Shown here: piece by piece, positions 1 to 64,000 of the stretch
Layout: each line of letters begins with the position of its first letter
How positions within the stretch are numbered: position 1 is the stretch's first letter
NCBI GenBank assembly: GCA_016871995.1
Contig: VHBL01000003.1
Coordinates: forward strand, 18,004 to 82,003
Source: Nitrososphaerota archaeon
GTDB lineage: Archaea > Thermoproteota > Nitrososphaeria > Nitrososphaerales > UBA57
Reading direction: 5' to 3'
Length of the DNA stretch: 64,000 nucleotides
Program-made: the position numbers and the translations under genes
The notes under the pieces: generated by a model
What the model saw: the letters and a program-made list of their open reading frames with translations, nothing else
The model's database searches: none
Told to the model about the DNA's origin: nothing

Positions 1-212
1 CTCAGCCCAACAAGCCGATGCGCTTTGCTCCAAAGATAACCCATGTTTACGAAGGTCAGACCGTGAACGTGCCAATCGCGGAGCTCAATGTAGTCGTTGG
101 CGAGGATGTCATGGCAAGGTTTTCGCTGCCAGTAGGAGCTGGGATTGCGATAGTTCTAGTGACATGGATACTTGTCAGAAGAGCTGTGCAGAAACCAGAG
201 GAAAAAGATTAG
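1..212 (+). CDS. 3' end of an ORF entering from upstream of the window; C-terminal membrane-anchored fragment, family not recognised
   Basis: Frame of ORF 18..212 stays open back to the window edge. Hydrophobic segment GAGIAIVLVTWILV is followed by a charged tail. Confidence 0.3.
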   Translation, partial: QPNKPMRFAPKITHVYEGQTVNVPIAELNVVVGEDVMARFSLPVGAGIAIVLVTWILVRRAVQKPEEKD

Positions 213-1285
213 CGCTCCCTTTTGCCCTCTACGAATTCGATGAACCTTCTCTTCGCCTCTTCGTAGGGTAGTTGTTGAGGGGGATGCTTGAAGCAGTATG
301 AGGAGACACTGGTCAGCGATCCTGAAACGCCTCTCTCCAGCCCCAATGCTGTTCCTCTAATTGCGTCTATCATTATACCTGCACTGTTGTAAGCATCCAC
401 GACATGCAGTTTCAAGTCTATAGTTAGGGGGATGTTTCCGAAATACCTCCCTTTGAGGTAGACGTAGCATATCTTGTCGTTGTCGAGGAAGTTGACGTAA
501 TCGCTAGGGCCTATTCTTGTTGGGACATCGTACGGAGCCATAGCCCTTACTGCACTTGTCTTACTCTCCCTCTTATCAACTAGCCTGCTCTCTTCGAGCA
601 TGTTCAAAAAGTCCGTATCCCCTCCAAGGTTCAACTGGTAGGTTTCATCGACCTTCACTCCCCTATCCACGCAGAGCTTTACGATAGTTTTGTGCAGAAC
701 TGTTGCGCCGAGCTGGCTCATCACATCATCCCCTGCAACTGGCAGGGAAGCCTTGGAGAACTTCTGCTCCCACTCCTCGTTGGAAGCGATGAATACGGGC
801 ATAGCGTTGACGAATGCAGCCTTTGCTGCTATAGCCTGTGCAGCATAGAACCTTGTCGCTTCCCCGCTGCCTACTGGAAGATAATTTACTACAATGTCGG
901 CTTGAGCGTCAGAAATAGTGTCAGAAACTTCTGTAGGTTCAACTTTATCGAGGGGGACGACATCTTTAAGATACTTTCCTATGCCGTCAAGTATCTTTCC
1001 CTTCTTCACCTTTACGCCCAGCCTTGGCACATCCGTTATTTTGATTGTATTGTTGGGCTTCTCGAAGATCGCTTCAGAAATGTCTTTGCCAACTTTCTTT
1101 GCATTCACATCAAAGGCTGCAACAAATTCTATGTCTCCCGGTTCATAGCCTCCAAGCGAATAACTTGTCAAGCCAATGGAATCTTCTTCGCCCCTAATCT
1201 TGTAGTATTCGGCGCCTTGAACCAAGGCTGAGGCGCAATTGCCTACCCCTACCAGAACAACCCTAATCTTTCGCAAAGCTGACAC
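209..1285 (-). CDS. ino1: myo-inositol-1-phosphate synthase (short archaeal/bacterial type)
   Basis: 358 aa with a GTG start. N-terminal dinucleotide-binding motif VVLVGVGNCASALVQG and the overall sequence pattern are typical of MIPS. Confidence 0.85.
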   Translation of the reverse strand: MSALRKIRVVLVGVGNCASALVQGAEYYKIRGEEDSIGLTSYSLGGYEPGDIEFVAAFDVNAKKVGKDISEAIFEKPNNTIKITDVPRLGVKVKKGKILDGIGKYLKDVVPLDKVEPTEVSDTISDAQADIVVNYLPVGSGEATRFYAAQAIAAKAAFVNAMPVFIASNEEWEQKFSKASLPVAGDDVMSQLGATVLHKTIVKLCVDRGVKVDETYQLNLGGDTDFLNMLEESRLVDKRESKTSAVRAMAPYDVPTRIGPSDYVNFLDNDKICYVYLKGRYFGNIPLTIDLKLHVVDAYNSAGIMIDAIRGTALGLERGVSGSLTSVSSYCFKHPPQQLPYEEAKRRFIEFVEGKRER

Positions 1286-1298
1286 TTCGGTATTCTAT

Positions 1299-1315
1299 AT
1301 TCATAATAACCTTTC
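1299..1315 (+). repeat. Left copy of perfect 17-bp direct repeat attcataataacctttc bounding the GC-rich island
   Basis: Identical 17-mer at 7781-7797. A second shared 11-mer, taaacttaatt, lies at 1323-1333 and 7773-7783. Confidence 0.8.
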
Positions 1316-1333
1316 TGAAAGGTAAACTTAATT

Positions 1334-1540
1334 GGGTCAGGTTGACTTGCCCAACCTACCCTCCCCCATCTTTTTGACAACTTGGCGGGCCCGAAGGGTC
1401 TTGACCCAGAAAGTGAGTCAACTAGCCTATTGGAGGAGGGCGTCAGACCTCCTTCCCAATTTTAAGTCATCTTTTGATGAGTTGCGGTTGGTTTTAACTC
1501 AATAGGCTAGGTTGACCTGCCCAGCCTACCCTTCAACACA
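1334..1540. repeat. Cluster of GGTTGAC-containing direct and inverted repeats and small palindromes just inside the left island junction
   Basis: gggtcaggttgacttgcccaacctaccct (1334-1362) matches aggctaggttgacctgcccagcctaccct (1504-1532) at about 24 of 30 positions. gtcaactagcctattg (1415-1430) is the near-perfect reverse complement of caataggctaggttgac (1501-1517). The palindrome gggtcttgaccc lies at about 1394-1405. Confidence 0.6.
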
Positions 1541-1655
1541 TTCTTAACAAATAGCGTGTCCGATACAAGAACGCTTTGCTTCAGACGGTGTGAATAGAAC
1601 GAAGACTTGCCAATTACTAGGACGATGAAAGGTGATCCTTTAGCTCGGAGATGAA

Positions 1656-2198
1656 TTAATCATGGCTATGATGTGGCACGACGGGCATCTGGCAACACCA
1701 AAACTCTCGCAGCGGGGCCTGCATTCTTGCCATAATATCGACTCCTCCTGCGTCGAATCCTACCGAATTATTTCCCTCTACAAGGAACAGCGAAATCTCA
1801 CTTGAACGCTTGGGTCTTGAAATATCATCGGAGTGATCTAACACGGTGTACAGTTACTTCAATCCGTTCTTGAGCGAATTCCAGAGAGGCCAGAGTGGTA
1901 GGCATCTAGGGTCAACTCCGGGTGAGACAAGACCACCAATGTTGAGGAACATGACTAGATCGTCTTCGAGGACAGGATCGTGAAGCCCGTCGAGTATCTT
2001 TCTGAAACTGATTTCTTTCTCCGCGTACTTACCGCTTGGTCCCCCAACCAAAAGCCCACGAAGGAGCGCTGTCCGGCGATCTACAACATGACAGATGTCA
2101 TCTGGATGTGTGCCAGGATTGTCTAGCTGCACGAGGCGCCGCTGAAATGAAGCCCGACCGAAGTCCGCAGAATCGGCCATCAGTGGAGAAAGAGTCAT
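1656..2198 (-). pseudogene. Hypothetical gene interrupted by one in-frame TAA (ORFs 1854..2198 and 1656..1844 share a frame)
   Basis: Both ORF-track entries are in the same phase and are separated only by TAA at 1854-1856 plus three sense codons. No family recognised. It may be non-coding high-GC noise. Confidence 0.3.
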
Positions 2199-3052
2199 TA
2201 GGTCTATCGAGCCACTCCGGGCTTGTGGACGACGGCGACCTGCGGGAGCTACTGACCAAGTTCGGACTCACCCTGTCCGAAGCGGATGTCTTCATCACCC
2301 TCGCGCAGCTCAGGAAATCGGGAGGCGGATGGGTAAGCGGAGCCGAGCTGGCAGAGCTGGCCGGGAAGCCCCGCGTAAGGGTATACCAGATAATTCAGGC
2401 CTTGGTTGGGCTCGGCCTCGTCCAGGCCAGCTTCGGGAGGCCCAAGGAGTATTCGGCGGAGCCGCCCCAGGTCGCGATGAGGAAGCTGGTCGCGGCTCAG
2501 GAGAGTAAGCTCAACGAACTGGCCCACCTCGAACAGCCGGCCGTCGAGGAGCTCCTGAGGCTGCCTCCCCTGGAGGATGGTCAAGGGGCCGGGAGGAGGT
2601 CGAGGATGTCGTTCAACATCGTTCAAGGGATTCCGAACATCCAAACCGCGATAAAGAGCGTCCTCAGATGCGAGGGTGCCTCCGTCGTGGTCAACAGGCA
2701 GTCCGTCGACCAGCTTGTCCCGACGCTGGGGTACCTGAAGGATGGACCGAGGTCGTTACGGCTCCTCGTCACGGGCGGGGCGGCCATGCCCAAATACGCG
2801 CGCAGGATAGGAAGGAAGGGCAGGCAAGTCGAGGTGAGGCGTCTCGCAGAGGAGATGCCGACGACGGTGCTCACGGAGATGACGTTCGTGCTCCTACTCT
2901 ACTCTGTCGAGAGCTACAGGCCGAAACCCCTATCTCGGCCAAGGGACAGGTCCACTGCCTCGTACTGCGTCTCGGTGTCGGACGATTCTTACCTGAAGCA
3001 GGCGGGGTGCCTCTTCCAGTCGCTCTGGCGCTCAGCCGGGGGAGCATCTTAA
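2147..3052 (+). CDS. TrmB-family transcriptional regulator (winged helix plus TrmB C-terminal domain)
   Basis: The N-terminal wHTH is LSEADVFITLAQLRKSGGGWVSGAELAELAGKPRVRVYQIIQALVGLGLV. The start is uncertain: ATG at 2147 chosen, while the ORF-track start 2036 overlaps the opposite-strand ORF. Confidence 0.7.
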   Translation: MKPDRSPQNRPSVEKESLGLSSHSGLVDDGDLRELLTKFGLTLSEADVFITLAQLRKSGGGWVSGAELAELAGKPRVRVYQIIQALVGLGLVQASFGRPKEYSAEPPQVAMRKLVAAQESKLNELAHLEQPAVEELLRLPPLEDGQGAGRRSRMSFNIVQGIPNIQTAIKSVLRCEGASVVVNRQSVDQLVPTLGYLKDGPRSLRLLVTGGAAMPKYARRIGRKGRQVEVRRLAEEMPTTVLTEMTFVLLLYSVESYRPKPLSRPRDRSTASYCVSVSDDSYLKQAGCLFQSLWRSAGGAS

Positions 3053-3087
3053 AGGCAGGTGTGCCGAATACTGATGGAACTGAGCCC

Positions 3088-3780
3088 ATGCCCAAGCTTT
3101 ATGGAGTATATCTCGACCTCTATCTGAGGGCCGTGTTGGACAAGGACAAGGCGGAGGCATTCTCCGTCATCAACGGCTTCCTCAAGATGAATTCAGATCC
3201 GGCGAAGGCATTCGGGATGATTGCCGCCGCCCAGACGGAGGTGGGCGACCTCTGGGCTAGCAACGCGATCAGCGTGGGCGACGAGCATTTCGCGACCGAG
3301 GTTGCGCTGGAGGCGATAACGGTGATAGCGAGCCAGTTCAGGCCGGCGAGGAGGGACGGCGCAAGGACCGCTCTCGTCGTAGGAGGAGTCGAGGGCGAGT
3401 TCCACCACGTCGGGGCGAGGATGTTCGCCGCATCGCTGGAGATCGAGGGCTGGCGGGTGGACTTCCTGACGAATCTGTCGACGAAGCATCTCTTGGATTA
3501 CGCAAAGGGGCGCAAGGGGAAGATAGACCTGGTTTCGCTGGGAGTGAGCCTCAGGCTGAACCTGCCCGCGCTCGAAACGGCCCTCGCCGATCTCCGCAGG
3601 CTGCCTGAACTCAGGGAGACAGTGATAATCGTGGGAGGGAGCATCTTCAGGGACCCGAGGCTGAAGAGGCGCCTCATAAAAGCGAAGGGGCACGGCGCGC
3701 TGGCGAACTGCGTCTGCACGACACTCGACGAAGGCATGAAGGCTGCCATGCGCCTCACGGCAGGCAGGCTGGCAGTGTGA
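3088..3780 (+). CDS. Stand-alone cobalamin (B12)-binding domain protein (helical cap plus Rossmann B12-binding module, no DNA-binding domain)
   Basis: WASNAISVGDEHFATEV matches the B12-binding-2 cap. GGVEGEFHHVGARMFAASLEIEGWRVDFL carries the E-x-H-x-x-G motif. ATG 3088 is in frame within ORF 2668..3780. Confidence 0.8.
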   Translation: MPKLYGVYLDLYLRAVLDKDKAEAFSVINGFLKMNSDPAKAFGMIAAAQTEVGDLWASNAISVGDEHFATEVALEAITVIASQFRPARRDGARTALVVGGVEGEFHHVGARMFAASLEIEGWRVDFLTNLSTKHLLDYAKGRKGKIDLVSLGVSLRLNLPALETALADLRRLPELRETVIIVGGSIFRDPRLKRRLIKAKGHGALANCVCTTLDEGMKAAMRLTAGRLAV

Positions 3781-3825
3781 TTCGGGAAGAAAAGGTATTT
3801 GGTCTGGCCGGGAGCACGCCCATCC

Positions 3826-4306
3826 ATGCAGCAGCTGCCATACCTATTCGCGGAGGGCCTCGCCTTGGGCCTTCTGTCGACAGCGGTAATGACACTCTTC
3901 GAGCTGCCGGCCTGGAGGAGGTGGGGGTATACGGGGAGTCCTCGAGTGGCATGAGAACGAGGAGATCTGCGCGAAGCTTGGAGGGAGGGGAGGCGGGACC
4001 AACTATGCGGGGGTCTTCGGGCTGCACTTCATCAACGGCGGAATAGCGGGAGGATCTTTCCCGGTTATCAGGCAGACCTTCCCGATATTCGGGTCCTTGC
4101 CGCTGCCTCATTACGGCCTCCTCTTCGGCGCCACCCTCTGGATTCTCAAGCTTCTTCCCATCCACAGGCCTATAACGGGTCTCAGCGTATGGAGGCACCC
4201 TCTGGGACGCGGTCCCGCGCTGGTGAGCATCGCAGGACATTTGATCTATGACTTGACCATGGCCTTGCTCGGCACGCTCTTGTACTGGCCGAATGTTAGT
4301 TTGTAA
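3826..4306 (+). pseudogene. Small polytopic membrane protein split by a +1 frameshift near 3893-3954
   Basis: ATG 3826 gives MQQLPYLFAEGLALGLLSTAVMTLFELPAWRRWGY and then stops at 3952-3954. The next frame continues GVLEWHENEEICAKLGG...GVFGLHFINGGIAGG... into ORF 4097..4306. Confidence 0.4.
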
Positions 4307-4360
4307 GTTTCTATGCGAAATTACAATCTGGTCATAAGGCGTGCGTTTCTTACCTTAGCC

Positions 4361-4807
4361 ATGCAAAAAACCATAACTAAAGACATCATCGACACCGCGG
4401 CGGACGCGGGGTCGTTCAAGACGCTGGTTGAGGCCTTGAAGGCAGCCAACCTCGTAGAGACACTGAAGGGGAGAGGCCCGTTCACCGTCTTCGCGCCGAC
4501 TGACGAGGCATTCGCGAAGCTTCCGAAGGGAACGGTCGAGGGGCTCCTCAAAGACATACCGAAGCTGACGGCGATCCTGACCTATCATGTTCTGCAGAAC
4601 AGGGTCTCAGCGAAGGAGGTTCTCGCCATGACCTCGGGAGGCAAGACTCCAGCGGTCGAGACGGTACAAGGGAGCACGGTTACCCTCCGGTCGAGGGGAA
4701 TACTCTCAAAGATCGTGTACGTGAACGACGCGAAAGTCGTGAAACTTGATGTGGAGGCCAGCAACGGCATCATTCACGTCATAGACAATGTGATCCTGCC
4801 TCCTTAA
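4361..4807 (+). CDS. Fasciclin (FAS1) domain protein
   Basis: [20 protein letters not shown] and [13 protein letters not shown] are classic FAS1 motifs. ATG at 4361 is chosen inside ORF 4313..4807. Confidence 0.85.
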
Positions 4808-4824
4808 GGCAGGGGCCTTTTTTT
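4806..4824 (+). terminator. Stem-loop plus T-run after the fasciclin gene
   Basis: aaggc-aggg-gcctt is followed by ttttttt. Confidence 0.5.
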
Positions 4825-4964
4825 CTTGGTGATGTTGCTTGGGACATACCGTCCCACGGGTCAAGAGCTCTTCTTTTTCTGGTCGGTGGCAGGAGACCTG
4901 GAGCCGGGGTGGAGGTGCTCTGAATTATTTCTCGCTGGAAGGAATGCCAGACAGCAAGGATGGC

Positions 4965-6011
4965 ATGCATCTTATGAAGGCGCTAATCGCGGGCGTAGTC
5001 GCAAGTGTCGCCTTTGCGTCTGCATTTTCTCCTTTCGCCCTCGGCCATGCACCGCTAGGTGCGGGAGACAACGAGGCCCTTGGCGACGCCACCCTGATTC
5101 CCAACGCTGAGAAGTCATGGGCAGTCTATGCAGAGCTTCACGAAGCAGGGGAGGCCCAGTACTACAAGTTCGACGTGACCTCGGGCCAGAGGCTCTATCT
5201 GATGCTCTATGCCTCCCCTGGCGATGCAGACGCCGGTTTCCTTCCACACATGGCCTTGATGGCGCCGGGAATCGACGATGAAGGTTCGCTACCCAAATAT
5301 GTCATTCTGCCGGAAGGCTACGGGTACAGGACTGTTCCAAGCAAGCGGGCCGAGAAGCCGAGCTACGAGGCCTTCGCGCCGGGCAGCTTCTACTCCCTCT
5401 CCGAGTTGCGCTTCGAGGCGGGGCAGGGCGGGACGTATTATGTGGTCGTGTTCGAAGAGAAAATGGGAGGTCGCTACGGGCTGGCCGTAGGCGAGCAGGA
5501 ATCATTTACGATTGAGGAATACCTACTCATTCCGTTCAGCACGCTGAATGTCTACCTTTGGTCGGGGCAGAGCCCAATACAAGTCATCGCCCCGATGGCC
5601 GCGGTAGTTGCAATAGGGATTGTGACGCTCTATCTAGCTCAAGTAAGGACAGCTGTCACCCGTTCTGCGGGATCCGCGCTTGCATATGTCGCAGGCCTGA
5701 TATTCGTGGGGAGCGCGGCCGTGAAGATCTACGTTATGCTCGTCGCCCTCAGCTGGACCGGATTGGTAGGCGATGCCATGCTAACCGTGACATTCGTCTT
5801 GGCGCCGCTCGGGATAGGAGCGTATGCCATGAAGTACAGCCTCGGCGGCAGACATCGGAGCCAGAGGGTTAAGATGGTCATCTTCGCTCTCCTTGGGTTG
5901 ATATCGTGGGGAGGTTTCCTCGTCGGTCCGGCCATAGCCGTCGCTGCCGCCATAACCCCGAGTTCGGGCGGCCAGCAGCGGACCTCACTGCATCGAGAGC
6001 AGTCAGGCTGA
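4965..6011 (+). CDS. Secreted/membrane protein: signal peptide, beta-sandwich-like extracellular domain, C-terminal multi-TM region
   Basis: MHLMKALIAGVVASVAFASA looks like a signal peptide. The C-terminal half is hydrophobic with several predicted TM helices. ATG 4965 is chosen inside ORF 4839..6011. Confidence 0.55.
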   Translation: MHLMKALIAGVVASVAFASAFSPFALGHAPLGAGDNEALGDATLIPNAEKSWAVYAELHEAGEAQYYKFDVTSGQRLYLMLYASPGDADAGFLPHMALMAPGIDDEGSLPKYVILPEGYGYRTVPSKRAEKPSYEAFAPGSFYSLSELRFEAGQGGTYYVVVFEEKMGGRYGLAVGEQESFTIEEYLLIPFSTLNVYLWSGQSPIQVIAPMAAVVAIGIVTLYLAQVRTAVTRSAGSALAYVAGLIFVGSAAVKIYVMLVALSWTGLVGDAMLTVTFVLAPLGIGAYAMKYSLGGRHRSQRVKMVIFALLGLISWGGFLVGPAIAVAAAITPSSGGQQRTSLHREQSG

Positions 6012-6052
6012 ATGCTCGGTGAAAGGAAGATGTTGCGGTCGCTGACATAAGC

Positions 6053-7342
6053 ATGAAAGGAATGACGACTATTCTGGTCACGGGGGCAAACGGCTTCGTA
6101 GGTCGGAGGCTAGTCACAAAGCTGCTCTCGGACGGCAAGTACAAGGTAAGGTGCCTGATCAGGCATCCTGACGTCGGTGCTGAGCTTGGAGATGTCGAAA
6201 GGGTCGTGGGGAACGCGAACGACTACGAGAGTCTCATGCGTGCTCTGACCGGCATCGATGTGGCATTCTACCTGATTCATTCTATGGAGGGCTCATCATC
6301 AAATTGGGAGCGGTTCGAAGAACGAGACCGAACGATGGCGCGGAACTTCGCGAAAGCCTCGACGAGCTGCGGGGTCAAGAGGATCATCTATCTCGGTGGC
6401 CTTGCATCAGGAGACGAATCGGCTCTCTCGAGGCATATGAGGAGCCGGCGGGAAGTGGGAGAGATCCTTCGGACTTCAGCCGCCGCCGTGACTATCTTTC
6501 GCGCGGCGGTGATATTGGGGGGAGGAAGCGCTTCATTCGAGATGATGTCCCAGCTTGTCGAAAGGCTGCCGTTCATGGTACTCCCGAGGTGGGTAACGAG
6601 CAAACTCCAGCCAATCGCGATAGAGGACGTCGTGACCTATCTAGCGGAGTCGGTAGGAAACGAGCTGACATCCGGTAGGGATTTTGACATCGGCGGTCCA
6701 GACATTTTAACATACCGTCAGATGATGGAGCGCTACGCGAGCAGGACCCACAAGAGGTTCCGCCCACTGATGCTTCCGTTCCTGACGCTCAACCTCTCAT
6801 CCTACTGGGTCGACCTGGTCACGGACGTCAACGCGTCACTTGCAAGGCCGTTGGTGGAGAGCCTCAGCAAGGACGCGGTGGTAGCAGATGATTCGATAAA
6901 GCGCGTAATGCCCTTCAGGCTCGCATCCTACGAGGAATCAATAGACGCCGCCCTGCGCGAAAGGAAGCCGAGGGAGAACTCCAGAAAGTCGAGGGACATC
7001 ACTCCGCTCTTGCTCGTCCTGGCCGCCTTGGGCTTGACGACGCTCGTAGCCGGTTCGCTTCCTGAACTGCTCGGTTCACTGTGGACCGGGCTGGTATTGC
7101 TTTGGCTCGTCGGCATTGGATATTCGCTCTTCTTCTTGCGTTTCGGAGCCCGGATGGGAGCACTTTCGGCTGGAGTCGTCGCCTGGCTCGCGCTAGCTTT
7201 CTGGATGCTCGACGCGGCGGTGGCGGTTCAGATGGCCGTTTCAGAATCAGGTTCGGCCATCGCGAGGGACATCGTCGGAATCGTCCTGGCAGCGGCAACT
7301 GTGCTTCTGTCCCACTTTAGCTTTCATGAGAGAAGGGAGTGA
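6053..7342 (+). CDS. NAD(P)-binding atypical SDR / NmrA-like protein with C-terminal transmembrane extension
   Basis: ILVTGANGFVGRRL is a Rossmann motif. The last 110 aa or so are hydrophobic helices. Confidence 0.75.
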   Translation: MKGMTTILVTGANGFVGRRLVTKLLSDGKYKVRCLIRHPDVGAELGDVERVVGNANDYESLMRALTGIDVAFYLIHSMEGSSSNWERFEERDRTMARNFAKASTSCGVKRIIYLGGLASGDESALSRHMRSRREVGEILRTSAAAVTIFRAAVILGGGSASFEMMSQLVERLPFMVLPRWVTSKLQPIAIEDVVTYLAESVGNELTSGRDFDIGGPDILTYRQMMERYASRTHKRFRPLMLPFLTLNLSSYWVDLVTDVNASLARPLVESLSKDAVVADDSIKRVMPFRLASYEESIDAALRERKPRENSRKSRDITPLLLVLAALGLTTLVAGSLPELLGSLWTGLVLLWLVGIGYSLFFLRFGARMGALSAGVVAWLALAFWMLDAAVAVQMAVSESGSAIARDIVGIVLAAATVLLSHFSFHERRE

Positions 7343-7780
7343 GGTCTTGCCATGGGCGGGTTGCCGGGGTTCGGTCAGGGTGCGAAATCCTGTATCTGTC
7401 GAGCACAGAGTTGTTGACTGATCGGAAGAATAGTTGGCTACTGCAAACCTCGTCCCGACGTCTGAAAGGGCACCTGTTATAGCCGTCTGGGAGATTCAAG
7501 ATGGCCATTAAAACGGAGCGAAGATTCCCACGAAGGCAATATAGGGGAGCATCGTCTTGGCAACGATGCTGAGGATGATGTAATATCTCTTGACGTACAG
7601 ATAATCCCTCCGGCGGCCGACTCCCCCGTCTTGCAGTACCGTGTTCACAGCGAATTTGTTGAAGAGGACCAAGTAATCGATAAAGTCCTCGAGGGGTTAG
7701 TTCCAAACTGAGAGGTCAATTCTCAAGGCTTTAGGAATGTCTGAAGGATAAAAAAATAAGTTTACATTTGTCTAAACTTA

Positions 7781-7797
7781 ATTCATAATAACCTTTC
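7781..7797 (+). repeat. Right copy of the 17-bp direct repeat; adjacent 8-bp inverted repeat taagttta/taaactta (7757-7780)
   Basis: Identical to 1299-1315 and lies about 20 nt upstream of the IMPase-family ATG. Confidence 0.8.
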
Positions 7798-7816
7798 CTA
7801 CTGCACTGGAGGGAGA

Positions 7817-8629
7817 ATGTCAGAATACAGAAGCACTATTGAAAAAGCATTCAGGAAACTCTATGCAGAGTTTTCAAGTGTCAGAAGCGATTCTAAAATT
7901 GCCAGTATTGTTGGAAGGGGTGCATCTGGAGACATAACGCATGTAATAGACGCCATGGCTGAAAAGATACTCATCGAATCCTTCAGAAAAGAAATGCCTG
8001 ATTGTACAATAGTTTCCGAAGAAATCGGCATCGTCAAAGGAAAGAACGATGCTCCAATTGTACTGATGGATCCAATAGATGGTAGCACCAACGCCGTTAG
8101 GGGCCTTCCCGTATTCTGCGCTACCGCAGGAATTCTTGAAGATAGAAGTTTCGGTAGCATGGAGGCTTCTGGCACAATCGACCTTGTCACCGGCGAAGTT
8201 ATTGTCGGAGATGAAGATGGTACGTATGTAAATGGAACAAAGGCAACTCTTAGCAAAGTTTCCAGACTGCAGGATGCCATAGTTTCGTACGAAGTCAAGG
8301 TCAGAGTCGAGAGACCGAAAAAGATGATCAGCAAGATGTACGAGCTCATCACCAAGACAAAGTATCCCCGGGTTCTTGGCTCTGCAGCCTTGGAGATTGC
8401 TTATGTTGCAATAGGGAGGATGGATGCATATGTCGCACCGGGGAACCAGCTCAGAAGCTACGACTGCCTTCCATCGATATTCTTGGTAAAGTCTGCAGGC
8501 GGCTTCGTTGAAGGGATTGGCCAAAACACTGATTCCGTAGATGTCATGTCAAGGGAGAGAGTTTCTTTTGTCGTTGCAGGAAACAGGACTCTCGGGAAGA
8601 TTCTCGCTAAAGAGTTTTCATCGCTATAG
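7817..8629 (+). CDS. suhB: Inositol monophosphatase / FBPase family protein
   Basis: 270 aa with the metal-binding motif LMDPIDGSTN and a family-typical length. Confidence 0.8.
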   Translation: MSEYRSTIEKAFRKLYAEFSSVRSDSKIASIVGRGASGDITHVIDAMAEKILIESFRKEMPDCTIVSEEIGIVKGKNDAPIVLMDPIDGSTNAVRGLPVFCATAGILEDRSFGSMEASGTIDLVTGEVIVGDEDGTYVNGTKATLSKVSRLQDAIVSYEVKVRVERPKKMISKMYELITKTKYPRVLGSAALEIAYVAIGRMDAYVAPGNQLRSYDCLPSIFLVKSAGGFVEGIGQNTDSVDVMSRERVSFVVAGNRTLGKILAKEFSSL

Positions 8630-8660
8630 GGGAAGGTTAATTGCGTAGTCCGATTTCTCC

Positions 8661-9119
8661 GTGCTAAAAGGGAACTCTATGGAAGAGCGCTCAGCAGGTG
8701 CGGTGCTGTTCAGGAGGGAGAATGGGGCAGAGATGTTTCTGCTTTTGCATTACCCTGCTGGACACTGGGACTATCCAAAGGGGAACATAGAGAGGGGAGA
8801 GCAGGAACTGGAAACTGTGCGCAGGGAGATCAAGGAAGAAACAGGGATTGAAGATATCGTCATAATCGATGGCTTCAAGAAAGTCATTGAATACAACTAC
8901 AAGAGGGATTCTGCCTTTGTCCACAAGAAAGTTTCCTATTATGTTGCTGAATGCAAGACTTCCAGTGTGACGATATCTTTTGAGCACAAAGGGTATCAGT
9001 GGCTTGGCTACGATGCAGCTATGAAGAGGCTTACCTTCAAAAATGCTAGGATCGTCTTACAGGCAGCCTACGAGTTCCTCAAGAAATCGGAACCCAAGAC
9101 TCTCGACAGATACGTCTAG
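8661..9119 (+). CDS. NUDIX hydrolase
   Basis: The Nudix box is GHWDYPKGNIERGEQELETVRREIKEETGI. The start is GTG 8661 or ATG 8679. Confidence 0.8.
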   Translation: MLKGNSMEERSAGAVLFRRENGAEMFLLLHYPAGHWDYPKGNIERGEQELETVRREIKEETGIEDIVIIDGFKKVIEYNYKRDSAFVHKKVSYYVAECKTSSVTISFEHKGYQWLGYDAAMKRLTFKNARIVLQAAYEFLKKSEPKTLDRYV

Positions 9120-9822
9120 CAGCTTCTCTAGGGTCTTCTGCTTCTATTATCGTTCTTCCGACGATCAGGAAATCGCTGCCGGCTTTGATAGACTTCTTTG
9201 CGTCCCCTCCCTGAGCACCTATACCAGGAGAGAAGATCAAGATCTTCTTTGGCAGCATCTTTCTGACTCCTGCTATCTTCTCTGGAGAGGTTGCTCCAAC
9301 GACGACTCCGGCAGCCTTCCATGCTATTGCCCTTGCTACGAACACCTCGAAGACTCTCCTTTTTGAGCTTAATGTCAAGCCGTAGCCGTCTTTGGCTGCT
9401 GGATGGCTCATGTATGTTAGCAGGATTATCCCATTACTAGTTTTCTTTGCAACTTTGAACGCAGCATCAAGTGCTCCGTCATAGCCGACGAAGGGGTTCG
9501 CTATTACCGCATCGAAACCCGCATCAAAAAGAATCTTCACTGCTGCTTCGTTGGTGCTCCCTATGTCGTTCAGCTTGATGTCCGCTATAGTCTGGAGATC
9601 TCTATTATGAGCAGCTTTGTTGATCTTTGATATGTCGTCTGAGCTGAGCGGAAGCAAGAGGTGGAAGTTCACCTTTACTGCGGATATGTAGGGTACAGTT
9701 TTTTCTATCAAATCTATTGCATGCTTTTGCAGATGGCTCTGGTCAGCGATGTCAAGTGCCAATACAATTCTGCTGTAATGTTTCTCTGCTGATCCAAGTA
9801 TTCTGCTTGAAAAATCACTCAA
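9079..9822 (-). CDS. pyrF: Orotidine 5'-phosphate decarboxylase
   Basis: IVLALDI, KVNFHLL and ADIKLNDIGSTN are OMP decarboxylase signatures. Confidence 0.85.
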   Translation of the reverse strand: MSDFSSRILGSAEKHYSRIVLALDIADQSHLQKHAIDLIEKTVPYISAVKVNFHLLLPLSSDDISKINKAAHNRDLQTIADIKLNDIGSTNEAAVKILFDAGFDAVIANPFVGYDGALDAAFKVAKKTSNGIILLTYMSHPAAKDGYGLTLSSKRRVFEVFVARAIAWKAAGVVVGATSPEKIAGVRKMLPKKILIFSPGIGAQGGDAKKSIKAGSDFLIVGRTIIEAEDPREAARRICRESWVPIS

Positions 9823-9824
9823 TT

Positions 9825-10511
9825 CTACAAATCTACCATCGGATGCTTGTTTGCCAGCTTGATGACCTTGATGAATGCGTAGCCGTGTTCCTCTATTTTG
9901 TTAGTGAATGAAGTTCCGTCCGTCTTCTGCATGGAATATTTCAGGAAACTCTCTGGAGCTGCATCCAGCCTGACGAAGAAGAATAGCGATGCTTCTTCAT
10001 AGTCATCAATTCTTGCAAATGCACCTGCAACCCATTTTTTGTTCGTCTCGAACGCGTATAGCGGTATGGGAGGCTCCTCGAATATCATTTTGTACGAGCT
10101 GATCTTTGCAAGGCTTGGGAGGTCTGAAACTTCCATCGAGAGAAACTTGTCCTTGATTTCTTGCCCAGAATAAAGTGCTTTCTCAAAAGGTGCTGGCATC
10201 TTCTTGATGGCTATGATCGGGGCATATACGAAGGTCGGGTTATTGGCAGAATCTGTCAGGAGAGCTTCTTCAGTGCCGTAAAGGTTTCTGTATCCAAGAT
10301 GGGCTTTTCTTTCCTTGCTCTTTGTGTAATAGAATATGGGCCTGCCCATGAAGAGGTCAAATTGTACTGATAAGACGATCTCTCTTTCTGATTCTATCGC
10401 AAAGACTGGTAATGGCGCTCTCTCTATTGCACAAGCAAGCCTAGCAAGGTCTTTGATGCCTGCAAGCTCCACAAAGCACGGAGGCTTGGTCTCTTTATCT
10501 GGCTTTGACAC
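9825..10511 (-). CDS. Hypothetical protein, co-directional with and abutting pyrF
   Basis: 228-aa ORF with a 2-nt gap to pyrF. No motif recognised. Confidence 0.5.
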   Translation of the reverse strand: MSKPDKETKPPCFVELAGIKDLARLACAIERAPLPVFAIESEREIVLSVQFDLFMGRPIFYYTKSKERKAHLGYRNLYGTEEALLTDSANNPTFVYAPIIAIKKMPAPFEKALYSGQEIKDKFLSMEVSDLPSLAKISSYKMIFEEPPIPLYAFETNKKWVAGAFARIDDYEEASLFFFVRLDAAPESFLKYSMQKTDGTSFTNKIEEHGYAFIKVIKLANKHPMVDL

Positions 10512-10622
10512 GAGCTAAGTTCTCTTACTGCTCGTTAAATAAGTTTGGGAATACAGCAGTTTGTTATAAAATAGAAAAGTTGAAGGTTCAGAAAAGTGGC
10601 ATAGAGTTAACTATGTGATAAA

Positions 10623-12122
10623 TTGCTCGGGGAAAGAATAATGATCCCAGCACAAAATCAGAAGATGGATCGCTCGGCATGGATGACGCTTTCCGTCCTA
10701 AGTTGCTTGGGGCTGGTAACTTTGTACGGCGAAACGATGGTGCTGCCAGCGATACCTGATTTTATTAGTGACTTCAATATTACATACAATACATCGTCTT
10801 GGATACTCACTGCGTTCCTGATAGCAGGAGCAGTCATGACTCCTATTGCTGGCAAGCTGTCAGACATCTACGGCAAGAAGAGAGTCTTGCTTACAGTGTT
10901 GGCCATCTATTCTGGAGGGTTATTGATAGCAGGGTTTGCTAACAGCATAGAGATCATGATCGCTGCAAGGGTTGCGCAAGGTGTAGGTTTCTCCATGTTT
11001 CCAATAGCCTTCGGAATCGTCAGGGAAGTTCTTCCTATACAGAAACTTGCAATGGGCCAGACGATCTTCGGCTCAACATTTTCTGGCGGGGCTGTAGTAG
11101 GTCTTCTCGTAGGAGGAATCATAATTCAGAACTATGGATGGCACTTTACTTTCTTCTCAGTCTTTCCCGTTGCCGTAATAATTGGGCTTTTGATCCTTAA
11201 ACTCGTTCGCACTAGTCCGCCAGTCTTTAACATGCCGGGAAAAGTAGAGGGGAACCCGAACAAGTCGCTCGATCTTAAAGGAACAGTTGCATTGGCTTCT
11301 ACAGTCACATTCTTTCTAGCAGGGATTTCCGTTTTGGAGGGCAGCATCTCTGAATCGGTTATAGGTCTTGACATAATCGGACTATTTGCAGTCGCAGTGA
11401 TTTCGTTGGGGCTGTTCATGGTCATTGAAAAGAAAACGTCCGTACCTTTGATTGATTTTAAGTTGATAACTCACAGAATGCTCCTTCCTACCACTATAAT
11501 ACTGATGCTCGTAGGTCTCTGCACCTTCATGGTCTACCAGACGATACCGATTCTGATAAGGAGCCCGAAGCCATTTGGGTTTGGAGGTGATGCGATCGTC
11601 ACTGCCGGCGTGCAGCTTCCATTCATGATAGTTCTCCTAATTGGAACAATAGGGTCAGGTCTTGTACTAAACAGACTTGGCAATCTAAGATTAACGGTAG
11701 TAGGAACTTCCTTGAGCATGATAGGATTCTTCAGCCTGCTTGTATTCCATCAATCAGAATTGATGGTTACCATAACTCTGTCCATAATAGCTGCAGGATT
11801 GTCACTCGCCTTTACTGGCGGCTTCAACATAGTGCTGGTATCTGCACCAGTACAATCAACTGGGATAGCTCTTGGCATGACCCTGCTTCTTAACTTGATA
11901 GGGCAGTCCGTTGGACCAACGGTAGCAGCAATCTTTCAGCAAACCTATCAAGGGAGCATAGAGGGAGTTGGCAGATTTCCTACAGCCGAGGCGTATAACA
12001 TGATATTCCTTACAGCTGCTATAATTTCACTTACATCAGTTGTCCTTGCATTGACATTAAGCAGAAGGAAAGTTGCTCCAATTCCTGCTGGTAGTGGTCA
12101 CACAATGCCTACAAGTTCCTAG
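10623..12122 (+). CDS. MFS transporter (14-TM DHA2-like)
   Basis: Roughly 14 hydrophobic segments and the MFS loop motif GKLSDIYGKKRV. Confidence 0.85.
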   Translation: MLGERIMIPAQNQKMDRSAWMTLSVLSCLGLVTLYGETMVLPAIPDFISDFNITYNTSSWILTAFLIAGAVMTPIAGKLSDIYGKKRVLLTVLAIYSGGLLIAGFANSIEIMIAARVAQGVGFSMFPIAFGIVREVLPIQKLAMGQTIFGSTFSGGAVVGLLVGGIIIQNYGWHFTFFSVFPVAVIIGLLILKLVRTSPPVFNMPGKVEGNPNKSLDLKGTVALASTVTFFLAGISVLEGSISESVIGLDIIGLFAVAVISLGLFMVIEKKTSVPLIDFKLITHRMLLPTTIILMLVGLCTFMVYQTIPILIRSPKPFGFGGDAIVTAGVQLPFMIVLLIGTIGSGLVLNRLGNLRLTVVGTSLSMIGFFSLLVFHQSELMVTITLSIIAAGLSLAFTGGFNIVLVSAPVQSTGIALGMTLLLNLIGQSVGPTVAAIFQQTYQGSIEGVGRFPTAEAYNMIFLTAAIISLTSVVLALTLSRRKVAPIPAGSGHTMPTSS

Positions 12123-12124
12123 TG

Positions 12125-12397
12125 CTACTCTTCGTCTTCTTCCTCTTCGATCTTAACAGACAGCACCTTGATGGTATCTCCGTCTACGGAAATTCTATGG
12201 TCTTCCCTGCTCTTGTTTACATGAAGGAACCTCTTCAGATAAGTCTTGACATCAGATTTCCTGACCTCTCCTTCAACCGAAACCTTATCGTCCGATGCAG
12301 AGGATTTTATCCCAGCCTTTTCTTCGAGAAACTTCACTAGGTCTGCTGACTTGTCCTTGAGGTCGCCGAGCTGTATCTCCATGGCTTTATTCGCCAT
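12125..12397 (-). CDS. Small protein with acidic tail, resembling ribosomal protein eL22
   Basis: 90 aa. [30 protein letters not shown] and the C-terminal EEEEDEE align by eye with remembered human RPL22 ([40 protein letters not shown]). Confidence 0.5.
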   Translation of the reverse strand: [90 protein letters not shown]

Positions 12398-12677
12398 AGT
12401 TTTCGCATTATAACCATTTCCTAGCTTAAAGTAGTATACTCTACCAACCGGGATAATTGTGTTGCAACAACGTATAAGATGTATGAGGGATGGTCACTTT
12501 TTCACACGTAGGATATATTTTGTTAGTAATTTTTGAGTTCAAGTAGGTAGGGGGCTCATTATACAAGCAAGCTTTTCAGCAGATTAGTCAATAGCAATGA
12601 CCTAAAAATATTTTACAAAAGAGCTGTAATAAAAACAGCCGAACAGTTGATAAGTCTCCTAGTACTATTATCAGGTA

Positions 12678-13127
12678 ATGCCCCTGCAGGACAACTATTC
12701 TCGGATGTACCATCTGATAGTTTCCGCGCACGGAGATGGTCTGTCGCAAAGAACCCTGCTGGACATGATGAAACTCAGGAGCAACCAAGTTTCCAAAATA
12801 GCCCTTAAACTAGAAAGGAGCGGCCTAGTGAAGAGGGAGAAGGCCCTTGAAGATGGGAGATGGACATACATTCTGAAAGCGGTCGATGCGATTAGCCTCG
12901 GGCCCTACGAATCTATGCCATGTATAACCTGCCCCTACGAAGATAAATGTAGGCCTGACGGTATAATATCTCCGCAGATCTGCGCCCTTGAAACCTATCA
13001 AAGAGGAATAGCACAGTGGGTGCTTGAAGAATTTGAGGGGGAGAAGAAGATCAGAACCATGCAAAAGGCTGTTGTAGAAGTAGCTCAGAAAGATGCAAAG
13101 AAAAACATTAAAATTTCAAATCGATAG
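12678..13127 (+). CDS. Winged-helix protein with Cys4 cluster, TFE-beta / RPC34-like
   Basis: The wHTH is LSQRTLLDMMKLRSNQVSKIALKLERSGLVKRE, followed by CITCPYEDKCRPDGIISPQIC (C-x2-C-x6-C-x10-C). Confidence 0.5.
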   Translation: MPLQDNYSRMYHLIVSAHGDGLSQRTLLDMMKLRSNQVSKIALKLERSGLVKREKALEDGRWTYILKAVDAISLGPYESMPCITCPYEDKCRPDGIISPQICALETYQRGIAQWVLEEFEGEKKIRTMQKAVVEVAQKDAKKNIKISNR

Positions 13128-13170
13128 CAAAAAGGTGCAGTTTTTATCTAACTTATTGCATATTATATCC

Positions 13171-13299
13171 ATGGCTCAAGAATCTATCTCCCGATGCAAA
13201 GACTGCGGGGAGGAGATAATCTGGATACGTACAGAACTGGGCAGGTTTGTACCATTTAACCTGTCTGGAACAATACACATCTGCCCAGCAAAGAAATGA
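13171..13299 (+). CDS. Possible 42-aa zinc-binding mini-protein
   Basis: MAQESISRCKDCGEEIIWIRTELGRFVPFNLSGTIHICPAKK carries C-x2-C and H-x-C. ATG 13171 lies within ORF 13093..13299. Confidence 0.3.
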   Translation: MAQESISRCKDCGEEIIWIRTELGRFVPFNLSGTIHICPAKK

Positions 13300-13415
13300 T
13301 TCGACGATTGCCGAAGGTATAAGGGCACAGAGCTAACCTTTAATCCCAGGAATTATACTACATGTCATGAGTACAGTGAGAAAATACTCTGCTGTATCAA
13401 AAAGGAGGCAAACCT

Positions 13416-13646
13416 GTGCCTAAAGCTTTCGTTCTAGTTACGTCTGAGCTAGGAAAAGAAGGTGAGGTACTGGAAAGCTTGAAGAAGATTCAGGGGATAA
13501 AGGAAGCGCACAACCTTTACGGGGTATACGATGTGATAGCACAAATAGAATGCGCTAACGAAGCCGATCTCCGGAATATCGTTACTAACAGGATACGGAA
13601 CGTTGGCAACGTAAGAACAACAATGACCTTGATGGTTGCAGAGTAA
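13416..13646 (+). CDS. Stand-alone Lrp/AsnC ligand-binding (RAM) domain protein
   Basis: 76 aa. The pattern AFVLV...V...L..I.GI.EAH.LYG.YD.I reads like an AsnC C-terminal domain. Confidence 0.65.
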   Translation: MPKAFVLVTSELGKEGEVLESLKKIQGIKEAHNLYGVYDVIAQIECANEADLRNIVTNRIRNVGNVRTTMTLMVAE

Positions 13647-13696
13647 TTTTTGGGCCTTACTGCAACGTTTTTCATTTAACGTTTCTAACACAATGC

Positions 13697-14431
13697 GTGC
13701 GACATAGAAGCCTCGGACAGCATTTCATTGATGATGAAGAAATCCTGAAGAGAATGGTTGCACTAGCACAGATACAGCATAGTGACAGAGTTCTTGAAAT
13801 AGGCGCTGGCAAAGGTTCACTTACAAAAGAGCTCTGCAGAACTGGGGCAAAGGTAACATCTTATGAGATAGATAGGAGGTTGTTTCCAGAACTGGAATCT
13901 AAATTCGTCAATATTAGCAATGTACGATTGATAAATGGTGACGCTTTCAAAAGGGATATCATCTTTGATGTTTTAGTAGCAAACCTGCCATACTCTAGAT
14001 CTGAAGAATTTATCAAATGGCTCGTATTCAGGGATTTTAGAATCGTTGTAGTCATGCTGCAAAGTGATTTTATCAATAAAATACTGTCCCGGTCTGGAAA
14101 GAACTATAGGGCAGTTTCCGTGATAGCGCAATACTGCTTCTCAATTGAAAGAGTGATGGAGGTTCCAGCATACCGGTTTAAGCCACCACCAAAAGTTTCT
14201 TCGAATGTCGTTATAATCAAAAGAAAACCAGTTGCTCCAACAAAAGGCGAGATAAACGCACTGAAGTATCTATGGTCTTTCAAGGGCAAAACGATTGCTT
14301 CAGCCCTCAAGGCTCTTGAAAAGAAGACCGGTAAATACCTAGCAATATCAGAAGTTCCAGAGAAAAGGATTACAGATTTATCGCCAGAGGAAGCGTTCAA
14401 GGTTGTCGGAATAATTGAACAAGCGAATTAA
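13697..14431 (+). CDS. rsmA: 16S/18S rRNA dimethyladenosine transferase (KsgA/Dim1)
   Basis: SLGQHFIDD, EIGAGKGSLT and ANLPY motifs. Confidence 0.85.
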   Translation: MRHRSLGQHFIDDEEILKRMVALAQIQHSDRVLEIGAGKGSLTKELCRTGAKVTSYEIDRRLFPELESKFVNISNVRLINGDAFKRDIIFDVLVANLPYSRSEEFIKWLVFRDFRIVVVMLQSDFINKILSRSGKNYRAVSVIAQYCFSIERVMEVPAYRFKPPPKVSSNVVIIKRKPVAPTKGEINALKYLWSFKGKTIASALKALEKKTGKYLAISEVPEKRITDLSPEEAFKVVGIIEQAN

Positions 14432-14969
14432 TTCAGAAACATACAGAGCTGCAGAAGATTCCTTTCTGCTAGCAGATGCACTAGAGGGGCAGCACTATGA
14501 TAACGCTGTTGAAATTGGCGTGGGAGAAGGTTTTGTGACCACAGCACTTGCACGGAATTGCAAGAATGTTGTAGGAACTGATATTGACATTAATGCAATG
14601 AAGAAAACTAGAGAGAGGCTCCTTAGAGGAGGTTTGACAGAAAAAGTCAATCTGATACTCTGCGACGGTGCAAGCCCTCTCTTTGGTAAATTTGATTCAT
14701 GCGTCTTTAACCCTCCATACTTGCCTAGTGATGTGGATGACATTGCTGTCGCAGGAGGAAAAGAAGGTATTGAAACCACGACCAAATGGTTCGATCAATG
14801 CATCCAGCTGCTAAAGCCTGATGGCAGCATAATATTTGTCGCATCCAGTTTATCGAACCTGAGTAGTCTTTTAAAACATGTTCAGAAAAAAGGATTTCAT
14901 GCTAACATCTTAGCAAGGAAGAAGTTCTTCTTTGAGGAGATTATCCTCATGCAGGCAAAGCGTGGTTAG
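14415..14969 (+). CDS. HemK/Mtq2-like N5-glutamine methyltransferase
   Basis: The N-terminus YRAAEDSFLL, the SAM motif EIGVGEGF and the NPPY motif (FNPPYLP). Confidence 0.75.
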   Translation: MNKRINSETYRAAEDSFLLADALEGQHYDNAVEIGVGEGFVTTALARNCKNVVGTDIDINAMKKTRERLLRGGLTEKVNLILCDGASPLFGKFDSCVFNPPYLPSDVDDIAVAGGKEGIETTTKWFDQCIQLLKPDGSIIFVASSLSNLSSLLKHVQKKGFHANILARKKFFFEEIILMQAKRG

Positions 14970-14971
14970 TC

Positions 14972-15709
14972 GTGCAGATTAGTATAGCGCTCGTAGAACC
15001 CAGCTACCCGATAAACGTAGGATATGCTGCACGAGTTATCAAAAATTTCGGATACAAGAAACTTATTCTAGTCAATCCAAAGTTTGACATGCAAGCAGCA
15101 TGGAAATTTGCTTCCCACGCTGTAGACATTCTGAAATGTGCTGAGGAGTGTGCCTTTGATGAATTGATCAAAAAGGAAGATTACGTTGTAGGCACAACAG
15201 CAATTTCAGCAAAGAGAGAAGGTAATCTTACTCGCCAAACAGTACCTCCATGGGAAATAATCAATATGGTGAGCGGAAACAAAATCTGTCTTGTATTCGG
15301 TAGGGATACAACAGGACTAACGAATGAAGAAATAACTAAATGCGACCTAATTGTCAAAATTCCTGCAAGCAGAAAATACCCAACACTGAACATTAGTCAT
15401 GCAATAGCCATAATCCTTTACGAAATCTCAAAATCCACCTTGAAAAACAAGCCATTTACCCCAAGAGTCTCAGTTGACAAAATAGCTGCAGACTTTACTG
15501 AACTTGCACTTATTGCAGGCGTTCAAGAGTACAAAGTCAAGATCATGAAAGAGGCTCTGCGTAGAATTCTGCGTAGGAGCAAGCCTACTCAGCGGGAATC
15601 TTCGTTACTTGTGGGCCTCCCAAGAAAGATAAAACTCGCACTGGAAAAGCCAGAAGTTATTCGTTTGGACAGGTTCAAGGCTTCTCCAAAAGAAGAATTC
15701 CGCGAATAA
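14972..15709 (+). CDS. SpoU/TrmH-family RNA 2'-O-methyltransferase (TrmJ-like)
   Basis: LVFGRDTTGLTNEE and PTLNISHAIAIILYE are SPOUT motifs. Confidence 0.8.
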   Translation: MQISIALVEPSYPINVGYAARVIKNFGYKKLILVNPKFDMQAAWKFASHAVDILKCAEECAFDELIKKEDYVVGTTAISAKREGNLTRQTVPPWEIINMVSGNKICLVFGRDTTGLTNEEITKCDLIVKIPASRKYPTLNISHAIAIILYEISKSTLKNKPFTPRVSVDKIAADFTELALIAGVQEYKVKIMKEALRRILRRSKPTQRESSLLVGLPRKIKLALEKPEVIRLDRFKASPKEEFRE

Positions 15710-16865
15710 CTTTTTGCTCTTGGGTATATCGAGCTAATATTGGGAAAGTAAAACTCTCGAGTCTCACCATCTGGAGATTAATTCCCTCGAGTAATTGCTG
15801 GATATCGAAACCAGCCTTTTTTCTTGTAGATAGACGGATATAGGGAACTACCAGAGCAATTTTTGCACCTCTCCTCAAAACATATTCCGCACCTTTTAGG
15901 AACTCCCTGTATATCTTGAAAGAGTCAAGTAGCATGTCTTTAGCTTCTTCTTCGGATGGAAACCTTGCTAGAGCCGGAAGGAGTACAGGTTCCGTAGCTA
16001 TAGCATCAATAGTCTCCCTACCAAGAAAAAACAGATTTCTTGCGTCAGCACGTTGAAATCTAGTATGGATGTTTTTTGGTATTCTGCCAGTGTTTCTTAA
16101 CCAATTGATGTTCTGAATTGCACCCTTGATTTTCTGCGAATCCTTGTCAAATCCCATTACATCTATGTTCAAGATTGCAGCTTCCATTAGTATAGTGCCT
16201 GTCCCGCAGAAGGGATCCAGCAACGTTTGCCCTTCATTCAGCATGGTCATATTGACAAGCATCCTAGCGATTCTTGGAGGGAGACTTATCGTTGAGTTCT
16301 GATATGGTCTCTTCAAGTCCCTCTCCTGAAACGTTGCACTTGGTATCGTCGCTGTTGTTATAGCTAGAAATAATGCATTCTTTGATTTCAGGAGCTGGAC
16401 GTCAATTACATCATTTTCTGTGACTATGCCTGAAGACAGCTCACGTATGCCTTCATTAACGCTTGTAATGTCAGGTAGAACCTTCTTTGCCTTGCGTGCT
16501 CCAGCCTCCCTAACCTTTTTTCCAACTATGTTCTGAACATCTTGCACAAAATCAACACCAATGCCGTTGTTGATCCCATAGAGGCTTAACCCCCAAGACG
16601 CTTTCTCATCAAGCCATTCAAACATCTTTGCTCTATAGAGTTTTTCTATGAATGAGTTTTCATCTTGTGCCGTTGATACTATTTTACCTATTTTGAATGA
16701 GCCTCCAAGATATTTCACGATCCTATCCACATCATCAGTTTCTACTATGCAGAAACTATTTTCAAAATATTCTACCGTATGTTCTACTCTTAACTTCCCC
16801 AGAACCGTCATAAGTTCTAGCCTTGACAATTCTCCATTAGCAAATATCACAGAGAACTTTCCCAT
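15675..16865 (-). CDS. RNA (guanine-N2) methyltransferase, Trm11/Trm14-like
   Basis: The LLDPFCGTGTILMEAA SAM motif follows an N-terminal RNA-binding-like region. 396 aa. Confidence 0.65.
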   Translation of the reverse strand: MGKFSVIFANGELSRLELMTVLGKLRVEHTVEYFENSFCIVETDDVDRIVKYLGGSFKIGKIVSTAQDENSFIEKLYRAKMFEWLDEKASWGLSLYGINNGIGVDFVQDVQNIVGKKVREAGARKAKKVLPDITSVNEGIRELSSGIVTENDVIDVQLLKSKNALFLAITTATIPSATFQERDLKRPYQNSTISLPPRIARMLVNMTMLNEGQTLLDPFCGTGTILMEAAILNIDVMGFDKDSQKIKGAIQNINWLRNTGRIPKNIHTRFQRADARNLFFLGRETIDAIATEPVLLPALARFPSEEEAKDMLLDSFKIYREFLKGAEYVLRRGAKIALVVPYIRLSTRKKAGFDIQQLLEGINLQMVRLESFTFPILARYTQEQKVIRGILLLEKP

Positions 16866-17252
16866 TGTCTATTTTGCCCACTATGCACGAATCAAGGGTT
16901 ATGATAACTCTTCGCGTGCACACAACTTATGAGTTAACAGCAAACAACTAAACGGTCAGTTAATTTGTCATCCTAAATCTTAGTCATGGCCTTAAGAGCA
17001 ATGGTCCAGTTGACTTGATCACCTTGTTATCATCATGCCAGTATTTTCTCCTTGAATAACCTGACCAATATGGTGGCGGGCCCCACCAGGTCAGCCAAAA
17101 TATTGGCAATCACGCTATAGAACCAAAAACATTGTATCTGGGCGGGGCTACCACTTTTAACCTTTGAAAATCTCTTCGACAAAAGGCTAATCTAACATAT
17201 TTGATGCTCTGACTTATATCAAAGGACATTAAAACGCGCATAGTGCAGAATA

Positions 17253-17750
17253 TTGTGGCCGGAACACTTCACCCGCAGTGACCTCAAGCAAGTACAGTCC
17301 AGCGGAGGATATGTTATGACCAAAGAGGGCACCATAGTGAACCCTCGAAGCGTCCACAGGCATCTGGTTTTAGCAGTGGAGGAGCTGGGATACATGATCA
17401 GGTCTAGCCAGGACGAAAGCTTCACAATTCAGAAGGAAGCGTTGGGAGAATCTACGGGCACATTGACTTCTAGAATAGGCGGAGTCAAGAATACAGAAGG
17501 TGCGGGCTACATATCCTATGGGTACGTCAGCCGCATCGTGATGGCAGTTCTTACAGTCGTAGCTGTGATAGGGCTCGCTCTCAGCCCCTTTGGCCTGCTA
17601 GTCACAGCCGCTGTAGCGCCAGTAGGCTATTTAGTGTGGAAAAGATCTCTCAAGACTGTCAAGTTCAAGGTTCTGCAGCAGAGCAGGCATCCTTATCGAG
17701 GGAGAGGTTACCGAGAAAAAGTCTCAGAAAAAGTCTGCACAAGTTGCTGA
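17253..17750 (+). CDS. Hypothetical membrane protein (probable start ATG 17316)
   Basis: TM stretch IVMAVLTVVAVIGLALSPFGLLVTAAVAPVGYLVW. It may be fused by a frameshift to ORF 17800..18105. Confidence 0.4.
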   Translation: MWPEHFTRSDLKQVQSSGGYVMTKEGTIVNPRSVHRHLVLAVEELGYMIRSSQDESFTIQKEALGESTGTLTSRIGGVKNTEGAGYISYGYVSRIVMAVLTVVAVIGLALSPFGLLVTAAVAPVGYLVWKRSLKTVKFKVLQQSRHPYRGRGYREKVSEKVCTSC

Positions 17751-17799
17751 GCTTGTTGCACAGACAACGATTACAGTTGCAGGAATTGTTAGCATATCT

Positions 17800-18105
17800 G
17801 TGGCTGGAGATATTGACAAGGTTACAAAAAAGGCGATTCTGCAGAAAGCTCCTAACGCTTTTGAAGTCCATCCTTATGAAAAATCCAAACTGCAAGGGTT
17901 TCTTGACGATATGACAAAAAGATATGCAGAAATAGAGTTCGGAACCATCGCCAGTGATGTCGAAACCCTACTCTCTAAGGTAGAAACTTCTGGCAAGAAG
18001 AAAGCTGCAGAGCAACCTGCACAACAACCTGCACAACCAGAACCCGCTCCACAGCCATCCCAAAGCGTTCCATCAGATACGCCAAAAGATCAAGCGCAAA
18101 GCTGA
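17800..18105 (+). CDS. Hypothetical protein with Q/P/A-rich tail
   Basis: GTG start. The frame is open upstream to about 17630 without a canonical start codon. Confidence 0.4.
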   Translation: MAGDIDKVTKKAILQKAPNAFEVHPYEKSKLQGFLDDMTKRYAEIEFGTIASDVETLLSKVETSGKKKAAEQPAQQPAQPEPAPQPSQSVPSDTPKDQAQS

Positions 18106-18237
18106 CATCCCATTCCCAGAATTTGTGCCTATCCCAGATTTTAATCTATTTATAGGTACAACTCAGTAGCTTGATTCGTAGCAGAGCCTAGGCAATCTAG
18201 ATCCAGACGAAATATTGCGATAGTCGCGGCTATCATC

Positions 18238-18804
18238 GTGATTGCTACTACTCTGGCTATCTATTTTGGACTTCCCAAACCGAATTCGGGGCAACCTGAA
18301 TCTAAGTTAGGAATAAGCGTCCTAAACGATCCATCTGAAGATGTAGGAAAGAACTTAACGTTTTTAGATGTAACTTCTGCTAAGGTTGCTCTGTCGGGTG
18401 GTAATTTGTCATTCAGCGTCACGGTTGCTGGCCAGATACCACAATCGCCTACATCCTACGTTGCATTTGGCTGGTTTATTACGTCTGGAGTTACATCCAT
18501 CGATCGCCCAATCATCGTCCTGATTTATGACCCTAGCGTTGGGCATTGGGTTGCTTCAGTCTTCGCAGGTAGACCTCCAAGCGAATCTACTAAAGGTCTC
18601 TCCTTTACCGTAGAAGGGAACACTGCCACGGTCTTCGTCTCACTGCAGACTTTGGACAATCCCTCGACTTTCACGTGGCATGTTGTTTCTCGTGACGCTC
18701 CTTTTGGTATAGGCTTAGGCATACGCGATCTTCCAGGCACGGGTACTGCAATTGATAGAGCACCCAATTCTGGCGACGTAAACTGGTGTGAGAATGATTG
18801 TTAA
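18238..18804 (+). CDS. Secreted/anchored hypothetical protein
   Basis: The signal-anchor RSRRNIAIVAAIIVIATTLAIYFGL begins upstream of the first canonical start codon (GTG 18238). Confidence 0.5.
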   Translation: MIATTLAIYFGLPKPNSGQPESKLGISVLNDPSEDVGKNLTFLDVTSAKVALSGGNLSFSVTVAGQIPQSPTSYVAFGWFITSGVTSIDRPIIVLIYDPSVGHWVASVFAGRPPSESTKGLSFTVEGNTATVFVSLQTLDNPSTFTWHVVSRDAPFGIGLGIRDLPGTGTAIDRAPNSGDVNWCENDC

Positions 18805-18821
18805 TGATGAATTGATAGCGG

Positions 18822-19778
18822 TTAGCTGAGCCCAAATTCAGCAAGTTTCTTGTTGTTCTTCTCAATGCCTTTTACTTCTGCTTCAGTAGGGAAGAAGTAT
18901 TTTTCGTTCCACCCTTCAGGAAGTTTCTCAGGCGACTTACCCGTTAAAGCAAGTACGCCCCATATCTTTCCGATAGATGCTTGACCCTCTTTCGATGCAA
19001 GGAAGTCAAGGAAATGCCTAGCGGAGGGGCTATCCTCTGCATTTTTCATCAACCCTGCGGTTGTAAACGTGTACAGCCTAGGAAGTTCCTTTACCCTGAG
19101 CTGCTGCAAATGTGCCCCTTCCTCTTTAAGGCGATAGAAAGCCAGCGAATAGGCTGCCAGAGCGATAGACTTCTCACCAGCCTCTAAAGCCTGAAGCAAG
19201 TGATCTATGCAGTCGTATGTCTGCGGTTTGATTTTACCAACAATATTCAAAACCTCTTTCCATCGCCGTTCTCCAAGAATCCTCTTTAGCGCACAAAGAT
19301 AGTATGCAGTAAGGTTTCCAGCAGAGGACGCTAGGACAGCTTGACTTCCAATCTTGCTTCTAAACCCGTCTGCAAATTCCTTTATGCTGTTAGGAACGTT
19401 CCCATTAAGCCGTTCGCTGTATACAGGAAACATCGAAGTTATCCCAATGGCCATCCATGTCTTCGAACTGTCTTGGGCAAATTGAGGAAAAGAGTTTGAA
19501 GGAGAGTATCTCGCTAGAAGCCCTCTATGCTTCATCTGGAGCAGAAGATAATGCGGAGCAATTACAATATCAGCGGTAGGCAGACCAGCCTTGATCTCTC
19601 CTTCAACTCTTTTCAAGACGGGAAATGGATGATCATCCAAATAAGCCGGAAACTCTTCAAGAGTGTACTTTCTGCGGAATGTCCACAGGAGATCGCTTAC
19701 TCCCCTTCTTACTCCCATGGACGCATAAATAGTTGTACGCCTTCCCTTTGTCTTGACCATCTGCATGCGCAGAAACAT
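18822..19778 (-). CDS. Periplasmic-binding-protein fold (family 1, FbpA/AfuA-like) protein without signal peptide
   Basis: The SBP-like pattern is TTIYASMG....ADIVIAP....GLLARYSP. There is no N-terminal hydrophobic segment. Confidence 0.65.
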   Translation of the reverse strand: MFLRMQMVKTKGRRTTIYASMGVRRGVSDLLWTFRRKYTLEEFPAYLDDHPFPVLKRVEGEIKAGLPTADIVIAPHYLLLQMKHRGLLARYSPSNSFPQFAQDSSKTWMAIGITSMFPVYSERLNGNVPNSIKEFADGFRSKIGSQAVLASSAGNLTAYYLCALKRILGERRWKEVLNIVGKIKPQTYDCIDHLLQALEAGEKSIALAAYSLAFYRLKEEGAHLQQLRVKELPRLYTFTTAGLMKNAEDSPSARHFLDFLASKEGQASIGKIWGVLALTGKSPEKLPEGWNEKYFFPTEAEVKGIEKNNKKLAEFGLS

Positions 19779-19850
19779 TCGGCTAAATCATCATGTCGTA
19801 AGAATAATTCTAACCTAACCCTTATACTGAATTCATAAAAATTTTCTTCC

Positions 19851-20771
19851 ATGCACACGATAAAGCACGGCTACTATGCACCCTATTTTTACTGGATGTT
19901 TCCTTTAATCGTAGCTAATGAAGAAGCAATCTTCCCTAAAGTTGGCGTTGATTTCAAGGTTACAGACATTGTAGCAGGAGGACAGCCTGAAAACAAGGCA
20001 GATTGGTACCTCGAAGCATTTCAAAAGGGAGTACGCGACTTTTACTTCTGCTGCGCTTGGCAGGGAGTTTATAGTACTAACACGACTAGGAAGGGAAGAA
20101 TAATAGCAGCCGCTCCATCAACTCTTCTCAAAACCTTTGCAATCTACACGAAACCTGATTCTGACGTGAAGAGCGTCTACGATCTTGGGAAGAACAGGTA
20201 TGCCGTTGCGGTTAACAAGTTTGCAGACGCGCATTACGTTACGCTCAAGAACATGAGGCAGTTTCTGCCTGATTCTCAGATACAGCTTGCACACCTTGGC
20301 GGAGTAGAACAGTGTTTCAGAGCCCTCTTGGATGGCAAGGTCAAGGCAGCTACTCTTGCAGGACCTTATGCTGACTTTGCGCAGTATATAGGGATGAGGA
20401 GAGTATTGGGCCTGTCGAGAGACGAGCCTACATTCATAGTTATGGATGAAACATTCGACAAGGAAACAGTTTCAGTATTTTTGAAAGCGGTCAATATGGC
20501 GATCGCAAGGATAAGGGAAAATCCAGAAAGATACAGGGATAGATACTACAAAGAATTCGAAATGGTGGTGAAGGCTTTCCTCCAAGAACTCGCGCCGAAT
20601 CTCAAAGGATTCAGGGAGAGGATGGAGATTCCGGTCTGGGCAGACTTGAGGCAAGTCACTAGGCAAGAGTTCGAAACTATAAGGAACTTTATGGAGGAAA
20701 CAGGCCTGATAACTGGGAAGACTACTTATGAGGAGCTCGTCAACCCAGAATCTCCCATACTGGCAAAGTAG
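19851..20771 (+). CDS. NMT1/THI5/SsuA-like SBP-fold protein without signal peptide
   Basis: 306 aa with no signal peptide. Paralogous in architecture to 20841..21782. Confidence 0.6.
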   Translation: MHTIKHGYYAPYFYWMFPLIVANEEAIFPKVGVDFKVTDIVAGGQPENKADWYLEAFQKGVRDFYFCCAWQGVYSTNTTRKGRIIAAAPSTLLKTFAIYTKPDSDVKSVYDLGKNRYAVAVNKFADAHYVTLKNMRQFLPDSQIQLAHLGGVEQCFRALLDGKVKAATLAGPYADFAQYIGMRRVLGLSRDEPTFIVMDETFDKETVSVFLKAVNMAIARIRENPERYRDRYYKEFEMVVKAFLQELAPNLKGFRERMEIPVWADLRQVTRQEFETIRNFMEETGLITGKTTYEELVNPESPILAK

Positions 20772-20840
20772 GTCTCATGGAGACGCGTTAGAATTATTCT
20801 ACCACATTGCTCAAATTTGTTATAATTAGCGGGAAGAACC

Positions 20841-21782
20841 ATGTCAAAAACATTCAGGTTGAAGGTAAAGAACTCCTACATCCCTTGGTCATTCCTTGAC
20901 ATAATTGCCAAAGACGATGGATTATTCGCAAAGAGAGACATTTCAATAGACTTCTTCAGTGTAGGCAAGGCCGAGTCAGAACCATCGGACAAGATAAGGT
21001 GGTATTCAGACTTGGTGAAGACGGACAAGCTTGATGCCTATTCTGTATGCGCTTGGGGGGCGATAGACAGGCTCGCTGGTGCAGAGACACAGAAGGAGAA
21101 GATACTTGCAGCCTCCACATCTTCGTCATACGCCTTTTCAATAATAGTTCAGCCGGGTTTAGGAATAAAGACGGCAAAGGATCTAGCGGAGATACCAATA
21201 GCGGTGAACATGAAGACTGGTTCCCATTATTGCGTACTTAGCGACCTTGAAAGGGCACTACCTTACGACAGCATCAAAGTTGTTCACGGAGGGGAACCAC
21301 AGAGCAGGCTAAAAGGACTGATTGATGGAAAGTTCCAAGCAGTTGCATTGATAAGCCCATATACAGAACTTGCGATAAAACTTGGATATCCTAAAGTTGC
21401 AGAGACCAAAACTGTCGATGTTCTAGCATTCGTTGCCAGAGACGACATACCGATGGACACTATGGTAAAGTATCTTGATGCTCTAAACGAGGCTTCAAAG
21501 CAGCTCAGGGCCGATCCCGAGAAGTACAGGAATCTGTACATTAGGACATTCAGGGAAACCTTCGCTGGATATCCTGAAGATCTCAGGGCCAGAGTGAACA
21601 AGGTTATTGACCAGATAGGCTCGACGGTGCCGATAACCACATGGGGAGAACTAGTTTCTTATCCAAAGGAGTCCTTCAACCAGCTTAGCACATGGATGAG
21701 CAAGCACAATTTGCTACAGTCAAAGGTGGACTATGAGAGTCTTGTGCTGGAGCAGCCCTTAGCAAAGGCAAAGGGCCATTAG
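20841..21782 (+). CDS. NMT1/THI5/SsuA-like SBP-fold protein without signal peptide
   Basis: 313 aa, same pattern as the upstream paralog (GKFQAVALISPYTELA versus GKVKAATLAGPYADFA). Confidence 0.6.
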   Translation: MSKTFRLKVKNSYIPWSFLDIIAKDDGLFAKRDISIDFFSVGKAESEPSDKIRWYSDLVKTDKLDAYSVCAWGAIDRLAGAETQKEKILAASTSSSYAFSIIVQPGLGIKTAKDLAEIPIAVNMKTGSHYCVLSDLERALPYDSIKVVHGGEPQSRLKGLIDGKFQAVALISPYTELAIKLGYPKVAETKTVDVLAFVARDDIPMDTMVKYLDALNEASKQLRADPEKYRNLYIRTFRETFAGYPEDLRARVNKVIDQIGSTVPITTWGELVSYPKESFNQLSTWMSKHNLLQSKVDYESLVLEQPLAKAKGH

Positions 21783-22627
21783 CGAGGAATAGCGTCGTAA
21801 AACTGTTCGGCTCCAGAATACTTGTTGTAAAGGAGCCGAAAGTTTCTTTCTACTATCATTTTTAATTTCCAATCTTCACTCCCTTCCAGTATCGGGATAT
21901 CCTTAGTACCCTCCTTTACCCGCTTACGCACTTCTGTATCGAACTTTCTCAAGTAACTTGCAAACGTCCCAACGTGCTCTTTTGAGGAGATAGTCCCATG
22001 CCCGGGGACTATCTGGTCAATTCGCATCCCCTTGATTTCTTCTAGCCTGTTAAGCCATGCAGGCAAGTTAGCATCTTCAATGTTCGGATGGTAATTTACT
22101 GACAGCACATCCCCAGAAATCAGAACTTTGTCATCAGGCAATAGTACCATAGTATCTCCATCTGTATGTGCCCCTTTTTTGGGGTGAATTATCTTGAGAG
22201 TCTTTTCTCCAAAATATTCTACGAAACCTTCTTTGTACGTTCGCTGAGGAGGAGCTATTGAGATTCCATCCAGATCTTCTTTGAGCTTTCTGCCTAACCT
22301 TCTATATGCTTTAATTCTTTCTTCGCCTCTCCCAATAATTCTCGTCTTGCAATTCTCATGAGCAAGTATTGTGGCTTCAAAGACGGAGTTTCCGAAGACA
22401 TGGTCTGAGTGATCGTGCGTATTTATCACAAGTTTTACAGGTTTATAGGTTCTCTTCTTGATCTCCTTGAGAAGCGAATAAGATATCTTGTTCGTGAAAC
22501 CTGTATCAATCAGAATTACCCCATCATGAGTGACTATGAAGGTCTGGTTTGCACCCCAGCCGTCGTGGATGCTGTCGCTCTTTCCGAGATTTACAAAAAC
22601 GTTCTCTGCAACTTGCTTAACCGGCAT
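21779..22627 (-). CDS. Metallo-beta-lactamase-fold hydrolase
   Basis: HxHxDH motif (NTHDHSDHVFGN) and a downstream PGHG. Confidence 0.85.
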   Translation of the reverse strand: MPVKQVAENVFVNLGKSDSIHDGWGANQTFIVTHDGVILIDTGFTNKISYSLLKEIKKRTYKPVKLVINTHDHSDHVFGNSVFEATILAHENCKTRIIGRGEERIKAYRRLGRKLKEDLDGISIAPPQRTYKEGFVEYFGEKTLKIIHPKKGAHTDGDTMVLLPDDKVLISGDVLSVNYHPNIEDANLPAWLNRLEEIKGMRIDQIVPGHGTISSKEHVGTFASYLRKFDTEVRKRVKEGTKDIPILEGSEDWKLKMIVERNFRLLYNKYSGAEQFYDAIPR

Positions 22628-22630
22628 GTT

Positions 22631-23458
22631 CTATGCTTCGCTGATTTCAGTTCGCGCCTCCCAGAGTACTGGGAAGAACCTTTTTGTCAGTGATGTTTGA
22701 AGATAAGAAACTCCAGATATGTTGAAGGCATAAGGTCCCACAACGTCCTTGACAATTTCAGAACCTGTTCCCTGCTTCCTGCCTATTACGCGCTCCACCA
22801 TTGCTATATGATGGGTTCTCCAGAGCCAGAAATTCTTATCATATTCCATTAACACTTCAGCAAGCTCTTCAACTTCTGGATACTTTTTGCCAGAAAAGAG
22901 CCTTACGAGGGCCTTAAGCTCCTTCTTGTAGAGTTTTCTCTTAGAGTCAGCGTTAATATCGAATTTATAGCGTTCAAGAACTTCTCTAAAACCATCCCAC
23001 AATGAAGGGGACTCGAACCGTTTCAGCAGTTGCTCATAATCAGATTCGTCATCTTCATGCATCTTTAGGAATTTCTCATCCTTTTGACCAGAAACGAATT
23101 CCAATTCTCTGAACTGCAAAGATTGAAAGCCACTAGCAGGTCTGAGCAGAGTACGGAACTTCAAGAAGTCTTTTGGCCTTATCGTTTCCAATACTGTGAT
23201 TTGCTGAATAAGGACCTTCTGAACTTCCACGACCCTTCGTATCAGCCTAGTAGCTTCAGGTACATCTCCTGCCAGCATGTGCGAAATAGCAGATTCGAGT
23301 TCATTGAGCATCAGTTTGAACCATAATTCGTATGTCTGGTGGGCAATTATGAACAGAACTTCGTCTTGCTGCCTCGGCTTCGAAATTAGCTTCTGCAGAC
23401 CAAGCAGGTGATCTATATGCAGATATCCTTTGTAGGAGAGAGGCTTCTTTGCTGACAA
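22631..23458 (-). CDS. kynA: Tryptophan 2,3-dioxygenase
   Basis: YKGYLHIDHLLGLQ, LFIIAHQTYELWFKLMLNELE and WRTHHIAMVERVIG match the TDO signature regions. Confidence 0.8.
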   Translation of the reverse strand: MSAKKPLSYKGYLHIDHLLGLQKLISKPRQQDEVLFIIAHQTYELWFKLMLNELESAISHMLAGDVPEATRLIRRVVEVQKVLIQQITVLETIRPKDFLKFRTLLRPASGFQSLQFRELEFVSGQKDEKFLKMHEDDESDYEQLLKRFESPSLWDGFREVLERYKFDINADSKRKLYKKELKALVRLFSGKKYPEVEELAEVLMEYDKNFWLWRTHHIAMVERVIGRKQGTGSEIVKDVVGPYAFNISGVSYLQTSLTKRFFPVLWEARTEISEA

Positions 23459-23469
23459 TTTTTGCTCTT

Positions 23470-24837
23470 TTACTTGTTGACCCAGGGGTAAAGCTCTTTT
23501 AATCCATTAAGAGCCTTCTTTATTGCCTTAACATCGGCATCATTCTTCTCCATATGTCCCTCTTTATATTCCCTGTAAGCCTCTAAATCTAGCAGTCCAT
23601 GTCCGCAAAGGTTGAACAGAATGACTTTCTTTTCACCTGTCTGCTTGCACTTCTTTGCTTCGTCGATAACGCCTTTTATCGCGTGAGCAGTTTCTGGAGC
23701 GGCTACTATGCCTTCAGTACTTGCAAAGAAAGCCGCAGCGTCAAATATCTCCGTCTGGTTGTATGCTACGACATCGATCTGCTTTTCATGGTACAATAAG
23801 CTCATTGATGGTGCAGCCCCGTGTACTCTTAACCCTCCAGTATGGATTGGTGGAGGTACAAAATTATGACCTATGGTGTACATTCTGAAGAGTGGGCTAG
23901 TTCTCATGACGTCCGAATGATCATACAGATATTCGCCTTTAGTAAACCTTGGTGCTGCGGTCGATTCTACCCCGAGGAACCGAACATCCTTTGGAGCTCT
24001 CTTGCTGATCTTGTCATAGTAATAGGGCCAGAATATGCCAGAGAAGTTGCTCCCTCCTCCCACACAGCCTACTACAATATCGGGGTAGTCGCCGTAAGGT
24101 TCAAACTGTTTCTGCGCTTCCAATCCGATCAAAGTTTGACTTGCAAGAACGAAGTTCATTATGCTCCCTACAGCATTTCTTGCCTTTTCATCACGCATGA
24201 CATCCTCTATAGCCTCGCTTTTGGCTATGCTCATAGATCCTGGGCCGTCAGGATCGTCTTGCAGAACATTCTTTCCAACAGAAGTGTTTGTGCTAGGGCT
24301 AGCGAAGATTTGCGCACCCCATGCCTCCGCTAGGTCTTTGCGGTAGGGCTTCTGATCGAAAGCCGCTCTTGCCATATAGATAGTGCATTTTACTCCGAAT
24401 AACTTGCAGCCAAATGCAAGTGCCGTGCCCCACTGTCCAGCAGTAGTGCTGGTAACTAATCTTTCAATCCCTTCCTTCGCTGCGTAATATGCCTGAGCAA
24501 CTGCAGCATTTGCCTTATGCGATCCTGGGGGACTTACGGATTCATTTTTGTAATAGATTCTTGCAGGCGTGTTTAGAGCTCTTTCAAGCCTTCTCGCTCT
24601 AACAAATGGCGTAGGCCTCCAAATCGAGTATATCTGCCTCAGCTCTTCGGGGATCTGGATGAACCGCTCGTTCGAGTATTCGTGTCTTGCAAGCTCTCTA
24701 ATGAAAAGCCTATGCAGGATGGCTTTGTCTGCGACCTGCCTTGTCTTTGGATCAATTACAGGCGGAAGTTTCTTGGGTAAATCGGGAACTATGTTGTACC
24801 ACTGTGCTGGTATTGACTCTAATGCAGTAGCTAGCAT
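23470..24837 (-). CDS. trpB: Tryptophan synthase beta-like protein, TrpB2 type
   Basis: 455 aa (the long TrpB2 form). The PLP-lysine context is PPGSHKANAAVAQAYYA, with GGGSNFSG. Confidence 0.85.
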   Translation of the reverse strand: MLATALESIPAQWYNIVPDLPKKLPPVIDPKTRQVADKAILHRLFIRELARHEYSNERFIQIPEELRQIYSIWRPTPFVRARRLERALNTPARIYYKNESVSPPGSHKANAAVAQAYYAAKEGIERLVTSTTAGQWGTALAFGCKLFGVKCTIYMARAAFDQKPYRKDLAEAWGAQIFASPSTNTSVGKNVLQDDPDGPGSMSIAKSEAIEDVMRDEKARNAVGSIMNFVLASQTLIGLEAQKQFEPYGDYPDIVVGCVGGGSNFSGIFWPYYYDKISKRAPKDVRFLGVESTAAPRFTKGEYLYDHSDVMRTSPLFRMYTIGHNFVPPPIHTGGLRVHGAAPSMSLLYHEKQIDVVAYNQTEIFDAAAFFASTEGIVAAPETAHAIKGVIDEAKKCKQTGEKKVILFNLCGHGLLDLEAYREYKEGHMEKNDADVKAIKKALNGLKELYPWVNK

Positions 24838-24895
24838 GGAAAAGTCTTCTTTAGAGTCTATTAATAGAATTCCGTTAGAATCTCTCTAACAGCAT

Positions 24896-26935
24896 TTACT
24901 GTTGAAGTATCATTCGCAGCTTTTCAGGATCAGATGTTGGAAGATCGCAGGTAAAGTTCTTGCAGACATATGCGGTAGTTTCTCCCTCCAACTGGATCCT
25001 GTCTTTCAGCAAAGGTATCATTTCAGAATAATCCTTCCCTGCAGGCTGAAGAGCTACTATGATATCTGGCCTGTAAGTTTCCGATATTATCCGAAGCATC
25101 CTTTTTGTAATTTCTTCACCCAAACTACCAGATATAGCAACTTCTTTTGGCGGATTCAAAAGATAATCAAGTGCTATTAGCCAGTTAGTCAATCCTGTAG
25201 GATAGTTTTCCATCTGTGTACTTACCGATCTTAGAGCTTTCTCTGTAGATTTTGCAAACTTTGTATCTCCCGTATATGCGAACAGTTTCAGCATGATCTG
25301 AGCCGCCGCAGACCCCCCAGAAGGGAGAGCCGAATCGAAGGAACTCTTGGGTCTTGCAATTAACTGCTCATGGTCGTCTGATGTGTCGTAATATCCTCCA
25401 TCGTTCTTGTCTTCAAAATGATCGATTATCATGTTCGCCATCTTTTTTGCTTCTGCTAGCCATCTTGGGTTAAATGTGCTCTGATACAGTTCGATTAACC
25501 CATCAGCCAAGAAAGCATAATCTTCCAAATATCCGTTGATCTTTACAGTTCCATCCTTCCATACATGCAATAACCTTCCCTCTCTCTCCATGTTGCCCAG
25601 AATGAATTCTGCATTATTTTCTGCTGCATTTAGGTAATCTTCCCTGCCCAGAACTCTTGCAGCCTCACTCATCCCCGATAGCATCAACCCATTCCACGAT
25701 GCAAGGACCTTGTCGTCCCTTCCAGGTTTTATGCGCTTGTTCCTTTCAGCAAGAAGTTTCTTTCTGCACTCTGTCATTGTCTCTTCGAGTTTCTCTACAG
25801 AACTCTTCAGCATTGATGCTACTCCGGAAGGCTCTGTTTGAATGTTCAGGATGTTCTTCCCTTCAAAGTTACCCTCCGCTGTAACTCCGTAGTATGCGCA
25901 GAAACTTTCAGCATCAGTTCCAAGAATTCTCTCGATCTCTTGTTTTGTCCAGACGTAGAACTTGCCCTCTTCCCCTTCGCTGTCTGCATCCTGAGTAGAA
26001 TAGAACCCTCCATTCGCATCTGTCATCTCCCTTAACACATAGTCAATAGTTTCTTCTACGATCTTTCTGCTGATGGGGTTCTTGTTTATCTGATAATCGT
26101 GAAGGTAGACTCTGGACAGAAGGGCATTGTCGTAAAGCATCTTTTCGAAATGGGGAACTAGCCATCTGCTGTCAACCGAATAGCGGTGAAAACCTCCCCC
26201 AAGATGATCGTAAACTCCTCCTTGGGCCATTTTCAATAGTGTAAATTCGACCATCTTGTTGGCTTGGGCAAAGCCCTGCCTTCTTCCTATTCTGATCAGC
26301 AACTCCAACGCCGTCGGTTGGGGAAATTTAGGTGCCCTTCCAAAACCACCATTTATTCTATCAAAACTGCTGTCTAACTGTAAAAATGCGACTTCGATTG
26401 GAAGGTTATTCAGTTCTGCTTTTTCAACAGCTATCTTTTCGTTGAGCCTTTTGTGAAGCTGCTCTGCATCTTTCATAACTTCTTGCTTTCTTGCCTTGTA
26501 AGCTTCGCTTATTGCAGCTAATACTCTTTTGAACGATGGCAGTCCATGGCCCTCATCTGGAGGGAAATACGTACCTCCGAAGAAAGGTTTCCCATCCGGA
26601 GTAAGAAAAACTGTCATAGGCCAGCCACCAGAACCTGTCAGAGCCTGAACGGCTTCCATGTAGACCGTATCCAGATCAGGTCTTTCCTCTCTGTCTACCT
26701 TTATACTGACAAAATTGTCATTCATTATCTTTGCACTCTCTTCATCTTCAAAAGATTCCTTCTCCATGACGTGACACCAATGGCAAGCAGAATACCCTAT
26801 GCTGAGCAGAATCGGCTTATCCTCTTTTCTGGCCCTGGCAAAGGCCTCCTCACCCCAAGGATACCAGTCTACAGGGTTATGCGCATGCTGAAGCAAATAC
26901 GGCGAGGTTTCTTTTGCAAGACGATTAGCATGCAA
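24896..26935 (-). CDS. Thioredoxin-domain (DUF255) / YyaL-type protein with six-hairpin glycosidase-like C-terminal region
   Basis: The N-terminus is [29 protein letters not shown]...[12 protein letters not shown]. 679 aa. Confidence 0.85.
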
Positions 26936-27285
26936 GTTAGATTCCTAGCATCGCTCGAAATCAGCACGATAAAAAGTAGTTCTGTAACATTAAGGCGAGG
27001 TTAAAAGTACGTCAGAAAACAAAGCATTAACACTTGCCTCGTACTTACGATCCCCCTTGTAGCTTTGTACGCAGCTGCGTCTAGGACCCCTACGCGGGGG
27101 AGTCATGCGTCTGTATATCTGATATTCTGGATTATTTGAGCACACGTCAATAGTAACTTGGTCTGAGGGTACCCGTCTTGCACATAGATGCTATCTATCT
27201 GAAAGTGAAAAGATCGTTAGACACCAGATAAGTAAGAATTTATAAACCATGCAAACAGTCGGTTCACTTCCGCAAAGGTAAGACA

Positions 27286-27807
27286 TTGTCACAAGATTTC
27301 AGGTTCATCGTCAGAATGGCAGGGAAAGACCTGCAGGGCACCAAGACCGTGGCGGCAGCCCTAGCAGATCTGAAAGGCGTGGGATACAATTTAGCAACAG
27401 CCATCTTGGCAGAATGCAAGATAGACCCTAGAAGCAGAGTCGGATCGTTGTCAGACAACCAGATAGCAGATCTTGAAAAGAGCGTAAAGGACATTGGAGG
27501 CCTGAAACTACCTGCCTACCTTTTGAACAGGCAGAAGGACTTGGAAACTGGAAAGAATATACACCTTATAGCCTCTGACCTTGATTTTGCAATAAAAAAC
27601 GGCATTGAAATGGAGAAGAACATGCAGAGCTGGAGGGGAATCAGACATTTCCTTGGCCTGAAGGTTAGAGGCCAAAGAACCAGAACTACGGGAAGAAAGG
27701 GGAGGACTATAGGCGTGAAGAAGGTGACGATGATGCCCGGAGGAAGGCCTGCTCAGACGCCAGCGGCCGCTCCAGCAGCGGCTCCAAAGAAGGAGGAGAA
27801 GAAGTAG
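27286..27807 (+). CDS. rps13: 30S ribosomal protein S13 (uS13)
   Basis: FIVRMAGKDLQGTK...LKGVGYNLA, followed directly by S4 and S11. TTG start. Confidence 0.9.
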   Translation: MSQDFRFIVRMAGKDLQGTKTVAAALADLKGVGYNLATAILAECKIDPRSRVGSLSDNQIADLEKSVKDIGGLKLPAYLLNRQKDLETGKNIHLIASDLDFAIKNGIEMEKNMQSWRGIRHFLGLKVRGQRTRTTGRKGRTIGVKKVTMMPGGRPAQTPAAAPAAAPKKEEKK

Positions 27808-28347
27808 ATGGGAGATGTTAAGAAGCCAAGAAAGCAGTTTTCATCTCCAAGAAACCCTTGGAAGAGCGAAGACCTCTCTCAAGAGCTGTATCTTGTGGGA
27901 ACCTATGGCCTGAGGAATAAGAGGGAACTGTGGAAGGCTAAGACAGAACTATCGAGGGTTAGGAAGCAGGCGAGGGAACTTTTGGCTGCACCTGCAGAAG
28001 TAAGAGCTAAACAAGAAGCCAAACTACTCAAATACCTTAACAGGATTGGGGTTCTAGGCGAAACCGCGACTCCAGACGATATCCTTGGTTTGAGCATAGA
28101 GAACTTCCTAGACAGGAGGTTGCAGACTGTGGTATGGAAGAAGGGCCTTGCACGGACTCCGTTTCAGGCAAGGCAGATGATCACCCATGGGCATATCGTA
28201 ATTTCAGACAGGCGTGTGACAATACCAGGCTATACAGTAAAGGGCAACGAAGATTTGGAGATTAGATTGAGACCAGGAAGCACGATGACCGTAGTTCCAG
28301 CAGAGCAGGGACCTGCTCAAGAGCAAGCTGGAGCAGCTGCAGCTTAA
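27808..28347 (+). CDS. rps4: 30S ribosomal protein S4 (uS4)
   Basis: The KKPRKQFSSPRNPW N-terminus and the S4 RNA-binding domain (ARQMITHGHIVISDRRV). Confidence 0.9.
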   Translation: MGDVKKPRKQFSSPRNPWKSEDLSQELYLVGTYGLRNKRELWKAKTELSRVRKQARELLAAPAEVRAKQEAKLLKYLNRIGVLGETATPDDILGLSIENFLDRRLQTVVWKKGLARTPFQARQMITHGHIVISDRRVTIPGYTVKGNEDLEIRLRPGSTMTVVPAEQGPAQEQAGAAAA

Positions 28348-28358
28348 CGGTGAGATAA

Positions 28359-28757
28359 ATGGCGGAAGAAAATAAAGAACGATGGGGAGTAGTCCACATC
28401 TACAGCAGCTACAACAATACCATTCTGCACGTTACAGACGTTACTGGTGCAGAAACCATAGCCTTCAGCTCTGGAGGTAGACATGTCAAAGCTGACAGAT
28501 TCGAATCATCGCCTTATGCTGCAATGAAGTCTGCTCAAGCCTGTGCTGAAACGGCTAAGAAGAAAGGAATTACTGCCTTACACATAAAAGTTAGGGCAGT
28601 CGGAGGGACAGGTGCAAGAACTCCAGGTCCCGGGGCTCAAGCTGCAATTAGAGCAATTGCTAGGGCTGGCTTCAAGGTTGGGAGGATCGAAGATGTTACC
28701 CCGATTCCCCACGACACTACAAGGAAGGCGGGCGGAAGAAGGGGCAGACGGGCTTAG
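28359..28757 (+). CDS. rps11: 30S ribosomal protein S11 (uS11)
   Basis: [18 protein letters not shown]...[11 protein letters not shown]. Confidence 0.9.
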
Positions 28758-29698
28758 GAAACTACCTCTACGGAATCCACCTTTCCATCCCCGTCTAAAT
28801 CATACCCTCTTATTGCAACTGCCCAATTGTCTTCACCTTTGTATCCCTCAAGAACCTTGTCAGCAAAGTTAGCTAGTCCAATAATTGCTGATTTCGTGCC
28901 TACAGCCCTTACTCCTGCTAGGACGATTACAACCCTTGAAGGATCAAATGGGTTCTTTATTCTTGCAATTACAGCATCGCGGTCGATGTTGAAGGTTCTT
29001 CCCAAATTGTCCTTCAGTCCAGCCCAGATATTCTTTTCGTTGAACCTTATCGGAAGGTACTTATTTACATCCAATGAAAGCAAGTTTGTACCCGGCCCTC
29101 CAATGAGTATGAGGTTCTGCCTTACCTCCTTTTCCGTCTTTACGTCCACGTCAAGCTTAACGACAAAATCGCTTGGAATCTTGCATAATTGACCTAAGAA
29201 GAATGCCAGATGTACAGCATAATGACCGTCCCTTGCCATCGTCTTTTCTGGTCCGTGAGGGTCTGGGGATCCTACGACTATCCTTCCATTAAAGGCTCCA
29301 TCTTGGAGAAAGGGCTCAAGAAAAGAGCGCGCATTATAGGTCAGATGCGCGCCCGCAACTGTAAACTTCCTCTCTCCTTTAGGGAGCTCCGCTGCCACGG
29401 CTCCAAAGGGTATTGTGTAGTACCTTGCGACTGCACCCTTGACCATCTCCTCCCTCTCTACTTTTAGGAGGCCAGCCTTAACCAATCTTCTAATGTAAGA
29501 GTAAACCGTTTGTTCATGTATCCTTAACTCCCTTGCTACTTGCGCTGGATACATGGGCCTTTCTGCAAGAAGAGTAGCAATCTTCCACGAAACTGGATTT
29601 AACAGCGGCTTCAGTCTTGATGGCTCCGATGCTACAAGAATGTCTTTGACAAGGAGTCCCTCCTTGCTTTCCCGTATGAGCAGCCGCTTTTTCTCCAC
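28754..29698 (-). CDS. ArsR-type winged-helix protein fused to a domain resembling the S-layer-like C-terminal region
   Basis: The wHTH is [41 protein letters not shown]. The C-terminal part has [11 protein letters not shown] and [16 protein letters not shown] motifs. Confidence 0.55.
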
Positions 29699-29844
29699 AA
29701 GACGTCTTCTGGAGAACCATTATATAATTTTTCATAATGGTCTTCCAACCTATAATCAATTTCCGTTGCGTGAAAGTTCAGCAACTGACGAATCTTGTCC
29801 CAATTATCGGCACGGTTATATGGTCGAAGGATACATGCGCGATA

Positions 29845-32175
29845 ATGAAACAACAGATTACTCCGTTGAGTCTGATTGTGGCAATTCTTCTGCTGGTTTC
29901 ATCGCTGGCAACAATGTCACCACTAACACCCACACCGGTTTCTGTTGCGTACGGACAGGCCTCCGGAGTGGCAGGTGCCAACTGGGAATATGTCAACTCC
30001 CAGCAAGTTGGTGGGAGCTTTAACCCCCAGACCCAGATTACAAAGGACAACATCCAGTATTTGGAGACAAAATGGATCTACCCCTATGTCAGGCCCCCTG
30101 TACCTCAGACGATAGGAAATGGCTATGGTTCTGGTGCAGCCCCCCTAGTGGTCGATGGTGTAGTGTACATTGCAATGAATGATAGACGAATTTTGGCACT
30201 TGATGCTACGACTGGAAGGCTTATGTGGAACAACACATACGGAACCTCCTTCGATTCAGGCGCGCAATTAGCTAAGTATCCATGGCTATCAAGAGCAGGA
30301 GCTCACGTTCACTCAATGAACTTTTACAGAGAGAAAAACTGGCTCATTACGAGTAGCATAGGTTCATGTGAATCATACGCCGTGGATGCAAAAACAGGAA
30401 AGACCGCATGGGTTCTAACAACTGAGCAGATATGTGGGACAACGGCTGAGTTTGGAGAGCCAGCCAAGGGGATTGTGGGTTCCCTTGGGAATCAAGGTTT
30501 CATGTCTGGAGCGGGCTCCCACCCTCCTAAATTACTTGGAAACATCCTGTTCTACCCTGTTCCTGGTGGGAGTGGTTCAGGAGGAAGATCGTTTGTTACA
30601 GCATTTGACATGAGCGATCCTGCAAACCCCAAGAGACTATACAGAACATTTACCCAGCCTCCAGCTCAAGGAGATCCTGAATGGGCGATCAAACAATGTA
30701 CAGAAGCAAATGGTAATGGCTGGTATTTTGAATATCCAAGGTACCTTGAAGGGATAAACCATCCAGCGAGGGACAGAGAACCAACGTACCTAGCAACAAA
30801 ATGCACTGACGTGAGTCCAGATGTTGTAAGGAACGATGGGATGGATCTAGTACCAGGATCTCCAACCTATGGAAAGATGCACACAGCAACCAATCATGGC
30901 TCGGCCGTATGGGGCAACTATCCACTCGACGTTGAAACTGGGATAGTGATTCTTGGATGGGGTGATCAAGGGCCTTATCCTAACCTGACGCATAGATATG
31001 GGCCAGGTCTACATGGTAGCGGCTTCACTGCGCATGACGTTAGAACGGGTAAGCTCGTATGGTGGTTCAACGCGATTCCGCATGACCTCTGGGACTTTGA
31101 CTGTGCTTGGGGGGGCATCCTAGGTAAAACATCTGCAGGACAGAAGATCTACATAAAAGGTTGCAAGAGTGGACAGGTCTGGGGCCTTGATGCAACAACG
31201 GGCAAACCTGTCTGGGTATTCGACGCTCCGACGATTATCAGAAATACGGACATAAACTATGGAGTTGACAAGAACAACAACCCGAGGAGCCCTGATGCCT
31301 GTTGCAGGATGACGAAGGAACATATGGGTAAACCATGGCCTAACTATCCCAGCAAGGAGAAGATGTTCACAATCTGCTACACGCATTGCCTTGAATCCGA
31401 TATAGCTTCTGATGGAAAGTATGTATACGCAGCTACGCATAGCGAGCCGAGGGTCTTAACCGTAACAAATGTGAGAGGCTTTGGCAACCAGGGTTCGGCC
31501 GAAAGACTTTACAATGTAGCCGAGAAGAAATATGCAGCTGTAGCCGGGAGATACACGGAAGCGGACATAAGGGGGCTGACATACACGGTAATCTACGCAT
31601 TTGACATAAGTACAGGAAAGGAGGCGTGGAGAACTAGAATCGATGGTGTACCATTCAGAGGAGGTCTAACTGTGTCTGGCGGAGTTGTCATGGCATATGC
31701 CACTGATGGAAATCTAAAGTTCTTTGATGCAGGAACAGGCAAAATGATTTCCGAAAGATTCTTCGGGGTACCTGTAAATGTTCAACCTGTGATAGGTGCG
31801 ACAAAGGAAGGAAAGATGCGTGTCTTTATGCATGTCGGAGGTGGTGGAGGGATTACCCTCAATAATGCATTACCTATCGATGGTACGCTCGTAGCATTCG
31901 GCCTGCCTGATAAACTACCTGAACCTGTAGTCAAAGAAATCATAAAGGAAGTTCCAAAGGAGGTAGTCAAAGAAGTGGTCAAAGAAGTGGTCAAAGAAGT
32001 GGTCAAAGAAGTGGTCAAAGAAGTACCTAAGGAGGTCATAAAGGAAGTACCTAAGGAGGTAGTCAGGGAAGTGACAGTTGAAACAATTAGTCCAGCATCA
32101 TACGCTGTTATCGGTATAGGGATCGTGCTAATAGTCATATCAGGGATACTCTTCAGCAGAAGGAAGAAAGCGTAA
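29845..32175 (+). CDS. PQQ-dependent-dehydrogenase-like 8-bladed beta-propeller, signal peptide, KEVx repeat stalk and C-terminal TM anchor
   Basis: Repeated blade motifs are ALDATTGRLMW, AVDAKTGKTAW, AHDVRTGKLVW, GLDATTGKPVW and AFDISTGKEAW. ATG 29845 precedes the signal-like LSLIVAILLLVSSLA. Confidence 0.8.
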   Translation: MKQQITPLSLIVAILLLVSSLATMSPLTPTPVSVAYGQASGVAGANWEYVNSQQVGGSFNPQTQITKDNIQYLETKWIYPYVRPPVPQTIGNGYGSGAAPLVVDGVVYIAMNDRRILALDATTGRLMWNNTYGTSFDSGAQLAKYPWLSRAGAHVHSMNFYREKNWLITSSIGSCESYAVDAKTGKTAWVLTTEQICGTTAEFGEPAKGIVGSLGNQGFMSGAGSHPPKLLGNILFYPVPGGSGSGGRSFVTAFDMSDPANPKRLYRTFTQPPAQGDPEWAIKQCTEANGNGWYFEYPRYLEGINHPARDREPTYLATKCTDVSPDVVRNDGMDLVPGSPTYGKMHTATNHGSAVWGNYPLDVETGIVILGWGDQGPYPNLTHRYGPGLHGSGFTAHDVRTGKLVWWFNAIPHDLWDFDCAWGGILGKTSAGQKIYIKGCKSGQVWGLDATTGKPVWVFDAPTIIRNTDINYGVDKNNNPRSPDACCRMTKEHMGKPWPNYPSKEKMFTICYTHCLESDIASDGKYVYAATHSEPRVLTVTNVRGFGNQGSAERLYNVAEKKYAAVAGRYTEADIRGLTYTVIYAFDISTGKEAWRTRIDGVPFRGGLTVSGGVVMAYATDGNLKFFDAGTGKMISERFFGVPVNVQPVIGATKEGKMRVFMHVGGGGGITLNNALPIDGTLVAFGLPDKLPEPVVKEIIKEVPKEVVKEVVKEVVKEVVKEVVKEVPKEVIKEVPKEVVREVTVETISPASYAVIGIGIVLIVISGILFSRRKKA
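31927..32070 (+). repeat. 12-bp-period coding tandem array (12 units, 4 perfect copies of gtggtcaaagaa at 31975-32022) encoding (K-E-V-x)n
   Basis: Direct reading of the sequence. It translates to VVKEIIKEVPKEVVKEVVKEVVKEVVKEVVKEVPKEVIKEVPKEVVRE. Confidence 0.9.
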
Positions 32176-32183
32176 ACAAACTG

Positions 32184-32215
32184 GCCTTGCATATGCAAGG
32201 CATTCATTCTTTTCT
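32184..32215 (+). terminator. Palindromic hairpin plus T-rich tract after the PQQ-like gene
   Basis: gccttgca-ta-tgcaaggc is followed by attcattcttttct. Confidence 0.5.
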
Positions 32216-32462
32216 AATCCATTTTTGTTTCCATTCGACATTTGACGTAATCCAAATAACTAATAAGCTATTTTTAAAAATCAAAAACAATGCCAGAAAA
32301 AGGGGGCTAGGGGCATGGTGAGGAGGGAGACCCTTCTACATCTCAGCAGAGTCATGAAACACTCCTAGTCTCCATGATAGCCATTAAAACGATTACTGTT
32401 TAGCCGCTATATGGTCTTTCATAGCGGTTTCCTAGGTTATCGTGTTGTCAAGAAAAATCGAT

Positions 32463-32527
32463 AAAGAACCACTATATTGTTTTGCATAATGCTTTTGATG
32501 CAGGTTTTGTGGTTCTTTTAAAGAACC
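32463..32527 (+). promoter_or_regulatory. glmS promoter region with three copies of AAAGAACC (one inverted) flanking a TTTTAAA TATA-like box
   Basis: aaagaaccac lies at 32463-32472, gtggttcttt at 32509-18 and aaagaacc at 32520-27. The 17-bp palindrome ggttcttttaaagaacc is centred about 29 nt upstream of the ATG. Confidence 0.45.
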
Positions 32528-32547
32528 CAAATATTCGCTATTAAAGA

Positions 32548-34317
32548 ATGTGCGGGATAATAGGCTACACTGGCAATAAGAACGCAGCGACGGTTCTGCT
32601 GGAATCCTTGAAGAAGATGGAGTACAGAGGCTACGATTCTGCAGGTTTTGGAATTATCCACGATGAATCAATTCAAGTCTTGAAAGACGCAGGAAGAATT
32701 GATGATATTGCCAGCAAGATTAGCATTAGAACCAAGAAAGGCACTACAGGCATAGCACATACTAGGTGGGCCACGCATGGAGGGGTTACCCAGACCAATG
32801 CGCACCCTCACGTTTCCTGCGACGCAAAGATAGCCGTAGTCCATAATGGCATCATCGAAAACTATCAAGATCTTTCTACTCAATTAAAAAAAGAGGGACA
32901 CGGGTTCGGATCTGAAACTGATACCGAAGTCATCGCACACTTGCTTGAGAAATATTATAGAATAGAGAATCACCCTTTAAAGGCTCTACAGCTAGCTGTA
33001 AAGGAGCTCAAGGGAACTTTTGCGACCCTAGCAGTATTTGATGACAAGCCAGATCTGGTATTAGGAGCTAGAAAAGATGCACCTCTTATAGTCGGTTTAG
33101 GTAAAGGAGAGAATTTCATCGCGAGCGACATAGTTTCTTTCATTTCACATACAGACAAAGTCGTATTCCTAAAGGATTACGAAATCGCTTCTGTTACTCC
33201 AAGCAAGGTGCAGATATTCACCTTCGATGGAGAGCCCGTGCCAGCAATCGGTACGCATGTAGCTTGGGAGGCTAGCGATGTTTCAAAGAAGGAGTTTGCC
33301 CATTATACTCTAAAGGAGATAAGTGAACAGGCAAGAACGATAAACGTAGCACTGGATCAGGATGAAAGGAAGATAACTGCCTTCTGCGATGCCATAAGAA
33401 ATGCTGGAAATGTACGCATCACTGCTTCAGGTACCAGTTTTCATGCTGGGATGTTAATGCGATATCTATTGGCAAAACTTGCAAAGATACATACGCAGGC
33501 TTTCCTTTCAAGCGAGATAGATCACGAAATAGACCTTATCGACGAAGAGACCCTTGTCATTGCGATATCCCAGAGTGGCGAGACTGCTGACGTGCTTGAA
33601 GCCGTAAAGAAGGCTGCAGCAAAAGGGGCAAAGATTGTTTCGCTGGTAAATATTATAGGTTCTTCTCTTACCCGTGGGAGCAAAGTTTCCCTAGCGTTGA
33701 ACTGTGGCCCTGAAATTGGTGTTGCAGCTACAAAGAGCTTCACTTCTCAGCTGGCAATAATTTACGATATTGCGTTTAGACTTGCTGGCCTAGGCGAGAA
33801 AAGGAAGCATCTCAATGACCTTAGCAGGTATTTCGAGATTGTGCTGAATCAGGAAGAAAGAATCAAGGAGATTGCAAAGACGCATAAGCTTGCCGCTGAC
33901 TTTTACTTTATTGGTAGAGGCTTGCACTATCCTATAGCCCTCGAAGGGGCTTTGAAGATGAAGGAACTGTCATACATTCATGCAGAAGGTCTTGCTGCTG
34001 GGGAGCTAAAGCATGGAACGTTGGCATTAGTAAATGCAGGAACTCCTGTTATAGTAATCAATCCCAGCGATGAAACCTATAATGAAACATTAAGCAACAT
34101 CTCAGAGATGAAGGCCAGAGGGGCAAGGATAATAGCTGTAAGCGACAAGGATAACGAACTTTACGATGAGGTAATCAGCATTCCTTCTGTAGACCCCGTA
34201 TTCTTCCCCCTGATTGAGGTTATACCTCTACAGATCCTTGCCTACTATGCCGCTATTGAAAGAGCCTTGGATCCTGACTATCCAAGACATCTGGCTAAAT
34301 CTGTAACCGTAAAATAA
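32548..34317 (+). CDS. glmS: Glutamine--fructose-6-phosphate aminotransferase
   Basis: MCGIIGY N-terminal nucleophile, two SIS domains and the C-terminal KSVTVK. 589 aa. Confidence 0.95.
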   Translation: MCGIIGYTGNKNAATVLLESLKKMEYRGYDSAGFGIIHDESIQVLKDAGRIDDIASKISIRTKKGTTGIAHTRWATHGGVTQTNAHPHVSCDAKIAVVHNGIIENYQDLSTQLKKEGHGFGSETDTEVIAHLLEKYYRIENHPLKALQLAVKELKGTFATLAVFDDKPDLVLGARKDAPLIVGLGKGENFIASDIVSFISHTDKVVFLKDYEIASVTPSKVQIFTFDGEPVPAIGTHVAWEASDVSKKEFAHYTLKEISEQARTINVALDQDERKITAFCDAIRNAGNVRITASGTSFHAGMLMRYLLAKLAKIHTQAFLSSEIDHEIDLIDEETLVIAISQSGETADVLEAVKKAAAKGAKIVSLVNIIGSSLTRGSKVSLALNCGPEIGVAATKSFTSQLAIIYDIAFRLAGLGEKRKHLNDLSRYFEIVLNQEERIKEIAKTHKLAADFYFIGRGLHYPIALEGALKMKELSYIHAEGLAAGELKHGTLALVNAGTPVIVINPSDETYNETLSNISEMKARGARIIAVSDKDNELYDEVISIPSVDPVFFPLIEVIPLQILAYYAAIERALDPDYPRHLAKSVTVK

Positions 34318-34954
34318 AAGAAATGTAGAGGTTTATGACCTGACCTCTACAACCATAGGCTCTTCAAGTTCTTGAACTATTGGCAGTACTTCTTTCCGCT
34401 TTGCCCTAGCTGCCAGTATTTCCTTGATTTCAACTTCATCCCAGCAGTCACACATGGCCTCTATAATACGGGGTTTGAATAAAAGCCTTTGTGAAGAAAA
34501 TCAGTTTCTGATAACCTATAGGTCGGGACATATTCGGTCTTTTCTAATTACAACTTCTCCCGTCTAGCATTTATCCGTATTTTAGCGCACATCCCATGCG
34601 CTGTAATCGAAAGTACTCCAAAATTAACCCAGATTATTAGGAGGCTCGCATAGCTCCCTCCACAGAAGTCGATAGTTACTTTAAACGTAGAGTATCCTGA
34701 TGAATTCCAATGGGAAGCTCGTAATGAATCCTCATAGAACGGGGAAAAAGCAGGTTTTGACCACTCAGACAAATAGTAGAGAATGACCCTAGTGCTACTC
34801 TTTTGCTTCCAGTTATCCAATCATAACTAAGAAATATGAGTTGGCATCATAGGATGGGAGAGCAGGAGAGAGAAATGCAAGATACTTTAGAGCGTCTGAA
34901 AAAAGAGGTAAATGATCTAAAAAGGTCTGTTGAAGACTCTGAGTCTGGCTGACA

Positions 34955-35353
34955 GTGCCTCACTTGTTTAGAAAATTCTTGCTCGGGAGGACCGATAAGG
35001 AGGATCCTAGAGGAGCAACTTTCAAGGCTACTCTCAATAATAGTGATTATGCATTTGTCACAATTAGAAAAGGAGCATTAAGAGGAGGACACTATCATGA
35101 CATCGAAACAACTCAGATTATTGTATATGGAAAGATAAAGTTTCAATTCGTTGACCCGCGGACCAGAAAACAATCAGAGACTATAGGTCTTCCAATGGAG
35201 ATCATCCAGATACCTGCAGGCATAGCCCATATTGCCGAGGGTCTGGAAGACTCGATGTTCATCGAACCTGCTAAGGTTGGAAAAACCATCGAATACGAAC
35301 CTCAACGAAAAAGAATTAGAGACATGCTTGAACGTTCGAAAACGTTGAGATAA
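34955..35353 (+). CDS. Cupin-fold protein (WxcM/FdtA-like sugar-nucleotide isomerase-type)
   Basis: IRKGALRGGHYH...QIIVYGKIKF is a cupin pattern. GTG start. Confidence 0.5.
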   Translation: MPHLFRKFLLGRTDKEDPRGATFKATLNNSDYAFVTIRKGALRGGHYHDIETTQIIVYGKIKFQFVDPRTRKQSETIGLPMEIIQIPAGIAHIAEGLEDSMFIEPAKVGKTIEYEPQRKRIRDMLERSKTLR

Positions 35354-35439
35354 CAAAAACTTGAACAGAATGCTGGGGCAAAGAACTATAAGCCAAAAGA
35401 TAAACAGACTAATAGAAACTTGTTTCGGAGCATCAAACA

Positions 35440-36441
35440 ATGGAAATCATAAAAGTTTCAGATCTTAAGAAGGAGTATTCTGATGGAACCAAAGCCATTC
35501 AGGGGATATCATTCTCTGTAGAGGAGGGAGAATTCTTTGGATTCTTGGGCCCCAATGGAGCAGGGAAGAGCACGACGATCAAAATCCTGACGACTCTATT
35601 GCATAAAACCTCCGGGTCTGTTTCTGTAGGAGGTTATGATATCATCACCAATTCCAAGGCAGTAAGGAAGATGATAGGGGTTCAGAGTCAAGATACAGTT
35701 GTAGATGAAGACCTGACTGGCCGAGAGAACATGATACTGCAGGGTCATCTGCAGCAAATTTACGGAAAGGGTCTCGAGGATCGCGTTAACGAATTATTGA
35801 AGATTGTTGGATTAGAGGATGTAGCCGACAAGCGTGCGGCGTTTTACTCTGGAGGGATGAAGAAGAGGCTTGACCTTGCATCAAGTCTGGTGCATAGTCC
35901 GAAGGTATTGTTTCTTGATGAGCCTACTACAGGCCTCGACCCTCAATCAAGGGCTTCCATATGGTCTTACCTGCAGAAACTCAACAAAGAAGGGATAACG
36001 ATATTTCTGACTACTCAGTACATGGAAGAAGCTGACAGGCTCTGTCAAAGACTTTCAATAATTGATCATGGGCAGATTGTGGCTCAAGGAACGCCAGCAC
36101 ATCTTAAGCAGGAGATTGGAGCCGATACGATAAACCTAGCATTGAATCCTGATGCTAACGGAGGGAGGGATTTGGCCAGAAAGGCTCTTGGCAAGCTAAA
36201 AGGAATCAGTAATATCATCGACTCGGACAACGGCCTGACGGTCTATGCAGAGAACGGTGGGTACATTATTCCTGACATAGTAAGGGCCCTTGACGAATCA
36301 AACATTAGTCCGTCATCATTGAGCCTTTCGACCCCAACTCTCGACGATGTCTTTCTGAAACATACAGGCAGGCGCATCAGGCCCGAAGAGCTTAGGAAGG
36401 ATGCGTCAGCAGGAAGAATGCTAGGTCGCAGGAGGAGGTAA
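35440..36441 (+). CDS. ABC transporter ATP-binding protein (DrrA-like)
   Basis: Walker A GPNGAGKST, signature SGGMKKRL and Walker B LFLDEPT. Confidence 0.9.
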   Translation: MEIIKVSDLKKEYSDGTKAIQGISFSVEEGEFFGFLGPNGAGKSTTIKILTTLLHKTSGSVSVGGYDIITNSKAVRKMIGVQSQDTVVDEDLTGRENMILQGHLQQIYGKGLEDRVNELLKIVGLEDVADKRAAFYSGGMKKRLDLASSLVHSPKVLFLDEPTTGLDPQSRASIWSYLQKLNKEGITIFLTTQYMEEADRLCQRLSIIDHGQIVAQGTPAHLKQEIGADTINLALNPDANGGRDLARKALGKLKGISNIIDSDNGLTVYAENGGYIIPDIVRALDESNISPSSLSLSTPTLDDVFLKHTGRRIRPEELRKDASAGRMLGRRRR

Positions 36442-36442
36442 G

Positions 36443-37210
36443 ATGCCGCTCATTTCCGATACACAATACCTGTTCATAAGATCGTTCAAGAAACTGCTTA
36501 GGAATCCGATACTGCTATTCTTCTCTCTATTCCAGCCAATAATCTTCCTTCTCCTATTTACCCAACTGTTCAGTAGGTTTGCCCAAGTGCCTGGCTTTCC
36601 AGCAGAAAGCTACCTTCTCTTTGCCACACCGGGGATAGTCCTGCAGAATTCGTTTGCAAGCGCCTTCCAGTCTGGAATAGCCATGGTAGACGACCTGAAA
36701 TCTGGATATCTTGAAAAAATGCTTGTCACGCAGGTCAGCAGACCTGCGATATTTCTTGGAAGGATAGCTACTGATATTGTCAGGACAATTATACAATCGC
36801 TGATCATCATGGCTATGGCACTCGCGATGGGGGCATCTCCCATAACAGGCTTAGCGGGGTTGCTGCTAATGTTGCTTACGATATCTCTATTTGGTGTTGC
36901 TTGGTCTGGGATTTCCATCTCTCTGGGCCTAAAGACAAAGAATGCAGAGACCGTCTTTGGAATTGGAGGATTTCTGACCTTTCCATTGCTCTTTATGAGC
37001 ACGGCTCTTACTCCAGCCAGCTTTATGCCCGACTGGATGCAGACAATCTCACAGCTAAACCCTATCAGTTATACGGTCGACGCCCTGCGCGTCATCATGC
37101 TGACAGGCTTCGATTTTGGTGTAATCTTGACGGCATTTGCTGTTGTCGGCTCTATAGGCGTTCTGACACTAGGGGCAGCAATATACCAGTTCAGGAAGAT
37201 TATCGGCTAA
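36443..37210 (+). CDS. ABC-2 type permease
   Basis: Six hydrophobic segments, immediately downstream of the ATPase (1-nt gap). Confidence 0.85.
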   Translation: MPLISDTQYLFIRSFKKLLRNPILLFFSLFQPIIFLLLFTQLFSRFAQVPGFPAESYLLFATPGIVLQNSFASAFQSGIAMVDDLKSGYLEKMLVTQVSRPAIFLGRIATDIVRTIIQSLIIMAMALAMGASPITGLAGLLLMLLTISLFGVAWSGISISLGLKTKNAETVFGIGGFLTFPLLFMSTALTPASFMPDWMQTISQLNPISYTVDALRVIMLTGFDFGVILTAFAVVGSIGVLTLGAAIYQFRKIIG

Positions 37211-37454
37211 ACAGTTGTTTCTATGCAACTTAGGTACCCCCAGATACAGCTACTAGGATGAGGGCTAGAATTTATGTTCCCGTGTGTAGCCAACATGTCC
37301 CTTGAACTAAAAAACTATAGTAGTTCTTTATTTGACAGTTCATGATATTTAAAACAAAATTCTATTAAGAGAAATTTTGATTTTCAGATTATCCTGTTCT
37401 TTAGTCAACCATACATGTGCAAAAAGTGCCTCCTGAACTAAACTCGAAAGAAGT

Positions 37455-38357
37455 CTATTTGGCATTAGCCAGCTCTGCAACTGTGGAAATGTTGTTCTTC
37501 AAATCTTCGTCGCTGTAGCTATGCCTCTTCTTGTGGGATTCGATGATAAGATCTGGCATCTTCTGATACCTGAGCACGTCTTTGAGAATACTCTTCAAAG
37601 GCACTCTTCCATATCCAACAAGCATGTGCTGATCTTCTGAACCGTCGTTGTCATTGACGTGCATCTCAAATACCCTTCCCGCTATATTATCTATCAATTT
37701 GCGCTGATAATTTACATCATTTAGTTTCGTCTGGCAGTAGTATACATGACCAGAATTCAAGATCACGCCAATCTTTTTCGGAAGCACAGCAAAATCTCTC
37801 GGGAGAGCGAAAAGGTACCCCCTCTCAGGTCTGTAGTTAAAGTTCTCGATACTAAGTTGGACATCCTTGGCAGCATAATCAAGCAGTTCTTCAATACTCC
37901 TGAGTGAGTTTGCATATGCAATTTTCAGGGGGATAAGATCAGAGGGCGTGACTGGGGAGAATTCCTCCTCCTGAGTGACGACATCTGTAGCGTATCCAGC
38001 ATGAAATGAAAGCACCTTCGCACCTATATCCCTAGCAAAATCAATGCTCCTCTTAAGAGCTTCAACACTATTCTTCCTAGTTTCTTCTATTGAAGATGCC
38101 AGATTGATATAAAAGTCTCGCGAAGGTAGCCATATGCTCTGGTGAATACTGTATTTAATTCTGTATGAGTTCTTTAGATTAAGGGCTCCCCTGACAACTT
38201 CCTTGTATTCCGCTTTTGGCTCTGCAGCACCTATCTGGACAAATGGAGGGGATCCAGCCTCCTCGAATATTTCTACGATTTTGTGTATTTTTGTAAGTAT
38301 TGGTTCTCCCGCATAGCCGTAGAAGATAGTTGAAACCCCGATCATATATTTGGACAA
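37455..38357 (-). CDS. Sugar phosphate isomerase/epimerase (xylose isomerase-like TIM barrel)
   Basis: 300 aa with SIDFARDIGAKVLSFHAGY and EMHVNDNDGSEDQH motifs. Confidence 0.7.
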   Translation of the reverse strand: MSKYMIGVSTIFYGYAGEPILTKIHKIVEIFEEAGSPPFVQIGAAEPKAEYKEVVRGALNLKNSYRIKYSIHQSIWLPSRDFYINLASSIEETRKNSVEALKRSIDFARDIGAKVLSFHAGYATDVVTQEEEFSPVTPSDLIPLKIAYANSLRSIEELLDYAAKDVQLSIENFNYRPERGYLFALPRDFAVLPKKIGVILNSGHVYYCQTKLNDVNYQRKLIDNIAGRVFEMHVNDNDGSEDQHMLVGYGRVPLKSILKDVLRYQKMPDLIIESHKKRHSYSDEDLKNNISTVAELANAK

Positions 38358-38414
38358 AAAAGTTCACACCCTTATATGTTAGAAGAGTAAAATGCCTCAT
38401 ATTAGTGTGCTTGC

Positions 38415-39368
38415 ATGGTCAAAATCATCGCAGAGCTCTGCCAGAACCATAAGGGCGATATTGGCACCCTAAAGAAGATGGTATGGGAGGCTGCTGAAAA
38501 TGGTGCAACTTACGCGAAAATACAGACAATCTTTGCAGATGACTTGACTAGAAGGGAGAGGTTTGAGGAAGGTACAATAGAGGGAGATGTTGTGAAAGCT
38601 ATCAAAAGGCCCTATGAATCAGAATATGCTAGACTAAAGCCGATGGACCTTGACAGAAAGGCTCATGAAATTTTCCTAAAGGAATGCCAAGCTGCTGGGA
38701 TAAGACCTCTGACTACAATCTTTGCAAGGGCAAGAATTCCATTTGTGCAAGAGTTGGGCTTCAAGGAAGTCAAAGTTGCTAGCTATGATTGTGCAAGTTT
38801 CCCCATGATACATGAGTTAAAGGAAAGATTCAAACATCTTTACATTTCTACTGGTGCAACTTACGATAACGAAATAGAAAAGACGACAAGGATTCTTTCT
38901 GGGCACAGTTTCTCATTTCTTCACTGCATAACCATTTACCCCACACCTTTGAATCAGCTTAACTTGGCAAGGATGGAGTATTTGAGAAAGTTTGCCAAAG
39001 AAGTCGGTTTTAGCGACCATACTCTTTTCGAGAGGGATGGTTTGAAGGCTTCTATAGCAGCAATATATTATGGTGCCCAAGTCATCGAAAGGCACTTTAC
39101 CATACTTGACAAAACGATAACAAAAGACGGCCCAGTTTCTATAAATCCAACGCAGCTAAAAGAACTGGTTGAAACCTCTAAGATGAGCAGGGGCGAACTG
39201 GAGGGCTATACGCGCAAAAACCTACCAGAGTTCGAGCAGATGATAGGTTTGACATCACGCACGCTTTCTCACGAAGAGCTATTGAACAGGGATTATTATA
39301 GAGGAAGGTTTGCCAGCAAGGTAAACGGACAAATAATTTACAACTGGGAGGATAGGACGGTCTTTTGA
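38415..39368 (+). CDS. NeuB-family (sialic/ulosonic acid synthase-like) PEP-condensing enzyme, atypical
   Basis: IIAELCQNHKGD, GATYAKIQT, LHCITIYPTP, GFSDHT and GAQVIERHFT match the NeuB TIM-barrel motifs. Confidence 0.75.
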   Translation: MVKIIAELCQNHKGDIGTLKKMVWEAAENGATYAKIQTIFADDLTRRERFEEGTIEGDVVKAIKRPYESEYARLKPMDLDRKAHEIFLKECQAAGIRPLTTIFARARIPFVQELGFKEVKVASYDCASFPMIHELKERFKHLYISTGATYDNEIEKTTRILSGHSFSFLHCITIYPTPLNQLNLARMEYLRKFAKEVGFSDHTLFERDGLKASIAAIYYGAQVIERHFTILDKTITKDGPVSINPTQLKELVETSKMSRGELEGYTRKNLPEFEQMIGLTSRTLSHEELLNRDYYRGRFASKVNGQIIYNWEDRTVF

Positions 39369-41365
39369 AAAAACGTGTTCTTGCAATAATACCAGCAAGG
39401 GGAGGCTCCAAATCTATTCCAAAGAAAAACATCAAGGAGATTGCTGGTAAGCCTCTCGTAGCCTTCAGTATAGCCGAAGCATTAAGGGCAAAGACACTTT
39501 CGAGGGTCATAGTTTCTTCAGACGATGAAGAAATTCTTCAGATAGCAAGAAAATATGGGGCGGAAACTCCATTTATCCGTCCTAAGCGACTTGCAACGGA
39601 CGATGCGCTTGCAATAGACGTTATGGTTCATGCCATAAAAGAGTGTGAAAGGCAGGAAGGCCAAAGATATGATTATGCTCTAATGTTGCAACCTACTACA
39701 CCAATGCGCACGGCAGAAGATATAGATGAAGCACTAGAGAAACTTGTTTCAAGCAACGCAGATTCTGTGATAAGCGTAGTTAACGTTGGAGCCATTCACC
39801 CACACAGGATGAAGAAGATAGTCAAGGATCAGCTGATAGACTACGCAGATGAAGGTACTGAAAACATGCCGAGGCAGAAGCTTCCTCCTATGTACATAAG
39901 GAATGGTGCAATTTATGCTGCGAAAAGAGACAGCATAGTCAAATCAAAATCGTTCAAGGGTAAGAAATCCCTAGCATACGTGATGTCTGAAGATAGGTCT
40001 GTAAACATTGACAGTAGCCTTGATTGGGTGTTGGCAGAAACTCTGATGCAGAAGATGGACTGGAGTCATGTGAAACCGAGGAATTCTGTACAGATGCCTT
40101 GGAGTTCATGGTATGGTAACGAACTTCTTGACATAGAGCTTCCTTCAAATTGGAATGTATCAGTTGCAGCAATGAGTGATGCAGTGGAACTCTCCGACAA
40201 TGAAATCAAAAAAGCTCTGGCAAGTCCAATTGCGAGTCCTCGTCTCTCCGAACTTGCAAAGGGCAAGAAAACTGTGTGTATAGCAGTTGACGACCTGACA
40301 AAGCCTACCGAAACTTTCAGAATACTGCCACCAGTTATTGATGAATTAAGGAAAGGCGGGATAAAGGACAATGACATTTACTTTCTTACCAGCATTGGCA
40401 CGCATAGACCTCTAACAAGGGATGACATGGTAAAGAAGCTCGGGAGTGAAACTGTTGGAAAGTTTAGGGTTTACAACCATAACGCTTACCAGAACAATGT
40501 ATTGATAGGCAAAACGAGTTTTGGTACACCTGTAGAAATAGACAGGATATTTTTTGAAGCTGACCTGAAGATAGGAATCGGCACTTTGATGCCGCATCCC
40601 TATGCTGGTTTTAGCGGCGGAGGCAAGATAGTCATGCCAGGGCTCGCTAGCATAGATTCTGTTGACATCAATCATAAACCTGTTAACGTTTCTTTGCAGG
40701 GGAGGATAGGGCAGGTTGCCGGAAACTCAAGAAGGGGAGATATAGAAGAGGCAGCAAGAATGGCTGGGTTGCACTTCATTGTAAACACACTTTCAAATTC
40801 AAGAGGCAAGACATGTGCCGCTTTCGCTGGTAGTCCAAAGGAAGCCTTCGCAGAAGCTTCTAGACATGCCTTGAAGGTCTATTCTACAGATGTTCCTTAT
40901 GGTATTGATGTTGGGATATTCAACGCTTTCCCGAGAGATACGTGGTTTCTTCTTTCGCTAAATGCGCTTAACGTTTGGGCCTCAAGGGATCCTGACAAAG
41001 AGATCGTAAGGAGAGGAGGCACGATTGTAATTATCAATGCTTGCCCAGAGGGACTAGGGGAGCACGGGCTTGTTGGAAAAGGGATGCGACAGCACGTGAG
41101 GAGGGACAAGCACGGTACATTCAAAGGGCCGCTTGAGGGGAGAAGAGTGATATTCTTCTCACCAAACGTTCATCCATCTCACGTCTATGACCACTATCCA
41201 GAAGGGGTCTTACTCTTCAATAAATGGGATGATGTTTTAGATGAAATGAAGAAAGAATATGGTAGTGGAACTATGGCCGTCGTTTTTCCATGCGCTCCAT
41301 TGCAGATGGATAAGCATGTCATAGTGCAGGAGAATTTACTGGACGACAGAATACTTGTTTCATAG
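39365..41365 (+). CDS. Fusion protein: N-terminal acylneuraminate/CMP-sugar cytidylyltransferase (NeuA-like) plus C-terminal LarA-like nickel-pincer (NPN) racemase/epimerase domain
   Basis: The N-terminus is AIIPARGGSKSIPKKNI...LQPTTPMR. The C-terminus has DDLTKPT, GTHRP and PHPYAGFSGGGKIVMPG...INH. The spacing His411-x9-Lys421-x15-His437 matches LarA His174/Lys184/His200. Confidence 0.8.
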   Translation: MKKRVLAIIPARGGSKSIPKKNIKEIAGKPLVAFSIAEALRAKTLSRVIVSSDDEEILQIARKYGAETPFIRPKRLATDDALAIDVMVHAIKECERQEGQRYDYALMLQPTTPMRTAEDIDEALEKLVSSNADSVISVVNVGAIHPHRMKKIVKDQLIDYADEGTENMPRQKLPPMYIRNGAIYAAKRDSIVKSKSFKGKKSLAYVMSEDRSVNIDSSLDWVLAETLMQKMDWSHVKPRNSVQMPWSSWYGNELLDIELPSNWNVSVAAMSDAVELSDNEIKKALASPIASPRLSELAKGKKTVCIAVDDLTKPTETFRILPPVIDELRKGGIKDNDIYFLTSIGTHRPLTRDDMVKKLGSETVGKFRVYNHNAYQNNVLIGKTSFGTPVEIDRIFFEADLKIGIGTLMPHPYAGFSGGGKIVMPGLASIDSVDINHKPVNVSLQGRIGQVAGNSRRGDIEEAARMAGLHFIVNTLSNSRGKTCAAFAGSPKEAFAEASRHALKVYSTDVPYGIDVGIFNAFPRDTWFLLSLNALNVWASRDPDKEIVRRGGTIVIINACPEGLGEHGLVGKGMRQHVRRDKHGTFKGPLEGRRVIFFSPNVHPSHVYDHYPEGVLLFNKWDDVLDEMKKEYGSGTMAVVFPCAPLQMDKHVIVQENLLDDRILVS

Positions 41366-41386
41366 CGCCAAATTGAGAGATACATC

Positions 41387-42097
41387 ATGAAGATTGTCAT
41401 GCTAGCTGCAGGACGCGGAGAGAGACTCGGGCCGCTGACAGACAAGATACCCAAACCATTGATCGAAGTTGCAGGTAGGCCTATTATAGAACACATCCTC
41501 GACTTGTTGATTAAACTGCCTGATGCAAAGGTCGGGATTGTAGTCGGACATTTGGGCGATCAAATAGTAAAAAGACTTGGCTCTGAATACCGTGGCATTA
41601 AGATATCTTATATTTTTCAGGAGCAGATACTGGGCACAGGACATGCTACCCTCCTTGCGCGTAAGTTTATTGGTTCAGACCCGTTTGTTCTATATCTAGC
41701 AGACACCTATATTGTTGATGACTTGCAAAAAATAACCAAAAATCTTACCAAAGGGAAAAGTAACAGGATAGTGGTTTCAAGAGTGAGCAAAAATACGGCA
41801 CTGAACAGCGGTCAGGTCATTCTCTCTGCTGGTAAAGTTGTGGACATAGTTGAAAAACCAGTTAACCTACTTTCAGATGTCGTAGCTTCGGGTATGTACT
41901 ACTTTTATCCGCAGATTCTTCAATATTTGCAACTGCTCTCTGACGGAAAACCGCTTGAGCTTACTAATGGGATCAGAGAACTTCTGAGACATAAGAAAGT
42001 AGAAGCTGTTTGGGCGAAAGCATTTCTTGACATAGGAACTCCAGCTGGGCTGAAGGCTGCCGATGATTTTCTAAAAGGGAAGATGGTTGCAGAATAG
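41387..42097 (+). CDS. hddC: Sugar-1-phosphate nucleotidyltransferase (HddC-like heptose-1-phosphate guanylyltransferase)
   Basis: MLAAGRGERLGPLTDKIPKPLIEVAG is an NTP-transferase motif. The call also rests on operon context. Confidence 0.7.
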   Translation: MKIVMLAAGRGERLGPLTDKIPKPLIEVAGRPIIEHILDLLIKLPDAKVGIVVGHLGDQIVKRLGSEYRGIKISYIFQEQILGTGHATLLARKFIGSDPFVLYLADTYIVDDLQKITKNLTKGKSNRIVVSRVSKNTALNSGQVILSAGKVVDIVEKPVNLLSDVVASGMYYFYPQILQYLQLLSDGKPLELTNGIRELLRHKKVEAVWAKAFLDIGTPAGLKAADDFLKGKMVAE

Positions 42098-43082
42098 AAT
42101 TAAGGTATACGCCCCTCACAGAATAAGCTACTGTGGAGGGGGGACAGACTTTCCATCATTTTACAACCAATATGGCGGTGCCGTCATAAACTGTGCTATC
42201 AACAGGTTTTCAAAAATCTACGCCAGACCTGAGCGCGGTTCGAATATATTTCTTGAAGCAAAAAGAGTAAACGAAACATACTCGGGAAACATGTTAGAGG
42301 TAAAGAACAAGAATAAGCTTTCCATGCCGCTGAAAGCCATTCTTGACTGGAACCAACCGGTACATATGGTAATCGAGAGCGACGTTCCACCGGGAAGCGG
42401 CCTTGGGTCATCTGGAACATTGGCAGTAAATCTGATTAACACGCTTAACTTTCTGAAAAGAGGCAGCACAATCCAGCCGAGTATTCTTGCCGAACACGCT
42501 TATCATTTTGAGGCTTATACATTGGGAAAGGCTGTTGGCAAGCAGGATCACTATGCTGCGGCGTTAGGAGGAATGAACTTCATAGAATTTGGTGCGCAAG
42601 GAGTGAAAGTTAGCCGTTTTGCTACAGAAACTGCGATTGAACTGCAGAAAAGGTGCATACTTTTCTATCTTGGGAAGACTAGAATTGCAGACATAATTCT
42701 GAAAAGGCAGGAAAGAAATGTGGTTCAAAGAAATGAAAGTACGATTGAAGCTTTGAAGGGGATGATAACACTTACCCGCAGAATGAAAAGGTCGATAGAT
42801 AAAAGGAATTTTGGAGAAATTGGATCACTACTTGAAGACGCATGGCTGCTAAAGAAAAAGTACACTACAGGTATATCAAACAAATTCATCGACAAGGTGC
42901 ATACTAGAGCACTGCGATCTGGGGCTACAGGTGCAAAGGTTACTGGAGCCGGAGGTGGCGGCCATTTCTTCGTCTATGCAGAAGCAGATAGACACAGAAA
43001 AATCATAAGGAACCTTAATGATATAGGGTGCGAACATATACCGTTCAAGGTGTGCGAGAGTGGAGCTTGGGTTGAAAAGTGA
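42087..43082 (+). CDS. hddA: GHMP sugar kinase (HddA-like D-glycero-D-manno-heptose-7-phosphate kinase)
   Basis: The GHMP motif PPGSGLGSSG and the C-terminal GAKVTGAGGGG. Confidence 0.7.
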   Translation: MQNRIKVYAPHRISYCGGGTDFPSFYNQYGGAVINCAINRFSKIYARPERGSNIFLEAKRVNETYSGNMLEVKNKNKLSMPLKAILDWNQPVHMVIESDVPPGSGLGSSGTLAVNLINTLNFLKRGSTIQPSILAEHAYHFEAYTLGKAVGKQDHYAAALGGMNFIEFGAQGVKVSRFATETAIELQKRCILFYLGKTRIADIILKRQERNVVQRNESTIEALKGMITLTRRMKRSIDKRNFGEIGSLLEDAWLLKKKYTTGISNKFIDKVHTRALRSGATGAKVTGAGGGGHFFVYAEADRHRKIIRNLNDIGCEHIPFKVCESGAWVEK

Positions 43083-43626
43083 AACTAAGAGGTTTCTGGT
43101 AGATTCTAAGAGTGCAATAGATTCCTTCCTAAATAATCCTGCTGTTGAACGATTTATTTCAATTCTGAAAGACGCAAGACAGCGCCGAAAAAACGTGTTT
43201 GTATTCGGTAATGGAGGAAGCTCCGCTACTGCATCGCATTTTGTGTGCGACCTTCTGAAGACATCAATTGTAAAAGGCAAGCCTAGGTTCAAAGCCTACT
43301 CGCTTACCGATAATGTACCTGTCATGACAGCTTGGTCGAATGACGTCTCTTACAGCGATATCTTTGCAGAGCAGTTGAAGAACTTTCTTGAATCAGGCGA
43401 CATAGCGATAGCCATAAGCGGGAGCGGAAACTCTCCAAACGTGCTTAGAGGAACGGAATTTGCAAAAGAAAATGGCGCAGTCACAGTTGGATTGACTGGC
43501 AACTCTGGCAAATTGGCTGGAATGGTTGATATATGTATCAAAGTACCTTCTAGTAATATCCTCCTAATAGAAGGCGCACATTCTGTCCTTTTGCACTATG
43601 TCACAGAAGTTCTACGAGAAGCATGA
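43060..43626 (+). CDS. gmhA: Phosphoheptose isomerase (SIS domain)
   Basis: VFVFGNGGSSATASHFVCDL and AISGSGNSPNV. Confidence 0.8.
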   Translation: MELGLKSETKRFLVDSKSAIDSFLNNPAVERFISILKDARQRRKNVFVFGNGGSSATASHFVCDLLKTSIVKGKPRFKAYSLTDNVPVMTAWSNDVSYSDIFAEQLKNFLESGDIAIAISGSGNSPNVLRGTEFAKENGAVTVGLTGNSGKLAGMVDICIKVPSSNILLIEGAHSVLLHYVTEVLREA

Positions 43627-44069
43627 TACCTGCTGTATTCGTGGATAGGGATGGAACTCTAGTAGAACAGAAGGACGGAAGTTACATTTCGTCAATAAAT
43701 GAAGTCAAGTTCATAAATCAGAACGTCTATCCGCTTTTAAGCTGGTTCCAGAAGGAAGGCTTCCTTATTATCATAGTTACGAACCAAGCCGGGATAAACA
43801 AGGGCTTGGTGACTTGGGAGCAGGTACGCAGAGTAAATGACTATGTTGTCAGAGAACTCGACAAGCACAAGGTAAAGGTAACAGATGTTTACACATGCCC
43901 CCACAGAATAGAGGAAAACTGCAACTGTAGGAAGCCTCAGCCCGGCTTGATACTTAGGGCAAGCAGAGAGCACAGAATTGACCTTGCTAACAGTGTGATA
44001 ATAGGAGACAGGGATATGGATGTGGAGGCAGGATTCCGGGCAGGTGTGAAGAGAGCCATAAAGATATGA
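43623..44069 (+). CDS. gmhB: D,D-heptose 1,7-bisphosphate phosphatase (HAD)
   Basis: FVDRDGTL, VTNQAG and the zinc motif CPHRIEENCNCRKPQPG. Confidence 0.8.
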   Translation: MIPAVFVDRDGTLVEQKDGSYISSINEVKFINQNVYPLLSWFQKEGFLIIIVTNQAGINKGLVTWEQVRRVNDYVVRELDKHKVKVTDVYTCPHRIEENCNCRKPQPGLILRASREHRIDLANSVIIGDRDMDVEAGFRAGVKRAIKI

Positions 44070-44845
44070 GCGTTAGCGTAATCACACCTGTCCATGGCAA
44101 AAAAGAGTCGTATGCGTCGCTGATAGAGGAAATTGGACAGCACCTAGCAGAACAATCTGCAAAACCAGCTGAATGGTTGTTGGTCTGCGACACAAATTCG
44201 ACATGGCTCAAAGACCTTACTCTGCCTCCATTCGCCGTAGTCCTTGTTTCCCCACAGAACAATATATCGTTGAAGAGGAATATAGCTTTGGACGAGGCTA
44301 CGGGGGATTTCATATTCTTCCTTGATTCTGATCAAAGACCTGAAACTCCAGAGCTCATTGCCGATTGCTTAACAATGACAAGGGAAGGTTACGATATACT
44401 GCTAATCCCAGAGAAGTTCTCATATAGAGGCCCGTACCTCAAGAGATGTTATCATCATCTGCGCGGTCTCTACTGGAAGTACTCGGGCGAGGGCATACCA
44501 AGATTTTTCAGAAGAAGCAGGATAGGAAGTGCCAGATATGATACCGTTCATCTGCACTTTGAGGATCTCAAGTTTTATGAATCTGTTAGGAAGGGTGCAA
44601 AAGAAGGCAGTGCCTCAAAATACATAATTCATGATGAGGCATATCAGATATACGGAAACCTGAGAAAAGCGAGGATAGCGCAGAAGCAGAAAACTAAACA
44701 TCAAATAGAATCACCATTTCGTCTCAGCACCAGCACGATATTGAAGGAGACGCCATTAAGCATGTTGCCAGGGGTAATTCTAATTTTGGTTCTACGTACG
44801 CTAGCAAAAAGACTGCTCCCTGTAGCTGGCGATACGTCTCGTTAA
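44066..44845 (+). CDS. Family 2 glycosyltransferase
   Basis: VSVITPVHGK and the DxD-like FLDSDQ. Its start overlaps the gmhB stop by 4 nt. Confidence 0.65.
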   Translation: MSVSVITPVHGKKESYASLIEEIGQHLAEQSAKPAEWLLVCDTNSTWLKDLTLPPFAVVLVSPQNNISLKRNIALDEATGDFIFFLDSDQRPETPELIADCLTMTREGYDILLIPEKFSYRGPYLKRCYHHLRGLYWKYSGEGIPRFFRRSRIGSARYDTVHLHFEDLKFYESVRKGAKEGSASKYIIHDEAYQIYGNLRKARIAQKQKTKHQIESPFRLSTSTILKETPLSMLPGVILILVLRTLAKRLLPVAGDTSR

Positions 44846-44851
44846 ATGGCC

Positions 44852-45901
44852 CTAGAAGAACCAAACCACGAGTAGCGCGAAACCAAATACAGCATAAGAG
44901 CCTGCAAGAAGCTTAAGCATCTTTCCCTTTAGTATGAAGCAAGGCATTCTGTAGAGCGACGGAGCCAATGAAATAAATCTAAAGTATCCTGAAAAATATG
45001 AATATGCTGGCTGTATTATTGAACCAAGCGCTATCAAGCATAGGCTGAATGTATCTACAAGCTTTTTCCTGACTGCAAAATAGATTGATAGAACTATCCC
45101 AAGGAATACCGACCAAACAACTATCTCATTAAGAATCAGATTTATTCCACTAATTTGGAATGTACCAGTAGCCCCAAAAAATCTATTGTAGAGAAATGAG
45201 CCGAAGGGAATTCCCAGCTGAGGAGGCAAATCACTCCCTCTTGCGAACTCGATAAAGTGCTCTATAGTGAACCTTGATATTAGATAATAACCAAAACCTG
45301 CAATTGTAGCTAGAATTATTGATAGGTACGGCAGGAATTTTTTCCCTTTTGCAAGTGCAAAGTATGGCAGTGCAAAAATAAAAAAGTCAGGTCTGGCAAT
45401 TACTGCCAATGAAAGAACTAGAGATGCTGGAAGAAACTTGTCTTTTCGGAACAGTAGAAGACCTCCAAGCATAAGCATATAGTACAGAGGCTCGTTCATT
45501 CCTCCGTGTATTGAAACCAGCAGAATGGGGTTGAAAGCATAAAAGATCGTTGCAATTGCAAAACCATCTCCCCTAGTCATTTTGTAGAATATTGCAACGC
45601 TTGAAGAGAATGCGACAACGTTAATGACTTCCATAGTAACTGCAGTTATAAAGGAATTTCCTGCGGCTACCAGCGAAACTAAAAGGGGGTACAGGAATGT
45701 GGCGTACCTGAAGCCAGAATCTACTGGAGGGTCTTTGAATGGAGCAAGCGCAATTTTGTAATAGGAGATACCGTCCGTGTTAGCTTCACTTGCAAAGTTG
45801 AATACAGTCTTCCCACTCAATAATCCAATAACATAAAAGGCAAAATTCAAGATAATAAAAGCGGCAAAGACTGTGAAACTGTTGATTCTAAACGAGGGCA
45901 A
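44852..45901 (-). CDS. Polytopic membrane protein (GT-C-type glycosyltransferase or glycan polymerase candidate)
   Basis: 349 aa with about 9-10 hydrophobic helices, sitting in a glycan cluster. Confidence 0.55.
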   Translation of the reverse strand: MPSFRINSFTVFAAFIILNFAFYVIGLLSGKTVFNFASEANTDGISYYKIALAPFKDPPVDSGFRYATFLYPLLVSLVAAGNSFITAVTMEVINVVAFSSSVAIFYKMTRGDGFAIATIFYAFNPILLVSIHGGMNEPLYYMLMLGGLLLFRKDKFLPASLVLSLAVIARPDFFIFALPYFALAKGKKFLPYLSIILATIAGFGYYLISRFTIEHFIEFARGSDLPPQLGIPFGSFLYNRFFGATGTFQISGINLILNEIVVWSVFLGIVLSIYFAVRKKLVDTFSLCLIALGSIIQPAYSYFSGYFRFISLAPSLYRMPCFILKGKMLKLLAGSYAVFGFALLVVWFF

Positions 45902-45920
45902 TTTTAATCTGAACCAAAGG

Positions 45921-47054
45921 CTACATGGTATTAGTCTTTGCTTTTATTTGATCTATGGCCTTCTCCATGTTCTTCTGAAAAGCAGCCCAAGTGTAGTTTT
46001 CTTCGACCCTTTTCCTCCCCTTTTTGCCCATCTTTTTTCTTAGATTCGCATCACTAATCAAGATTGAAATCTTTGTAGCCCATTCTTTTGGATTTTCTTC
46101 AACGACATAGCCAGTTTCTCCATCAAGAATTGTTTCAGAAGGGCCTCCAATGTTTGACGCGATAACTGGCTTACCAGAAGCCATCGCCTCAACTGGCCCG
46201 AAGCCATAATGTTCCCCAGTCGGCGTGTACAAAAATATAGAGCAATTGCGGTAAAGCTCTAGCAATTCCTTATCCGAAACGTTGGTCAGGATTTTAACGT
46301 CGTTTCCTAATCCTTTGCTGCGAACCTTTTCTTTCAACACATCGGCATAAGACTCGAAGCCCCGTTGAACAGTACCAGCTATTATAAGGGGAACTGCGTC
46401 TCTCGATTTCTTTAGTTCGGCAAGTGCATCTAAAGCAAGTTCGAGATTTTTATTGGGCATTATCCTGTTAACGCTGAGCAGGAAACCTTCATCATTTTCA
46501 CTATAAGCAAACCGCATTGTATCGACTCCGGGGTAAGCAATTATCCCGTCTCTCGAAAACGCCCTTTTTATAGCATCAAGTGTGAAACCCGAGTTGCAAG
46601 TTACAACATCACCCCCTTCGAAGCCTCGCTTTTCCGCCCTGTCTATCAATAAATGCAATATTCGCCTCAGATTATCCCCTTTTTTGACAAGGTACTTCTC
46701 AGGATGGTGGCAGTAGATTATTGAAGGTCTGTACATATGCGCAAGATAGTAGCTGGAGCTAAAGACGAAAAGGTCAGGTCTGTACTTTGAAAGACAATAT
46801 TGCATCATCTTCTTTGAAGTTTGATAAGCTGCTATGGCTCTGAACATGCCGAAGAAAGTCTTTCTACCTCCTGATGCGAAGACGGTTTCTTTCTTGAACT
46901 CTTCAAATGACGTCTTTGGATCGTAAAACGCTGTAAAATAGGCAACATCGTGACCAACGTTCTTCAATGAGCTCCCGAGCCCAAGCACGAGTCTCTGTGC
47001 TCCCGTTCTCATCGAAATATCATAGTGTATTATTGCTATTTTCATGCAGAGCAC
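45921..47054 (-). CDS. GT4-family glycosyltransferase
   Basis: The E-x7-E region is EHYGFGPVEAMASGKPVIASNIGGPSE. The likely true start is MKIAIIHY at 47045. Confidence 0.85.
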   Translation of the reverse strand: MLCMKIAIIHYDISMRTGAQRLVLGLGSSLKNVGHDVAYFTAFYDPKTSFEEFKKETVFASGGRKTFFGMFRAIAAYQTSKKMMQYCLSKYRPDLFVFSSSYYLAHMYRPSIIYCHHPEKYLVKKGDNLRRILHLLIDRAEKRGFEGGDVVTCNSGFTLDAIKRAFSRDGIIAYPGVDTMRFAYSENDEGFLLSVNRIMPNKNLELALDALAELKKSRDAVPLIIAGTVQRGFESYADVLKEKVRSKGLGNDVKILTNVSDKELLELYRNCSIFLYTPTGEHYGFGPVEAMASGKPVIASNIGGPSETILDGETGYVVEENPKEWATKISILISDANLRKKMGKKGRKRVEENYTWAAFQKNMEKAIDQIKAKTNTM

Positions 47055-47984
47055 TTATTCAACCGTCTGTCTGTACATGTCGATTAGTTTCTTGCCGACC
47101 TTCCATTTATCGTGATTTTCAAGTATGAACTCTCTGTTTCTTCTCTGCTCAGCTTTCAGTTTCTTCCTATCTGCAAGCTCGGCAATCCTTTCTCCCATGT
47201 TATTCCTGTGCCTGTAATCTATTGTTGCCAATCCGCAGGACATCGACTCCAGACACGCCTTGCTCAATGAAAACACTGTCTGCCTGTCGATATAGACATC
47301 ATATTTCTTGAGAACTTCGTGCATATCTGAATACTTGAAAGGTCTTCCAGTAAAAACATCTACATCAAAGCCATTTCTCCGCAAACCTTCAACAATATTG
47401 TCAGGAACCTTATCGTACCACAGGTTGAAACCTATAGCTTTGGGTTTTTCATTTTCATAGCTCTTTGGCGAGAACCTCTCTGTATCAATAGGGTTTGCCA
47501 AGTATTCAGCGTCCTCTCGAACTTGCTTAGCTAATGGCAACAGATCAGGCGTAGAAACTATCACCTTCCTTGCAGCTTTTAGATTGCCTCTAATCATCCA
47601 CCCCCAGTTGCTCAAATCCTTGCTACGCTTCATGAACTCTTTGTCTAACAATCCAAAAAGGTCAGTGCCATGGCAGTGTAATAGATGGATAGTTATTCCA
47701 AAAACTCTGAATGCAAAAGCGTCCTGCATTGCATAGTTCACATGTTTAATGCCGGTGCTCCTTAAAGCATTCCAGAAAACTCCAATAGTCTTACCCACGA
47801 TCGATCTCCTCCTTGGTAGATACCTTACTTTGATTCCATATGATTTCAGAACAAGCGAGAGTTCGTAGCCAACCCATGCAGCATCGTTCACAATCGAAAC
47901 TTCGTAATTGAAAGGTCTATCAAGTGTTCTCTGCAGAGATACCACACTTTGCAGAAAAATTAACTCACTATTGTCTCTTTCCAC
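47055..47984 (-). CDS. Divergent GT-B-like glycosyltransferase
   Basis: 309 aa, abutting the GT4 gene. Only weak GT-B-like features are visible (ACLESMSCGLATI). Confidence 0.5.
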   Translation of the reverse strand: MERDNSELIFLQSVVSLQRTLDRPFNYEVSIVNDAAWVGYELSLVLKSYGIKVRYLPRRRSIVGKTIGVFWNALRSTGIKHVNYAMQDAFAFRVFGITIHLLHCHGTDLFGLLDKEFMKRSKDLSNWGWMIRGNLKAARKVIVSTPDLLPLAKQVREDAEYLANPIDTERFSPKSYENEKPKAIGFNLWYDKVPDNIVEGLRRNGFDVDVFTGRPFKYSDMHEVLKKYDVYIDRQTVFSLSKACLESMSCGLATIDYRHRNNMGERIAELADRKKLKAEQRRNREFILENHDKWKVGKKLIDMYRQTVE

Positions 47985-48975
47985 TTGCAGTTTGTAGAAG
48001 ATGGAGAACCTTTCTGTACCAAGCTATAGTCATTTCCAAGCCCTGTTCAAGTGTGAATTTTGGAACCCAGCCAAGAACCTCTGTAGTTAACTTAATGTCT
48101 GCAACTAGTCTAGGCAAGTCTGCAGGTCTTCCCTTCTTAAACACAATTTGAGATTTTGACGCTGCAAGTTTCTTTATCTTCTCTGCAAGTTCTTTGATAG
48201 AAGTGTCGACACCCGTACCTATGTTGAATGTCATGCCCTTCACGCCTTCCTTTCTGCGAATGGCCTCTGCATAAGCCCTGACAGCATCTTTAACATACGT
48301 CAAATCCCTTGTCTGCTCACCATCGTTATGAACGACAATCGGTTCGTCAAGCAAGGCTTTTGTGATGAAGGCTGGCACGACTGCTGGATAACCTCTGTAC
48401 GTGTTGCTCTGGTTCTCGCCGTAAGTGTTAAAGTTTCTGATGGTACATGTGGGATATTTGTACCAAAGATGTATTACCCTGACGTGACTTTCACCAGCAA
48501 GTTTTGTCACGGCATAGGTGCTCTTTGGCTTTGTTATATGATCTACATCCATTGGAACATGAACCGGGTCGCCGTAAACTTCTGGCGATGACGCAAAAAC
48601 GAAGAATGGCTGAGTTTTCGTCTTTAGTAGTTCCTGCGTCAATTTGAATACGCCGTATTCATTGAAATTAAAATATTCCCAAGGCTTGTCCATAGACTCT
48701 GGTATTGAAACTAAAGCGGCGAAGTGTACAATAGCATCAACATTTAGGTCGTCGATACTCTTGGCAGTAAGATCCCTATAGTCCTGTTTTAGCATGGTGA
48801 ACTTCTTTGCAAGTGCATTCTTGTCCTCAATAATGTTGAAAGGATCTAGCGGGAAATCTTCGGAGCGCATATAGGTGTCCAACCCTACAATGCTCTCAAC
48901 TTTGTCGTCATTGAGCAAAATGTTAACAAAGTTAGAGCCGTAAAAACCCGCTGCGCCTGTTACTAAGACACGCAT
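47968..48975 (-). CDS. NAD-dependent sugar-nucleotide epimerase/dehydratase (extended SDR)
   Basis: VLVTGAAGFYGSN and the YAVTK (YxxxK) motif. Confidence 0.85.
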   Translation of the reverse strand: MRVLVTGAAGFYGSNFVNILLNDDKVESIVGLDTYMRSEDFPLDPFNIIEDKNALAKKFTMLKQDYRDLTAKSIDDLNVDAIVHFAALVSIPESMDKPWEYFNFNEYGVFKLTQELLKTKTQPFFVFASSPEVYGDPVHVPMDVDHITKPKSTYAVTKLAGESHVRVIHLWYKYPTCTIRNFNTYGENQSNTYRGYPAVVPAFITKALLDEPIVVHNDGEQTRDLTYVKDAVRAYAEAIRRKEGVKGMTFNIGTGVDTSIKELAEKIKKLAASKSQIVFKKGRPADLPRLVADIKLTTEVLGWVPKFTLEQGLEMTIAWYRKVLHLLQTASGKRQ

Positions 48976-49025
48976 TGCAAAACAATCCTTTTGACGCTCT
49001 GGTTACTTTAGCGTATTAATTTTTG

Positions 49026-49733
49026 TCATAGCACTAACCTATGGCATTCAAAGGCTTCTGCAGCTTTGACACCTACTTGCCGCCCTCTACTTTCAGCTAT
49101 ACGCACTATGTTTTCTGCACTTCGTGGATGTGGCTCCTTTCTTATTTGTGATGAATAAAGTTTCAACGCTTCAATCTTAGTTCTAATTTCTGAACCTATG
49201 TCAACAAAGAAGTTTGGGTTGAATACGGCCCTGCTCCATGAAATTTCTGGTTGCTCATATGACAACACTATTTTCGGTATAGGTTTTGATTTTCCCCCGA
49301 CAGGTCTGCAAGCTGTAAATGCCGCTTCTGCAACAGCAACATGATCCTGGTTGGTAGAGTGCAAGTATGGTATGCATACCATCGTTGGTTTAATCGCAGA
49401 CAGAGAGACCTTCTCTCCCGATTCTATGATATCAACAAGTTTTTTCTTTGGAACTTGATCTAAACACAGATGATATTTGTCTCCAGGCAAAGCCAGATAG
49501 TAGCTGTCAAATCTCAGAAACTTCGCTACCCTTTCAAGCTCTTTGATTCTGACTTTGGTGTCGCTCTTGCCTCCATACTGTGCAATTGAACCTACCGTCA
49601 TTACAAGAACATGGACTTCCCCTCCAGCTTTTTTGACTTTTGGAATTAGGCCTCCGCATCCAAGAACCTCGTCATCGGGGTGAGGAGCTACTACCAGAAG
49701 TCTCTGCCAAGCAAGGTCTAGCGACATGGCCAA
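49026..49733 (-). CDS. PIG-L / LmbE-family N-acetylsugar deacetylase
   Basis: VVAPHPDDEVLGCGG and HSTNQDH motifs. Confidence 0.8.
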   Translation of the reverse strand: MAMSLDLAWQRLLVVAPHPDDEVLGCGGLIPKVKKAGGEVHVLVMTVGSIAQYGGKSDTKVRIKELERVAKFLRFDSYYLALPGDKYHLCLDQVPKKKLVDIIESGEKVSLSAIKPTMVCIPYLHSTNQDHVAVAEAAFTACRPVGGKSKPIPKIVLSYEQPEISWSRAVFNPNFFVDIGSEIRTKIEALKLYSSQIRKEPHPRSAENIVRIAESRGRQVGVKAAEAFECHRLVL

Positions 49734-50489
49734 CTACTTTTTCGCAAGTATCCCGAGAACAACCTTATGAGTAACAAACGTAGATTTCTTATTGAAATAT
49801 TCATCCAACAATGATTCAAATTTGCTCCTTGCTCTTTCGTTGAAAAGGGTGTAAGAGTTCCAGTAATTCAACACCGATTTTCTGTTCGGAAATGTTATCG
49901 GGTTCCTGAATATCGATGTCTTGACTGCCTCAAAGTACTTCTTGAAAGTCGGCAACGCTGTGTTGGACATGAATTGAGTGTTCTCTATGAAGTTGCTCGG
50001 TAGAGGGGCAACTTTGGCGTGTAGATTGGCAAGTTCTTTGTTATTACCTTCAGTAGGGCCACATACGAATACTCTACCTCCTTTCTTCAATAATGAGTAT
50101 ATGTCAGAAACCGTCTTGTCTATGTCCTTTGAATAATAGATCGCAAATGATGACGCAATGGCATCGAATCTGTCTTTCCCCAACACCTCAGCTAACTCTT
50201 CCATACCGCACTTTTTGACCCTAATTGAAACCTTAGCCTTCTTTGCAGCTTCCTCCGACCCTTCCAACAGTTCCTCTGAAATATCAACCCCGAATGCTAC
50301 GCCTGTCTTTCCAACAATCTTGCCATATGGAATAAGCTGCTTCCCACTACCGCAACCAATATCAAGAATCTTCTCCCCCCTCTTAAGATCTAGATTCTTC
50401 AATATCCAATCATTCACTTCATACTTACCAAATCGATCATGTGTGGTTATCCTAATGCTCAGGGCTTGTGCTTCGTTAACGTCTTTCAA
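49734..50489 (-). CDS. Class I SAM-dependent methyltransferase
   Basis: ILDIGCGSGK motif I and an FDAIASSF-type motif. Confidence 0.8.
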   Translation of the reverse strand: MKDVNEAQALSIRITTHDRFGKYEVNDWILKNLDLKRGEKILDIGCGSGKQLIPYGKIVGKTGVAFGVDISEELLEGSEEAAKKAKVSIRVKKCGMEELAEVLGKDRFDAIASSFAIYYSKDIDKTVSDIYSLLKKGGRVFVCGPTEGNNKELANLHAKVAPLPSNFIENTQFMSNTALPTFKKYFEAVKTSIFRNPITFPNRKSVLNYWNSYTLFNERARSKFESLLDEYFNKKSTFVTHKVVLGILAKK

Positions 50490-50560
50490 ATTGCCCCTAC
50501 CGATCTCTGCTGCTTATTTATAATTTGTTTGTATGAGGTATTCCTACTGAAACTACTAAC

Positions 50561-50773
50561 ATGGTCTTATCACGTATCGTCTTTGGCAATAGCACTAATA
50601 TGGGAGAGGTGTGTGACGGCTCTGTTCAGCTTTTAGTAACAACTCCCCCTTACTATAACGCACCATTCGACTACCCAAATCTGTTCAAGAATTACGAAGA
50701 CTTCATGCATATGATAAGGACGTATTCCATATTTGGCATGCTGTTGATCTGCCATCCGAATACCGTTTTGTAG
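50561..50773 (+). pseudogene. N-terminal fragment of an N4/N6 DNA methyltransferase
   Basis: VQLLVTTPPYYN is the (S/T)PPY catalytic motif. The ORF stops after 70 aa, and no recognisable continuation appears in any frame. Confidence 0.6.
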
Positions 50774-50938
50774 AACTTTTGTGCGCGTTTTGGATTATCG
50801 GCAGGAATTTCAAAATGGACAACGCTATCCATGGTGTTTTTTTACTGGATGCAGATTTAAGAGTTTGCAGAGCTATTTGCTTGCTCGTAGAAAAATTCTC
50901 CATCGGGATTTTATACCGTTATCTCCAATTACAGTGCA

Positions 50939-51502
50939 ATGATTGTCCTAGCTATAGAGATTTTTGCCAATATAGCGGTGTCAAGAGGGATTGCTTCTGC
51001 CAACGAGTTCAACACTCTGGCAGCACCATTATTGCTGATAGTAGGCCTTACTCTTGCTTTCTTCGGAAGGAAGTTCGTCAAGACATTGGTCTTCTTGGCT
51101 GGAGGGCTTGCAGGTGCTGCTGCAGGCTTTGCAATAGATTCCTTGATTTTAGGAGGTGCATTGGCATTAGTCGGTGCTATCGTAGGGTTCGTAGTCGTAG
51201 GGGTGATTGCGTACGTCGTGGCAAGGGTTGCTCTGGGTGTTGCTCTTGCAGCAGCATGTTTCTTCTTGGTCAGGGCTATAATCCCTAACACTGCAATCGC
51301 GCTTTTTGTCGCTCTTATCGGATTGATACTTGGGATAATTGCATTCAACAAGTTCCTTTCATTTGCAACTGCTGTGACTGGAGGGTTGATTGTTGCTCAC
51401 GCCCTTCAGGTATACACCTTCAACTTGCTGGCTCTTGCTGTAGGAATACTCATAATGGTGGTTGGAGGGTTAGTGCAGTCAAGGCAGCTCAAGAAGAAAT
51501 AG
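50939..51502 (+). CDS. Gly/Ala-rich polytopic membrane protein
   Basis: 187 aa with about 6 hydrophobic helices. Overlapping alternative-frame ORFs are judged spurious. Confidence 0.5.
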   Translation: MIVLAIEIFANIAVSRGIASANEFNTLAAPLLLIVGLTLAFFGRKFVKTLVFLAGGLAGAAAGFAIDSLILGGALALVGAIVGFVVVGVIAYVVARVALGVALAAACFFLVRAIIPNTAIALFVALIGLILGIIAFNKFLSFATAVTGGLIVAHALQVYTFNLLALAVGILIMVVGGLVQSRQLKKK

Positions 51503-51585
51503 AAACAATTCCAGTGCACAGAAACTTGTCAAGGTCCTGCGTTAATTTTTGTCGCATTTTGTCGTGTTTAGGGGGAGGGGTATCT

Positions 51586-52768
51586 CTAGTATAGATAATC
51601 TCTGTTCGACGCTTCTGAGATTATTGTAATCCCTGGTCTGTCTAATTCAGGCCGTCTGGATTTTAGATTACTGTCATCTCTTTGGGACACGACTACTGGA
51701 TATGTACGCTTTCCAACCAGATCGTCCTTTGCAACATGGAGAGCCAGGCATAAAGCCCAGAATTGGTCATCATGCCTGTTTTCTGGGTGCTGATATTTCA
51801 TTGTACCTGCTGTTGAATAGACCCGCTCCTGTTCCTGTATCTGGATTTTCAGTTCCTCGGCTCCTTTCCTTGGAAGTTTCAAGCGCTTCTGCTGGAGGAG
51901 CATAAGGAGAAATTGAACCATGTCGTGCTTGGACTGGGCTGTAAATGCCATTCCTTCAACAGGTATGTATTTTGCGTCATATTGCTCGATAACGGCTTCT
52001 CCAACAGTACTCTTGTCCAGCCCTAAATTTTCCCATTTGTACTTTTCGTAGAGTGCCTCTGTATCTTGTATAATTGTGTTGTAATCTACATGGGGCCACT
52101 GTTTTACTCCTACTACTCGTGCTATTGACTCATCAGAATCGTCCTGCTCTTCTATTCGTATGATGACCAGAGCTGTAAAGTCTCTGCGCTTGGCTAGATC
52201 TTGGCCTGCGTAATAATCGCTCATATTTTGTCCAACTCGTAGTCTGCTAAACTCCCATCGATCAGTTCTGGAGGTACTGCCGCATTCTGCACGTTGAGGA
52301 AATTACACTCGTACTCTTGGCAAAATGATGGGCCTAGGGCGATCTTCTCTTGCTCTATCTCTTCTGGGTCTATCAGGCCCGGTGCCACATGAATGGGAGG
52401 ATGAATTTTCTGACCGAGTCATCATTGCTGTATAGCCTGTAGAAGAAGCCTCTCTGCCCGTTCGGAGTTGAAACTAGGACGAAATCTCCTTGTGTGTTGA
52501 TTAGTGTTGGCCTTAAGGCTGTGTAAATGGTTTCGTCGTTCAGTCTTATGAAATGCGCCGCTTCATCTAGGTAGACTGCTTTGACGCGATCAAAACCTCT
52601 TAGAGATTGTGCTGTACTTGGCAGGGAGAATATTTCGCAGCCATTTTTGAGGACCAGATTATCAGATTTTGTCTTTGCTATCTCTGACTCCAATATAGAA
52701 AGGTTCGGAAGGATGATAGATCGTTTCCAGAATTTTTCATACATGCACTGAATATCAATGCAAGCCAA
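51586..52768 (-). pseudogene. Terminase large subunit remnant (N-terminally truncated, two frame breaks)
   Basis: The ATPase Walker B region is AVYLDEAAHF...VSTPNGQRGFFY (52373..52768). The middle piece, in a second frame, reads ...FCQEYECNF... (52221-52372). The RNaseH-like nuclease region is GQDLAKRRDFTALVI...HDDQFWALCLA (51586..52224). Confidence 0.8.
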
Positions 52769-53019
52769 GGACAGATACGTCTGTACCGCAAGAAGCGAGG
52801 GAGGGAACCCTATATTTCAAAGGCTGTGATTCATTATAATAGTATTGGGGAGTTCGCATTTATTTTCGAAACTCTAGGAAAAGCATGGGAGGGAACTACA
52901 GAATAAACGTGCCGAAGGTGCAACACCAATAGCTCCAAAGTGCATACGTGCCGATTATGCACAAGAACCGATATTAGAACTACTTAGGTAGTGCCTGCAT
53001 GTAGCCGTATTGATCCCCA

Positions 53020-55109
53020 ATGGATCCAAAAGATTCATTACGGCTAAAAAAGACTGTTGCCTTTGCGGTTGTGACAGTCTTAACACTGTCCATGTTAACC
53101 GCGGTAATACCCCCTATGAAACAAGCAGAAGCTCAGGCTTCACTACCTGCAGATCAAAGAAACTGGGAACGAGTCAATGGGAATGAATTTGGATGGAATT
53201 ACAATCCCCAAAATCAGATCAACAAGGATACTGTGAAGTCACTAGAACTAAAATGGGTCTATCCAGTACCAACTGTTACCCAGCAGAACTTGAAGCTCGG
53301 AGGTCTTGTGGTGAATGAAGGTGCAATGGCTCCTCCAATTGTAATCGACGGGACGGCATATCTTGCTCTGAACAGCAGGAACATATTGGCTCTGGACGCA
53401 AAGACTGGGAAACTGCTTTGGACATATCAAAATGAGTTCAATAACACGGGTTTGCAAAACAGGCTTCCACTTCTTACTGAGAGAACTCATCAGCATGGAA
53501 TCAATTACATCGATGGTATGATCTGGCAAAATGATTATGGATGCAAACTGACTGCTATAGATGCTAAGACAGGGAAGGTTGCAAGGCAGCACACTAACCT
53601 CTGCTTGGAAATTCCTCTGAATAGTGCTCAAGGAATGGGAGTTCCGACAAACTCTGGATTCTATGCGGGTGCAGCAGCACATCCACCACCATATTACAAG
53701 GCTGGTAACCTTCTGATATGGGCTATTGGAGGTTCGGCTGAGGGAACTAACGGAGGAAGATCATTCGTAGCAGGAGTAGATGCTACCACGGGTCAGACCA
53801 AATGGCGATTTTTCTATATACCTCCATGCGGAGACCCTGCAACATGTAAACCTCTATTCCAAAGAGAGAAGCAAGAATGGGGTCAATGGCTTGTCGATAA
53901 CTGCAATAAGATATGGATACAACAGATCAAATCATGTCAGGTAGACCAAGACTTGCTGAGAAACGACTTTGGAAACATGAGGTTCAATTCTGGAGTTAGT
54001 AAGTGTGGGGTACAATGGTAGTAGATCAGGAAACTGGCATACTCTACTTTGGAACTGCGCAAGCTGGTCCAGACTGGAATGCAACATATGCTCCAGGCTT
54101 CAGATTATTCGGAGCATCAATAATTGCAATAAATGCAAATACCGGCCAACTAGTATGGGCCCATCAGACTACTGCAAGAGACCTCTGGGATTATGACTGC
54201 TCATGGAATACGATACTGGCTACAGCAAAAGTGAAGGGACAGAATAAGAAAGTTGTCATAAAAGGCTGCAAGAACGGAATCGTTTATGTGCTTGACGCAG
54301 CAACAGGCGAAGCTTATCACATACTTGAAGGTCCAGATATGAAGCGAACGCCATTAGCCCAACTATATGATCCAAGAAACAAGGAACAGATGACAAAGCC
54401 ATGGACAAACTATCCTAGCAAAGATGCATTCTGGATGAATTGTCCTGCATTTGGATGTCTTGAATCAGACATTGCATACGACCCAACAAGGAATATGGTA
54501 TACGCAGCCATCATGAACTCGCCACAATGGTCTAAGGTTGGAAATGCAGAACTTAGAGGCGTAAGCCTCGCATCGGCGCCTGCAGGAACACCTCCATTCA
54601 CACCAAGTACCAATGCGACGATCAGTGCGTGGGACCTTGACACTGGTCAGCTAAAATGGAAGTACTTTATTGATGGAAGAGGATTCAGGGGAGGAGTAAT
54701 GGTCAGCGGAGGTCTGGTATGGGGTTCAGCAGTAGATGGATACAACAGGGGATTGGATGCGGATACGGGTAAAGTAGCCTACGAAGCTAACCTAGGTGTC
54801 TCTACTCTTACTCAGCCTACAATGGCAGCAGACTCTGACGGCAAGATCAAACTTTTCAGAATAGTCGGAGGACAGAGCGTCATATTCGGAGGAGCCAACT
54901 CGTTATTCTCTCAAGCACCCGGTGCACTGATGGTATACGGACTACCAGATACGATCCCAGCGCCAAAGGAAATAATCAAAGAAGTACCTAAGGAAGTCAT
55001 AAAGGAAGTAACCGTAGAAACAGTGAGCCCAGTATCCTATGCAATAGTAGGAATAGGCATCATAATAGCTGTAGTAGGAATAGTACTATCGAGAAGAAAG
55101 AAGGCGTAA
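53020..55109 (+). pseudogene. Second PQQ-dehydrogenase-like propeller paralog, interrupted by a single frame shift near 54000
   Basis: ORFs 53020..54021 and 54003..55109 overlap in different frames. Aligned to the paralog at 29845..32175, the junction reads NSGVS(x)VWGTMVVDQETG. It has a short KE(I/V)x stalk and the same TM/RRKKA tail. Confidence 0.75.
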
Positions 55110-55122
55110 ACCAATAGCCCCA

Positions 55123-55148
55123 AAGAGGGGCAATCCTCTTTTATTTCG
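55123..55148 (+). terminator. Hairpin plus T-run between convergent genes
   Basis: aagagg-ggcaat-cctctt is followed by ttatttc. Confidence 0.45.
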
Positions 55149-55968
55149 CTTTGGGATAAGAACCCAAAACCTTCACAAATGGGCAATTTTTTGAAATAAC
55201 ATTAAGAACTTCTGCACATGGTTTGTCGTTCCTGTGCCCTTCAAAATCGAGGTAGAAATAATATTCCCACGCCTTCTGCCTTGTCGGTCTCGATTCTATC
55301 TTTGTTAGGTTTATTTTTCTGTCAGCAAACTCCTTCAGAACACCATGTAGCGATCCTGGCACATCAGGCGCCGAAAATATGATTGAAGTCTTGTCAGAAC
55401 CCGTAGGTTTTGCATCCTTTTCTGCCAGCAAGAAAAAGCGTGTATAATTGTTCTTGCTGTCCTCAATCCCTTTTTCCAGAATCTTCATAGCGTAAAAATC
55501 AGCTGCATATTCACTGGCTATCGCAGCGGCTTCCCTCAAGTTCTGTTCTTTTAATAATTTGACGCTTCCAGCAGTATCATATGTTGCAAGTGTCCTGTAG
55601 TTGTTCTTTTGCAGATATGTTCTACATTGGCCCAGCGCCTGAGGATGTGAATAAACGACCTTGACATCTTCCTTGGAGACTGTGGGTAATGAAATCAAAC
55701 AATGAACTATCCGCAGGTTAAGTTCTCCGCAGACCTTGATATTAGTCCTGAGCAGCAGGTCGTAAGTTTCGTTGACGCTGCCTTCCGTCGAATTCTCTAT
55801 CGGCACAACGGCATAGCCTACTTTGCCCTTTTCTATAGCGTCAAAAACTTCAGGCAGTATTCTATATGGCTTGGCTTCGACCCTTCTATCAAAAAAGTTC
55901 TGTACAGCAACTTCGCTGAACGCTCCCCTTTCACCCTGAAATGCGACTGTAATGCTTTTTTCAGGCAA
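55141..55968 (-). CDS. pheA: Prephenate dehydratase (PDT plus ACT domain)
   Basis: TRFFLL, SLHGVLKEFA and the IESRPTR motif. Confidence 0.85.
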   Translation of the reverse strand: MPEKSITVAFQGERGAFSEVAVQNFFDRRVEAKPYRILPEVFDAIEKGKVGYAVVPIENSTEGSVNETYDLLLRTNIKVCGELNLRIVHCLISLPTVSKEDVKVVYSHPQALGQCRTYLQKNNYRTLATYDTAGSVKLLKEQNLREAAAIASEYAADFYAMKILEKGIEDSKNNYTRFFLLAEKDAKPTGSDKTSIIFSAPDVPGSLHGVLKEFADRKINLTKIESRPTRQKAWEYYFYLDFEGHRNDKPCAEVLNVISKNCPFVKVLGSYPKAK

Positions 55969-55978
55969 TTTTCTACCT

Positions 55979-56950
55979 TTAGTACACTGGTGTTACCCAG
56001 TCTTTGTGCCTTGAATCTTCGCCTATAACAGCCTTCAAGTACGATTCCCTAATCCTCTTCGTAACCTTACCCATAGATCCATTTCCTATAGTTCTCCGGT
56101 CGACCTCCACAATTGCTGTTACTTCCGCAGCCGTGCCAGTGAAGAAGACCTCATCGGCGGTGTATAACTCCGTTCTCGCAATATCCCTCTCCGCTACTTG
56201 AACTTCTAGCTCCTTTGATAGCTGTATTACTGAATCTCTTGTTATCCCTTCAAGTATTGACGATGAAGGTGAAGGTGTATACATTCTGCCATTTTTCACA
56301 ACGAAGATGTTTTCACCTGTACCTTCGCTTACATATCCCCTTTGATCTAACAGGATGGCATCGTCATATTCATTTCTTAGAGCATCTAGCTTTGAAAGCA
56401 CTGAATTGATGTAGTTGCCAGTAGCCTTTGCCTGAGGGGGAGTGGATTGATCACTGATCCTTCTCCATGAAGATATGCAGACCTTAAGTTCAGGCCTGTC
56501 GAAATACTTTCCATATGGAAAGGCCGCAATAGCATGTTGCAAAGGAAAACCCGTCCAATTTAGACCTATCCCTCCATATCCAACGAAGATTATTGGCCTT
56601 ATGTATGCGGACGTTTTAATCTTGTTTATCCTTAGCGTCTCTAAAACCGCATTGGCCATCTCTTTTGCCGAATACCTAGGCTCCATGTAATAGATTTTGG
56701 CTGAATACATGAGCCTCTTGATATGATCCTCAAGTCTGAATACTAACAGATTTCCGTCAGACGCATAGGCCCTTAGTCCTTCGAATACCCCGGTGCCATA
56801 GTGTAAGGCATGTGTTAGAACTGGAACCTTTGCCTCGCTCCATTTTACAAACTTCCCGTCTAACCATATGAATTCAGGTTCATCTATCGGCATGGAGCTC
56901 TGTCTCTGAAGGGGAAAGAAATGCGTAATGGGTTTATAAGAATATTTCAC
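55979..56950 (-). CDS. ilvE: Branched-chain amino acid aminotransferase
   Basis: HALHYGTGVFEGLRAY, EGTGENIF and TGTAAEV. The likely true start is MPIDEPEF at 56893. Confidence 0.85.
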   Translation of the reverse strand: MKYSYKPITHFFPLQRQSSMPIDEPEFIWLDGKFVKWSEAKVPVLTHALHYGTGVFEGLRAYASDGNLLVFRLEDHIKRLMYSAKIYYMEPRYSAKEMANAVLETLRINKIKTSAYIRPIIFVGYGGIGLNWTGFPLQHAIAAFPYGKYFDRPELKVCISSWRRISDQSTPPQAKATGNYINSVLSKLDALRNEYDDAILLDQRGYVSEGTGENIFVVKNGRMYTPSPSSSILEGITRDSVIQLSKELEVQVAERDIARTELYTADEVFFTGTAAEVTAIVEVDRRTIGNGSMGKVTKRIRESYLKAVIGEDSRHKDWVTPVY

Positions 56951-56962
56951 TATTCTAGAAAA

Positions 56963-57523
56963 CTATACCCTCATGAAATCAATCGAAATGGCTCTCTCCT
57001 CAACATAGCCGCATTCTTTACATTTTACCCTATCGTTTATTCTTACGACCGCTCCTCCACAGATGCTACATACAGACGTTAGGACTCCGTCCTTCTCATT
57101 CTCTAACGATAATTGTATTATTGCGTTTTTTGTGCTTATCACAGTGGCTCTAATCAAGTCTCCCGGCTTTGCAATTATTGATCTTCTCTCCCTTCTCTGA
57201 TACATGTCATGTTTTACCATTAGCATAGCAGTAAAGTTCGCGTTGCTTGGTTCTCCGTTTATGCGTGTAATTCTAATATTGGCTACACTCGGCTGCGCAG
57301 TCTCAACTACACCTTCAACGGTATTTCCCTTTAAAGGAAGGATTTGCTTCTTTACGGGGCTCCTTACAGTGACTTTTCTCTGCTTAAGATCGAACTCTGC
57401 CATCCCTAATGAAGATGCTCTTATGGATTCTCCGATGCTGTAAGTTCCTTCTCCGGGCTCAAACTCTTCGACAACTGCAAGTGCTTCCCCGGGAAGCGCT
57501 CGGCGCTCTTTCTTTAAACTCAT
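56963..57523 (-). CDS. csl4: Exosome complex RNA-binding protein Csl4
   Basis: ALPGEALAVVEEFEPGEGTY at the N-terminus, an S1-like core and the C-terminal zinc ribbon CSICGG...CKECG. Confidence 0.8.
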   Translation of the reverse strand: MSLKKERRALPGEALAVVEEFEPGEGTYSIGESIRASSLGMAEFDLKQRKVTVRSPVKKQILPLKGNTVEGVVETAQPSVANIRITRINGEPSNANFTAMLMVKHDMYQRRERRSIIAKPGDLIRATVISTKNAIIQLSLENEKDGVLTSVCSICGGAVVRINDRVKCKECGYVEERAISIDFMRV

Positions 57524-57625
57524 TAGCCGTGCGTTAATTTTGGTGCCTAATAAGCAATGCTTGCTATTTAGTTATCTGCACATGTTTGCTCTGCCTTTTT
57601 GTTCTTCCTTAATAGATCTCTATTA

Positions 57626-57796
57626 TCACGTCTCTACTTTCCGCCTAAAACTTGGGCTATAGGTACCATAAAGTTTCTTGCAACTAATGCAACGAACCCC
57701 AGCGTCATCGTGATACATAACCATGCCCCCACAAGAGCATACCCCGAATTCTGGCTTCTGCAGAACCTTTACCTCTTGAGCATATCGCGGTCTCAA
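57626..57796 (-). CDS. Possible 56-aa zinc-ribbon protein (below the ORF-track cutoff)
   Basis: My own translation gives (TTG)RPRYAQEVKVLQKPEFGVCSCGGMVMYHDDAGVRCISCKKLYGTYSPSFRRKVET, with C-x-C ... C-x2-C. The start codon is uncertain. Confidence 0.35.
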   Translation of the reverse strand: MRPRYAQEVKVLQKPEFGVCSCGGMVMYHDDAGVRCISCKKLYGTYSPSFRRKVET

Positions 57797-57931
57797 ACTT
57801 TCACCATTGCATAGACTATGGTGGCAATGTTTGATAAGGAACCCTCATGGAGAGAACGATCCAAACCGGTGGAACGGACGTCCACATTGTTTCATAGCGA
57901 ATTACAGGTCTCTTATTACTTAATGCTATAG

Positions 57932-58036
57932 TGCGGGGGGTGGGATTTGAACCCACGAACCGCTAACGGATAGGAGCCTCAGTCCTACGCCTTCACGAGC
58001 AGTTTGCTCTCTTTGACCTAGCTTGGCAACCCCCGC
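57932..58036 (-). tRNA. tRNA-Leu (anticodon GAG), class II, with an ~18-20-nt non-canonical intron in the D-arm
   Basis: The reverse complement is GCGGGGG TT GCC AAGCTAGGTCAAAG[AGAGCAAACTGCTCGTGA]AGGC G TAGGA CTGAGGC TCCTA TCCGTTAGCGGTTC GTGGG TTCAAAT CCCAC CCCCCGC A. It has a perfect 7-bp acceptor stem, a T-arm, a long variable arm and the anticodon loop CT-GAG-GC. Confidence 0.85.
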
Positions 58037-58116
58037 TCGACATACTTCGAGCCAAGGAATCTTATTTGCTTTTAAATATCTACGATATCTTTTTAGAAAT
58101 CTTAAACGTATTATTG

Positions 58117-59145
58117 ATGATGCAATTCTGGGTAACAGCGATCGTTGTTCTTTTGGTAATACCGTTCAGTTATGGACAGGCTTCGGAATGGAGTATTAAG
58201 GCTCCTATGCCCACTCCGAGGACTGAAAACGCGGCCGCATCAATAGGAAGCAGGATTTACGTCATTGGAGGGTTTGCTGCTAACGGACAAACCCTAAGCA
58301 CCGTGGAAGTTTATGATGCTGAGACTAACACTTGGAGCACCGTTCAGCCTTTACCAGTCGGCCTGCACCATATTGGAATAGCCTCGTTTAATGGCAAGTT
58401 GTATGTTGTTGGAGGATATCTCGAGGGCTGGGTCCCATCGAGCAGGCTTTACATTTACGATCCTGCTATGAACAGCTGGGCTAGGGGAAAGGACATGCCA
58501 ACTGCTAGAGGGGCGCTGACAGTTCAATTTGTGGAGGGGATATTGTACGCTGTTGGAGGTCAATCAGACAGAACATTAGGGACTAATGAAGCCTACGACC
58601 CTGTTGCGGAGACATGGACCGCAAAAGCTTCAATGCCGACACCAAGAGAGCATTTAGCCTCAGGAGTGGCTGAAGGGAAGATGTATGTTATGGGAGGGAG
58701 GCAGGGGAGCTTGGCAAGTAACATGGATGTAAACGAAGAGTATGATCCTAAACTTGATAGATGGAGCAGAAAGGCTCCCATGCCATCTAAAAGAGGAGGA
58801 ATAGTTGCTGCATCGGTAATGGGAATGATCTTTGTCTTTGGAGGAGAAGCAGTATCAGGAACATTCCCTAACAATGAACAGTACTTCTCCACAAACAATA
58901 CATGGAGGGTCAGGCAGCAGATGCCAACTTCCAGGCACGGCCTTTCAGCTGCAGTCGTGGGAAACCAGATATTTGTGATTGGAGGGGGAAGGAACCCTGG
59001 CTTGACGGTGAGTTCGCTTAACGAGTCATTTATTCCGACGGAGATAGTTCCAGAATTCCCCCCAGCGATATTACCTATCTTCGTAGCAATGCTTATAGCT
59101 TTGGTATTTGTGATAAGAAGACAGGTAGTTCAGAAAGCCAAATAA
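58117..59145 (+). CDS. Kelch-repeat beta-propeller protein, signal peptide and PEF-type C-terminal sorting/anchor signal
   Basis: The Kelch unit P.pR...a......kiYviGG recurs six times (e.g. RIYVIGG, KLYVVGG, ILYAVGG, KMYVMGG, MIFVFGG, QIFVIGG). The C-terminus is VPEFPPAILPIFVAMLIALVFVIRRQ. Confidence 0.8.
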   Translation: MMQFWVTAIVVLLVIPFSYGQASEWSIKAPMPTPRTENAAASIGSRIYVIGGFAANGQTLSTVEVYDAETNTWSTVQPLPVGLHHIGIASFNGKLYVVGGYLEGWVPSSRLYIYDPAMNSWARGKDMPTARGALTVQFVEGILYAVGGQSDRTLGTNEAYDPVAETWTAKASMPTPREHLASGVAEGKMYVMGGRQGSLASNMDVNEEYDPKLDRWSRKAPMPSKRGGIVAASVMGMIFVFGGEAVSGTFPNNEQYFSTNNTWRVRQQMPTSRHGLSAAVVGNQIFVIGGGRNPGLTVSSLNESFIPTEIVPEFPPAILPIFVAMLIALVFVIRRQVVQKAK

Positions 59146-59163
59146 TGCAGATGTTTTTGATTA

Positions 59164-59631
59164 ATGGAAATGTCGCAGGAACTACAAGTTGGAGACAGAG
59201 CACCTGATTTCACGCTTGAAAGTGATGTGGGGCAGAAAGTTTCTCTGAAGGATTTAAGAGGCAAACAGGTCATACTGTATTTCTATCCAAAAGACAACAC
59301 GCCAGGCTGCACAAAAGAGGCATGCAATTTTAGAGATTCTCTACAGAGCATAATCAACAAGGACACTGTAGTTTTTGGGGTGAGCAACGATAGTATTAAT
59401 TCTCATAAGACTTTCAAGCAAAAATATTATCTTAACTTTCCACTTCTCAGCGACCCTGACAAGGAGGTCTCAAAAGCTTACGGAGTCTACAAACTGAAGA
59501 ATTTGTATGGTATAAAGCACTGGGGCATAGAACGTTCAACTTTCCTTATCAACAAGGAAGGGAAGATCGCAAAGATATGGAGAAAGGTCAAGGTTGACGG
59601 TCATAGGGATGAAGTTATTCAGGCTCTGTGA
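59164..59631 (+). CDS. bcp: Peroxiredoxin (Bcp type)
   Basis: FYPKDNTPGCTKEAC is the active-site motif. Confidence 0.9.
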   Translation: MEMSQELQVGDRAPDFTLESDVGQKVSLKDLRGKQVILYFYPKDNTPGCTKEACNFRDSLQSIINKDTVVFGVSNDSINSHKTFKQKYYLNFPLLSDPDKEVSKAYGVYKLKNLYGIKHWGIERSTFLINKEGKIAKIWRKVKVDGHRDEVIQAL

Positions 59632-59669
59632 CTGCAAGGTTTTTCTTTAACGAATTCTAATTAAACGGT

Positions 59670-60056
59670 ATGAAGATAGTTCCAGTGCTTGGGGCATCGG
59701 TTCTTTTGGGGCTGATAGTACAGATTATTATCGGCTTTATCGGAGGAATATATTCATCGCTACACACCTTTCTAGGTTTTGCAGGGATAGCATTTGCCGT
59801 TCTGTTTGTCGTAATCGCACTCAGGAGTAAAAAGGCAACGAAGACATCAAGAATCACAATGCTAGTCTTCCTAGCTCTTGTGCTTTCTCAAACATATCTA
59901 GGCTTTACCGTGCTTACAACAAATACATTAAGAACCTCGCATTTGTATACCGCGTTTACGATCTTGATTGTAGCTATCGCAGCTGCAGGAATAACTGCGA
60001 GAAGAAGGCAACCCGCTACTCAAAACATGCGTACTGAAAGTTCGAACAATAATTAA
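59670..60056 (+). CDS. Four-TM membrane protein, unknown function
   Basis: 128 aa with four hydrophobic segments. Confidence 0.5.
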   Translation: MKIVPVLGASVLLGLIVQIIIGFIGGIYSSLHTFLGFAGIAFAVLFVVIALRSKKATKTSRITMLVFLALVLSQTYLGFTVLTTNTLRTSHLYTAFTILIVAIAAAGITARRRQPATQNMRTESSNNN

Positions 60057-60095
60057 TGGAAGGAATATAAGCCAAAGCTGAGGCACTTAAGAGAA

Positions 60096-60383
60096 ATGTC
60101 TAGCCCATACGAAGACGACGCAATAAGGCTAATCGCTTTAAGGAAGGAGCAGTTAAAAGAGCTAGAAGAGAAACTTCAGAAGGATCCTGGCTGGTTCTCT
60201 AAAAAGACGCTTACGAAGAAGATTAAGCAATACAAAAAGGACATAGAGTACCTCCAAACAGAAATCGAAAGGTACAGAAGGGCTGTGAGCTGGCTAAGAA
60301 AGACGGGAGAGTTTTCTGAAAGGGTGATGAAGGAGCATGTGCCCAAACCTGCTGAACAGGGCGAAGCTACAGCAGGGCATTAG
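60096..60383 (+). CDS. Small charged coiled-coil-like protein
   Basis: 95-aa ORF, no family recognised. Confidence 0.4.
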   Translation: MSSPYEDDAIRLIALRKEQLKELEEKLQKDPGWFSKKTLTKKIKQYKKDIEYLQTEIERYRRAVSWLRKTGEFSERVMKEHVPKPAEQGEATAGH

Positions 60384-60640
60384 TTATTTTCTTTAAGAAT
60401 CTTTTCGGTTTCCTTCTCTATCCACTTCTGGCCCGTTCCATATGCGGCCATATAGTTCGCAGCAACACCAATCCCCCAGAATACTATCGGAAAAATTGGC
60501 CATGGGAATCCTGCACCAGTAAGATACCAAAGGGCTACAAGTCCGGAATTGACAAGAACGTAAACTGCAAAATGGATTCAGAAACCATAGCGAGCCTCTG
60601 CAATCTTTCTTGCTCTTCTAACCCTCTCCTCCTCGCTCAC
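60380..60640 (-). pseudogene. 2TM-domain family small membrane protein with an in-frame TGA at 60578-60580
   Basis: My translation gives (GTG)SEEERVRRARKIAEARYGF*IHFAVYVLVNSGLVALWYLTGAGFPWPIFPIVFWGIGVAANYMAAYGTGQKWIEKE... as a single 87-codon frame. Confidence 0.55.
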
Positions 60641-60735
60641 GGCATATAATTGGAAAATTTAATTTAAATCCCTTTTTCTTCGGTTAAGGCATTTAGATAT
60701 ATACCCGACATATTTCATCTACAGCCAACATCGGC

Positions 60736-61353
60736 ATGTCCAAGGAAGAACAAAGGCGGCAGAAGAAGAAGGAAAGAATTGAGCGCAGGAGACAGGAGAT
60801 CGAAGCCAGAGCACGCTCAAAGGGCAGAAGGAAGGTGCTAACGATATTCGTAATTGCAGCTATCCTTGCAGGTTTCGGCTACGCCGTCTATGTAGCAGTC
60901 ACCAACAGCCCAAGCATAGGCCCTCTAAACTCTGCTCATTATCATGCTGACTGGGCGTTGTACATCAACGGGGCGCCCGTAACAATCAACCAAACAAAAT
61001 GGCAGCTAAAAAGCGAATATGTGCATATGGAAGGTGGAATTTCAACTATACATATGCATGCAGTCAATGTCCCACTAGAATACTTCTTTAACAGTCTAGG
61101 GATGAGACTAACAGAAACATCTTTAACATTCGATGGAACTACATATAACAACGAAGGAGACAAGAAAGTCAGAACGTTCGTCAATGGTAAGGAGGTCTCT
61201 GATTTGACAAAATATGTTCCAAAGAGCATGGACAAGATTTTGATCGTGTACGGGAATGAAACTGATGCCAAAATACAAGAGTACATTAAGACGGTGCCAG
61301 ATCTGGCAAAGTCTTTCGACCAGCCTCCACAAGCTCCAGCAGCAGGTAGATAA
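60736..61353 (+). CDS. Membrane-anchored protein with K/R-rich N-terminus and His-cluster ectodomain
   Basis: TM segment VLTIFVIAAILAGFGYAVYVAV, with His motifs SAHYH and TIHMHA. Confidence 0.55.
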   Translation: MSKEEQRRQKKKERIERRRQEIEARARSKGRRKVLTIFVIAAILAGFGYAVYVAVTNSPSIGPLNSAHYHADWALYINGAPVTINQTKWQLKSEYVHMEGGISTIHMHAVNVPLEYFFNSLGMRLTETSLTFDGTTYNNEGDKKVRTFVNGKEVSDLTKYVPKSMDKILIVYGNETDAKIQEYIKTVPDLAKSFDQPPQAPAAGR

Positions 61354-61377
61354 ACCAACTAATTCAATCTGCGAAAA

Positions 61378-61680
61378 TTAGTATAGATATGCGCGGAGAG
61401 GTTTTTCAGCCTCTGACATAACTTTATTCAGAGCTTCTTCAATATCGCTGGTGTAGAACCAAGTTTCTTCTCCTCCCGGGACATGCGCTTTCAGCGATCT
61501 ATCATAGACTTTCTCTGTCGCGTTGACAGTAAATTTATCACCTTTTTTTGTGACAAAAGTGAAACATTTCGAGCCTTCTCTCACGCTGCTGACCCTTATG
61601 CCTTCATCTGAATCAAGGCTCTGCATAATTTTTCGAAGCTCACTAGCACTTCTGATAAGCTTCTCCCTGTAAGGTTTCAA
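61378..61680 (-). CDS. Hypothetical protein
   Basis: 100-aa ORF, no family recognised. Confidence 0.4.
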   Translation of the reverse strand: MKPYREKLIRSASELRKIMQSLDSDEGIRVSSVREGSKCFTFVTKKGDKFTVNATEKVYDRSLKAHVPGGEETWFYTSDIEEALNKVMSEAEKPLRAYLY

Positions 61681-61847
61681 ACCCTATAGCCGGCTTTACA
61701 GCTCCTAGAAAAGCTATTTACTTGCCTAACTAGTTTGACAGTTAAATTGCTCTCTGGACAGCGTTTTGTTTCGGGTTTTGACTTCCAAAGTAACGAAAAG
61801 GCTTTTACCCAGTAGAAACAGATTTTTTATCAGTTTTTGGGTGAGCA

Positions 61848-63092
61848 GTGTTGAAGCTATCTGGAATTATCGGGTATTCGCTGAAAGCGATTCAAGAGAG
61901 AAAGCTAAGGTCGACCCTGACAATCTTAATGGTTGTAATAGGAGCGGCTCTGATTACAGCGCTGAATGGTCTGGGAGGAGGTTTTAACTTCTTTATCAAT
62001 GAACAATTCAGGTCTTTGGCGCCTGATGTGCTGACGATTACTCCTTCCCAGACTCTCCCCCAAGCAGGCCCTCCTATGCCGCAGGTAAGCCCGAAGGTGC
62101 CTCTGAACATCTTTACCGTAAATGCAATCCGCCCCATCTTGGGGGTAAAGGAGGTGATTCCGAGTTACCGGTCCTCCATAACTCTGATTTCTGGCGGCAA
62201 ATCTATTTCTACTGCAGTAGTAGGAATAGATTCATCAAAACTTCCTTTTGTGATACCAAGTATGGAATTTGAGGATGGTGGTATTGCAATCGATAGGGAT
62301 CCTACAGCGATGATCGTGGGATACAATATCGCACATCCTGCAGGCGAGTCTCAGCAGTTTGCGCAAGTTGGCAGTGTGGTTCGAGCGGAGGCTTCGATCG
62401 TGGAACAGATCGGGAATACCCAGAAACTTGTGATCGAAAGGAGAAGTTTCGTTGTCAGAGGTGTAATCAAGGAGACGGGTAATCTGCTCTACGACAATTC
62501 GGTTTCGATACCTCTTCAGTCAGCAAATTCCCTCTTGAAGAAATCAGGTGAATTTGACCAGATTTTTGTCGTGACAGAAAATGCAGACATGAATGCTTCT
62601 GTTGAGAGGGGAATAAGAGCCATTTACGGTAACAATATCGGAGTGACGACTCCTAGAGCAATTCAAGAAACACTCCGAAGCTTTATCACAGGCTTCAGTG
62701 TATTTTTGTTCAGCATCGGAGTAGTATCGATGCTTGTCGGATCTGTTGGCATAGTCACCACTCTGTTCACATCCGTGACAGAGAGAACCAGGGAGCTGGG
62801 CATTCTAAAAGCGATGGGTGCCACCGGCTGGGTCATCGTTCTCCTTATCTTGGCAGAATCCATGATTATAGGCGTGCTGGGAGGCACACTGGGAATTTTG
62901 TCTGGAATCTTCATGGGAGAACTCCTTACTCAAACTGCACAGTTTGGCGCGCAGAATCTTCGGCCCATCTTCACTTTCCAAGATTTAATATCTACATGGT
63001 TACTTGCCGTAGTCCTCAGCGTAATCGCTGGGACATACCCTGCATGGCGGGCATCCAGATTGACGGCAGTAGCGGCATTAAGGAAAGAGTAA
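61848..63092 (+). CDS. FtsX/MacB-type ABC transporter permease (no cognate ATPase adjacent)
   Basis: An N-terminal TM, a large ectodomain and the C-terminal FtsX-like region (RELGILKAMGATGW). Confidence 0.8.
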   Translation: MLKLSGIIGYSLKAIQERKLRSTLTILMVVIGAALITALNGLGGGFNFFINEQFRSLAPDVLTITPSQTLPQAGPPMPQVSPKVPLNIFTVNAIRPILGVKEVIPSYRSSITLISGGKSISTAVVGIDSSKLPFVIPSMEFEDGGIAIDRDPTAMIVGYNIAHPAGESQQFAQVGSVVRAEASIVEQIGNTQKLVIERRSFVVRGVIKETGNLLYDNSVSIPLQSANSLLKKSGEFDQIFVVTENADMNASVERGIRAIYGNNIGVTTPRAIQETLRSFITGFSVFLFSIGVVSMLVGSVGIVTTLFTSVTERTRELGILKAMGATGWVIVLLILAESMIIGVLGGTLGILSGIFMGELLTQTAQFGAQNLRPIFTFQDLISTWLLAVVLSVIAGTYPAWRASRLTAVAALRKE

Positions 63093-63177
63093 GTCTTACT
63101 TCCACTGAAAGAGCAAAAAGCCGACAAGTAAAGTTATTACCAAGACAGAAAGGTCGAAGCCTGCAGTTCTGTTGAAA

Positions 63178-64000
63178 ATGAACCTCCGCCTCTATGACAC
63201 ACTTTCAGGCAGGAAGAAGAATTTTGAACCTGTTCAAGGCAAAGTCAAAATGTTTGTCTGCGGTCCGACAGTCTACGACCATGCACATATTGGTCATGCC
63301 AGAACGTTTGTTTTCTATGATGTCTTGGCAAGATACCTCCAGAGTCTTGGATTCACAGTAACCTTCATAATGAATCTAACAGACATTGATGAAAAGATAT
63401 TCAACCGAGCCAAAAAAGAAAGCAAATCGCACAAAGAAATTTCGAGATATTATGCAGAAGAATTCAGGCAGGCTCTAAAGTCATTGAACATTAGGACAAT
63501 CAGCAGGCTGGAAAGTGCAAGCGACTATCTTGAAAGCGCGATCCTGCAGATCAAAGGAATGCTCGCAAATAAGAACGCTTATGCTGTTAATGGTAATGTG
63601 TATTTTGATACCTCCAGATTCTCCGACTATGGCAGGTTTTCGCACCAATCCCCGCTGGAGTTGAAGCTGAGAAGGATAGAACCATCTCCTGAAAAGAGGA
63701 ACCAGGCAGACTTCCTGCTCTGGAAGAAGTTCGATGAGTATCCTTATTGGGAGAGCCCATTCGGCAGGGGAAGACCCGGATGGCATATAGAGGACACGGC
63801 GATAGCCATCAGCAACCTTGGGCAGCAATACGATATTCATGGGGGAGGCATCGAACTTGTCTTCCCTCACCACGAAGCTGAGATAGCGCAGGCGGAAATG
63901 CTGACTGGGAAGAAGCCTTACGTCAAATACTGGGTTCATACTGGCCTGCTGAATGTTCAAGGAAGAAAGATGTCGAAATCTCTGGGCAATTATATTCTGG
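63178..64000 (+). CDS. cysS: Cysteinyl-tRNA synthetase, 5' part (runs off the window end)
   Basis: My translation from ATG 63178 gives MNLRLYDTLSGRKKNFEP...CGPTVYDHAHIGHARTF (HIGH motif) through ...GRKMSKSLGN (KMSKS). It is absent from the ORF track because there is no stop in the window. Confidence 0.9.
   Translation, partial: MNLRLYDTLSGRKKNFEPVQGKVKMFVCGPTVYDHAHIGHARTFVFYDVLARYLQSLGFTVTFIMNLTDIDEKIFNRAKKESKSHKEISRYYAEEFRQALKSLNIRTISRLESASDYLESAILQIKGMLANKNAYAVNGNVYFDTSRFSDYGRFSHQSPLELKLRRIEPSPEKRNQADFLLWKKFDEYPYWESPFGRGRPGWHIEDTAIAISNLGQQYDIHGGGIELVFPHHEAEIAQAEMLTGKKPYVKYWVHTGLLNVQGRKMSKSLGNYIL

Follow-up and report, generated by a model that had tools for sequence, protein, structure and literature searches.

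A candidate remnant of a site-specific integrated element on the promoter region between ino1 and an IMPase-family gene of a thaumarchaeon

We analysed a 64,000-nt stretch of contig VHBL01000003.1 (the window; W) and, on balance, interpret positions 1305–7782 as what is left of a site-specific integrated element, composite in structure and by now probably immobile, that sits on the one TATA box serving both ino1 and the divergent IMPase gene next to it (Table 1). The best reading of the region is a decayed, integrase-less element of this kind on a bidirectional TATA box, with turnover of its cargo. Contigs of related lineages are denoted L009, L010, etc.

Table 1. Features of the ino1/IMPase locus in the window
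Feature	Coordinates	Strand	Evidence or remark
ino1 (myo-inositol-1-phosphate synthase), left flank	209..1285	-	Pfam PF01658, E = 2e-28
Left 17-mer copy	1299..1315	.	Perfect here only in window lineage; single copy in empty sites
Left 29-nt terminal inverted repeat (TIR)	1305..1333	+	20/29 match to right end; homologous to L009, L132 ends
L segment, common to L009/L132, inverted in window	1334..1560	+	Sequence comparison
Alpha/beta-hydrolase pseudogene	1656..2198	-	Homologues P0256, P0257 at 46–47% identity
GC-rich block, acquired horizontally	2199..7696	.	G+C 0.59, GC3 0.68–0.81
TrmB-family HTH regulator	2225..3052	+	Pfam PF01978, E = 2.5e-11
Stand-alone B12-binding protein, resembles CarH sensor part	3088..3780	+	Pfam B12-binding_2, B12-binding
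Frameshifted membrane-protein gene	3799..4306	+	Both frames align to a single intact gene (L099, L096)
Fasciclin-domain protein	4361..4807	+	Pfam PF02469, E = 6e-38
Membrane protein, no family assigned	4944..6011	+	Weak PPC match only
YbjT/NmrA-like NAD(P)-binding protein, C-terminal membrane domain	6053..7342	+	Pfam
Heliorhodopsin 3' fragment (last ~55 residues)	7511..7696	-	Pfam PF18761, E = 1.1e-13
R segment, common to L009 and L134, inverted vs them; ends in A7 run	7667..7753	+	
Right 29-nt TIR, containing local hairpin TAAGTTTA/TAAACTTA	7754..7782	-	Same architecture in L009, L089, L132, L134
Right 17-mer copy, host-derived	7781..7797	.	Exact sequence match to left copy
IMPase-family gene (suhB-like), right flank	7817..8629	+	Pfam PF00459, E = 2e-28

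The window host is a freshwater thaumarchaeon. The gene order OMPdc-NUDIX-IMPase<->MIPS is widespread across Nitrososphaeria, and the ino1 orthologues in L009, L089, L093 and L011 are 90–96% identical. In L010/L093 and L011 the site is empty; ino1 and suhB lie divergently, 52–66 bp apart, with a single 17-mer. An earlier interpretation of this DNA (the sequence-only reading) had predicted such an empty site in relatives and had proposed that the two genes were once divergent neighbours with a short common promoter; the empty sites bear out the prediction and, with the widespread gene order, support the ancestral arrangement.

The window contains the 17-mer ATTCATAATAACCTTTC twice (1299–1315 and 7781–7797), even when three mismatches are allowed; the chance expectation is 0.17 matches, and none of 100 shuffles gave two. 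Barring two repeats within surface-protein genes, the window has no other dispersed exact repeat as long as this. The perfect pair described in the sequence-only reading is thus correctly placed and unique in the window by mismatch-tolerant search, and its spacing from the genes, given as ~14 and ~20 nt, measures 13 nt from the ino1 GTG and 19 nt from the IMPase ATG. The true ino1 start is probably the TTG at 1276; the GTG is missing in L011. The right copy is invariant in W, L009, L089, L132, L093 and L011, where the adjacent bases vary, and carries one change in L134. On the ino1 side, L134, L009 and L089 have an imperfect yet nearly identical copy, ATTCATATT[A/T]AGTCTTTTC. The perfect 17-bp repeat is derived and specific to the window lineage, and the constancy of the imperfect ino1-side copy would fit an exchange with an overlap of ~7 bp better than the decay of a once-perfect duplication.

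On the minus strand, the left copy provides GAAAGG-TTATTATG, a putative BRE and TATA box for ino1, and the right copy most likely holds the TATA box of the IMPase gene. Because the insert duplicated its target sequence, as had been proposed, each flanking gene retains a TATA-containing copy. If this promoter assignment is true, transcription of ino1 and suhB should start ~26 nt either side of CATAATAA.

L009, L132, L089 and L134 carry other inserts of 0.8–2.6 kb at the identical nucleotide, bounded by the same imperfect TIRs of ~29 nt; the only sure duplication there is TCAT to ATTCATA (4–7 bp). In the five filled lineages, including the window, the TIRs are flanked by host sequence, ...ATTCAT at one end of the insert and TCATAATAACC... 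at the opposite end. The two TIRs of the window agree at 20/29 positions at offset 0, a score reached by 0 of 1000 shuffles, and the five filled sites together give 19–22/29 (reached by 0–2 of 1000). Within the left TIR of the window, the inner 16 nt (1318–1333) are conserved, and in this lineage the outer 11 nt are identical to host sequence. The joined element ends, GGCTTAA-TTCATA-TTAAGTC, form a palindrome with a 6–7-bp centre. A second shared motif noted earlier, the 11-mer TAAACTTAATT, is indeed present at 1323–1333 and 7773–7783, but alone it does not exceed chance (three matches vs 1.5 expected) and is meaningful only as part of the 29-nt TIR; the local inverted repeat described at the right end is real (7754–7764/7773–7783).

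Inside the TIRs, the L segment carries a hairpin and T-run motif twice, at 1334–1376 and 1504–1545 (folding at −13.6 kcal/mol, z = −2.2, and at −12.4 kcal/mol, z = −3.1), and the R segment is 82% identical to L009 9868–9981 over 116 nt. The window interior is inverted with respect to L009, L132 and L134, with the outer junctions in register. The cargo is wholly different in each lineage, comprising a p57 copy, DUF433 and PIN-like proteins (toxin–antitoxin-type) or a VapB-like antitoxin, or 5.5 kb of GC-rich genes. Part of it is host DNA, namely a 320-nt copy of p57, a small conserved host gene (scpB-rps8e locus). The flank-gene tree is (L011 empty,(L134 filled,((L089 filled,W filled),(L093 empty,L009 filled)))), and this distribution of empty and filled sites requires either a loss that left no scar or more than one insertion at one and the same base.

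The compositional jump reported between the 17-mers is real in G+C, tetranucleotides and GC3, but its edges are not those of the repeats. G+C is 0.570 for 1316–7780 and 0.586 for 2199–7696 against 0.443 for the rest of the window, and it is host-like or lower in 1316–2198 and 7697–7780; the earlier hand counts of 40/60 (2401–2460) and 27/60 (8041–8100) were exact on recount. Tetranucleotide usage, proposed there as a check, places the core far beyond the host range (L1 distance 0.554 vs 0.134 ± 0.019 for host windows, maximum 0.193), with a composition-corrected correlation of 0.56 vs 0.90 ± 0.03 for host. GC3 of the block genes is 0.68–0.81, compared with 0.42–0.58 for host genes. The block is missing at this site in all relatives compared, and the sister lineage L089 has the TIR frame without it. 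Identity to its best homologues does not exceed 56%, and the contigs that carry them have a G+C of 0.55–0.64 and show partial synteny. The idea of foreign cargo thus holds in so far as a GC-rich block was acquired, but the closest named relatives are other Nitrososphaeria at ~50% identity, and no other phylum.

Pfam confirms the cargo genes named in the sequence-only reading, but there are three broken genes rather than two. The hydrolase pseudogene has an in-frame TAA (1854–1856), across which homology continues, and a scrambled 3' end; the GC-rich block cuts off its 5' part, its GC3 of 0.5 resembles that of the host, and its homologue P0257 matches Abhydrolase_1. The frameshifted gene has an intact homologue on L096–L098 with a faint DUF6789 mark. 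The heliorhodopsin fragment covers profile positions 189–241 of 242 (PDB 6is6 match, E = 9e-9; GC3 0.73); the 5' two-thirds are absent, and the gene is cut at the R-segment boundary. Among the intact genes, the B12-binding protein gives weak NCBIfam matches to CarH and corrinoid proteins, and the best non-self homologues of the YbjT/NmrA-like protein are 55% identical. The G+C and GC3 boundaries and the truncated heliorhodopsin and hydrolase genes show that the GC-rich ~5.5 kb is a later acquisition nested in an older TIR frame.

The island contains no integrase, transposase or tRNA, as previously noted. None of the five inserts encodes an integrase, transposase or Cas1, and precomputed Pfam matches to these are absent from ~10 kb left of ino1 to position ~59 kb of the window. 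Since we found no second TIR copy in 1.57 Mb of related DNA, none in IMG/VR, and nothing in plasmid or phage collections that matched the left-end segment (1299–1660), there is no direct evidence of present-day mobility.

We propose that the element first entered by conservative site-specific recombination between a near-palindromic element site, ...GGCTTA-ATTCATA-TTAAGTC..., and the host site ...TTCTAT-ATTCATA-ATAACCT..., with a recombinase, most likely of the tyrosine type, supplied in trans. The element ends would provide substitute promoter halves and T-runs, and both flanking genes would therefore stay expressed while orphan transcription into the insert would be stopped. Illegitimate recombination may later have exchanged the cargo; in the window lineage, the interior would also have been inverted and the ino1-side junction reset to the perfect host 17-mer.

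Several features weigh against site-specific recombination. TIRs adjoining a short duplication and both interior orientations suit insertion by a transposase or casposase equally well, scar-free loss may come from slippage between short palindrome-flanking duplications, and a 7-bp overlap would not yield the perfect 17-bp repeat of the window lineage, for which a further event has to be assumed. A non-autonomous transposon- or casposon-like element is a serious, if rather unlikely, alternative. Here, an enzyme supplied in trans would join the TIRs to staggered cuts and gap repair would duplicate the target, giving 13–17 bp in the window and 13 bp in older copies that are now 9–10/13 identical; free orientation would explain the inverted window interior, and the window copy would have inserted anew once the old copy had been lost. 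Besides the TIR positions, the two orientations and the perfect repeat, the old ino1-side copy ATTCATATTAAGT speaks for this, matching ATTCATAATAACC ungapped at 10/13. So does the family-1 casposase of Nitrosopumilus koreensis, which is target-specific and substrate-tolerant and generates a 13-bp duplication, ATTGATAAAGAGT, measured from ATAA at positions 5–8, the apparent genomic repeat being longer (22 bp) (PMC8464041). The 17-mer matches that duplication at 8/13 positions (9/13 in L134), including the same-position ATAA, A1 and A11. However, T13 and the TTT leader, reported as required, are unmatched, Cas1 or PolB was not found in or near any insert, and 5–11 nt of the right TIR lack a partner under the 13-bp model. 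Moreover, all the DNA examined holds the element only once, and the same imperfect ino1-side copy in three lineages demands early decay followed by stasis.

The sequence-only reading had favoured one-step integration of a single GC-rich 6.5-kb foreign island that created the 17-bp repeat. The perfect repeat, the single copy in empty sites and the strong compositional shift agree with this, but a TIR-bounded insert occupies the site in several species with a sure duplication of 4–7 bp. The ends (1316–1560 and 7667–7780) are host-like in G+C and recur in L009, L132 and L134 inserts devoid of any GC-rich gene, the block stops within a truncated heliorhodopsin and adjoins a 5'-truncated hydrolase pseudogene of host-like GC3, and the TIR frame of sister L089 lacks the block; the end-segment, broken-gene and L089 data largely refute the model, which we regard as very improbable. 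It is improbable, too, that no dedicated element was involved and that a fragile, AT-rich, TBP-bound promoter repeatedly trapped DNA by illegitimate recombination with local duplication and inversion, the TIRs being inverted copies of promoter-like sequence. The inner TIR GAAAGGTAAACTTAATT does match the reverse complement of the 17-mer, GAAAGGTTATTATGAAT, at 11/17 positions, the cargo is partly host DNA (the p57 copy), and the unit is single-copy with no recombinase found; yet the junctions of five lineages coincide to the base, the 29-nt TIRs align at offset 0 and a scar-free empty site is nested among filled ones, a precision unexpected of illegitimate events. An invertible switch between the divergent genes, flipped by a site-specific invertase, would explain the inverted interior with its outer junctions in register and the L009 ino1-side repeat, which resembles a hybrid of both window repeats. 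We consider it highly improbable: all window-population contigs containing either island end show one orientation, an invertase gene is absent, and a single historical inversion between the repeats suffices. Finally, the abrupt change in composition and a break near 7334–7360 in one Logan assembly might raise the suspicion of a chimeric assembly, with sequence of a high-GC organism built into a contig of low G+C. This possibility is negligible, as the junction architecture is also present in other species and both junctions (near 1316 and 7780) are identical across three independent assemblies (ENA ERZ27247963, JGI 3300020193 and Logan SRR16108666), each spanning them in one contig with 0–1 mismatches over 6.7 kb.

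The closest parallels to the proposed site-specific element are the cryptic integrated elements of Thaumarchaeota (Krupovic et al. 2019, PMC6563490), with which it shares host phylum, short direct repeats, intergenic targets, empty-site validation in relatives, and toxin–antitoxin and metabolic cargo. In Thaumarchaeota, att sites are short, spanning 8 to under 26 bp with a median of 17, and 15/68 are intergenic (PMC6563490). Unlike those elements, which are defined by an integrase gene, the present insert has none; it has 29-nt inverted-repeat ends and one frame with varied cargo in five lineages, and its target is a putative bidirectional promoter, not a tRNA gene or gene 3' end. Family-1 casposons of Nitrosopumilus are likewise thaumarchaeal, with TIRs, target duplication, strict target specificity, an AT-rich duplication with an ATAA motif, and an apparent genomic repeat exceeding the enzymatic duplication (PMC8464041; PMC6563490). 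Our insert differs in having no Cas1 or PolB, in matching the required target positions only partly, and in its target, theirs usually being the 3' end of ef-2. We know of no described non-autonomous casposon. Bacterial IMEX elements are integrative and exploit the host recombinase XerCD at dif. By analogy, the present insert may resemble them in being integrase-less and in having a short palindromic recombination site with a ~6-bp centre, but its target is a promoter, not dif; to our knowledge, there is no archaeal example of an IMEX-type element. Cargo-carrying non-autonomous transposons and MITE-like elements share TIRs, a short flanking duplication and the absence of a transposase, whereas the present element, with lineage-dependent cargo of up to 6.4 kb, is site-specific and occurs as a single copy within 1.57 Mb of related DNA. 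In prokaryotic hot spots, an interval between syntenic core genes gathers unrelated accessory genes, including those of toxin–antitoxin type. The ino1/suhB spot is a well-documented insertion hot spot of this known general kind, with unrelated accessory genes per lineage in one such interval, but is distinguished by a boundary fixed at the nucleotide level and by conserved inverted repeats.

The perfect 17-nt direct repeat described in the sequence-only reading, ATTCATAATAACCTTTC, is present at both reported positions (see the table): one copy is 13 nt away from the ino1 GTG on the minus strand, the other 19 nt away from the ATG that starts the IMPase gene. Two copies compare with a chance expectation of 0.17, two matches were reached in none of 100 shuffles, and a search of the 64 kb allowing up to three mismatches gave no third copy. 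The flanking genes place the window among uncultured freshwater and groundwater Nitrososphaeria (Thaumarchaeota). In two related lineages, L010/L093 and L011 (MIPS 92–93% and 90% identical to that of the window, respectively), ino1 and the IMPase gene are divergent, 52–66 bp apart and share exactly one 17-mer (e.g., ...ggattctatATTCATAATAACCTTTCccactctgcactggaggagaaaATG), and the gene order OMPdc-NUDIX-IMPase<->MIPS recurs in far more distant Nitrososphaeria. The key prediction of the earlier reading, an empty site in relatives with the two genes adjacent and a single 17-mer, is therefore confirmed. The cargo genes of the window were not found by tblastn in any of 80 related loci, and close relatives lack the island at this locus.

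The insert is not an assembly artefact, since the same 6.7 kb with both junctions lies on single contigs in three independent assemblies (ENA ERZ27247963, JGI 3300020193 and Logan SRR16108666) with 0–1 mismatches, which answers the concern about a chimeric contig. A fourth assembly holds one junction on each of two separate contigs. The Logan assembly of SRR16108672 (loci L002 and L006) breaks at ~7334–7360, just right of the YbjT-like gene, with contigs that overlap by ~27 nt, which hints at a strain variant.

Four further lineages carry different inserts at the same nucleotide as the window. The window, L009, L132 and L134 have in common ~230 nt at one end (L segment) and ~115 nt at the other (R segment); the whole interior of the window insert is inverted relative to the other three, and the outer junctions align colinearly. 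An 80-residue cysteine-containing ORF (possibly a zinc ribbon) in the L132 insert is absent from L009 and is further evidence for cargo turnover. A 320-nt copy of the small gene p57, including its upstream region, is found inside the insert of three lineages. The p57 product has 55–60 residues and is 65–95% identical across Nitrososphaeria; as a core gene with a native locus elsewhere (scpB-p57-rps8e-SRP19), p57 was rejected as a marker of an element family. Some of its source names (CdvB, CobN) look spurious.

Features of the window insert, of inserts at the same site in related lineages and of other loci in the window (window coordinates unless a lineage is named)
Feature	Coordinates	Strand	Remarks
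17-mer copies	1299–1315; 7781–7797		perfect direct repeat
Left terminal repeat	1305–1333
L segment	1334–1560
Alpha/beta-hydrolase pseudogene	1656–2198	minus	in-frame TAA, host-like GC3, 5' part missing
GC-rich block	about 2199–7696		gene order as in the next seven rows
TrmB-family regulator			first in GC-rich block
Stand-alone B12-binding protein			GC-rich block
Membrane protein, frameshifted			GC-rich block, DUF6789-like
Fasciclin protein			GC-rich block
Membrane protein			GC-rich block, after fasciclin
YbjT/NmrA-like protein			GC-rich block
Heliorhodopsin 3' fragment	7511–7696	minus	last ~55 codons
R segment and right terminal repeat	7667–7782
Hairpin motif copies	1334–1376; 1504–1545		in L segment
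L009 insert			2.6 kb; DUF433 and DUF5615/PIN-like genes (toxin-antitoxin-type pair), small ORFs, 57-residue gene p57
L132/L133 insert			related to L009, content partly different
L089 insert			958 bp; VapB-like antitoxin and 140-residue partner
L134 insert			763 bp; essentially p57 alone
p57	L009 7619–7792; L132 856–1029; L134 5722–5895; L140 820–993
80-residue ORF	L132 145–387
Large-terminase pseudogene	51586–52768	minus	three ORFs (131, 55 and 212 residues)
Secreted-protein genes	29737–32175; 54003–55109
Repeats in secreted-protein genes	31966–32020; 32015–32032; 54976–54993

In the window and all four other filled lineages, host sequence ending in ...ATTCAT is followed directly by a repeat of ~29 nt, and an inverted copy of this repeat stands directly before TCATAATAACC... 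(TGAT in L134). The two terminal repeats match at 19–22 of 29 positions with zero offset, a score equalled in only 0–2 of 1000 shuffles, and each has internal dyad symmetry (AATTAAG...CTTAATT). The 11-mer TAAACTTAATT and the 8-bp inverted repeat of the earlier reading are pieces of these terminal repeats. The 11-mer was correctly located; it does not exceed chance by itself and serves as the inner arm of one terminal repeat and the outer arm of the other, and we therefore rejected it as an att core. A fuzzy search with up to six substitutions found the terminal repeats at this site only in 1.57 Mb of related DNA, and the inner 16-mer is not enriched within the window.

A tree of three flanking proteins has the topology (L011,(L134,((L089,W),(L093,L009)))), with W for the window lineage. 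L011 and L093/L010 are empty and the remaining lineages filled, and the scar-free empty site of L093/L010 is nested among filled lineages. This distribution requires either a single old insertion that the L093 lineage later lost without a scar or more than one insertion at this base, and either history points to a precise, site-directed process. The flanking direct repeats measure 17 bp in the window and 4–7 bp in the other filled lineages, with one copy in empty sites. In L009, L089 and L134, the certain duplication is TCAT only, or ATTCATA when the bases at the very ends of the repeats are included, and the ino1-side sequence, ATTCATATT(A/T)AGTCTTTTC, is near-identical across the three. Only in the window does host sequence, ATAACCTTTC followed by TG, take the place of the outermost 11 nt of the left repeat, and this substitution creates the perfect 17-mer. 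Since the window is nested among lineages whose ino1-side copy is imperfect, its perfect 17-mer is derived; candidate origins are a short-patch conversion templated by the other copy, a new insertion after loss and a variant element site.

The G+C values counted by hand in the sequence-only reading are exact, but the compositional jump does not coincide with the repeats: G+C is 0.586 in 2199–7696 versus 0.443 in the rest of the window, and both 1316–2198 and 7697–7780 are host-like or AT-rich. The tetranucleotide L1 distance between core and host is 0.554 (host windows, 0.134 ± 0.019; maximum, 0.193), and GC3 is 0.68–0.81 for cargo genes versus 0.42–0.58 for host genes. The composition of a genomic island is thus found for 2199–7696 only. 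The "broken genes" of the insert are the hydrolase, the DUF6789-like membrane protein and a heliorhodopsin. The last belongs to its family by profile (PF18761, E = 1.1e-13, covering positions 189–241 of 242 only) and by similarity to PDB entry 6is6 (E = 9e-9, residues 202–258), with a lysine aligned in the SxVAK segment that solved heliorhodopsins conserve, and the gene is truncated. Because codon usage in the fragment follows that of the GC-rich block (GC3 0.73) and the gene breaks off at the start of the homology with the R segment of L009, the GC-rich DNA is nested inside an older frame. The edges of the block look like illegitimate joins rather than element edges. The earlier reading stands in outline (ancestral adjacency, target duplication, foreign cargo and no visible mobilisation gene), whereas its single event, in which a 17-bp repeat bounds GC-rich DNA, gives way to a history of several layers.

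Outside this population, the YbjT-like protein lacks close relatives; its best matches are 55% identical, and named matches at ~50% identity come from Nitrososphaeraceae, Nitrosopumilales and Nitrosopolaris. The best matches lie on contigs with G+C of 0.55–0.64 beside a DUF6789-like gene, and at the related locus L099, the homologue is also near fasciclin and B12-binding genes. Such high-G+C contigs with shared neighbours suggest that the donor of the block was probably a higher-GC archaeon, possibly from within the same class and not closely sampled. The TrmB-type helix-turn-helix gene is followed by the stand-alone B12-binding protein (together 2225–3780), which weakly resembles the CarH sensor, and at another related locus, L096, a pyrimidine-dimer glycosylase adjoins the YbjT homologue. 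With the heliorhodopsin, the block looks like a light-related module. The locus records how a possibly light-related gene set (TrmB-type regulator, B12-binding protein and heliorhodopsin) was transferred into a freshwater thaumarchaeon and then partly decayed.

The 17-mer is perfectly kept in six lineages and has one change in L134; adjacent bases vary, which indicates constraint on the 17-mer. It contains CATAATAA, which in empty sites is about 29–32 nt from both start codons (the ino1 distance being counted from TTG 1276, the only start available in L011), and its minus-strand sequence is GAAAGG-TTATTATG, with the layout of a BRE plus a TATA box. Constraint, spacing and layout together point to the 17-mer as a putative single bidirectional TATA element. 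Within 1274–1285, the start of ino1 is probably TTG 1276 rather than GTG 1285, as L011 has no GTG at the equivalent position and most ino1 orthologues align from residue 4. Insertion at TCAT would split the TATA element, and the IMPase side would retain the host copy. For ino1, a TATA-like TTAATATG would come from the terminal repeat in L009, L089 and L134, and a full copy of host sequence would take this role in the window. The locus would then be a natural example of a tolerated insertion in a bidirectional archaeal promoter, with each gene keeping or receiving a TATA-containing copy, and the empty, small and large states of this one site in related species form a natural series for comparison.

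T-runs and hairpins lie just inside both ends (1334–1376 and an A7 run at 7747–7753, the latter taken on the minus strand), at the points where transcription from each promoter copy in its orphaned direction would begin, and they may stop orphan transcripts from these copies. The stable hairpin motif GGGTYAGGTTG-N7-CARCCTACCC has a conserved 10-bp stem and a 7-nt loop followed by a C-rich tract and a T-run. It occurs twice in the L segment of the window and twice each in L009 and L132, and only one compensatory pair is present. No part of the window, hairpin motif included, matches Rfam at the gathering score. We rejected the hairpin as a bacterial-type intrinsic terminator, since a scan did not call it owing to a T-run that starts only 10 nt past the stem.

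None of the five inserts encodes an integrase, transposase, Cas1 or polymerase; for the window, the integrase search covered Pfam, PHROGs and NCBIfam over all ORFs as well as six-frame pieces of the end regions. The same four classes are absent from precomputed Pfam hits between ~10 kb left of ino1 and ~59 kb of the window. The end ORFs show no integrase similarity, and we therefore rejected a split SSV-type integrase. A tRNA target was not found, and a tRNA or known RNA as target was rejected because none was detected. These results agree with the initial observation that neither a mobilisation gene nor a tRNA is visible. A free or viral copy of the element was not found either: the end motifs had 0 matches in IMG/VR, where 32 matches to the bare 17-mer were set aside as chance hits in unrelated context, and the left-end segment (1299–1660) had no match in plasmid or phage collections. 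A metagenome scan with the plain junction pattern returned two contigs of one further lineage (L132/L133); as the scan missed the contigs of Lake Tanganyika and L089, the collection evidently does not include them. A degenerate pattern of the terminal repeats returned nothing from the same collection, a blank that carries no weight, since the terminal repeat of L132/L133, the sole lineage represented there, departs from the pattern at one position.

We tentatively favour conservative site-specific recombination as the original event because the joined ends form a palindrome with a 6–7-bp centre (GGCTTAA-TTCATA-TTAAGTC), because the host half-sites weakly resemble the element arms and because the same imperfect ino1-side copy is present in three lineages, as expected if its origin is the element arm and not the decay of a former duplication. 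Known att sites of Thaumarchaeota are short (median length 17 bp, shortest 8 bp; PMC6563490; PMC8371274). Insertion at a staggered cut by a transposase or a family-1 casposase also fits, since the repeats abut the duplication, both interior orientations occur and the duplication in the window is 17 bp. The casposase of Nitrosopumilus koreensis generates a duplication of ATTGATAAAGAGT by measuring from an ATAA motif and can use nearly any DNA end (PMC8464041). The first 13 nt of the 17-mer (1299–1311) agree with this target at 8 of 13 positions with the ATAA "ruler" at the same positions, a suggestive but weak likeness, and L134 (6111–6123) agrees with it at 9 of 13; two features required of a casposase target are unmatched in the 17-mer. 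If the ends are substrates of a host recombinase or casposase, the site would offer a testable model of trans-mobilisation in archaea. A bolder reading of the conserved frame strikes us as unlikely: it would be a new kind of archaeal element, an integrase-less cargo platform moved in trans by a recombinase, either chromosomal or co-resident, that is XerA-like or family-1 casposase-like. The platform would be specific for the TATA box that two divergent genes share, with ends that replace the promoter halves and terminate orphan transcripts, and would exchange cargo, here having captured a light-sensing gene module.

Among described classes, the cryptic integrated elements of Thaumarchaeota come closest. 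These share with our locus flanking direct repeats that are single in the empty site, but they are defined by an integrase gene, which is found neither here nor in the L009, L089, L132 and L134 inserts. For the excision of such elements as a circle with attP, which leaves a precise empty site, the nested scar-free site of L093/L010 is indirect evidence at most. Surveys of such elements that begin from integrases would miss integrase-less inserts bounded by inverted repeats. Composition and absence from relatives are those of a horizontally acquired genomic island, whereas a mobility gene or tRNA target is lacking. A casposon would carry a Cas1-type casposase and a family B polymerase, both absent from the inserts and from the precomputed Pfam hits between ~10 kb left of ino1 and ~59 kb; terminal inverted repeats are present, and the casposon duplication of ~13–15 bp at a specific target compares with 17 bp in the window and 10 of 13 in older copies. 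The dispersed copies with fixed-length duplication typical of an insertion sequence or MITE are not observed in the 1.57 Mb of related DNA. An integron integrase is absent from the called genes within 10 kb (precomputed Pfam hits), and the repeated hairpin motif has only one compensatory pair. Casposons, IS/MITE families and integrons each fall short on a defining feature. Overall, the region behaves like what is left of an integrated element, lying at a hot spot that core genes flank and set apart by an unusual, fixed frame of inverted repeats.

The only mobile-element trace in the precomputed Pfam hits from ~10 kb left of ino1 to ~59 kb of the window is a large-terminase pseudogene (Terminase_6N, weak, and Terminase_6C). 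This provirus remnant lies 44 kb away from the island, and these hits include no integrase near it. Elsewhere in the window, two large secreted proteins each have a (V/I)KEVPKEV repeat at the C terminus together with a membrane anchor and an RRKKA tail; one of their genes holds a 12-nt tandem repeat, and both share an 18-mer.

Follow-up and report, generated by a model that had tools for sequence, protein, structure and literature searches.

A TrpB2 paralogue without the catalytic glutamate and a tryptophan 2,3-dioxygenase homologue with a remodelled loop in a conserved gene module of non-ammonia-oxidising Nitrososphaerales

Tryptophan synthase beta subunits (TrpB) and tryptophan 2,3-dioxygenases (TDO) are among the best-studied enzymes of tryptophan metabolism. 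In the window, that is, the whole stretch of 64,000 nucleotides analysed here, a TrpB2-type gene and a TDO homologue stand next to a gene for a metallo-beta-lactamase-fold hydrolase (MBL), and a preliminary description took the three for an operon leading from indole plus serine through tryptophan to kynurenine, with NAD as one possible destination. Does the locus encode such a route? The three minus-strand genes are real, and the gaps claimed between them, 11 nt (TrpB2/TDO) and 3 nt (TDO/MBL), match the ORF coordinates exactly; however, their strictly co-occurring partners X1, X2 and SBP11, at 18822-21782, had been omitted (Table 1). Judged from the sequence, a five-gene module that is conserved in non-ammonia-oxidising Nitrososphaerales is present once in the window. 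Its core is formed by the linked TrpB2, TDO, two THI5/SsuA-like proteins and one FbpA-like protein; MBL is an optional sixth gene.

Table 1. Genes of the module and its neighbour, with coordinates in the window
Feature	Coordinates	Strand	Basis or remark
SBP11 (leaderless FbpA/HitA/AfuA/P5PA-fold protein)	18822-19778	-	Pfam, PDB, AF2 and Foldseek
X1 (leaderless NMT1/THI5-like fold; X2 paralogue)	19851-20771	+	
X2 (leaderless SsuA/TauA/ThiY/THI5/DszB-fold protein)	20841-21782	+	AF2 model and Foldseek
MBL (leaderless HxHxDH metallo-beta-lactamase-fold hydrolase, 282 aa)	21779-22627	-	ORF
TDO (heme tryptophan 2,3-dioxygenase homologue, 275 aa)	22631-23458	-	TTG start
TrpB2 (TDO-linked TrpB2 paralogue, 455 aa)	23470-24837	-	ORF; PLP beta-replacement enzyme type
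DUF255/YyaL-like thioredoxin-domain protein	24896-26935	-	Outside the conserved module

Orthologues were surveyed in 401 genomes of the order. Those of TDO and of X2 occur in an identical set of 22 genomes, and TrpB2 and TDO are neighbours at each of the 16-18 loci examined; thus, the association pointed out in the preliminary description is that of a genuine, evolutionarily conserved pair. The pair is invariably accompanied by the three leaderless binding-protein-fold genes, and the set of five stays together over TDO identities of 53-100%, its linkage surviving at least four gene orders or orientations in two families. The distribution is patchy, and the module is missing from one genome of the same genus (G302). 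The host archaea are non-nitrifying, from soil and lake. The DUF255/YyaL-like gene, 58 nt upstream of TrpB2 on the same strand, is found at two loci only (L020 and L021) and is a neighbour solely within the window's own genus.

The linked TrpB2 scores above both NCBIfam cut-offs (NF009057, 619.3 bits against 366; TIGR01415, 570.8 bits against 518.85), and its best PDB match is TrpB2i of S. solfataricus (6hul_B). In a tree, the TDO-linked TrpB2s are monophyletic (support 100/100) on a long branch (stem 0.88). The ETGAGQ motif contains the catalytic Glu (E109 in StTrpB, E104 in the Pf and E105 in the Tm enzyme). None of the 13 linked copies has it: 12 carry Ser and one carries Asn at this position, and in the window's protein TETGAGQWG has become TSTTAGQWG. 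Of 20 stand-alone thaumarchaeal TrpB2s, 18 retain the Glu, as does the TrpB1 of the same genome. Every linked copy preserves the PLP lysine (GSHK) and the GGGSN phosphate loop. Further changes turn HKPNTA, next to the Lys, into HKANAA, and GGLRYHG into GGLRVHG. Conservation across lineages (66-91%) is comparable to that of the other module enzymes, and in some genomes a normal TrpB2 coexists with the linked one.

Stand-alone TrpB2o and TrpB2i are O-phosphoserine-dependent tryptophan synthases and have been associated with indole salvage (Busch 2014; Hiyama 2014; as cited in PMC12727527). The linked proteins share with them the family assignment, the fold, the PLP lysine and the phosphate loop, but differ in the Glu, in the Lys-adjacent and GGLRYHG motifs and in forming a separate, long-branched clade. 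The Glu is essential for tryptophan formation by TrpB; its natural replacement by Ala (in Solanaceae, by Ser or Pro) leaves the plant TSB-like protein inactive, with the activation of TrpA as its sole role (PMC12727527). E105G is among the mutations of phenol-using tyrosine synthases engineered from TrpB (PMC13174591). In both cases the same Glu is lost, and the indole reaction is abolished or redirected. However, the plant protein is a eukaryotic paralogue of the TrpB1 type whereas the linked protein is archaeal and of the TrpB2 lineage, and the tyrosine synthases were made in the laboratory whereas the archaeal change is natural and coupled to a dioxygenase. Because the linked clade has lost the indole-activating Glu, the synthesis of tryptophan from indole and serine previously ascribed to it is doubtful.

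The TDO homologue matches Pfam Trp_dioxygenase (PF03301) with 173.4 bits (cut-off 34.9), and the TIGR03036 equivalog model with 217.6 bits, below the trusted cut-off of 390.7. Aligned to the Xanthomonas campestris enzyme (XcTDO; 2nw7), it keeps the equivalents of Y24, Y27, L28, F51, H55, R117, H240 and T254, with Phe in place of Y113, and the conserved motifs quoted for it earlier are present. A lack of heme-binding residues, which the preliminary description had considered, was not seen: H217 and H40 align to the proximal (H240) and distal (H55) heme His, R102 and T231 to R117 and T254, which bind the substrate carboxylate/ammonium, and all four are conserved in the clade. The canonical GTGGSSG substrate loop is interrupted after GTG. 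What had been noted there as an apparent insertion is, on alignment to 2nw7, a true insertion of 13 residues between GTG and SGVSYL, of the form GTG-x3-V-x4-GPYsF-x2-SG, in the substrate-closing loop; it is found in every member of the archaeal clade and in none of the nearest bacterial relatives. The protein is a homologue of heme tryptophan 2,3-dioxygenases and belongs to a distinct archaeal subclade.

MBL matches Lactamase_B with 78.5 bits and has intact THDHSDH, GAHTDGD, SGDV and PGHG motifs; THDHSDH, GAHTxGD, GDV and PGHG, which comprise HxHxDH and the downstream His/Asp/His metal ligands, are invariant in the aligned orthologues. Its best family and sequence matches are SoxH-related and quinoprotein-relay MBL hydrolases (TIGR04558 and TIGR04559) and PDB 8d2z, with which it has the HxHxDH di-metal site in common; its scores of 145 and 140 bits, however, are far below the respective cut-offs of 280 and 300, and the archaeal proteins are without the signal peptide of an aligned bacterial relative (P0282). 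An orthologue (at least 44% identity) lies immediately downstream of TDO, or with one gene in between, in six of the seven genomes that have one (G000, G301, G308, G409, G458 and G495), and adjacency to TDO is also seen at loci L026, L033 and L045; the subfamily is almost exclusive to TDO, with one genome retaining MBL in the absence of TDO. Conversely, 16 of the 22 TDO genomes have no orthologue, and in five genomes with the cluster but no linked MBL none was found anywhere in the genome; MBL is therefore dispensable and can be regarded as an optional accessory. Its distribution does not complement that of KynB-type cyclases, and neither protein was found in 5 of the 11 cluster genomes checked. 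The MBL fold sets the protein apart from the known formamidase families, the KynB cyclase (PF04199) and the alpha/beta-hydrolase KFA; the genome does have a PF04199 gene, but at a different place and in an unrelated context (C1:736621-737082). As MBL is linked to TDO in six of seven genomes and its metal ligands are intact, a formamidase-type role is plausible, and we regard MBL as a candidate deformylase.

The three remaining proteins have folds of solute-binding proteins. X2, the most conserved member of the module, gave an AF2 model with a pLDDT of 93, for which the top Foldseek matches are TauA, SsuA and ThiY, indicating a type-II periplasmic binding-protein fold; the enzymes THI5 and DszB are among its fold neighbours. 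Many of its polar and aromatic residues are invariant, among them those of an N-x2-TGSH motif of the anion-binding type. A search of 5.8 billion proteins gave only 56 homologues; where a source was named, it was Thaumarchaeota/Nitrososphaerales. The family is essentially confined to this cluster. X1, a paralogue (27% identity) with the invariant motif FYFCCAWQG, always adjoins X2. SBP11, present in all complete loci, matches the Pfam family SBP_bac_11. Its sequence matches in the PDB are FbpA/HitA and P5PA, and its top Foldseek matches (AF2 model, pLDDT 79.6) are HitA and FbpA, again with a type-II periplasmic binding-protein fold; LEEFPxYLDDHP and DCIDHL are its invariant motifs. All three proteins have a binding-protein fold but start directly at the first beta-strand, with no leader peptide, export signal or lipobox, and are therefore predicted to be cytoplasmic. 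Their fold is that of the solute-binding proteins of ABC transporters, but no adjacent permease or ATPase gene is present in any of the loci examined. Their invariant polar and aromatic residues are very many, as in enzymes or highly specific binders. X1 and X2 share their fold with THI5p (HMP-P synthase), DszB (aryl-sulfinate desulfinase) and the binders SsuA, TauA and ThiY, and like THI5 and DszB are leaderless, with dense invariant polar residues; however, identity to these proteins is only 11-19%, and the catalytic residues of THI5 or DszB could not be mapped onto them.

How far does the module resemble a kynurenine operon? As in the bacterial operon (kynA for TDO, kynB for a cyclase-type formamidase, and kynU for kynureninase), there is a TDO homologue with conserved heme- and tryptophan-binding residues, and in some lineages a metal hydrolase, a putative deformylase, comes after it. 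Unlike in the bacterial operon, the hydrolase is optional and has an MBL fold, not that of a cyclase or an alpha/beta-hydrolase, the dioxygenase falls below the TIGR03036 cut-off and carries the loop insertion, and the link to a TrpB2 paralogue and three binding-protein-fold genes is obligatory. A kynureninase gene, already noted as lacking in the window, was not found in the genome (96% complete) either, and NadA is present; a role of the module in NAD synthesis, as first suggested, is therefore unlikely.

Rather than simply salvaging indole to kynurenine, the module probably serves an aromatic amino-acid pathway that has not been described before. From the observed gene content, strict co-occurrence, clade-specific active-site changes and accessory status of MBL, we infer which substrates are used, in what order the steps follow and what the three binding-fold proteins do. 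The linked TrpB2 would still form the PLP-aminoacrylate from serine or O-phosphoserine but, having lost the indole-activating Glu, would couple it either to some aromatic nucleophile that is not plain indole or to one of the indole type that has been activated beforehand, yielding a tryptophan-like beta-substituted alanine. X1, X2 and SBP11, acting as enzymes or carriers, would make this nucleophile, hold it or pass it on, or would process the final product. TDO, with its heme ligand and amino-acid-gripping residues kept and its lid loop remodelled, would open the hetero-ring with O2 to an N-formyl-kynurenine-like product, from which MBL, where present, would remove the formyl group. We consider this sequence of synthesis, ring opening and deformylation to have nearly, if not quite, an even chance of being correct. 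We count in its favour the monophyly of the linked TrpB2s on their long stem, the replacement of the Glu in every linked copy while the PLP lysine and GGGSN loop are retained, the published findings on this Glu in other TrpB proteins (PMC12727527; PMC13174591), the conserved His, Arg and Thr residues and the clade-wide insertion of TDO, the persistence of the five-gene set through several gene orders, the co-occurrence of X2 with TDO, the leaderless state and many invariant residues of X1, X2 and SBP11, the enzymes THI5 and DszB among the fold neighbours of X2, and the position of MBL beside TDO. Against it, TDO keeps all indole-contacting residues of XcTDO except Y113, so that ordinary L-tryptophan is its simplest substrate; the loss of the Glu could instead mean a catalytically dead TrpB2; and the binding-fold proteins, whose closest structural matches are transport proteins and to which no nucleophile-producing chemistry can be assigned, could be simple ligand binders or regulators. 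By analogy, a natural switch of the 'tyrosine synthase' kind, in which the TrpB2 Glu was given up for the use of serine or phosphoserine with another aromatic nucleophile made or delivered by the THI5/DszB-like cytoplasmic enzymes, and a co-evolved TDO-type heme enzyme ring-opens the non-canonical amino acid, seems rather unlikely, if conceivable; it would lead to an archaeal metabolite, or to the precursor of a cofactor, that has not been described so far.

Three other explanations were weighed. In the route originally proposed, TrpB2 makes L-tryptophan from salvaged indole, TDO makes N-formylkynurenine, and kynurenine arises through MBL as a non-canonical formamidase; the binding-fold proteins would then bind indole, tryptophan or kynurenine. 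This agrees with the family scores of TrpB2, the conserved residues of TDO, and the tight TDO linkage and intact metal ligands of MBL. In one genome (G308) a class-I aminotransferase gene between TDO and MBL would also fit a conversion of kynurenine to kynurenate, but aminotransferases of different lineages are not orthologous (28% identity). This route leaves three strictly conserved genes without a role and a TrpB2 without the Glu reported as essential (PMC12727527), and has to accommodate the clusters lacking MBL, or both MBL and a KynB-type cyclase, and a genome with NadA and no detected kynureninase; we regard it as unlikely.

A different reading of the lost Glu is that the linked TrpB2 is a pseudoenzyme or regulatory subunit that no longer makes an amino acid but binds and activates a partner (such as one of the THI5-like proteins, or TrpA), with TDO using ordinary cellular tryptophan. 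The replacement of the same residue in the inactive, TrpA-activating plant TSB-like protein (PMC12727527), the long stem branch and the TrpA-binding TrpB2i (6hul) as the best structural relative speak for it. Against it, the PLP lysine, the GGGSN loop and most motifs of the active site are strictly conserved, as would be expected if PLP chemistry has been kept, the cluster is without a TrpA gene, and the linked TrpB2 is conserved to a degree comparable to that of the other module enzymes; we consider this reading quite improbable. The genes might also lie together as a mobile accessory island, or through conserved synteny, and share no pathway, the binding-fold genes and MBL being functionally unrelated to TrpB2 and TDO. 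This view might account for the patchy occurrence and for the ability of MBL to persist alone, but is disfavoured as very improbable in view of the perfect co-occurrence of X2 and TDO (22/22), the linkage kept through rearrangement and the near-confinement of the X2 family to the cluster.

TrpB2 and TDO thus appear as a dedicated, co-evolving pair in abundant, uncultured heterotrophic Thaumarchaeota, both with remodelled active-site elements and both tied to three predicted cytoplasmic proteins of binding-protein fold. Should the linked TrpB2 accept a new nucleophile, a type of chemistry that only directed evolution has achieved until now would have a precedent in nature, and the protein could serve directly as a scaffold for biocatalysis; as a pseudoenzyme, it would be the prokaryotic counterpart of the plant TSB-like protein. 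Under either reading, the module would define a testable new pathway and provide the first functional context for a family of leaderless THI5/SsuA-like proteins.

Three co-directional ORFs on the minus strand of the window, with intergenic gaps of 11 and 3 nt as calculated from their coordinates, encode a TrpB2-type enzyme, a homologue of tryptophan 2,3-dioxygenase (TDO) and a metallo-β-lactamase-fold hydrolase (MBL). The preliminary description of these ORFs, with their coordinates, gaps and families and an insertion in the TDO, proved right in every detail. The HMM cut-offs are 366 bits for NF009057, 519 bits for TIGR01415 and 390.7 bits for the TDO equivalog, under which the TDO homologue falls with 217.6 bits. 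When the neighbourhoods of TDO homologues at 53–100% identity were compared, TrpB2 and TDO were always found together with X1 and X2, two SsuA/THI5-like proteins, and SBP11, an FbpA-like protein. Across two families of the order, the set persists in at least four different arrangements of gene order and orientation, which points to shared function rather than common inheritance as the reason for the linkage; that the synteny is coincidental we regard as very improbable. TDO is present in 22 of the 401 genomes of the order, and the genomes with an X2 orthologue (at least 42% identity) are these same 22.

Coordinates and assignments of the module, its accessory gene and X3
Feature	Position	Strand	Remarks
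TrpB2-type PLP enzyme	23470-24837	-	619 bits NF009057, 571 bits TIGR01415
TDO homologue	22631-23458	-	TTG start; 173 bits Pfam Trp_dioxygenase
Lactamase_B protein (MBL)	21779-22627	-	full HxHxDH, His, Asp, His ligand set
X1	19851-20771	+	module member, ~310 aa
X2	20841-21782	+	module member, ~310 aa
SBP11	18822-19778	-	module member, ~317 aa
X3	G000:C1:274607-275473 (L068:6593-7552), window's genome	-	NMT1/THI5-like paralogue

TrpB2 is widespread in the order (26/61 relatives) and TDO is rare (4/61); genomes such as G346 and G301 encode both a normal and a TDO-linked TrpB2. The 13 TDO-linked copies form one clade in a maximum-likelihood tree (support 100/100), with a stem of 0.88 substitutions per site. 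TETGAGQWG is replaced by T[S/N]TTAGQWG in all 13, HKPNTA by HKANAA and GGLRYHG by GGLRVHG in the linked copies, and the PLP Lys and the GGGSN loop are unchanged; the TDO-linked TrpB2 is a predicted neofunctionalised paralogue. The lost Glu coordinates the indole N-H and is reported to be essential for Trp formation (PMC12727527; see also PMC11917138). The route originally proposed for the three genes, from indole and serine through Trp to kynurenine with MBL as the formamidase, is therefore only partly supported: the link of MBL to the pathway held (see below), but plain synthesis of Trp from indole and serine is doubtful because the catalytic, indole-activating Glu is replaced in 13/13 linked copies, and we consider the route as a whole rather unlikely. 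Natural replacement of the same Glu by Ala, Ser or Pro in a plant TSB-like protein gives an inactive protein (PMC12727527), and E105G is among the mutations of TrpB-derived engineered tyrosine synthases, which use phenols (PMC13174591); a pseudoenzyme, as in plants, is an improbable reading of the linked TrpB2. Stand-alone thaumarchaeal TrpB2 paralogues that are off at the catalytic motif were also seen, at loci L054 (G331:C15) and L052 (G326:C5), with the variants TLTGAGQWG (Leu for Glu) and, in a very divergent copy, GGGA-QWG; TDO is absent from both G331 and G326.

Alignment of the window's TDO with that of Xanthomonas campestris (XcTDO, 2nw7) showed that Y24, Y27, L28, F51, H55, R117, H240 and T254 are kept, that the position of Y113 is occupied by Phe and that an extra 13 residues separate GTG from SGVSYL. 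The insertion, of the pattern GTG-x3-V-x4-GPYsF-x2-SG, is common to all archaeal clade members examined and is missing from the nearest bacterial relatives (Gemmatimonadales, 31–33% identity) and from XcTDO. It lies right after T231, which aligns with Thr254 of XcTDO, a residue that we take to contact the substrate ammonium and whose loop presumably closes over the bound substrate. As judged from these sequence features, the TDO is a variant matching the remodelled TrpB2.

A search of 5.8 billion proteins gave only 56 members of the X2 family; where a source name is attached, which is the case for few of them, it is Thaumarchaeota/Nitrososphaerales. X1 and X2 are paralogues (27% identity) and, like SBP11, start at the first β-strand of the mature fold, the leader peptide being absent; no ABC permease or ATPase was found nearby in any examined locus. 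The model of X2 (pLDDT 93) resembles TauA, SsuA, ThiY, THI5 and DszB, and that of SBP11 (pLDDT 79.6) resembles HitA, FbpA, AfuA and P5PA. X1, X2 and SBP11 are unusually rich in invariant polar and aromatic positions, which suggests that these proteins are enzymes or very specific binders. A thiamine-related (HMP) role for X1 and X2 was rejected, ThiC being absent from the whole of the window's family (0/14 genomes) and of family f58 (0/4), cluster or not, and a specific link to the cluster did not emerge. A third leaderless paralogue, X3, shares ~29% identity with each of X1 and X2. Its gene occurs in 13/14 genomes of the window's family, TDO-less ones included, and in none of those of ThiC-positive families such as f2 (0/112); X3 might be a THI5-type HMP-P synthase standing in for ThiC. 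In the window's genome, X3 adjoins a VOC/glyoxalase-like gene and an ornithine cyclodeaminase gene; a parallel to X3 and its neighbouring VOC gene near the cluster in other loci failed in BLAST. On an unrelated metagenome contig (L066/L067), P0313, a leaderless NMT1-like protein distantly related to X2, lies directly upstream of an AIRS/ThiL-like gene, a hint that the role of some proteins in the wider X2/NMT1-like family is related to thiamine.

Orthologues of MBL (44–100% identity) lie directly downstream of TDO in G000 (the window's genome), G301, G409, G458 and G495, and likewise in loci L026, L033 and L045; in L043 (G308:C3), a class-I/II aminotransferase (9843-10928, 361 aa) stands between TDO and MBL on the same strand. 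MBL is found at TDO in six of the seven genomes with an orthologue, the seventh being G438, where a TDO match is absent; locus L044 is similar, with MBL only at the syntenic spot. MBL is absent from 16/22 TDO genomes, and no orthologue was found anywhere in five genomes whose cluster has no linked MBL. Thus, MBL is tied to the pathway yet is not an essential step, which fits a helper deformylase as a candidate role. Its distribution showed no complementarity with that of KynB-type cyclases, neither being present in 5 of the 11 cluster genomes checked. Linkage of aminotransferases to the cluster was rejected, those of different lineages being non-orthologous (28% identity), and in f58-type loci the aminotransferase gene stays put after loss of the cluster.

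Several copies of the module are atypical. A second, divergent partial copy on a short contig of G301, from the same genus as the window (L007/L010, G301:C127), has convergent X2-like and TDO-like genes (54% and 48% identical, respectively) and suggests that the cluster was duplicated or acquired twice. TrpB2, TDO and SBP11 are each broken into two or three ORFs in L045, a long-read MAG, through either assembly frameshifts or decay of the cluster, and TrpB2 of L043 has an in-frame TGA. A 566-aa open frame in G346 looked like a TDO fusion, but its extra length comes just from upstream sequence that lacks stop codons and overlaps trpB2.

The window's genome (1.55 Mb, 11 contigs, 96% complete) encodes a canonical TrpB1 elsewhere, NadA and, in an unrelated context, a cyclase-family (KynB-like) gene; kynureninase was not found in it, and a 3-HAO search had no matches for its own controls. 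A NAD role of the cluster is unlikely, since NadA is present and kynureninase was not found. According to a sequencing-run listing, the window's DNA occurs in lake-water metagenome DNA runs, with no RNA run among them; homologues carry the source names Thaumarchaeota or Nitrososphaerales. MAGs bearing the labels palsa_, AcS and SubAcS contain related loci, and we take the latter two labels to stand for acidic-soil Gagatemarchaeaceae genomes. Positions 2001-8000 of the window have a G+C content of 53–61% vs ~44% over the remainder, so that this part may be foreign in composition; Rfam and tRNA searches gave no matches. A large PQQ-dehydrogenase-type β-propeller protein (29737-32175, 812 aa) is encoded a few kb from the cluster; genes of this type are reported to be characteristic of heterotrophic Thaumarchaeota (PMC10640624).

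No description of the cluster was found in the literature on TrpB2 with TDO or on kynurenine metabolism in Thaumarchaeota. A phrase search for TDO and Thaumarchaeota returned nothing, though the comma in the enzyme name may defeat the match, and a paper on Gagatemarchaeaceae genomics makes no mention of tryptophan, dioxygenase or indole. The three genes are now seen as part of a conserved five-gene module with one optional gene and with clear, testable active-site signatures. Tentatively, and at a little short of an even chance, we read the module as an undescribed pathway of a remodelled TrpB2, a co-evolved TDO, binding-fold proteins and, where present, MBL. In such a pathway, X1, X2 and SBP11 would supply or process an aromatic partner, from which TrpB2 would make a Trp-like β-substituted alanine; the co-evolved TDO would open the ring of this Trp-like amino acid, and MBL, where encoded, would deformylate the product.

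Follow-up and report, generated by a model that had tools for sequence, protein, structure and literature searches.

A NeuA-like cytidylyltransferase fused to a LarA-type domain in an archaeal glycan operon suggests nickel-cofactor chemistry in the making of a cell-surface sugar acid

Why should an enzyme that appears to activate sugar acids with CTP carry a domain of the lactate racemase (LarA) family on the same polypeptide? Every LarA-family enzyme characterised so far uses free 2-hydroxy acids, in central or fermentative metabolism; a LarA protein fused to, or encoded beside, a CMP-activator of NeuB/KdsA-type sugar acids suggests another role. Such a fusion is encoded in a 64-kb stretch of DNA from a Nitrososphaerota archaeon (the whole stretch is called here the window). 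It was originally predicted that this locus may build a CMP-activated acidic sugar, whose stereochemistry is set by an epimerisation dependent on the nickel-pincer nucleotide (NPN) and physically coupled to activation.

The fusion gene, its product and its homologues

The fusion gene and the gene preceding it have the following organisation.

38415..39368, plus strand: short NeuB-family PEP-condensing synthase without SAF domain, 317 aa (Pfam NeuB PF03102, residues 22-256, E 6e-49)
39365-41365, plus strand: fusion ORF, 666 aa, TTG start
39365..40054, plus strand: NeuA/PseF-like CMP-ulosonic-acid synthetase domain, residues 1-230 (CTP_transf_3 PF02348, E 9e-23)
40055..40108, plus strand: inter-domain linker, residues 231-248, HVKPxNS...PWKSWYGNE, kept across the family (alignment of 23 fusion proteins)
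40109..41365, plus strand: complete LarA-fold C-terminal domain, residues 249-666 and the stop codon (Lar_N PF09861, E 1e-54)

Both open reading frames, and every motif quoted in the original prediction, were found in the translations. The genes meet at the sequence tTTGA, where the TTG start of the fusion shares 4 nt with the TGA stop of the NeuB-family gene, and no alternative in-frame start is available 5' of the P-loop. The proposed pairing of CTP_transf_3 with LarA was borne out by a Pfam search of the 666-aa protein, which matched CTP_transf_3 at residues 7-185 and Lar_N at residues 250-440; LarA_C gave no match. In a Foldseek comparison, the model of the LarA domain aligned over 429-445 columns to the full-length LarA structures 9EIA, 9EID and 8EZF, with target-normalised TM scores of 0.82-0.85, and its sequence matched Mar2 (6D6Z, E 2e-48). 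The product consists of a NeuA-like domain followed by a complete LarA fold, and this two-domain architecture is real. The predicted structure of the whole protein (pLDDT 86.5, pTM 0.83) is confident as a single body, including across the domain junction, where the linker is modelled with a pLDDT of 84-88.

An assembly or frameshift error uniting two separate genes, named at the outset as something that would overturn the prediction, has a negligible probability. Some relatives do have separate, adjacent genes; against this stand homologues of the fusion in 27 sequence clusters from independent assemblies in four sources (ENA, JGI, NCBI and Logan) at 47-100% identity, an identical protein on 6 contigs from different runs, the conserved linker, a frame without any break and the confident model of the junction, and the artefact was rejected. 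Most clusters come from Nitrososphaerota MAGs and a few from bacteria-like contigs. The combination, for which the original prediction named no characterised example, is already recorded, since JGI automatically names homologues 'nickel-dependent lactate racemase/CMP-N-acetylneuraminic acid synthetase'; in the literature that we searched no description of a NeuA-LarA fusion was found, its presence in database auto-annotation notwithstanding.

The N-terminal domain shares its fold (TM of about 0.86) with CMP-nonulosonic acid synthetases, namely NeuA/CSS (1EYR and 6IFD; for the latter TM 0.86 and a sequence match with E 3e-35), CMP-Pse synthetase (9FTB) and CMP-Kdn synthetase (9T4Z). Like them, it has the P-loop, PRQxLP and QPT motifs and retains the second metal-site Asp, and unlike them, it is followed by a LarA domain of about 420 aa. 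Residues R12, S15, K21, Q109/T111, R170/Q171, N180, Y184 and D216 align, in a residue-by-residue comparison with 1EYR and 6IFD, to what we take to be the catalytic set of Neisseria meningitidis CSS (R12, S15, K21, Q104, T106, R165, Q166, N175, Y179 and D211). The metal site D209-x-D211 has become N214-I-D216, in which the second Asp is kept and the first is replaced by Asn; this Asn is conserved in the 23-protein alignment, except for Ser in two members. The domain scored 170 bits against the PseF model TIGR03584 (cut-off 205.7), and far under the cut-offs of the KdsB models. As it lies under the PseF equivalog cut-off, no particular sugar can be assigned to it.

Cofactor-binding residues and a remodelled substrate pocket in the LarA domain

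Four segments of the LarA domain are of importance for its possible activity.

40403..40405, plus strand: codon of His347, equivalent by alignments to the catalytic His108 of LarA; invariant in 23 fusion proteins
40595..40675, plus strand: segment with His411 (= H174), Lys421 (= K184, NPN tether) and His437 (= H200, Ni ligand)
40949..40963, plus strand: L529-L530-S531-L532-N533, in place of the carboxylate/2-OH-binding helix motif Y294-Q295-x-V297-K298 of LarA
41090..41122, plus strand: basic loop Q/H-x-V-R-R-D-K-H-G-T-F, residues 576-586, conserved and lying where LarA has its T353...I362 pocket signature

The codons at 40595, 40625 and 40673 do encode residues 411, 421 and 437, with the spacing H-x9-K-x15-H on which the original prediction relied. 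Judging from the alignments, this Lys/His triad is homologous to that of LarA: HMMER aligned the segment without gaps to H174/K184/H200 of Lactobacillus plantarum LarA (5HUQ), a MAFFT alignment with full-length LarA agreed, and the counterpart of H108 is also there. His347, His411, Lys421 and His437 are invariant in all 23 aligned fusion homologues, as is D310 (LarA D72), and position 313 (LarA R75, which binds the substrate carboxylate) is Lys in archaeal members and Arg in the others. Equivalents of D72, R75, H108, H174, K184 and H200 are thus kept in all fusion members and in close relatives. In possessing a complete two-domain fold, the NPN-tethering Lys, the Ni-ligating His, both catalytic His residues and the D72/R75 equivalents, the domain resembles L. 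plantarum LarA, the malate racemase Mar2 and the broad-spectrum LarA_Ip (9EIA).

On the substrate side, the domain departs from these enzymes. In LarA, Y294, Q295 and K298 hold the carboxylate and 2-OH of the substrate (LarA substrate-complex paper; PMC7583248), and K298 is regarded as catalytic (PMC7583248). The Y-Q-x-x-K helix motif occurs in 3/3 aligned characterised sequences (L. plantarum LarA, Mar2 and LarA_Ip) and is lost in the fusion, whose members all have L/I, L/M/Q and N at these positions (L/L/N in the window protein). The position of LarA I220 is Arg, and in the basic RRDKH loop R579, R580, D581 and H583 are nearly invariant, and G584 and F586 invariant, among the 23 proteins; residues 579-583 have a pLDDT below 50 in the structure model. 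Replacement of the C-domain carboxylate and 2-OH binders, together with the gain of the basic loop, indicates that the substrate is probably held unlike small 2-hydroxy acids; it is likely to be large and strongly anionic. All NCBIfam LarA subgroup models, which cover characterised activities such as LAR, MAR, LarAH10 and hexonate epimerase, scored under their cut-offs, the best being MAR LarAH6 (250 vs 500 bits), with LarA at 203 vs 460.

Distant relatives of another kind are the single-histidine LarA-like enzymes (9Q3J, 9Q2U/9Q3K), which were proposed to act on carbohydrates (PMC12611868). Like the fusion, to which they are only distantly similar (E 4e-17; 17-18% identity in Foldseek), they have a substrate pocket that is remodelled and a gene context related to carbohydrates. 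However, they are octamers, lack one catalytic His and are encoded beside glycolytic and sugar-transport genes, whereas the fusion keeps both His residues.

Gene neighbourhood in the window and in related loci

The genes surrounding the NeuB-family and fusion genes are listed below.

37455..38357, minus strand: divergently transcribed xylose-isomerase-like TIM-barrel protein (AP_endonuc_2; PF01261, E 4e-21)
41387-42097, plus strand: NTP_transferase
42087-43082, plus strand: GHMP kinase, HddA-like
43060-43626, plus strand: SIS/GmhA-like protein
43623-44069, plus strand: HAD/GmhB-like protein
44066-44845, plus strand: GT2
44852..50489, minus strand: convergent glycan block with an unannotated 349-aa protein, GT4, an unannotated 309-aa protein, an SDR epimerase/dehydratase, a PIG-L deacetylase and a SAM methyltransferase

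The fusion belongs to a tight operon of seven genes, which overlap or lie no more than 21 nt apart. By sequence similarity, the remainder of the operon (41387..44845) is an NDP-heptose-type module with a glycosyltransferase; this module is missing from the other fusion loci, which excludes it from the core partners. The AP_endonuc_2 protein, whose closest relative of solved structure, MJ1311 (3WQO, E 8e-9), is uncharacterised, has homologues adjoining the short NeuB and the fusion in L001, L086, L087 and L089, and is a recurring partner in archaeal loci. GT4, its unannotated neighbour, SDR, PIG-L and the methyltransferase are likewise found beside the fusion in L086.

The constant partner is NeuB, a gene for which occurs in all seven distinct fusion loci examined (the window and L081, counted as one locus, L001, L085, L086, L087, L088 and L089). 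The NeuB of the window aligns to NmNeuB and PseI (8H2C, 2WQP, 1XUU) in its metal-binding SDH and ERHF His motifs, and scores under the equivalog cut-offs of NeuB (164 vs 400 bits) and PseI (136 vs 340). Of the two peculiarities ascribed to it earlier, the non-standard C-terminus was confirmed as absence of the SAF domain (317 vs about 349 aa): Pfam found no SAF match and the alignments stop where the SAF region begins, or close to that point. The 'unusual insertion' amounts to indels of one and four residues relative to pseudaminic acid synthase 8H2C, that is, to ordinary loop variation. The same SAF-less short NeuB is present in L001, L086, L087 and L089.

Association of LarA with sugar-acid activation also occurs without covalent fusion. 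In L071, an unfused LarA gene has a GT2-CTP_transf_3 gene on one side and a CTP_transf_3-NeuB-SAF gene on the other, and in L091 a CTP_transf_3 gene is located 119 bp upstream of an unfused LarA gene in a cluster with DAHP_synth_1 (KdsA-type). Two further close stand-alone relatives (L090, L092) have neither NeuA nor NeuB nearby. A tree of the LarA domains shows fused forms intermingled with stand-alone ones.

A putative epimerase coupled to CMP activation, and its alternatives

We propose that the fusion is a bifunctional CMP-ulosonate synthetase and NPN-type epimerase, acting in a cell-surface glycan operon of a Nitrososphaerota-type archaeon, and we consider this reading somewhat better than even (probability of about 0.55). 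The SAF-less NeuB-type synthase would condense PEP with an aldose to give a 3-deoxy-2-ulosonic acid, which the NeuA-like domain would activate with CTP to a CMP-sugar. The LarA-fold domain would perform a redox-neutral stereoinversion at a carbon of this sugar acid that bears a hydroxyl, and could do so either before activation, on the free acid, or afterwards, on the CMP-ester. As in LarA, this might proceed by proton-coupled hydride transfer to an NPN cofactor tethered at Lys421, with Ni ligated by His437 and with His347 and His411 serving as the acid/base pair. The analysis establishes the architecture, the complete folds, the retention of catalytic and cofactor residues, the operon structure and the conserved synteny; cofactor loading, the epimerisation itself, its substrate and the target carbon are what we infer.

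The idea of NPN-dependent epimerisation coupled to activation of an acidic sugar therefore stands in part: the architecture, the triad and the conserved NeuB link (7/7 loci, and the unfused L071 and L091) favour it, while a simple transfer of LarA chemistry is opposed by the change of Y294/Q295/K298 to L/L/N and by the chemistry of the NeuB product. C2 of a 3-deoxy-2-ulosonic acid bears no hydrogen, which makes the classical 2-hydroxy-acid reaction impossible at its C1/C2 end. Tentatively, and with more doubt than confidence, the domain may be placed as an NPN epimerase of a CMP-activated (or about-to-be-activated) 8-10-carbon ulosonic acid, inverting a carbon outside the classical free 2-hydroxy acid: a carbinol in the ring or side chain or, in an ulosaric acid, the distal hydroxy-acid end.

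Observations counted against the bifunctional reading were the Asn in place of K298 and Leu in place of Y294/Q295, the Asn that replaces the first Asp of D-x-D in the NeuA domain, the lack of lar genes in the window and related loci, the missed subgroup cut-offs and the absence of NeuA and NeuB from L090 and L092.

Nonulosonic acids can bear hydroxyacyl substituents, and the LarA half could racemise a small free 2-hydroxy acid (lactate, glycerate or malate) to be attached to the sugar later, the fusion serving co-regulation or complex formation only. The free 2-hydroxy acids used by all characterised homologues, the retained N-domain carboxylate binders (the R75 equivalent K/R313, H347 and H411) and the methyltransferase and acyl-modifying genes of the clusters are compatible with this. 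It is nevertheless unlikely, as the Y-Q-x-x-K motif is lost, no conserved acyl-activating ligase lies beside the fusion, and distant lineages repeatedly have LarA covalently fused to the CMP-transferase or encoded strictly next to it, which points to a shared substrate. In another proposal, NPN would serve not epimerisation but a different hydride chemistry, for example an intramolecular redox isomerisation of the ulosonic acid from 2-keto-4-hydroxy to 2-hydroxy-4-keto. NCBIfam names one LarA clade 'NPN-dependent hydroxyacid isomerase', and the open-chain NeuB product would be a 2-keto acid resembling the pyruvate intermediate of LarA. However, both catalytic His residues, which mark the two-faced proton transfer of racemases and epimerases, are kept, and a C2-reduced product should not, from the known chemistry of NeuA, be activatable with CMP as a glycosyl donor by the fused domain; we find isomerisation improbable.

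Non-catalytic C-terminal domains occur in NeuA enzymes, for example in animal CMP-sialic acid synthetase, and the LarA half might similarly be a structural, oligomerisation or ligand-sensing module devoid of NPN in these organisms. The substrate-side residues are indeed non-canonical, and the maturation genes larB, larC and larE were absent from the window, as had been noticed before: neither a Pfam scan of its 60 ORFs nor tblastn with authentic L. plantarum LarB, LarC1, LarC2 and LarE yielded any, and none was present in 1.57 Mb of related loci (about 10 kb on either side of homologues). On the other hand, larA homologues are in most cases not linked to these genes, and the supplement of PMC8397731 reports larB and larC homologues in MAGs of other ammonia-oxidising archaea. 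Strict retention of D310, K/R313, H347, H411, K421 and H437 at 47-100% identity, and in stand-alone relatives, would be hard to explain without the cofactor, and we give such a module quite a small chance.

Covalent joining of an activating enzyme to an editor of the same sialic acid-type sugar is a known design. In group B Streptococcus and E. coli K1, NeuA is a bifunctional CMP-Neu5Ac synthetase/O-acetylesterase, whose C-terminal sugar-modifying domain is an SGNH esterase removing O-acetyl groups; here its place is taken by a LarA-fold putative hydride-transfer epimerase. A functional analogy may be proposed with GalE-type SDR epimerases, which epimerise a carbinol of an activated sugar by hidden redox with tightly bound NAD+, although their fold and cofactor are unrelated to those of the LarA domain. 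We know of no NPN enzyme that acts on a nucleotide sugar. If the fusion is a CMP-ulosonic-acid epimerase, it would be the first NPN enzyme in nucleotide-sugar or glycan biosynthesis, and the surface of ammonia-oxidising archaea would carry an ulosonic-acid stereoisomer not known before.

Recurrence of the arrangement in archaea and in several bacteria-like lineages suggests a role of NPN in setting the stereochemistry of surface-glycan sugars. Were this true, NPN enzymes would have a wider range of substrates, nickel would take part in building the cell envelope of the globally abundant Nitrososphaerota, and a new ulosonic acid would be predicted. A LarA gene in ammonia-oxidising archaea, probably a different, stand-alone homologue, was interpreted as 'lactate utilisation' (PMC8397731). 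The gene context of the fusion clade, ulosonic-acid and glycan synthesis as opposed to the organic-acid metabolism of the LarA superfamily, points to glycan synthesis rather than lactate utilisation, and this bears on how LarA genes in these archaea are read.

The NeuA-LarA fusion and its distribution

Both reading frames of the original prediction were confirmed: a 317-aa SAF-less NeuB-family protein (NeuB-short; 38415-39368, +) is followed directly by the 666-aa fusion of a NeuA-like and a LarA-fold half (39365-41365, +), which starts with a TTG codon. At the junction (...gtc ttt tga aaa...) this start shares a 4-nt overlap (tTTGA) with the TGA stop of NeuB-short, and no alternative in-frame start of the fusion was found 5' of the P-loop. 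Pfam placed CTP_transf_3 at residues 7-185 and Lar_N at residues 250-440 of the fusion, where the NCBIfam matches to PseF and LarA span residues 6-228 and 250-570, respectively. In NeuB-short the NeuB domain occupies residues 22-256; the claim that this protein carries an unusual insertion had to be abandoned after its comparison.

The idea that two separate genes were wrongly joined, through misassembly or a frameshift, can practically be dismissed, as 27 independent clusters of full-length fusions from ENA, JGI, NCBI and Logan, 47-100% identical and with a conserved linker, were recovered when 5.8 billion protein clusters were searched. The identical window protein was found on 6 contigs, originating from several sequencing runs. 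Nevertheless rare, the architecture was represented by one full-length fused form among the best 150 of 1.84 billion 50%-identity representatives and, among GTDB species representatives, by one Thaumarchaeota MAG only (locus L001). Other genes of the window, encoding exosome Csl4, TrmB regulators and archaeal-type S13, S4 and S11, are consistent with an archaeon. In a neighbour-joining tree of LarA domains, fused and stand-alone forms are interleaved, which indicates repeated fusion or fission.

The fusion is annotated automatically in databases and is undescribed in the literature that we searched. Two clusters bear the JGI name 'nickel-dependent lactate racemase/CMP-N-acetylneuraminic acid synthetase', and members in NCBI are called 'lactate racemase domain-containing protein [Nitrososphaerota / Thaumarchaeota / Nitrososphaerales archaeon]'. 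Full-text searches revealed no papers tying LarA/DUF2088 to cytidylyltransferases, sialic or nonulosonic acids, and the only match was the work of Kerou et al. (PMC8397731), in which LarA of AOA was taken as a sign of lactate utilisation. That protein shows 32% identity to L. plantarum LarA, its gene does not share a contig with NeuA/NeuB, and it is probably another homologue, of the stand-alone type. The activating-plus-editing layout of the fusion has a precedent in NeuA O-acetylesterase fusions, where enzymes with these two roles are joined.

Folds and active sites of the two halves

Sequence models covered about 320 of the approximately 415 positions of the LarA half, ending at about 321, and for this reason a truncated or replaced C-terminal domain was considered. 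An AlphaFold2 model of the fusion, built from 23 homologues, was confident (pLDDT 86.5, pTM 0.83), and Foldseek aligned it with the full-length LarA structures 9EIA, 9EID and 8EZF over 429-445 columns, with target-normalised TM values of 0.82-0.85. As these matches cover the whole LarA fold, the idea of truncation was dropped. The N-terminal half matched CMP-sialic acid synthetases with TM of about 0.86, and the Foldseek matches of both halves show each of them to be a complete fold.

The His/Lys/His triad proposed for the LarA half withstood scrutiny. Codons 40595, 40625 and 40673 specify residues 411, 421 and 437, and an ungapped HMMER alignment to L. plantarum LarA (5HUQ), pairing the fusion segment that runs from lmpH through gggK to dinH with that running from iesH through ggrK to manH, equates them with H174, K184 and H200. 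Alignment of the full-length L. plantarum protein (reference sequence from plasmid NZ_CP055122) concurred, and added H347, D310 and K313 as counterparts of H108, D72 and R75. All cofactor-binding and catalytic positions are invariant across 23 aligned fusion proteins and retained in about 100 relatives.

The substrate side is different. In the complex of LarA_Ip with D-lactate, the carboxylate is bound by Arg73(75), Gln295, Lys298 and two histidines, and the 2-OH group is contacted by His107 and Tyr294; K298 of LarA is regarded as catalytic in PMC7583248. In the fusion, Y294, Q295, V297 and K298 are replaced by L529, L530, L532 and N533, after which an inserted ALNVW segment follows, and I220 is replaced by R456. 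The signature T353/P355/D356/W358/T359/A360/I362 gives way to Q/H-V-R-(R)-D-K-H-(G)-T, a segment which contains the sole low-confidence loop of the modelled LarA domain (residues 579-583). Conserved N-domain positions, together with the substrate-side replacements, leave a carboxylate clamp whose N-domain half is kept and whose C-domain half is remodelled and more basic. The C-domain substrate motif of LarA is absent, and no curated model of a LarA activity subgroup reached its cut-off, the top one being MAR (250 bits vs 500). The fusion is thus a member of the LarA superfamily by its fold and its cofactor and catalytic residues, and lies outside every characterised subgroup.

As to the NeuA half, alignment revealed equivalents of all residues that we take to be the catalytic set of N. 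meningitidis CMP-Neu5Ac synthetase (NmCSS), namely R12, S15, K21, Q104/T106, R165/Q166, N175, Y179 and D211. The equivalent of NmCSS D209 is N214 (codon 40004-40006), giving N-I-D for D-I-D; every fusion homologue has either Asn or Ser at this position, whereas it is Asp in the aligned solved CMP-NulO synthetases. The NeuA half is a CTP_transf_3 enzyme, to which we assign no particular sugar.

Genomic context and proposed function

Within a tight operon of seven genes the fusion comes second, and the following features make up its surroundings.

34955-35353, + strand: 132-aa ORF with a weak Polysacc_synt_C match alone, possibly a flippase remnant
35440-37210, + strand: ABC-2 exporter pair, after the 132-aa ORF
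37455-38357, - strand: AP_endonuc_2 TIM-barrel gene, divergent, upstream of the operon
Operon, in order: NeuB-short, fusion, NTP-transferase, GHMP kinase, SIS isomerase, HAD phosphatase, GT2
Convergent block downstream: unknown protein, GT4, unknown protein, SDR, PIG-L, methyltransferase

Among solved structures, the only meaningful relative of the TIM-barrel partner was the uncharacterised M. jannaschii MJ1311 (3WQO), and the same search was uninformative for two unannotated cluster proteins. The GC content of the cluster (0.42-0.45) is similar to that of its flanks and does not support a horizontally acquired island.

The homologue loci L001, L086, L087 and L089 share the TIM barrel, NeuB-short and fusion as a triad, the TIM barrel being kept in five of five archaeal loci, and a NeuB gene accompanies the fusion in all seven distinct fusion loci. 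Upstream of the triad, L086, L087 and L089 carry genes for a TagF-like Glyphos_transf protein and for a UDPG/GDP-Man dehydrogenase with CBS, whereas the window has the possible flippase remnant and the ABC-2 pair, so that this part of the cluster has been exchanged. The heptose-type module was found in the window only among the compared fusion loci; since it is missing from L086, L087 and L089, it was dropped as an obligatory partner. Two bacteria-like contigs (L085 and L088) encode fusion members 47-49% identical, in clusters of other types with NeuB+SAF genes present.

Unfused relatives extend this picture. In the Omnitrophica locus L071, a 389-aa LarA homologue is flanked by GT2-CTP_transf_3 and CTP_transf_3-NeuB-SAF genes, and in L091 a gap of 119 bp separates the end of a 254-aa CTP_transf_3 gene from an unfused LarA downstream of it (52% identical). 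The L091 cluster (4526-9239) holds three CTP_transf_3 genes and this stand-alone LarA, which belongs to the LarA clade of the fusion; NeuB is replaced there by an enzyme of the KdsA type (DAHP_synth_1) together with a protein resembling shikimate dehydrogenase. Such a cluster points to a link of LarA with PEP-derived ulosonic acids generally, beyond NeuB. The association with NeuA/NeuB is not universal, as neither was found near the close stand-alone relatives L090 and L092 or near LarA relatives at 32-40% identity.

The most economical reading, to which we give a probability of about 0.55, is that the fusion is a bifunctional enzyme, with an epimerase activity, of ulosonic-acid glycan synthesis. 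NeuB-short would form a 3-deoxy-2-ulosonic acid, the NeuA half would convert it to a CMP-ester, and the LarA half would invert a carbinol centre of the same sugar acid through hidden redox mediated by the nickel-pincer nucleotide (NPN). As an observation the original prediction is upheld except for the NeuB insertion, and as an interpretation it is supported in part: the architecture, residues, folds, operon and synteny have been shown, and cofactor use, epimerisation, substrate and order of steps are what we propose on this basis. As C2 of a ulosonic acid bears no hydrogen, a classical 2-hydroxy-acid site is unavailable at the C1/C2 end. The target of the LarA half could be another carbinol, consistent with the lost Y294, Q295 and K298, or, given a uronic-acid aldose, the distal hydroxy-acid end, which is hinted at by the dehydrogenases adjoining in three loci; a reaction other than epimerisation is also possible.

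Other roles of the LarA half appear less probable. It is unlikely that it supplies a small 2-hydroxy acid, and a function as an NPN isomerase is similarly doubtful. That it is a cofactor-less module seems improbable as well, and here the maturation genes have to be considered. As predicted, the window contains no LarB, LarC or LarE gene: Pfam analysis of 60 ORFs and tblastn with authentic L. plantarum proteins gave zero matches. Tblastn with LarB, LarC1, LarC2 and LarE seeds from an L. plantarum plasmid likewise found none in 1.57 Mb of related loci, and a motif scan for LarC gave zero matches across all loci. On the other hand, larB, larC and larA homologues are listed for sediment AOA MAGs by Kerou et al. 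(PMC8397731 supplement), so NPN maturation is present in the phylum.

Other observations

Three of the loci contain GT2-CTP_transf_3 fusions, and L071 also has a triple fusion, CTP_transf_3-NeuB-SAF (L071 9287-10675 and 11801-13444; L085 12022-13416; L091 1315-2688), so ulosonic-acid clusters may generally tend to link CMP-activation with neighbouring steps.

About 17 kb downstream of the operon, a gene (58066-59145, +) encodes a Kelch-repeat protein with a further match to the NanM (N-acetylneuraminate mutarotase) family. It may be linked to the handling of sialic-acid-like sugars; NanM was reported in sediment AOA by Kerou et al. (PMC8397731). Just past the glycan cluster, a 212-aa ORF (51586-52224, -), whose sole match is Terminase_6C, the C-terminal RNaseH-like nuclease domain of phage large terminase (E 2e-11), looks like a provirus remnant. 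The ORFs 53020-54021 (+) and 54003-55109 (+), which have 19 nt in common and match successive stretches of a PQQ beta-propeller profile (1-215 and 230-336), look like one frameshift-split gene, be it through pseudogene formation or through a sequencing error. Positions 2001-8000 are GC-rich (0.53-0.61 vs about 0.44 elsewhere) and may represent foreign DNA; they contain a TrmB-like ORF (2036-3052) overlapping an ORF with a B12-binding domain (2668-3780), an unannotated 390-aa ORF and a gene for a 429-aa NAD-binding protein.
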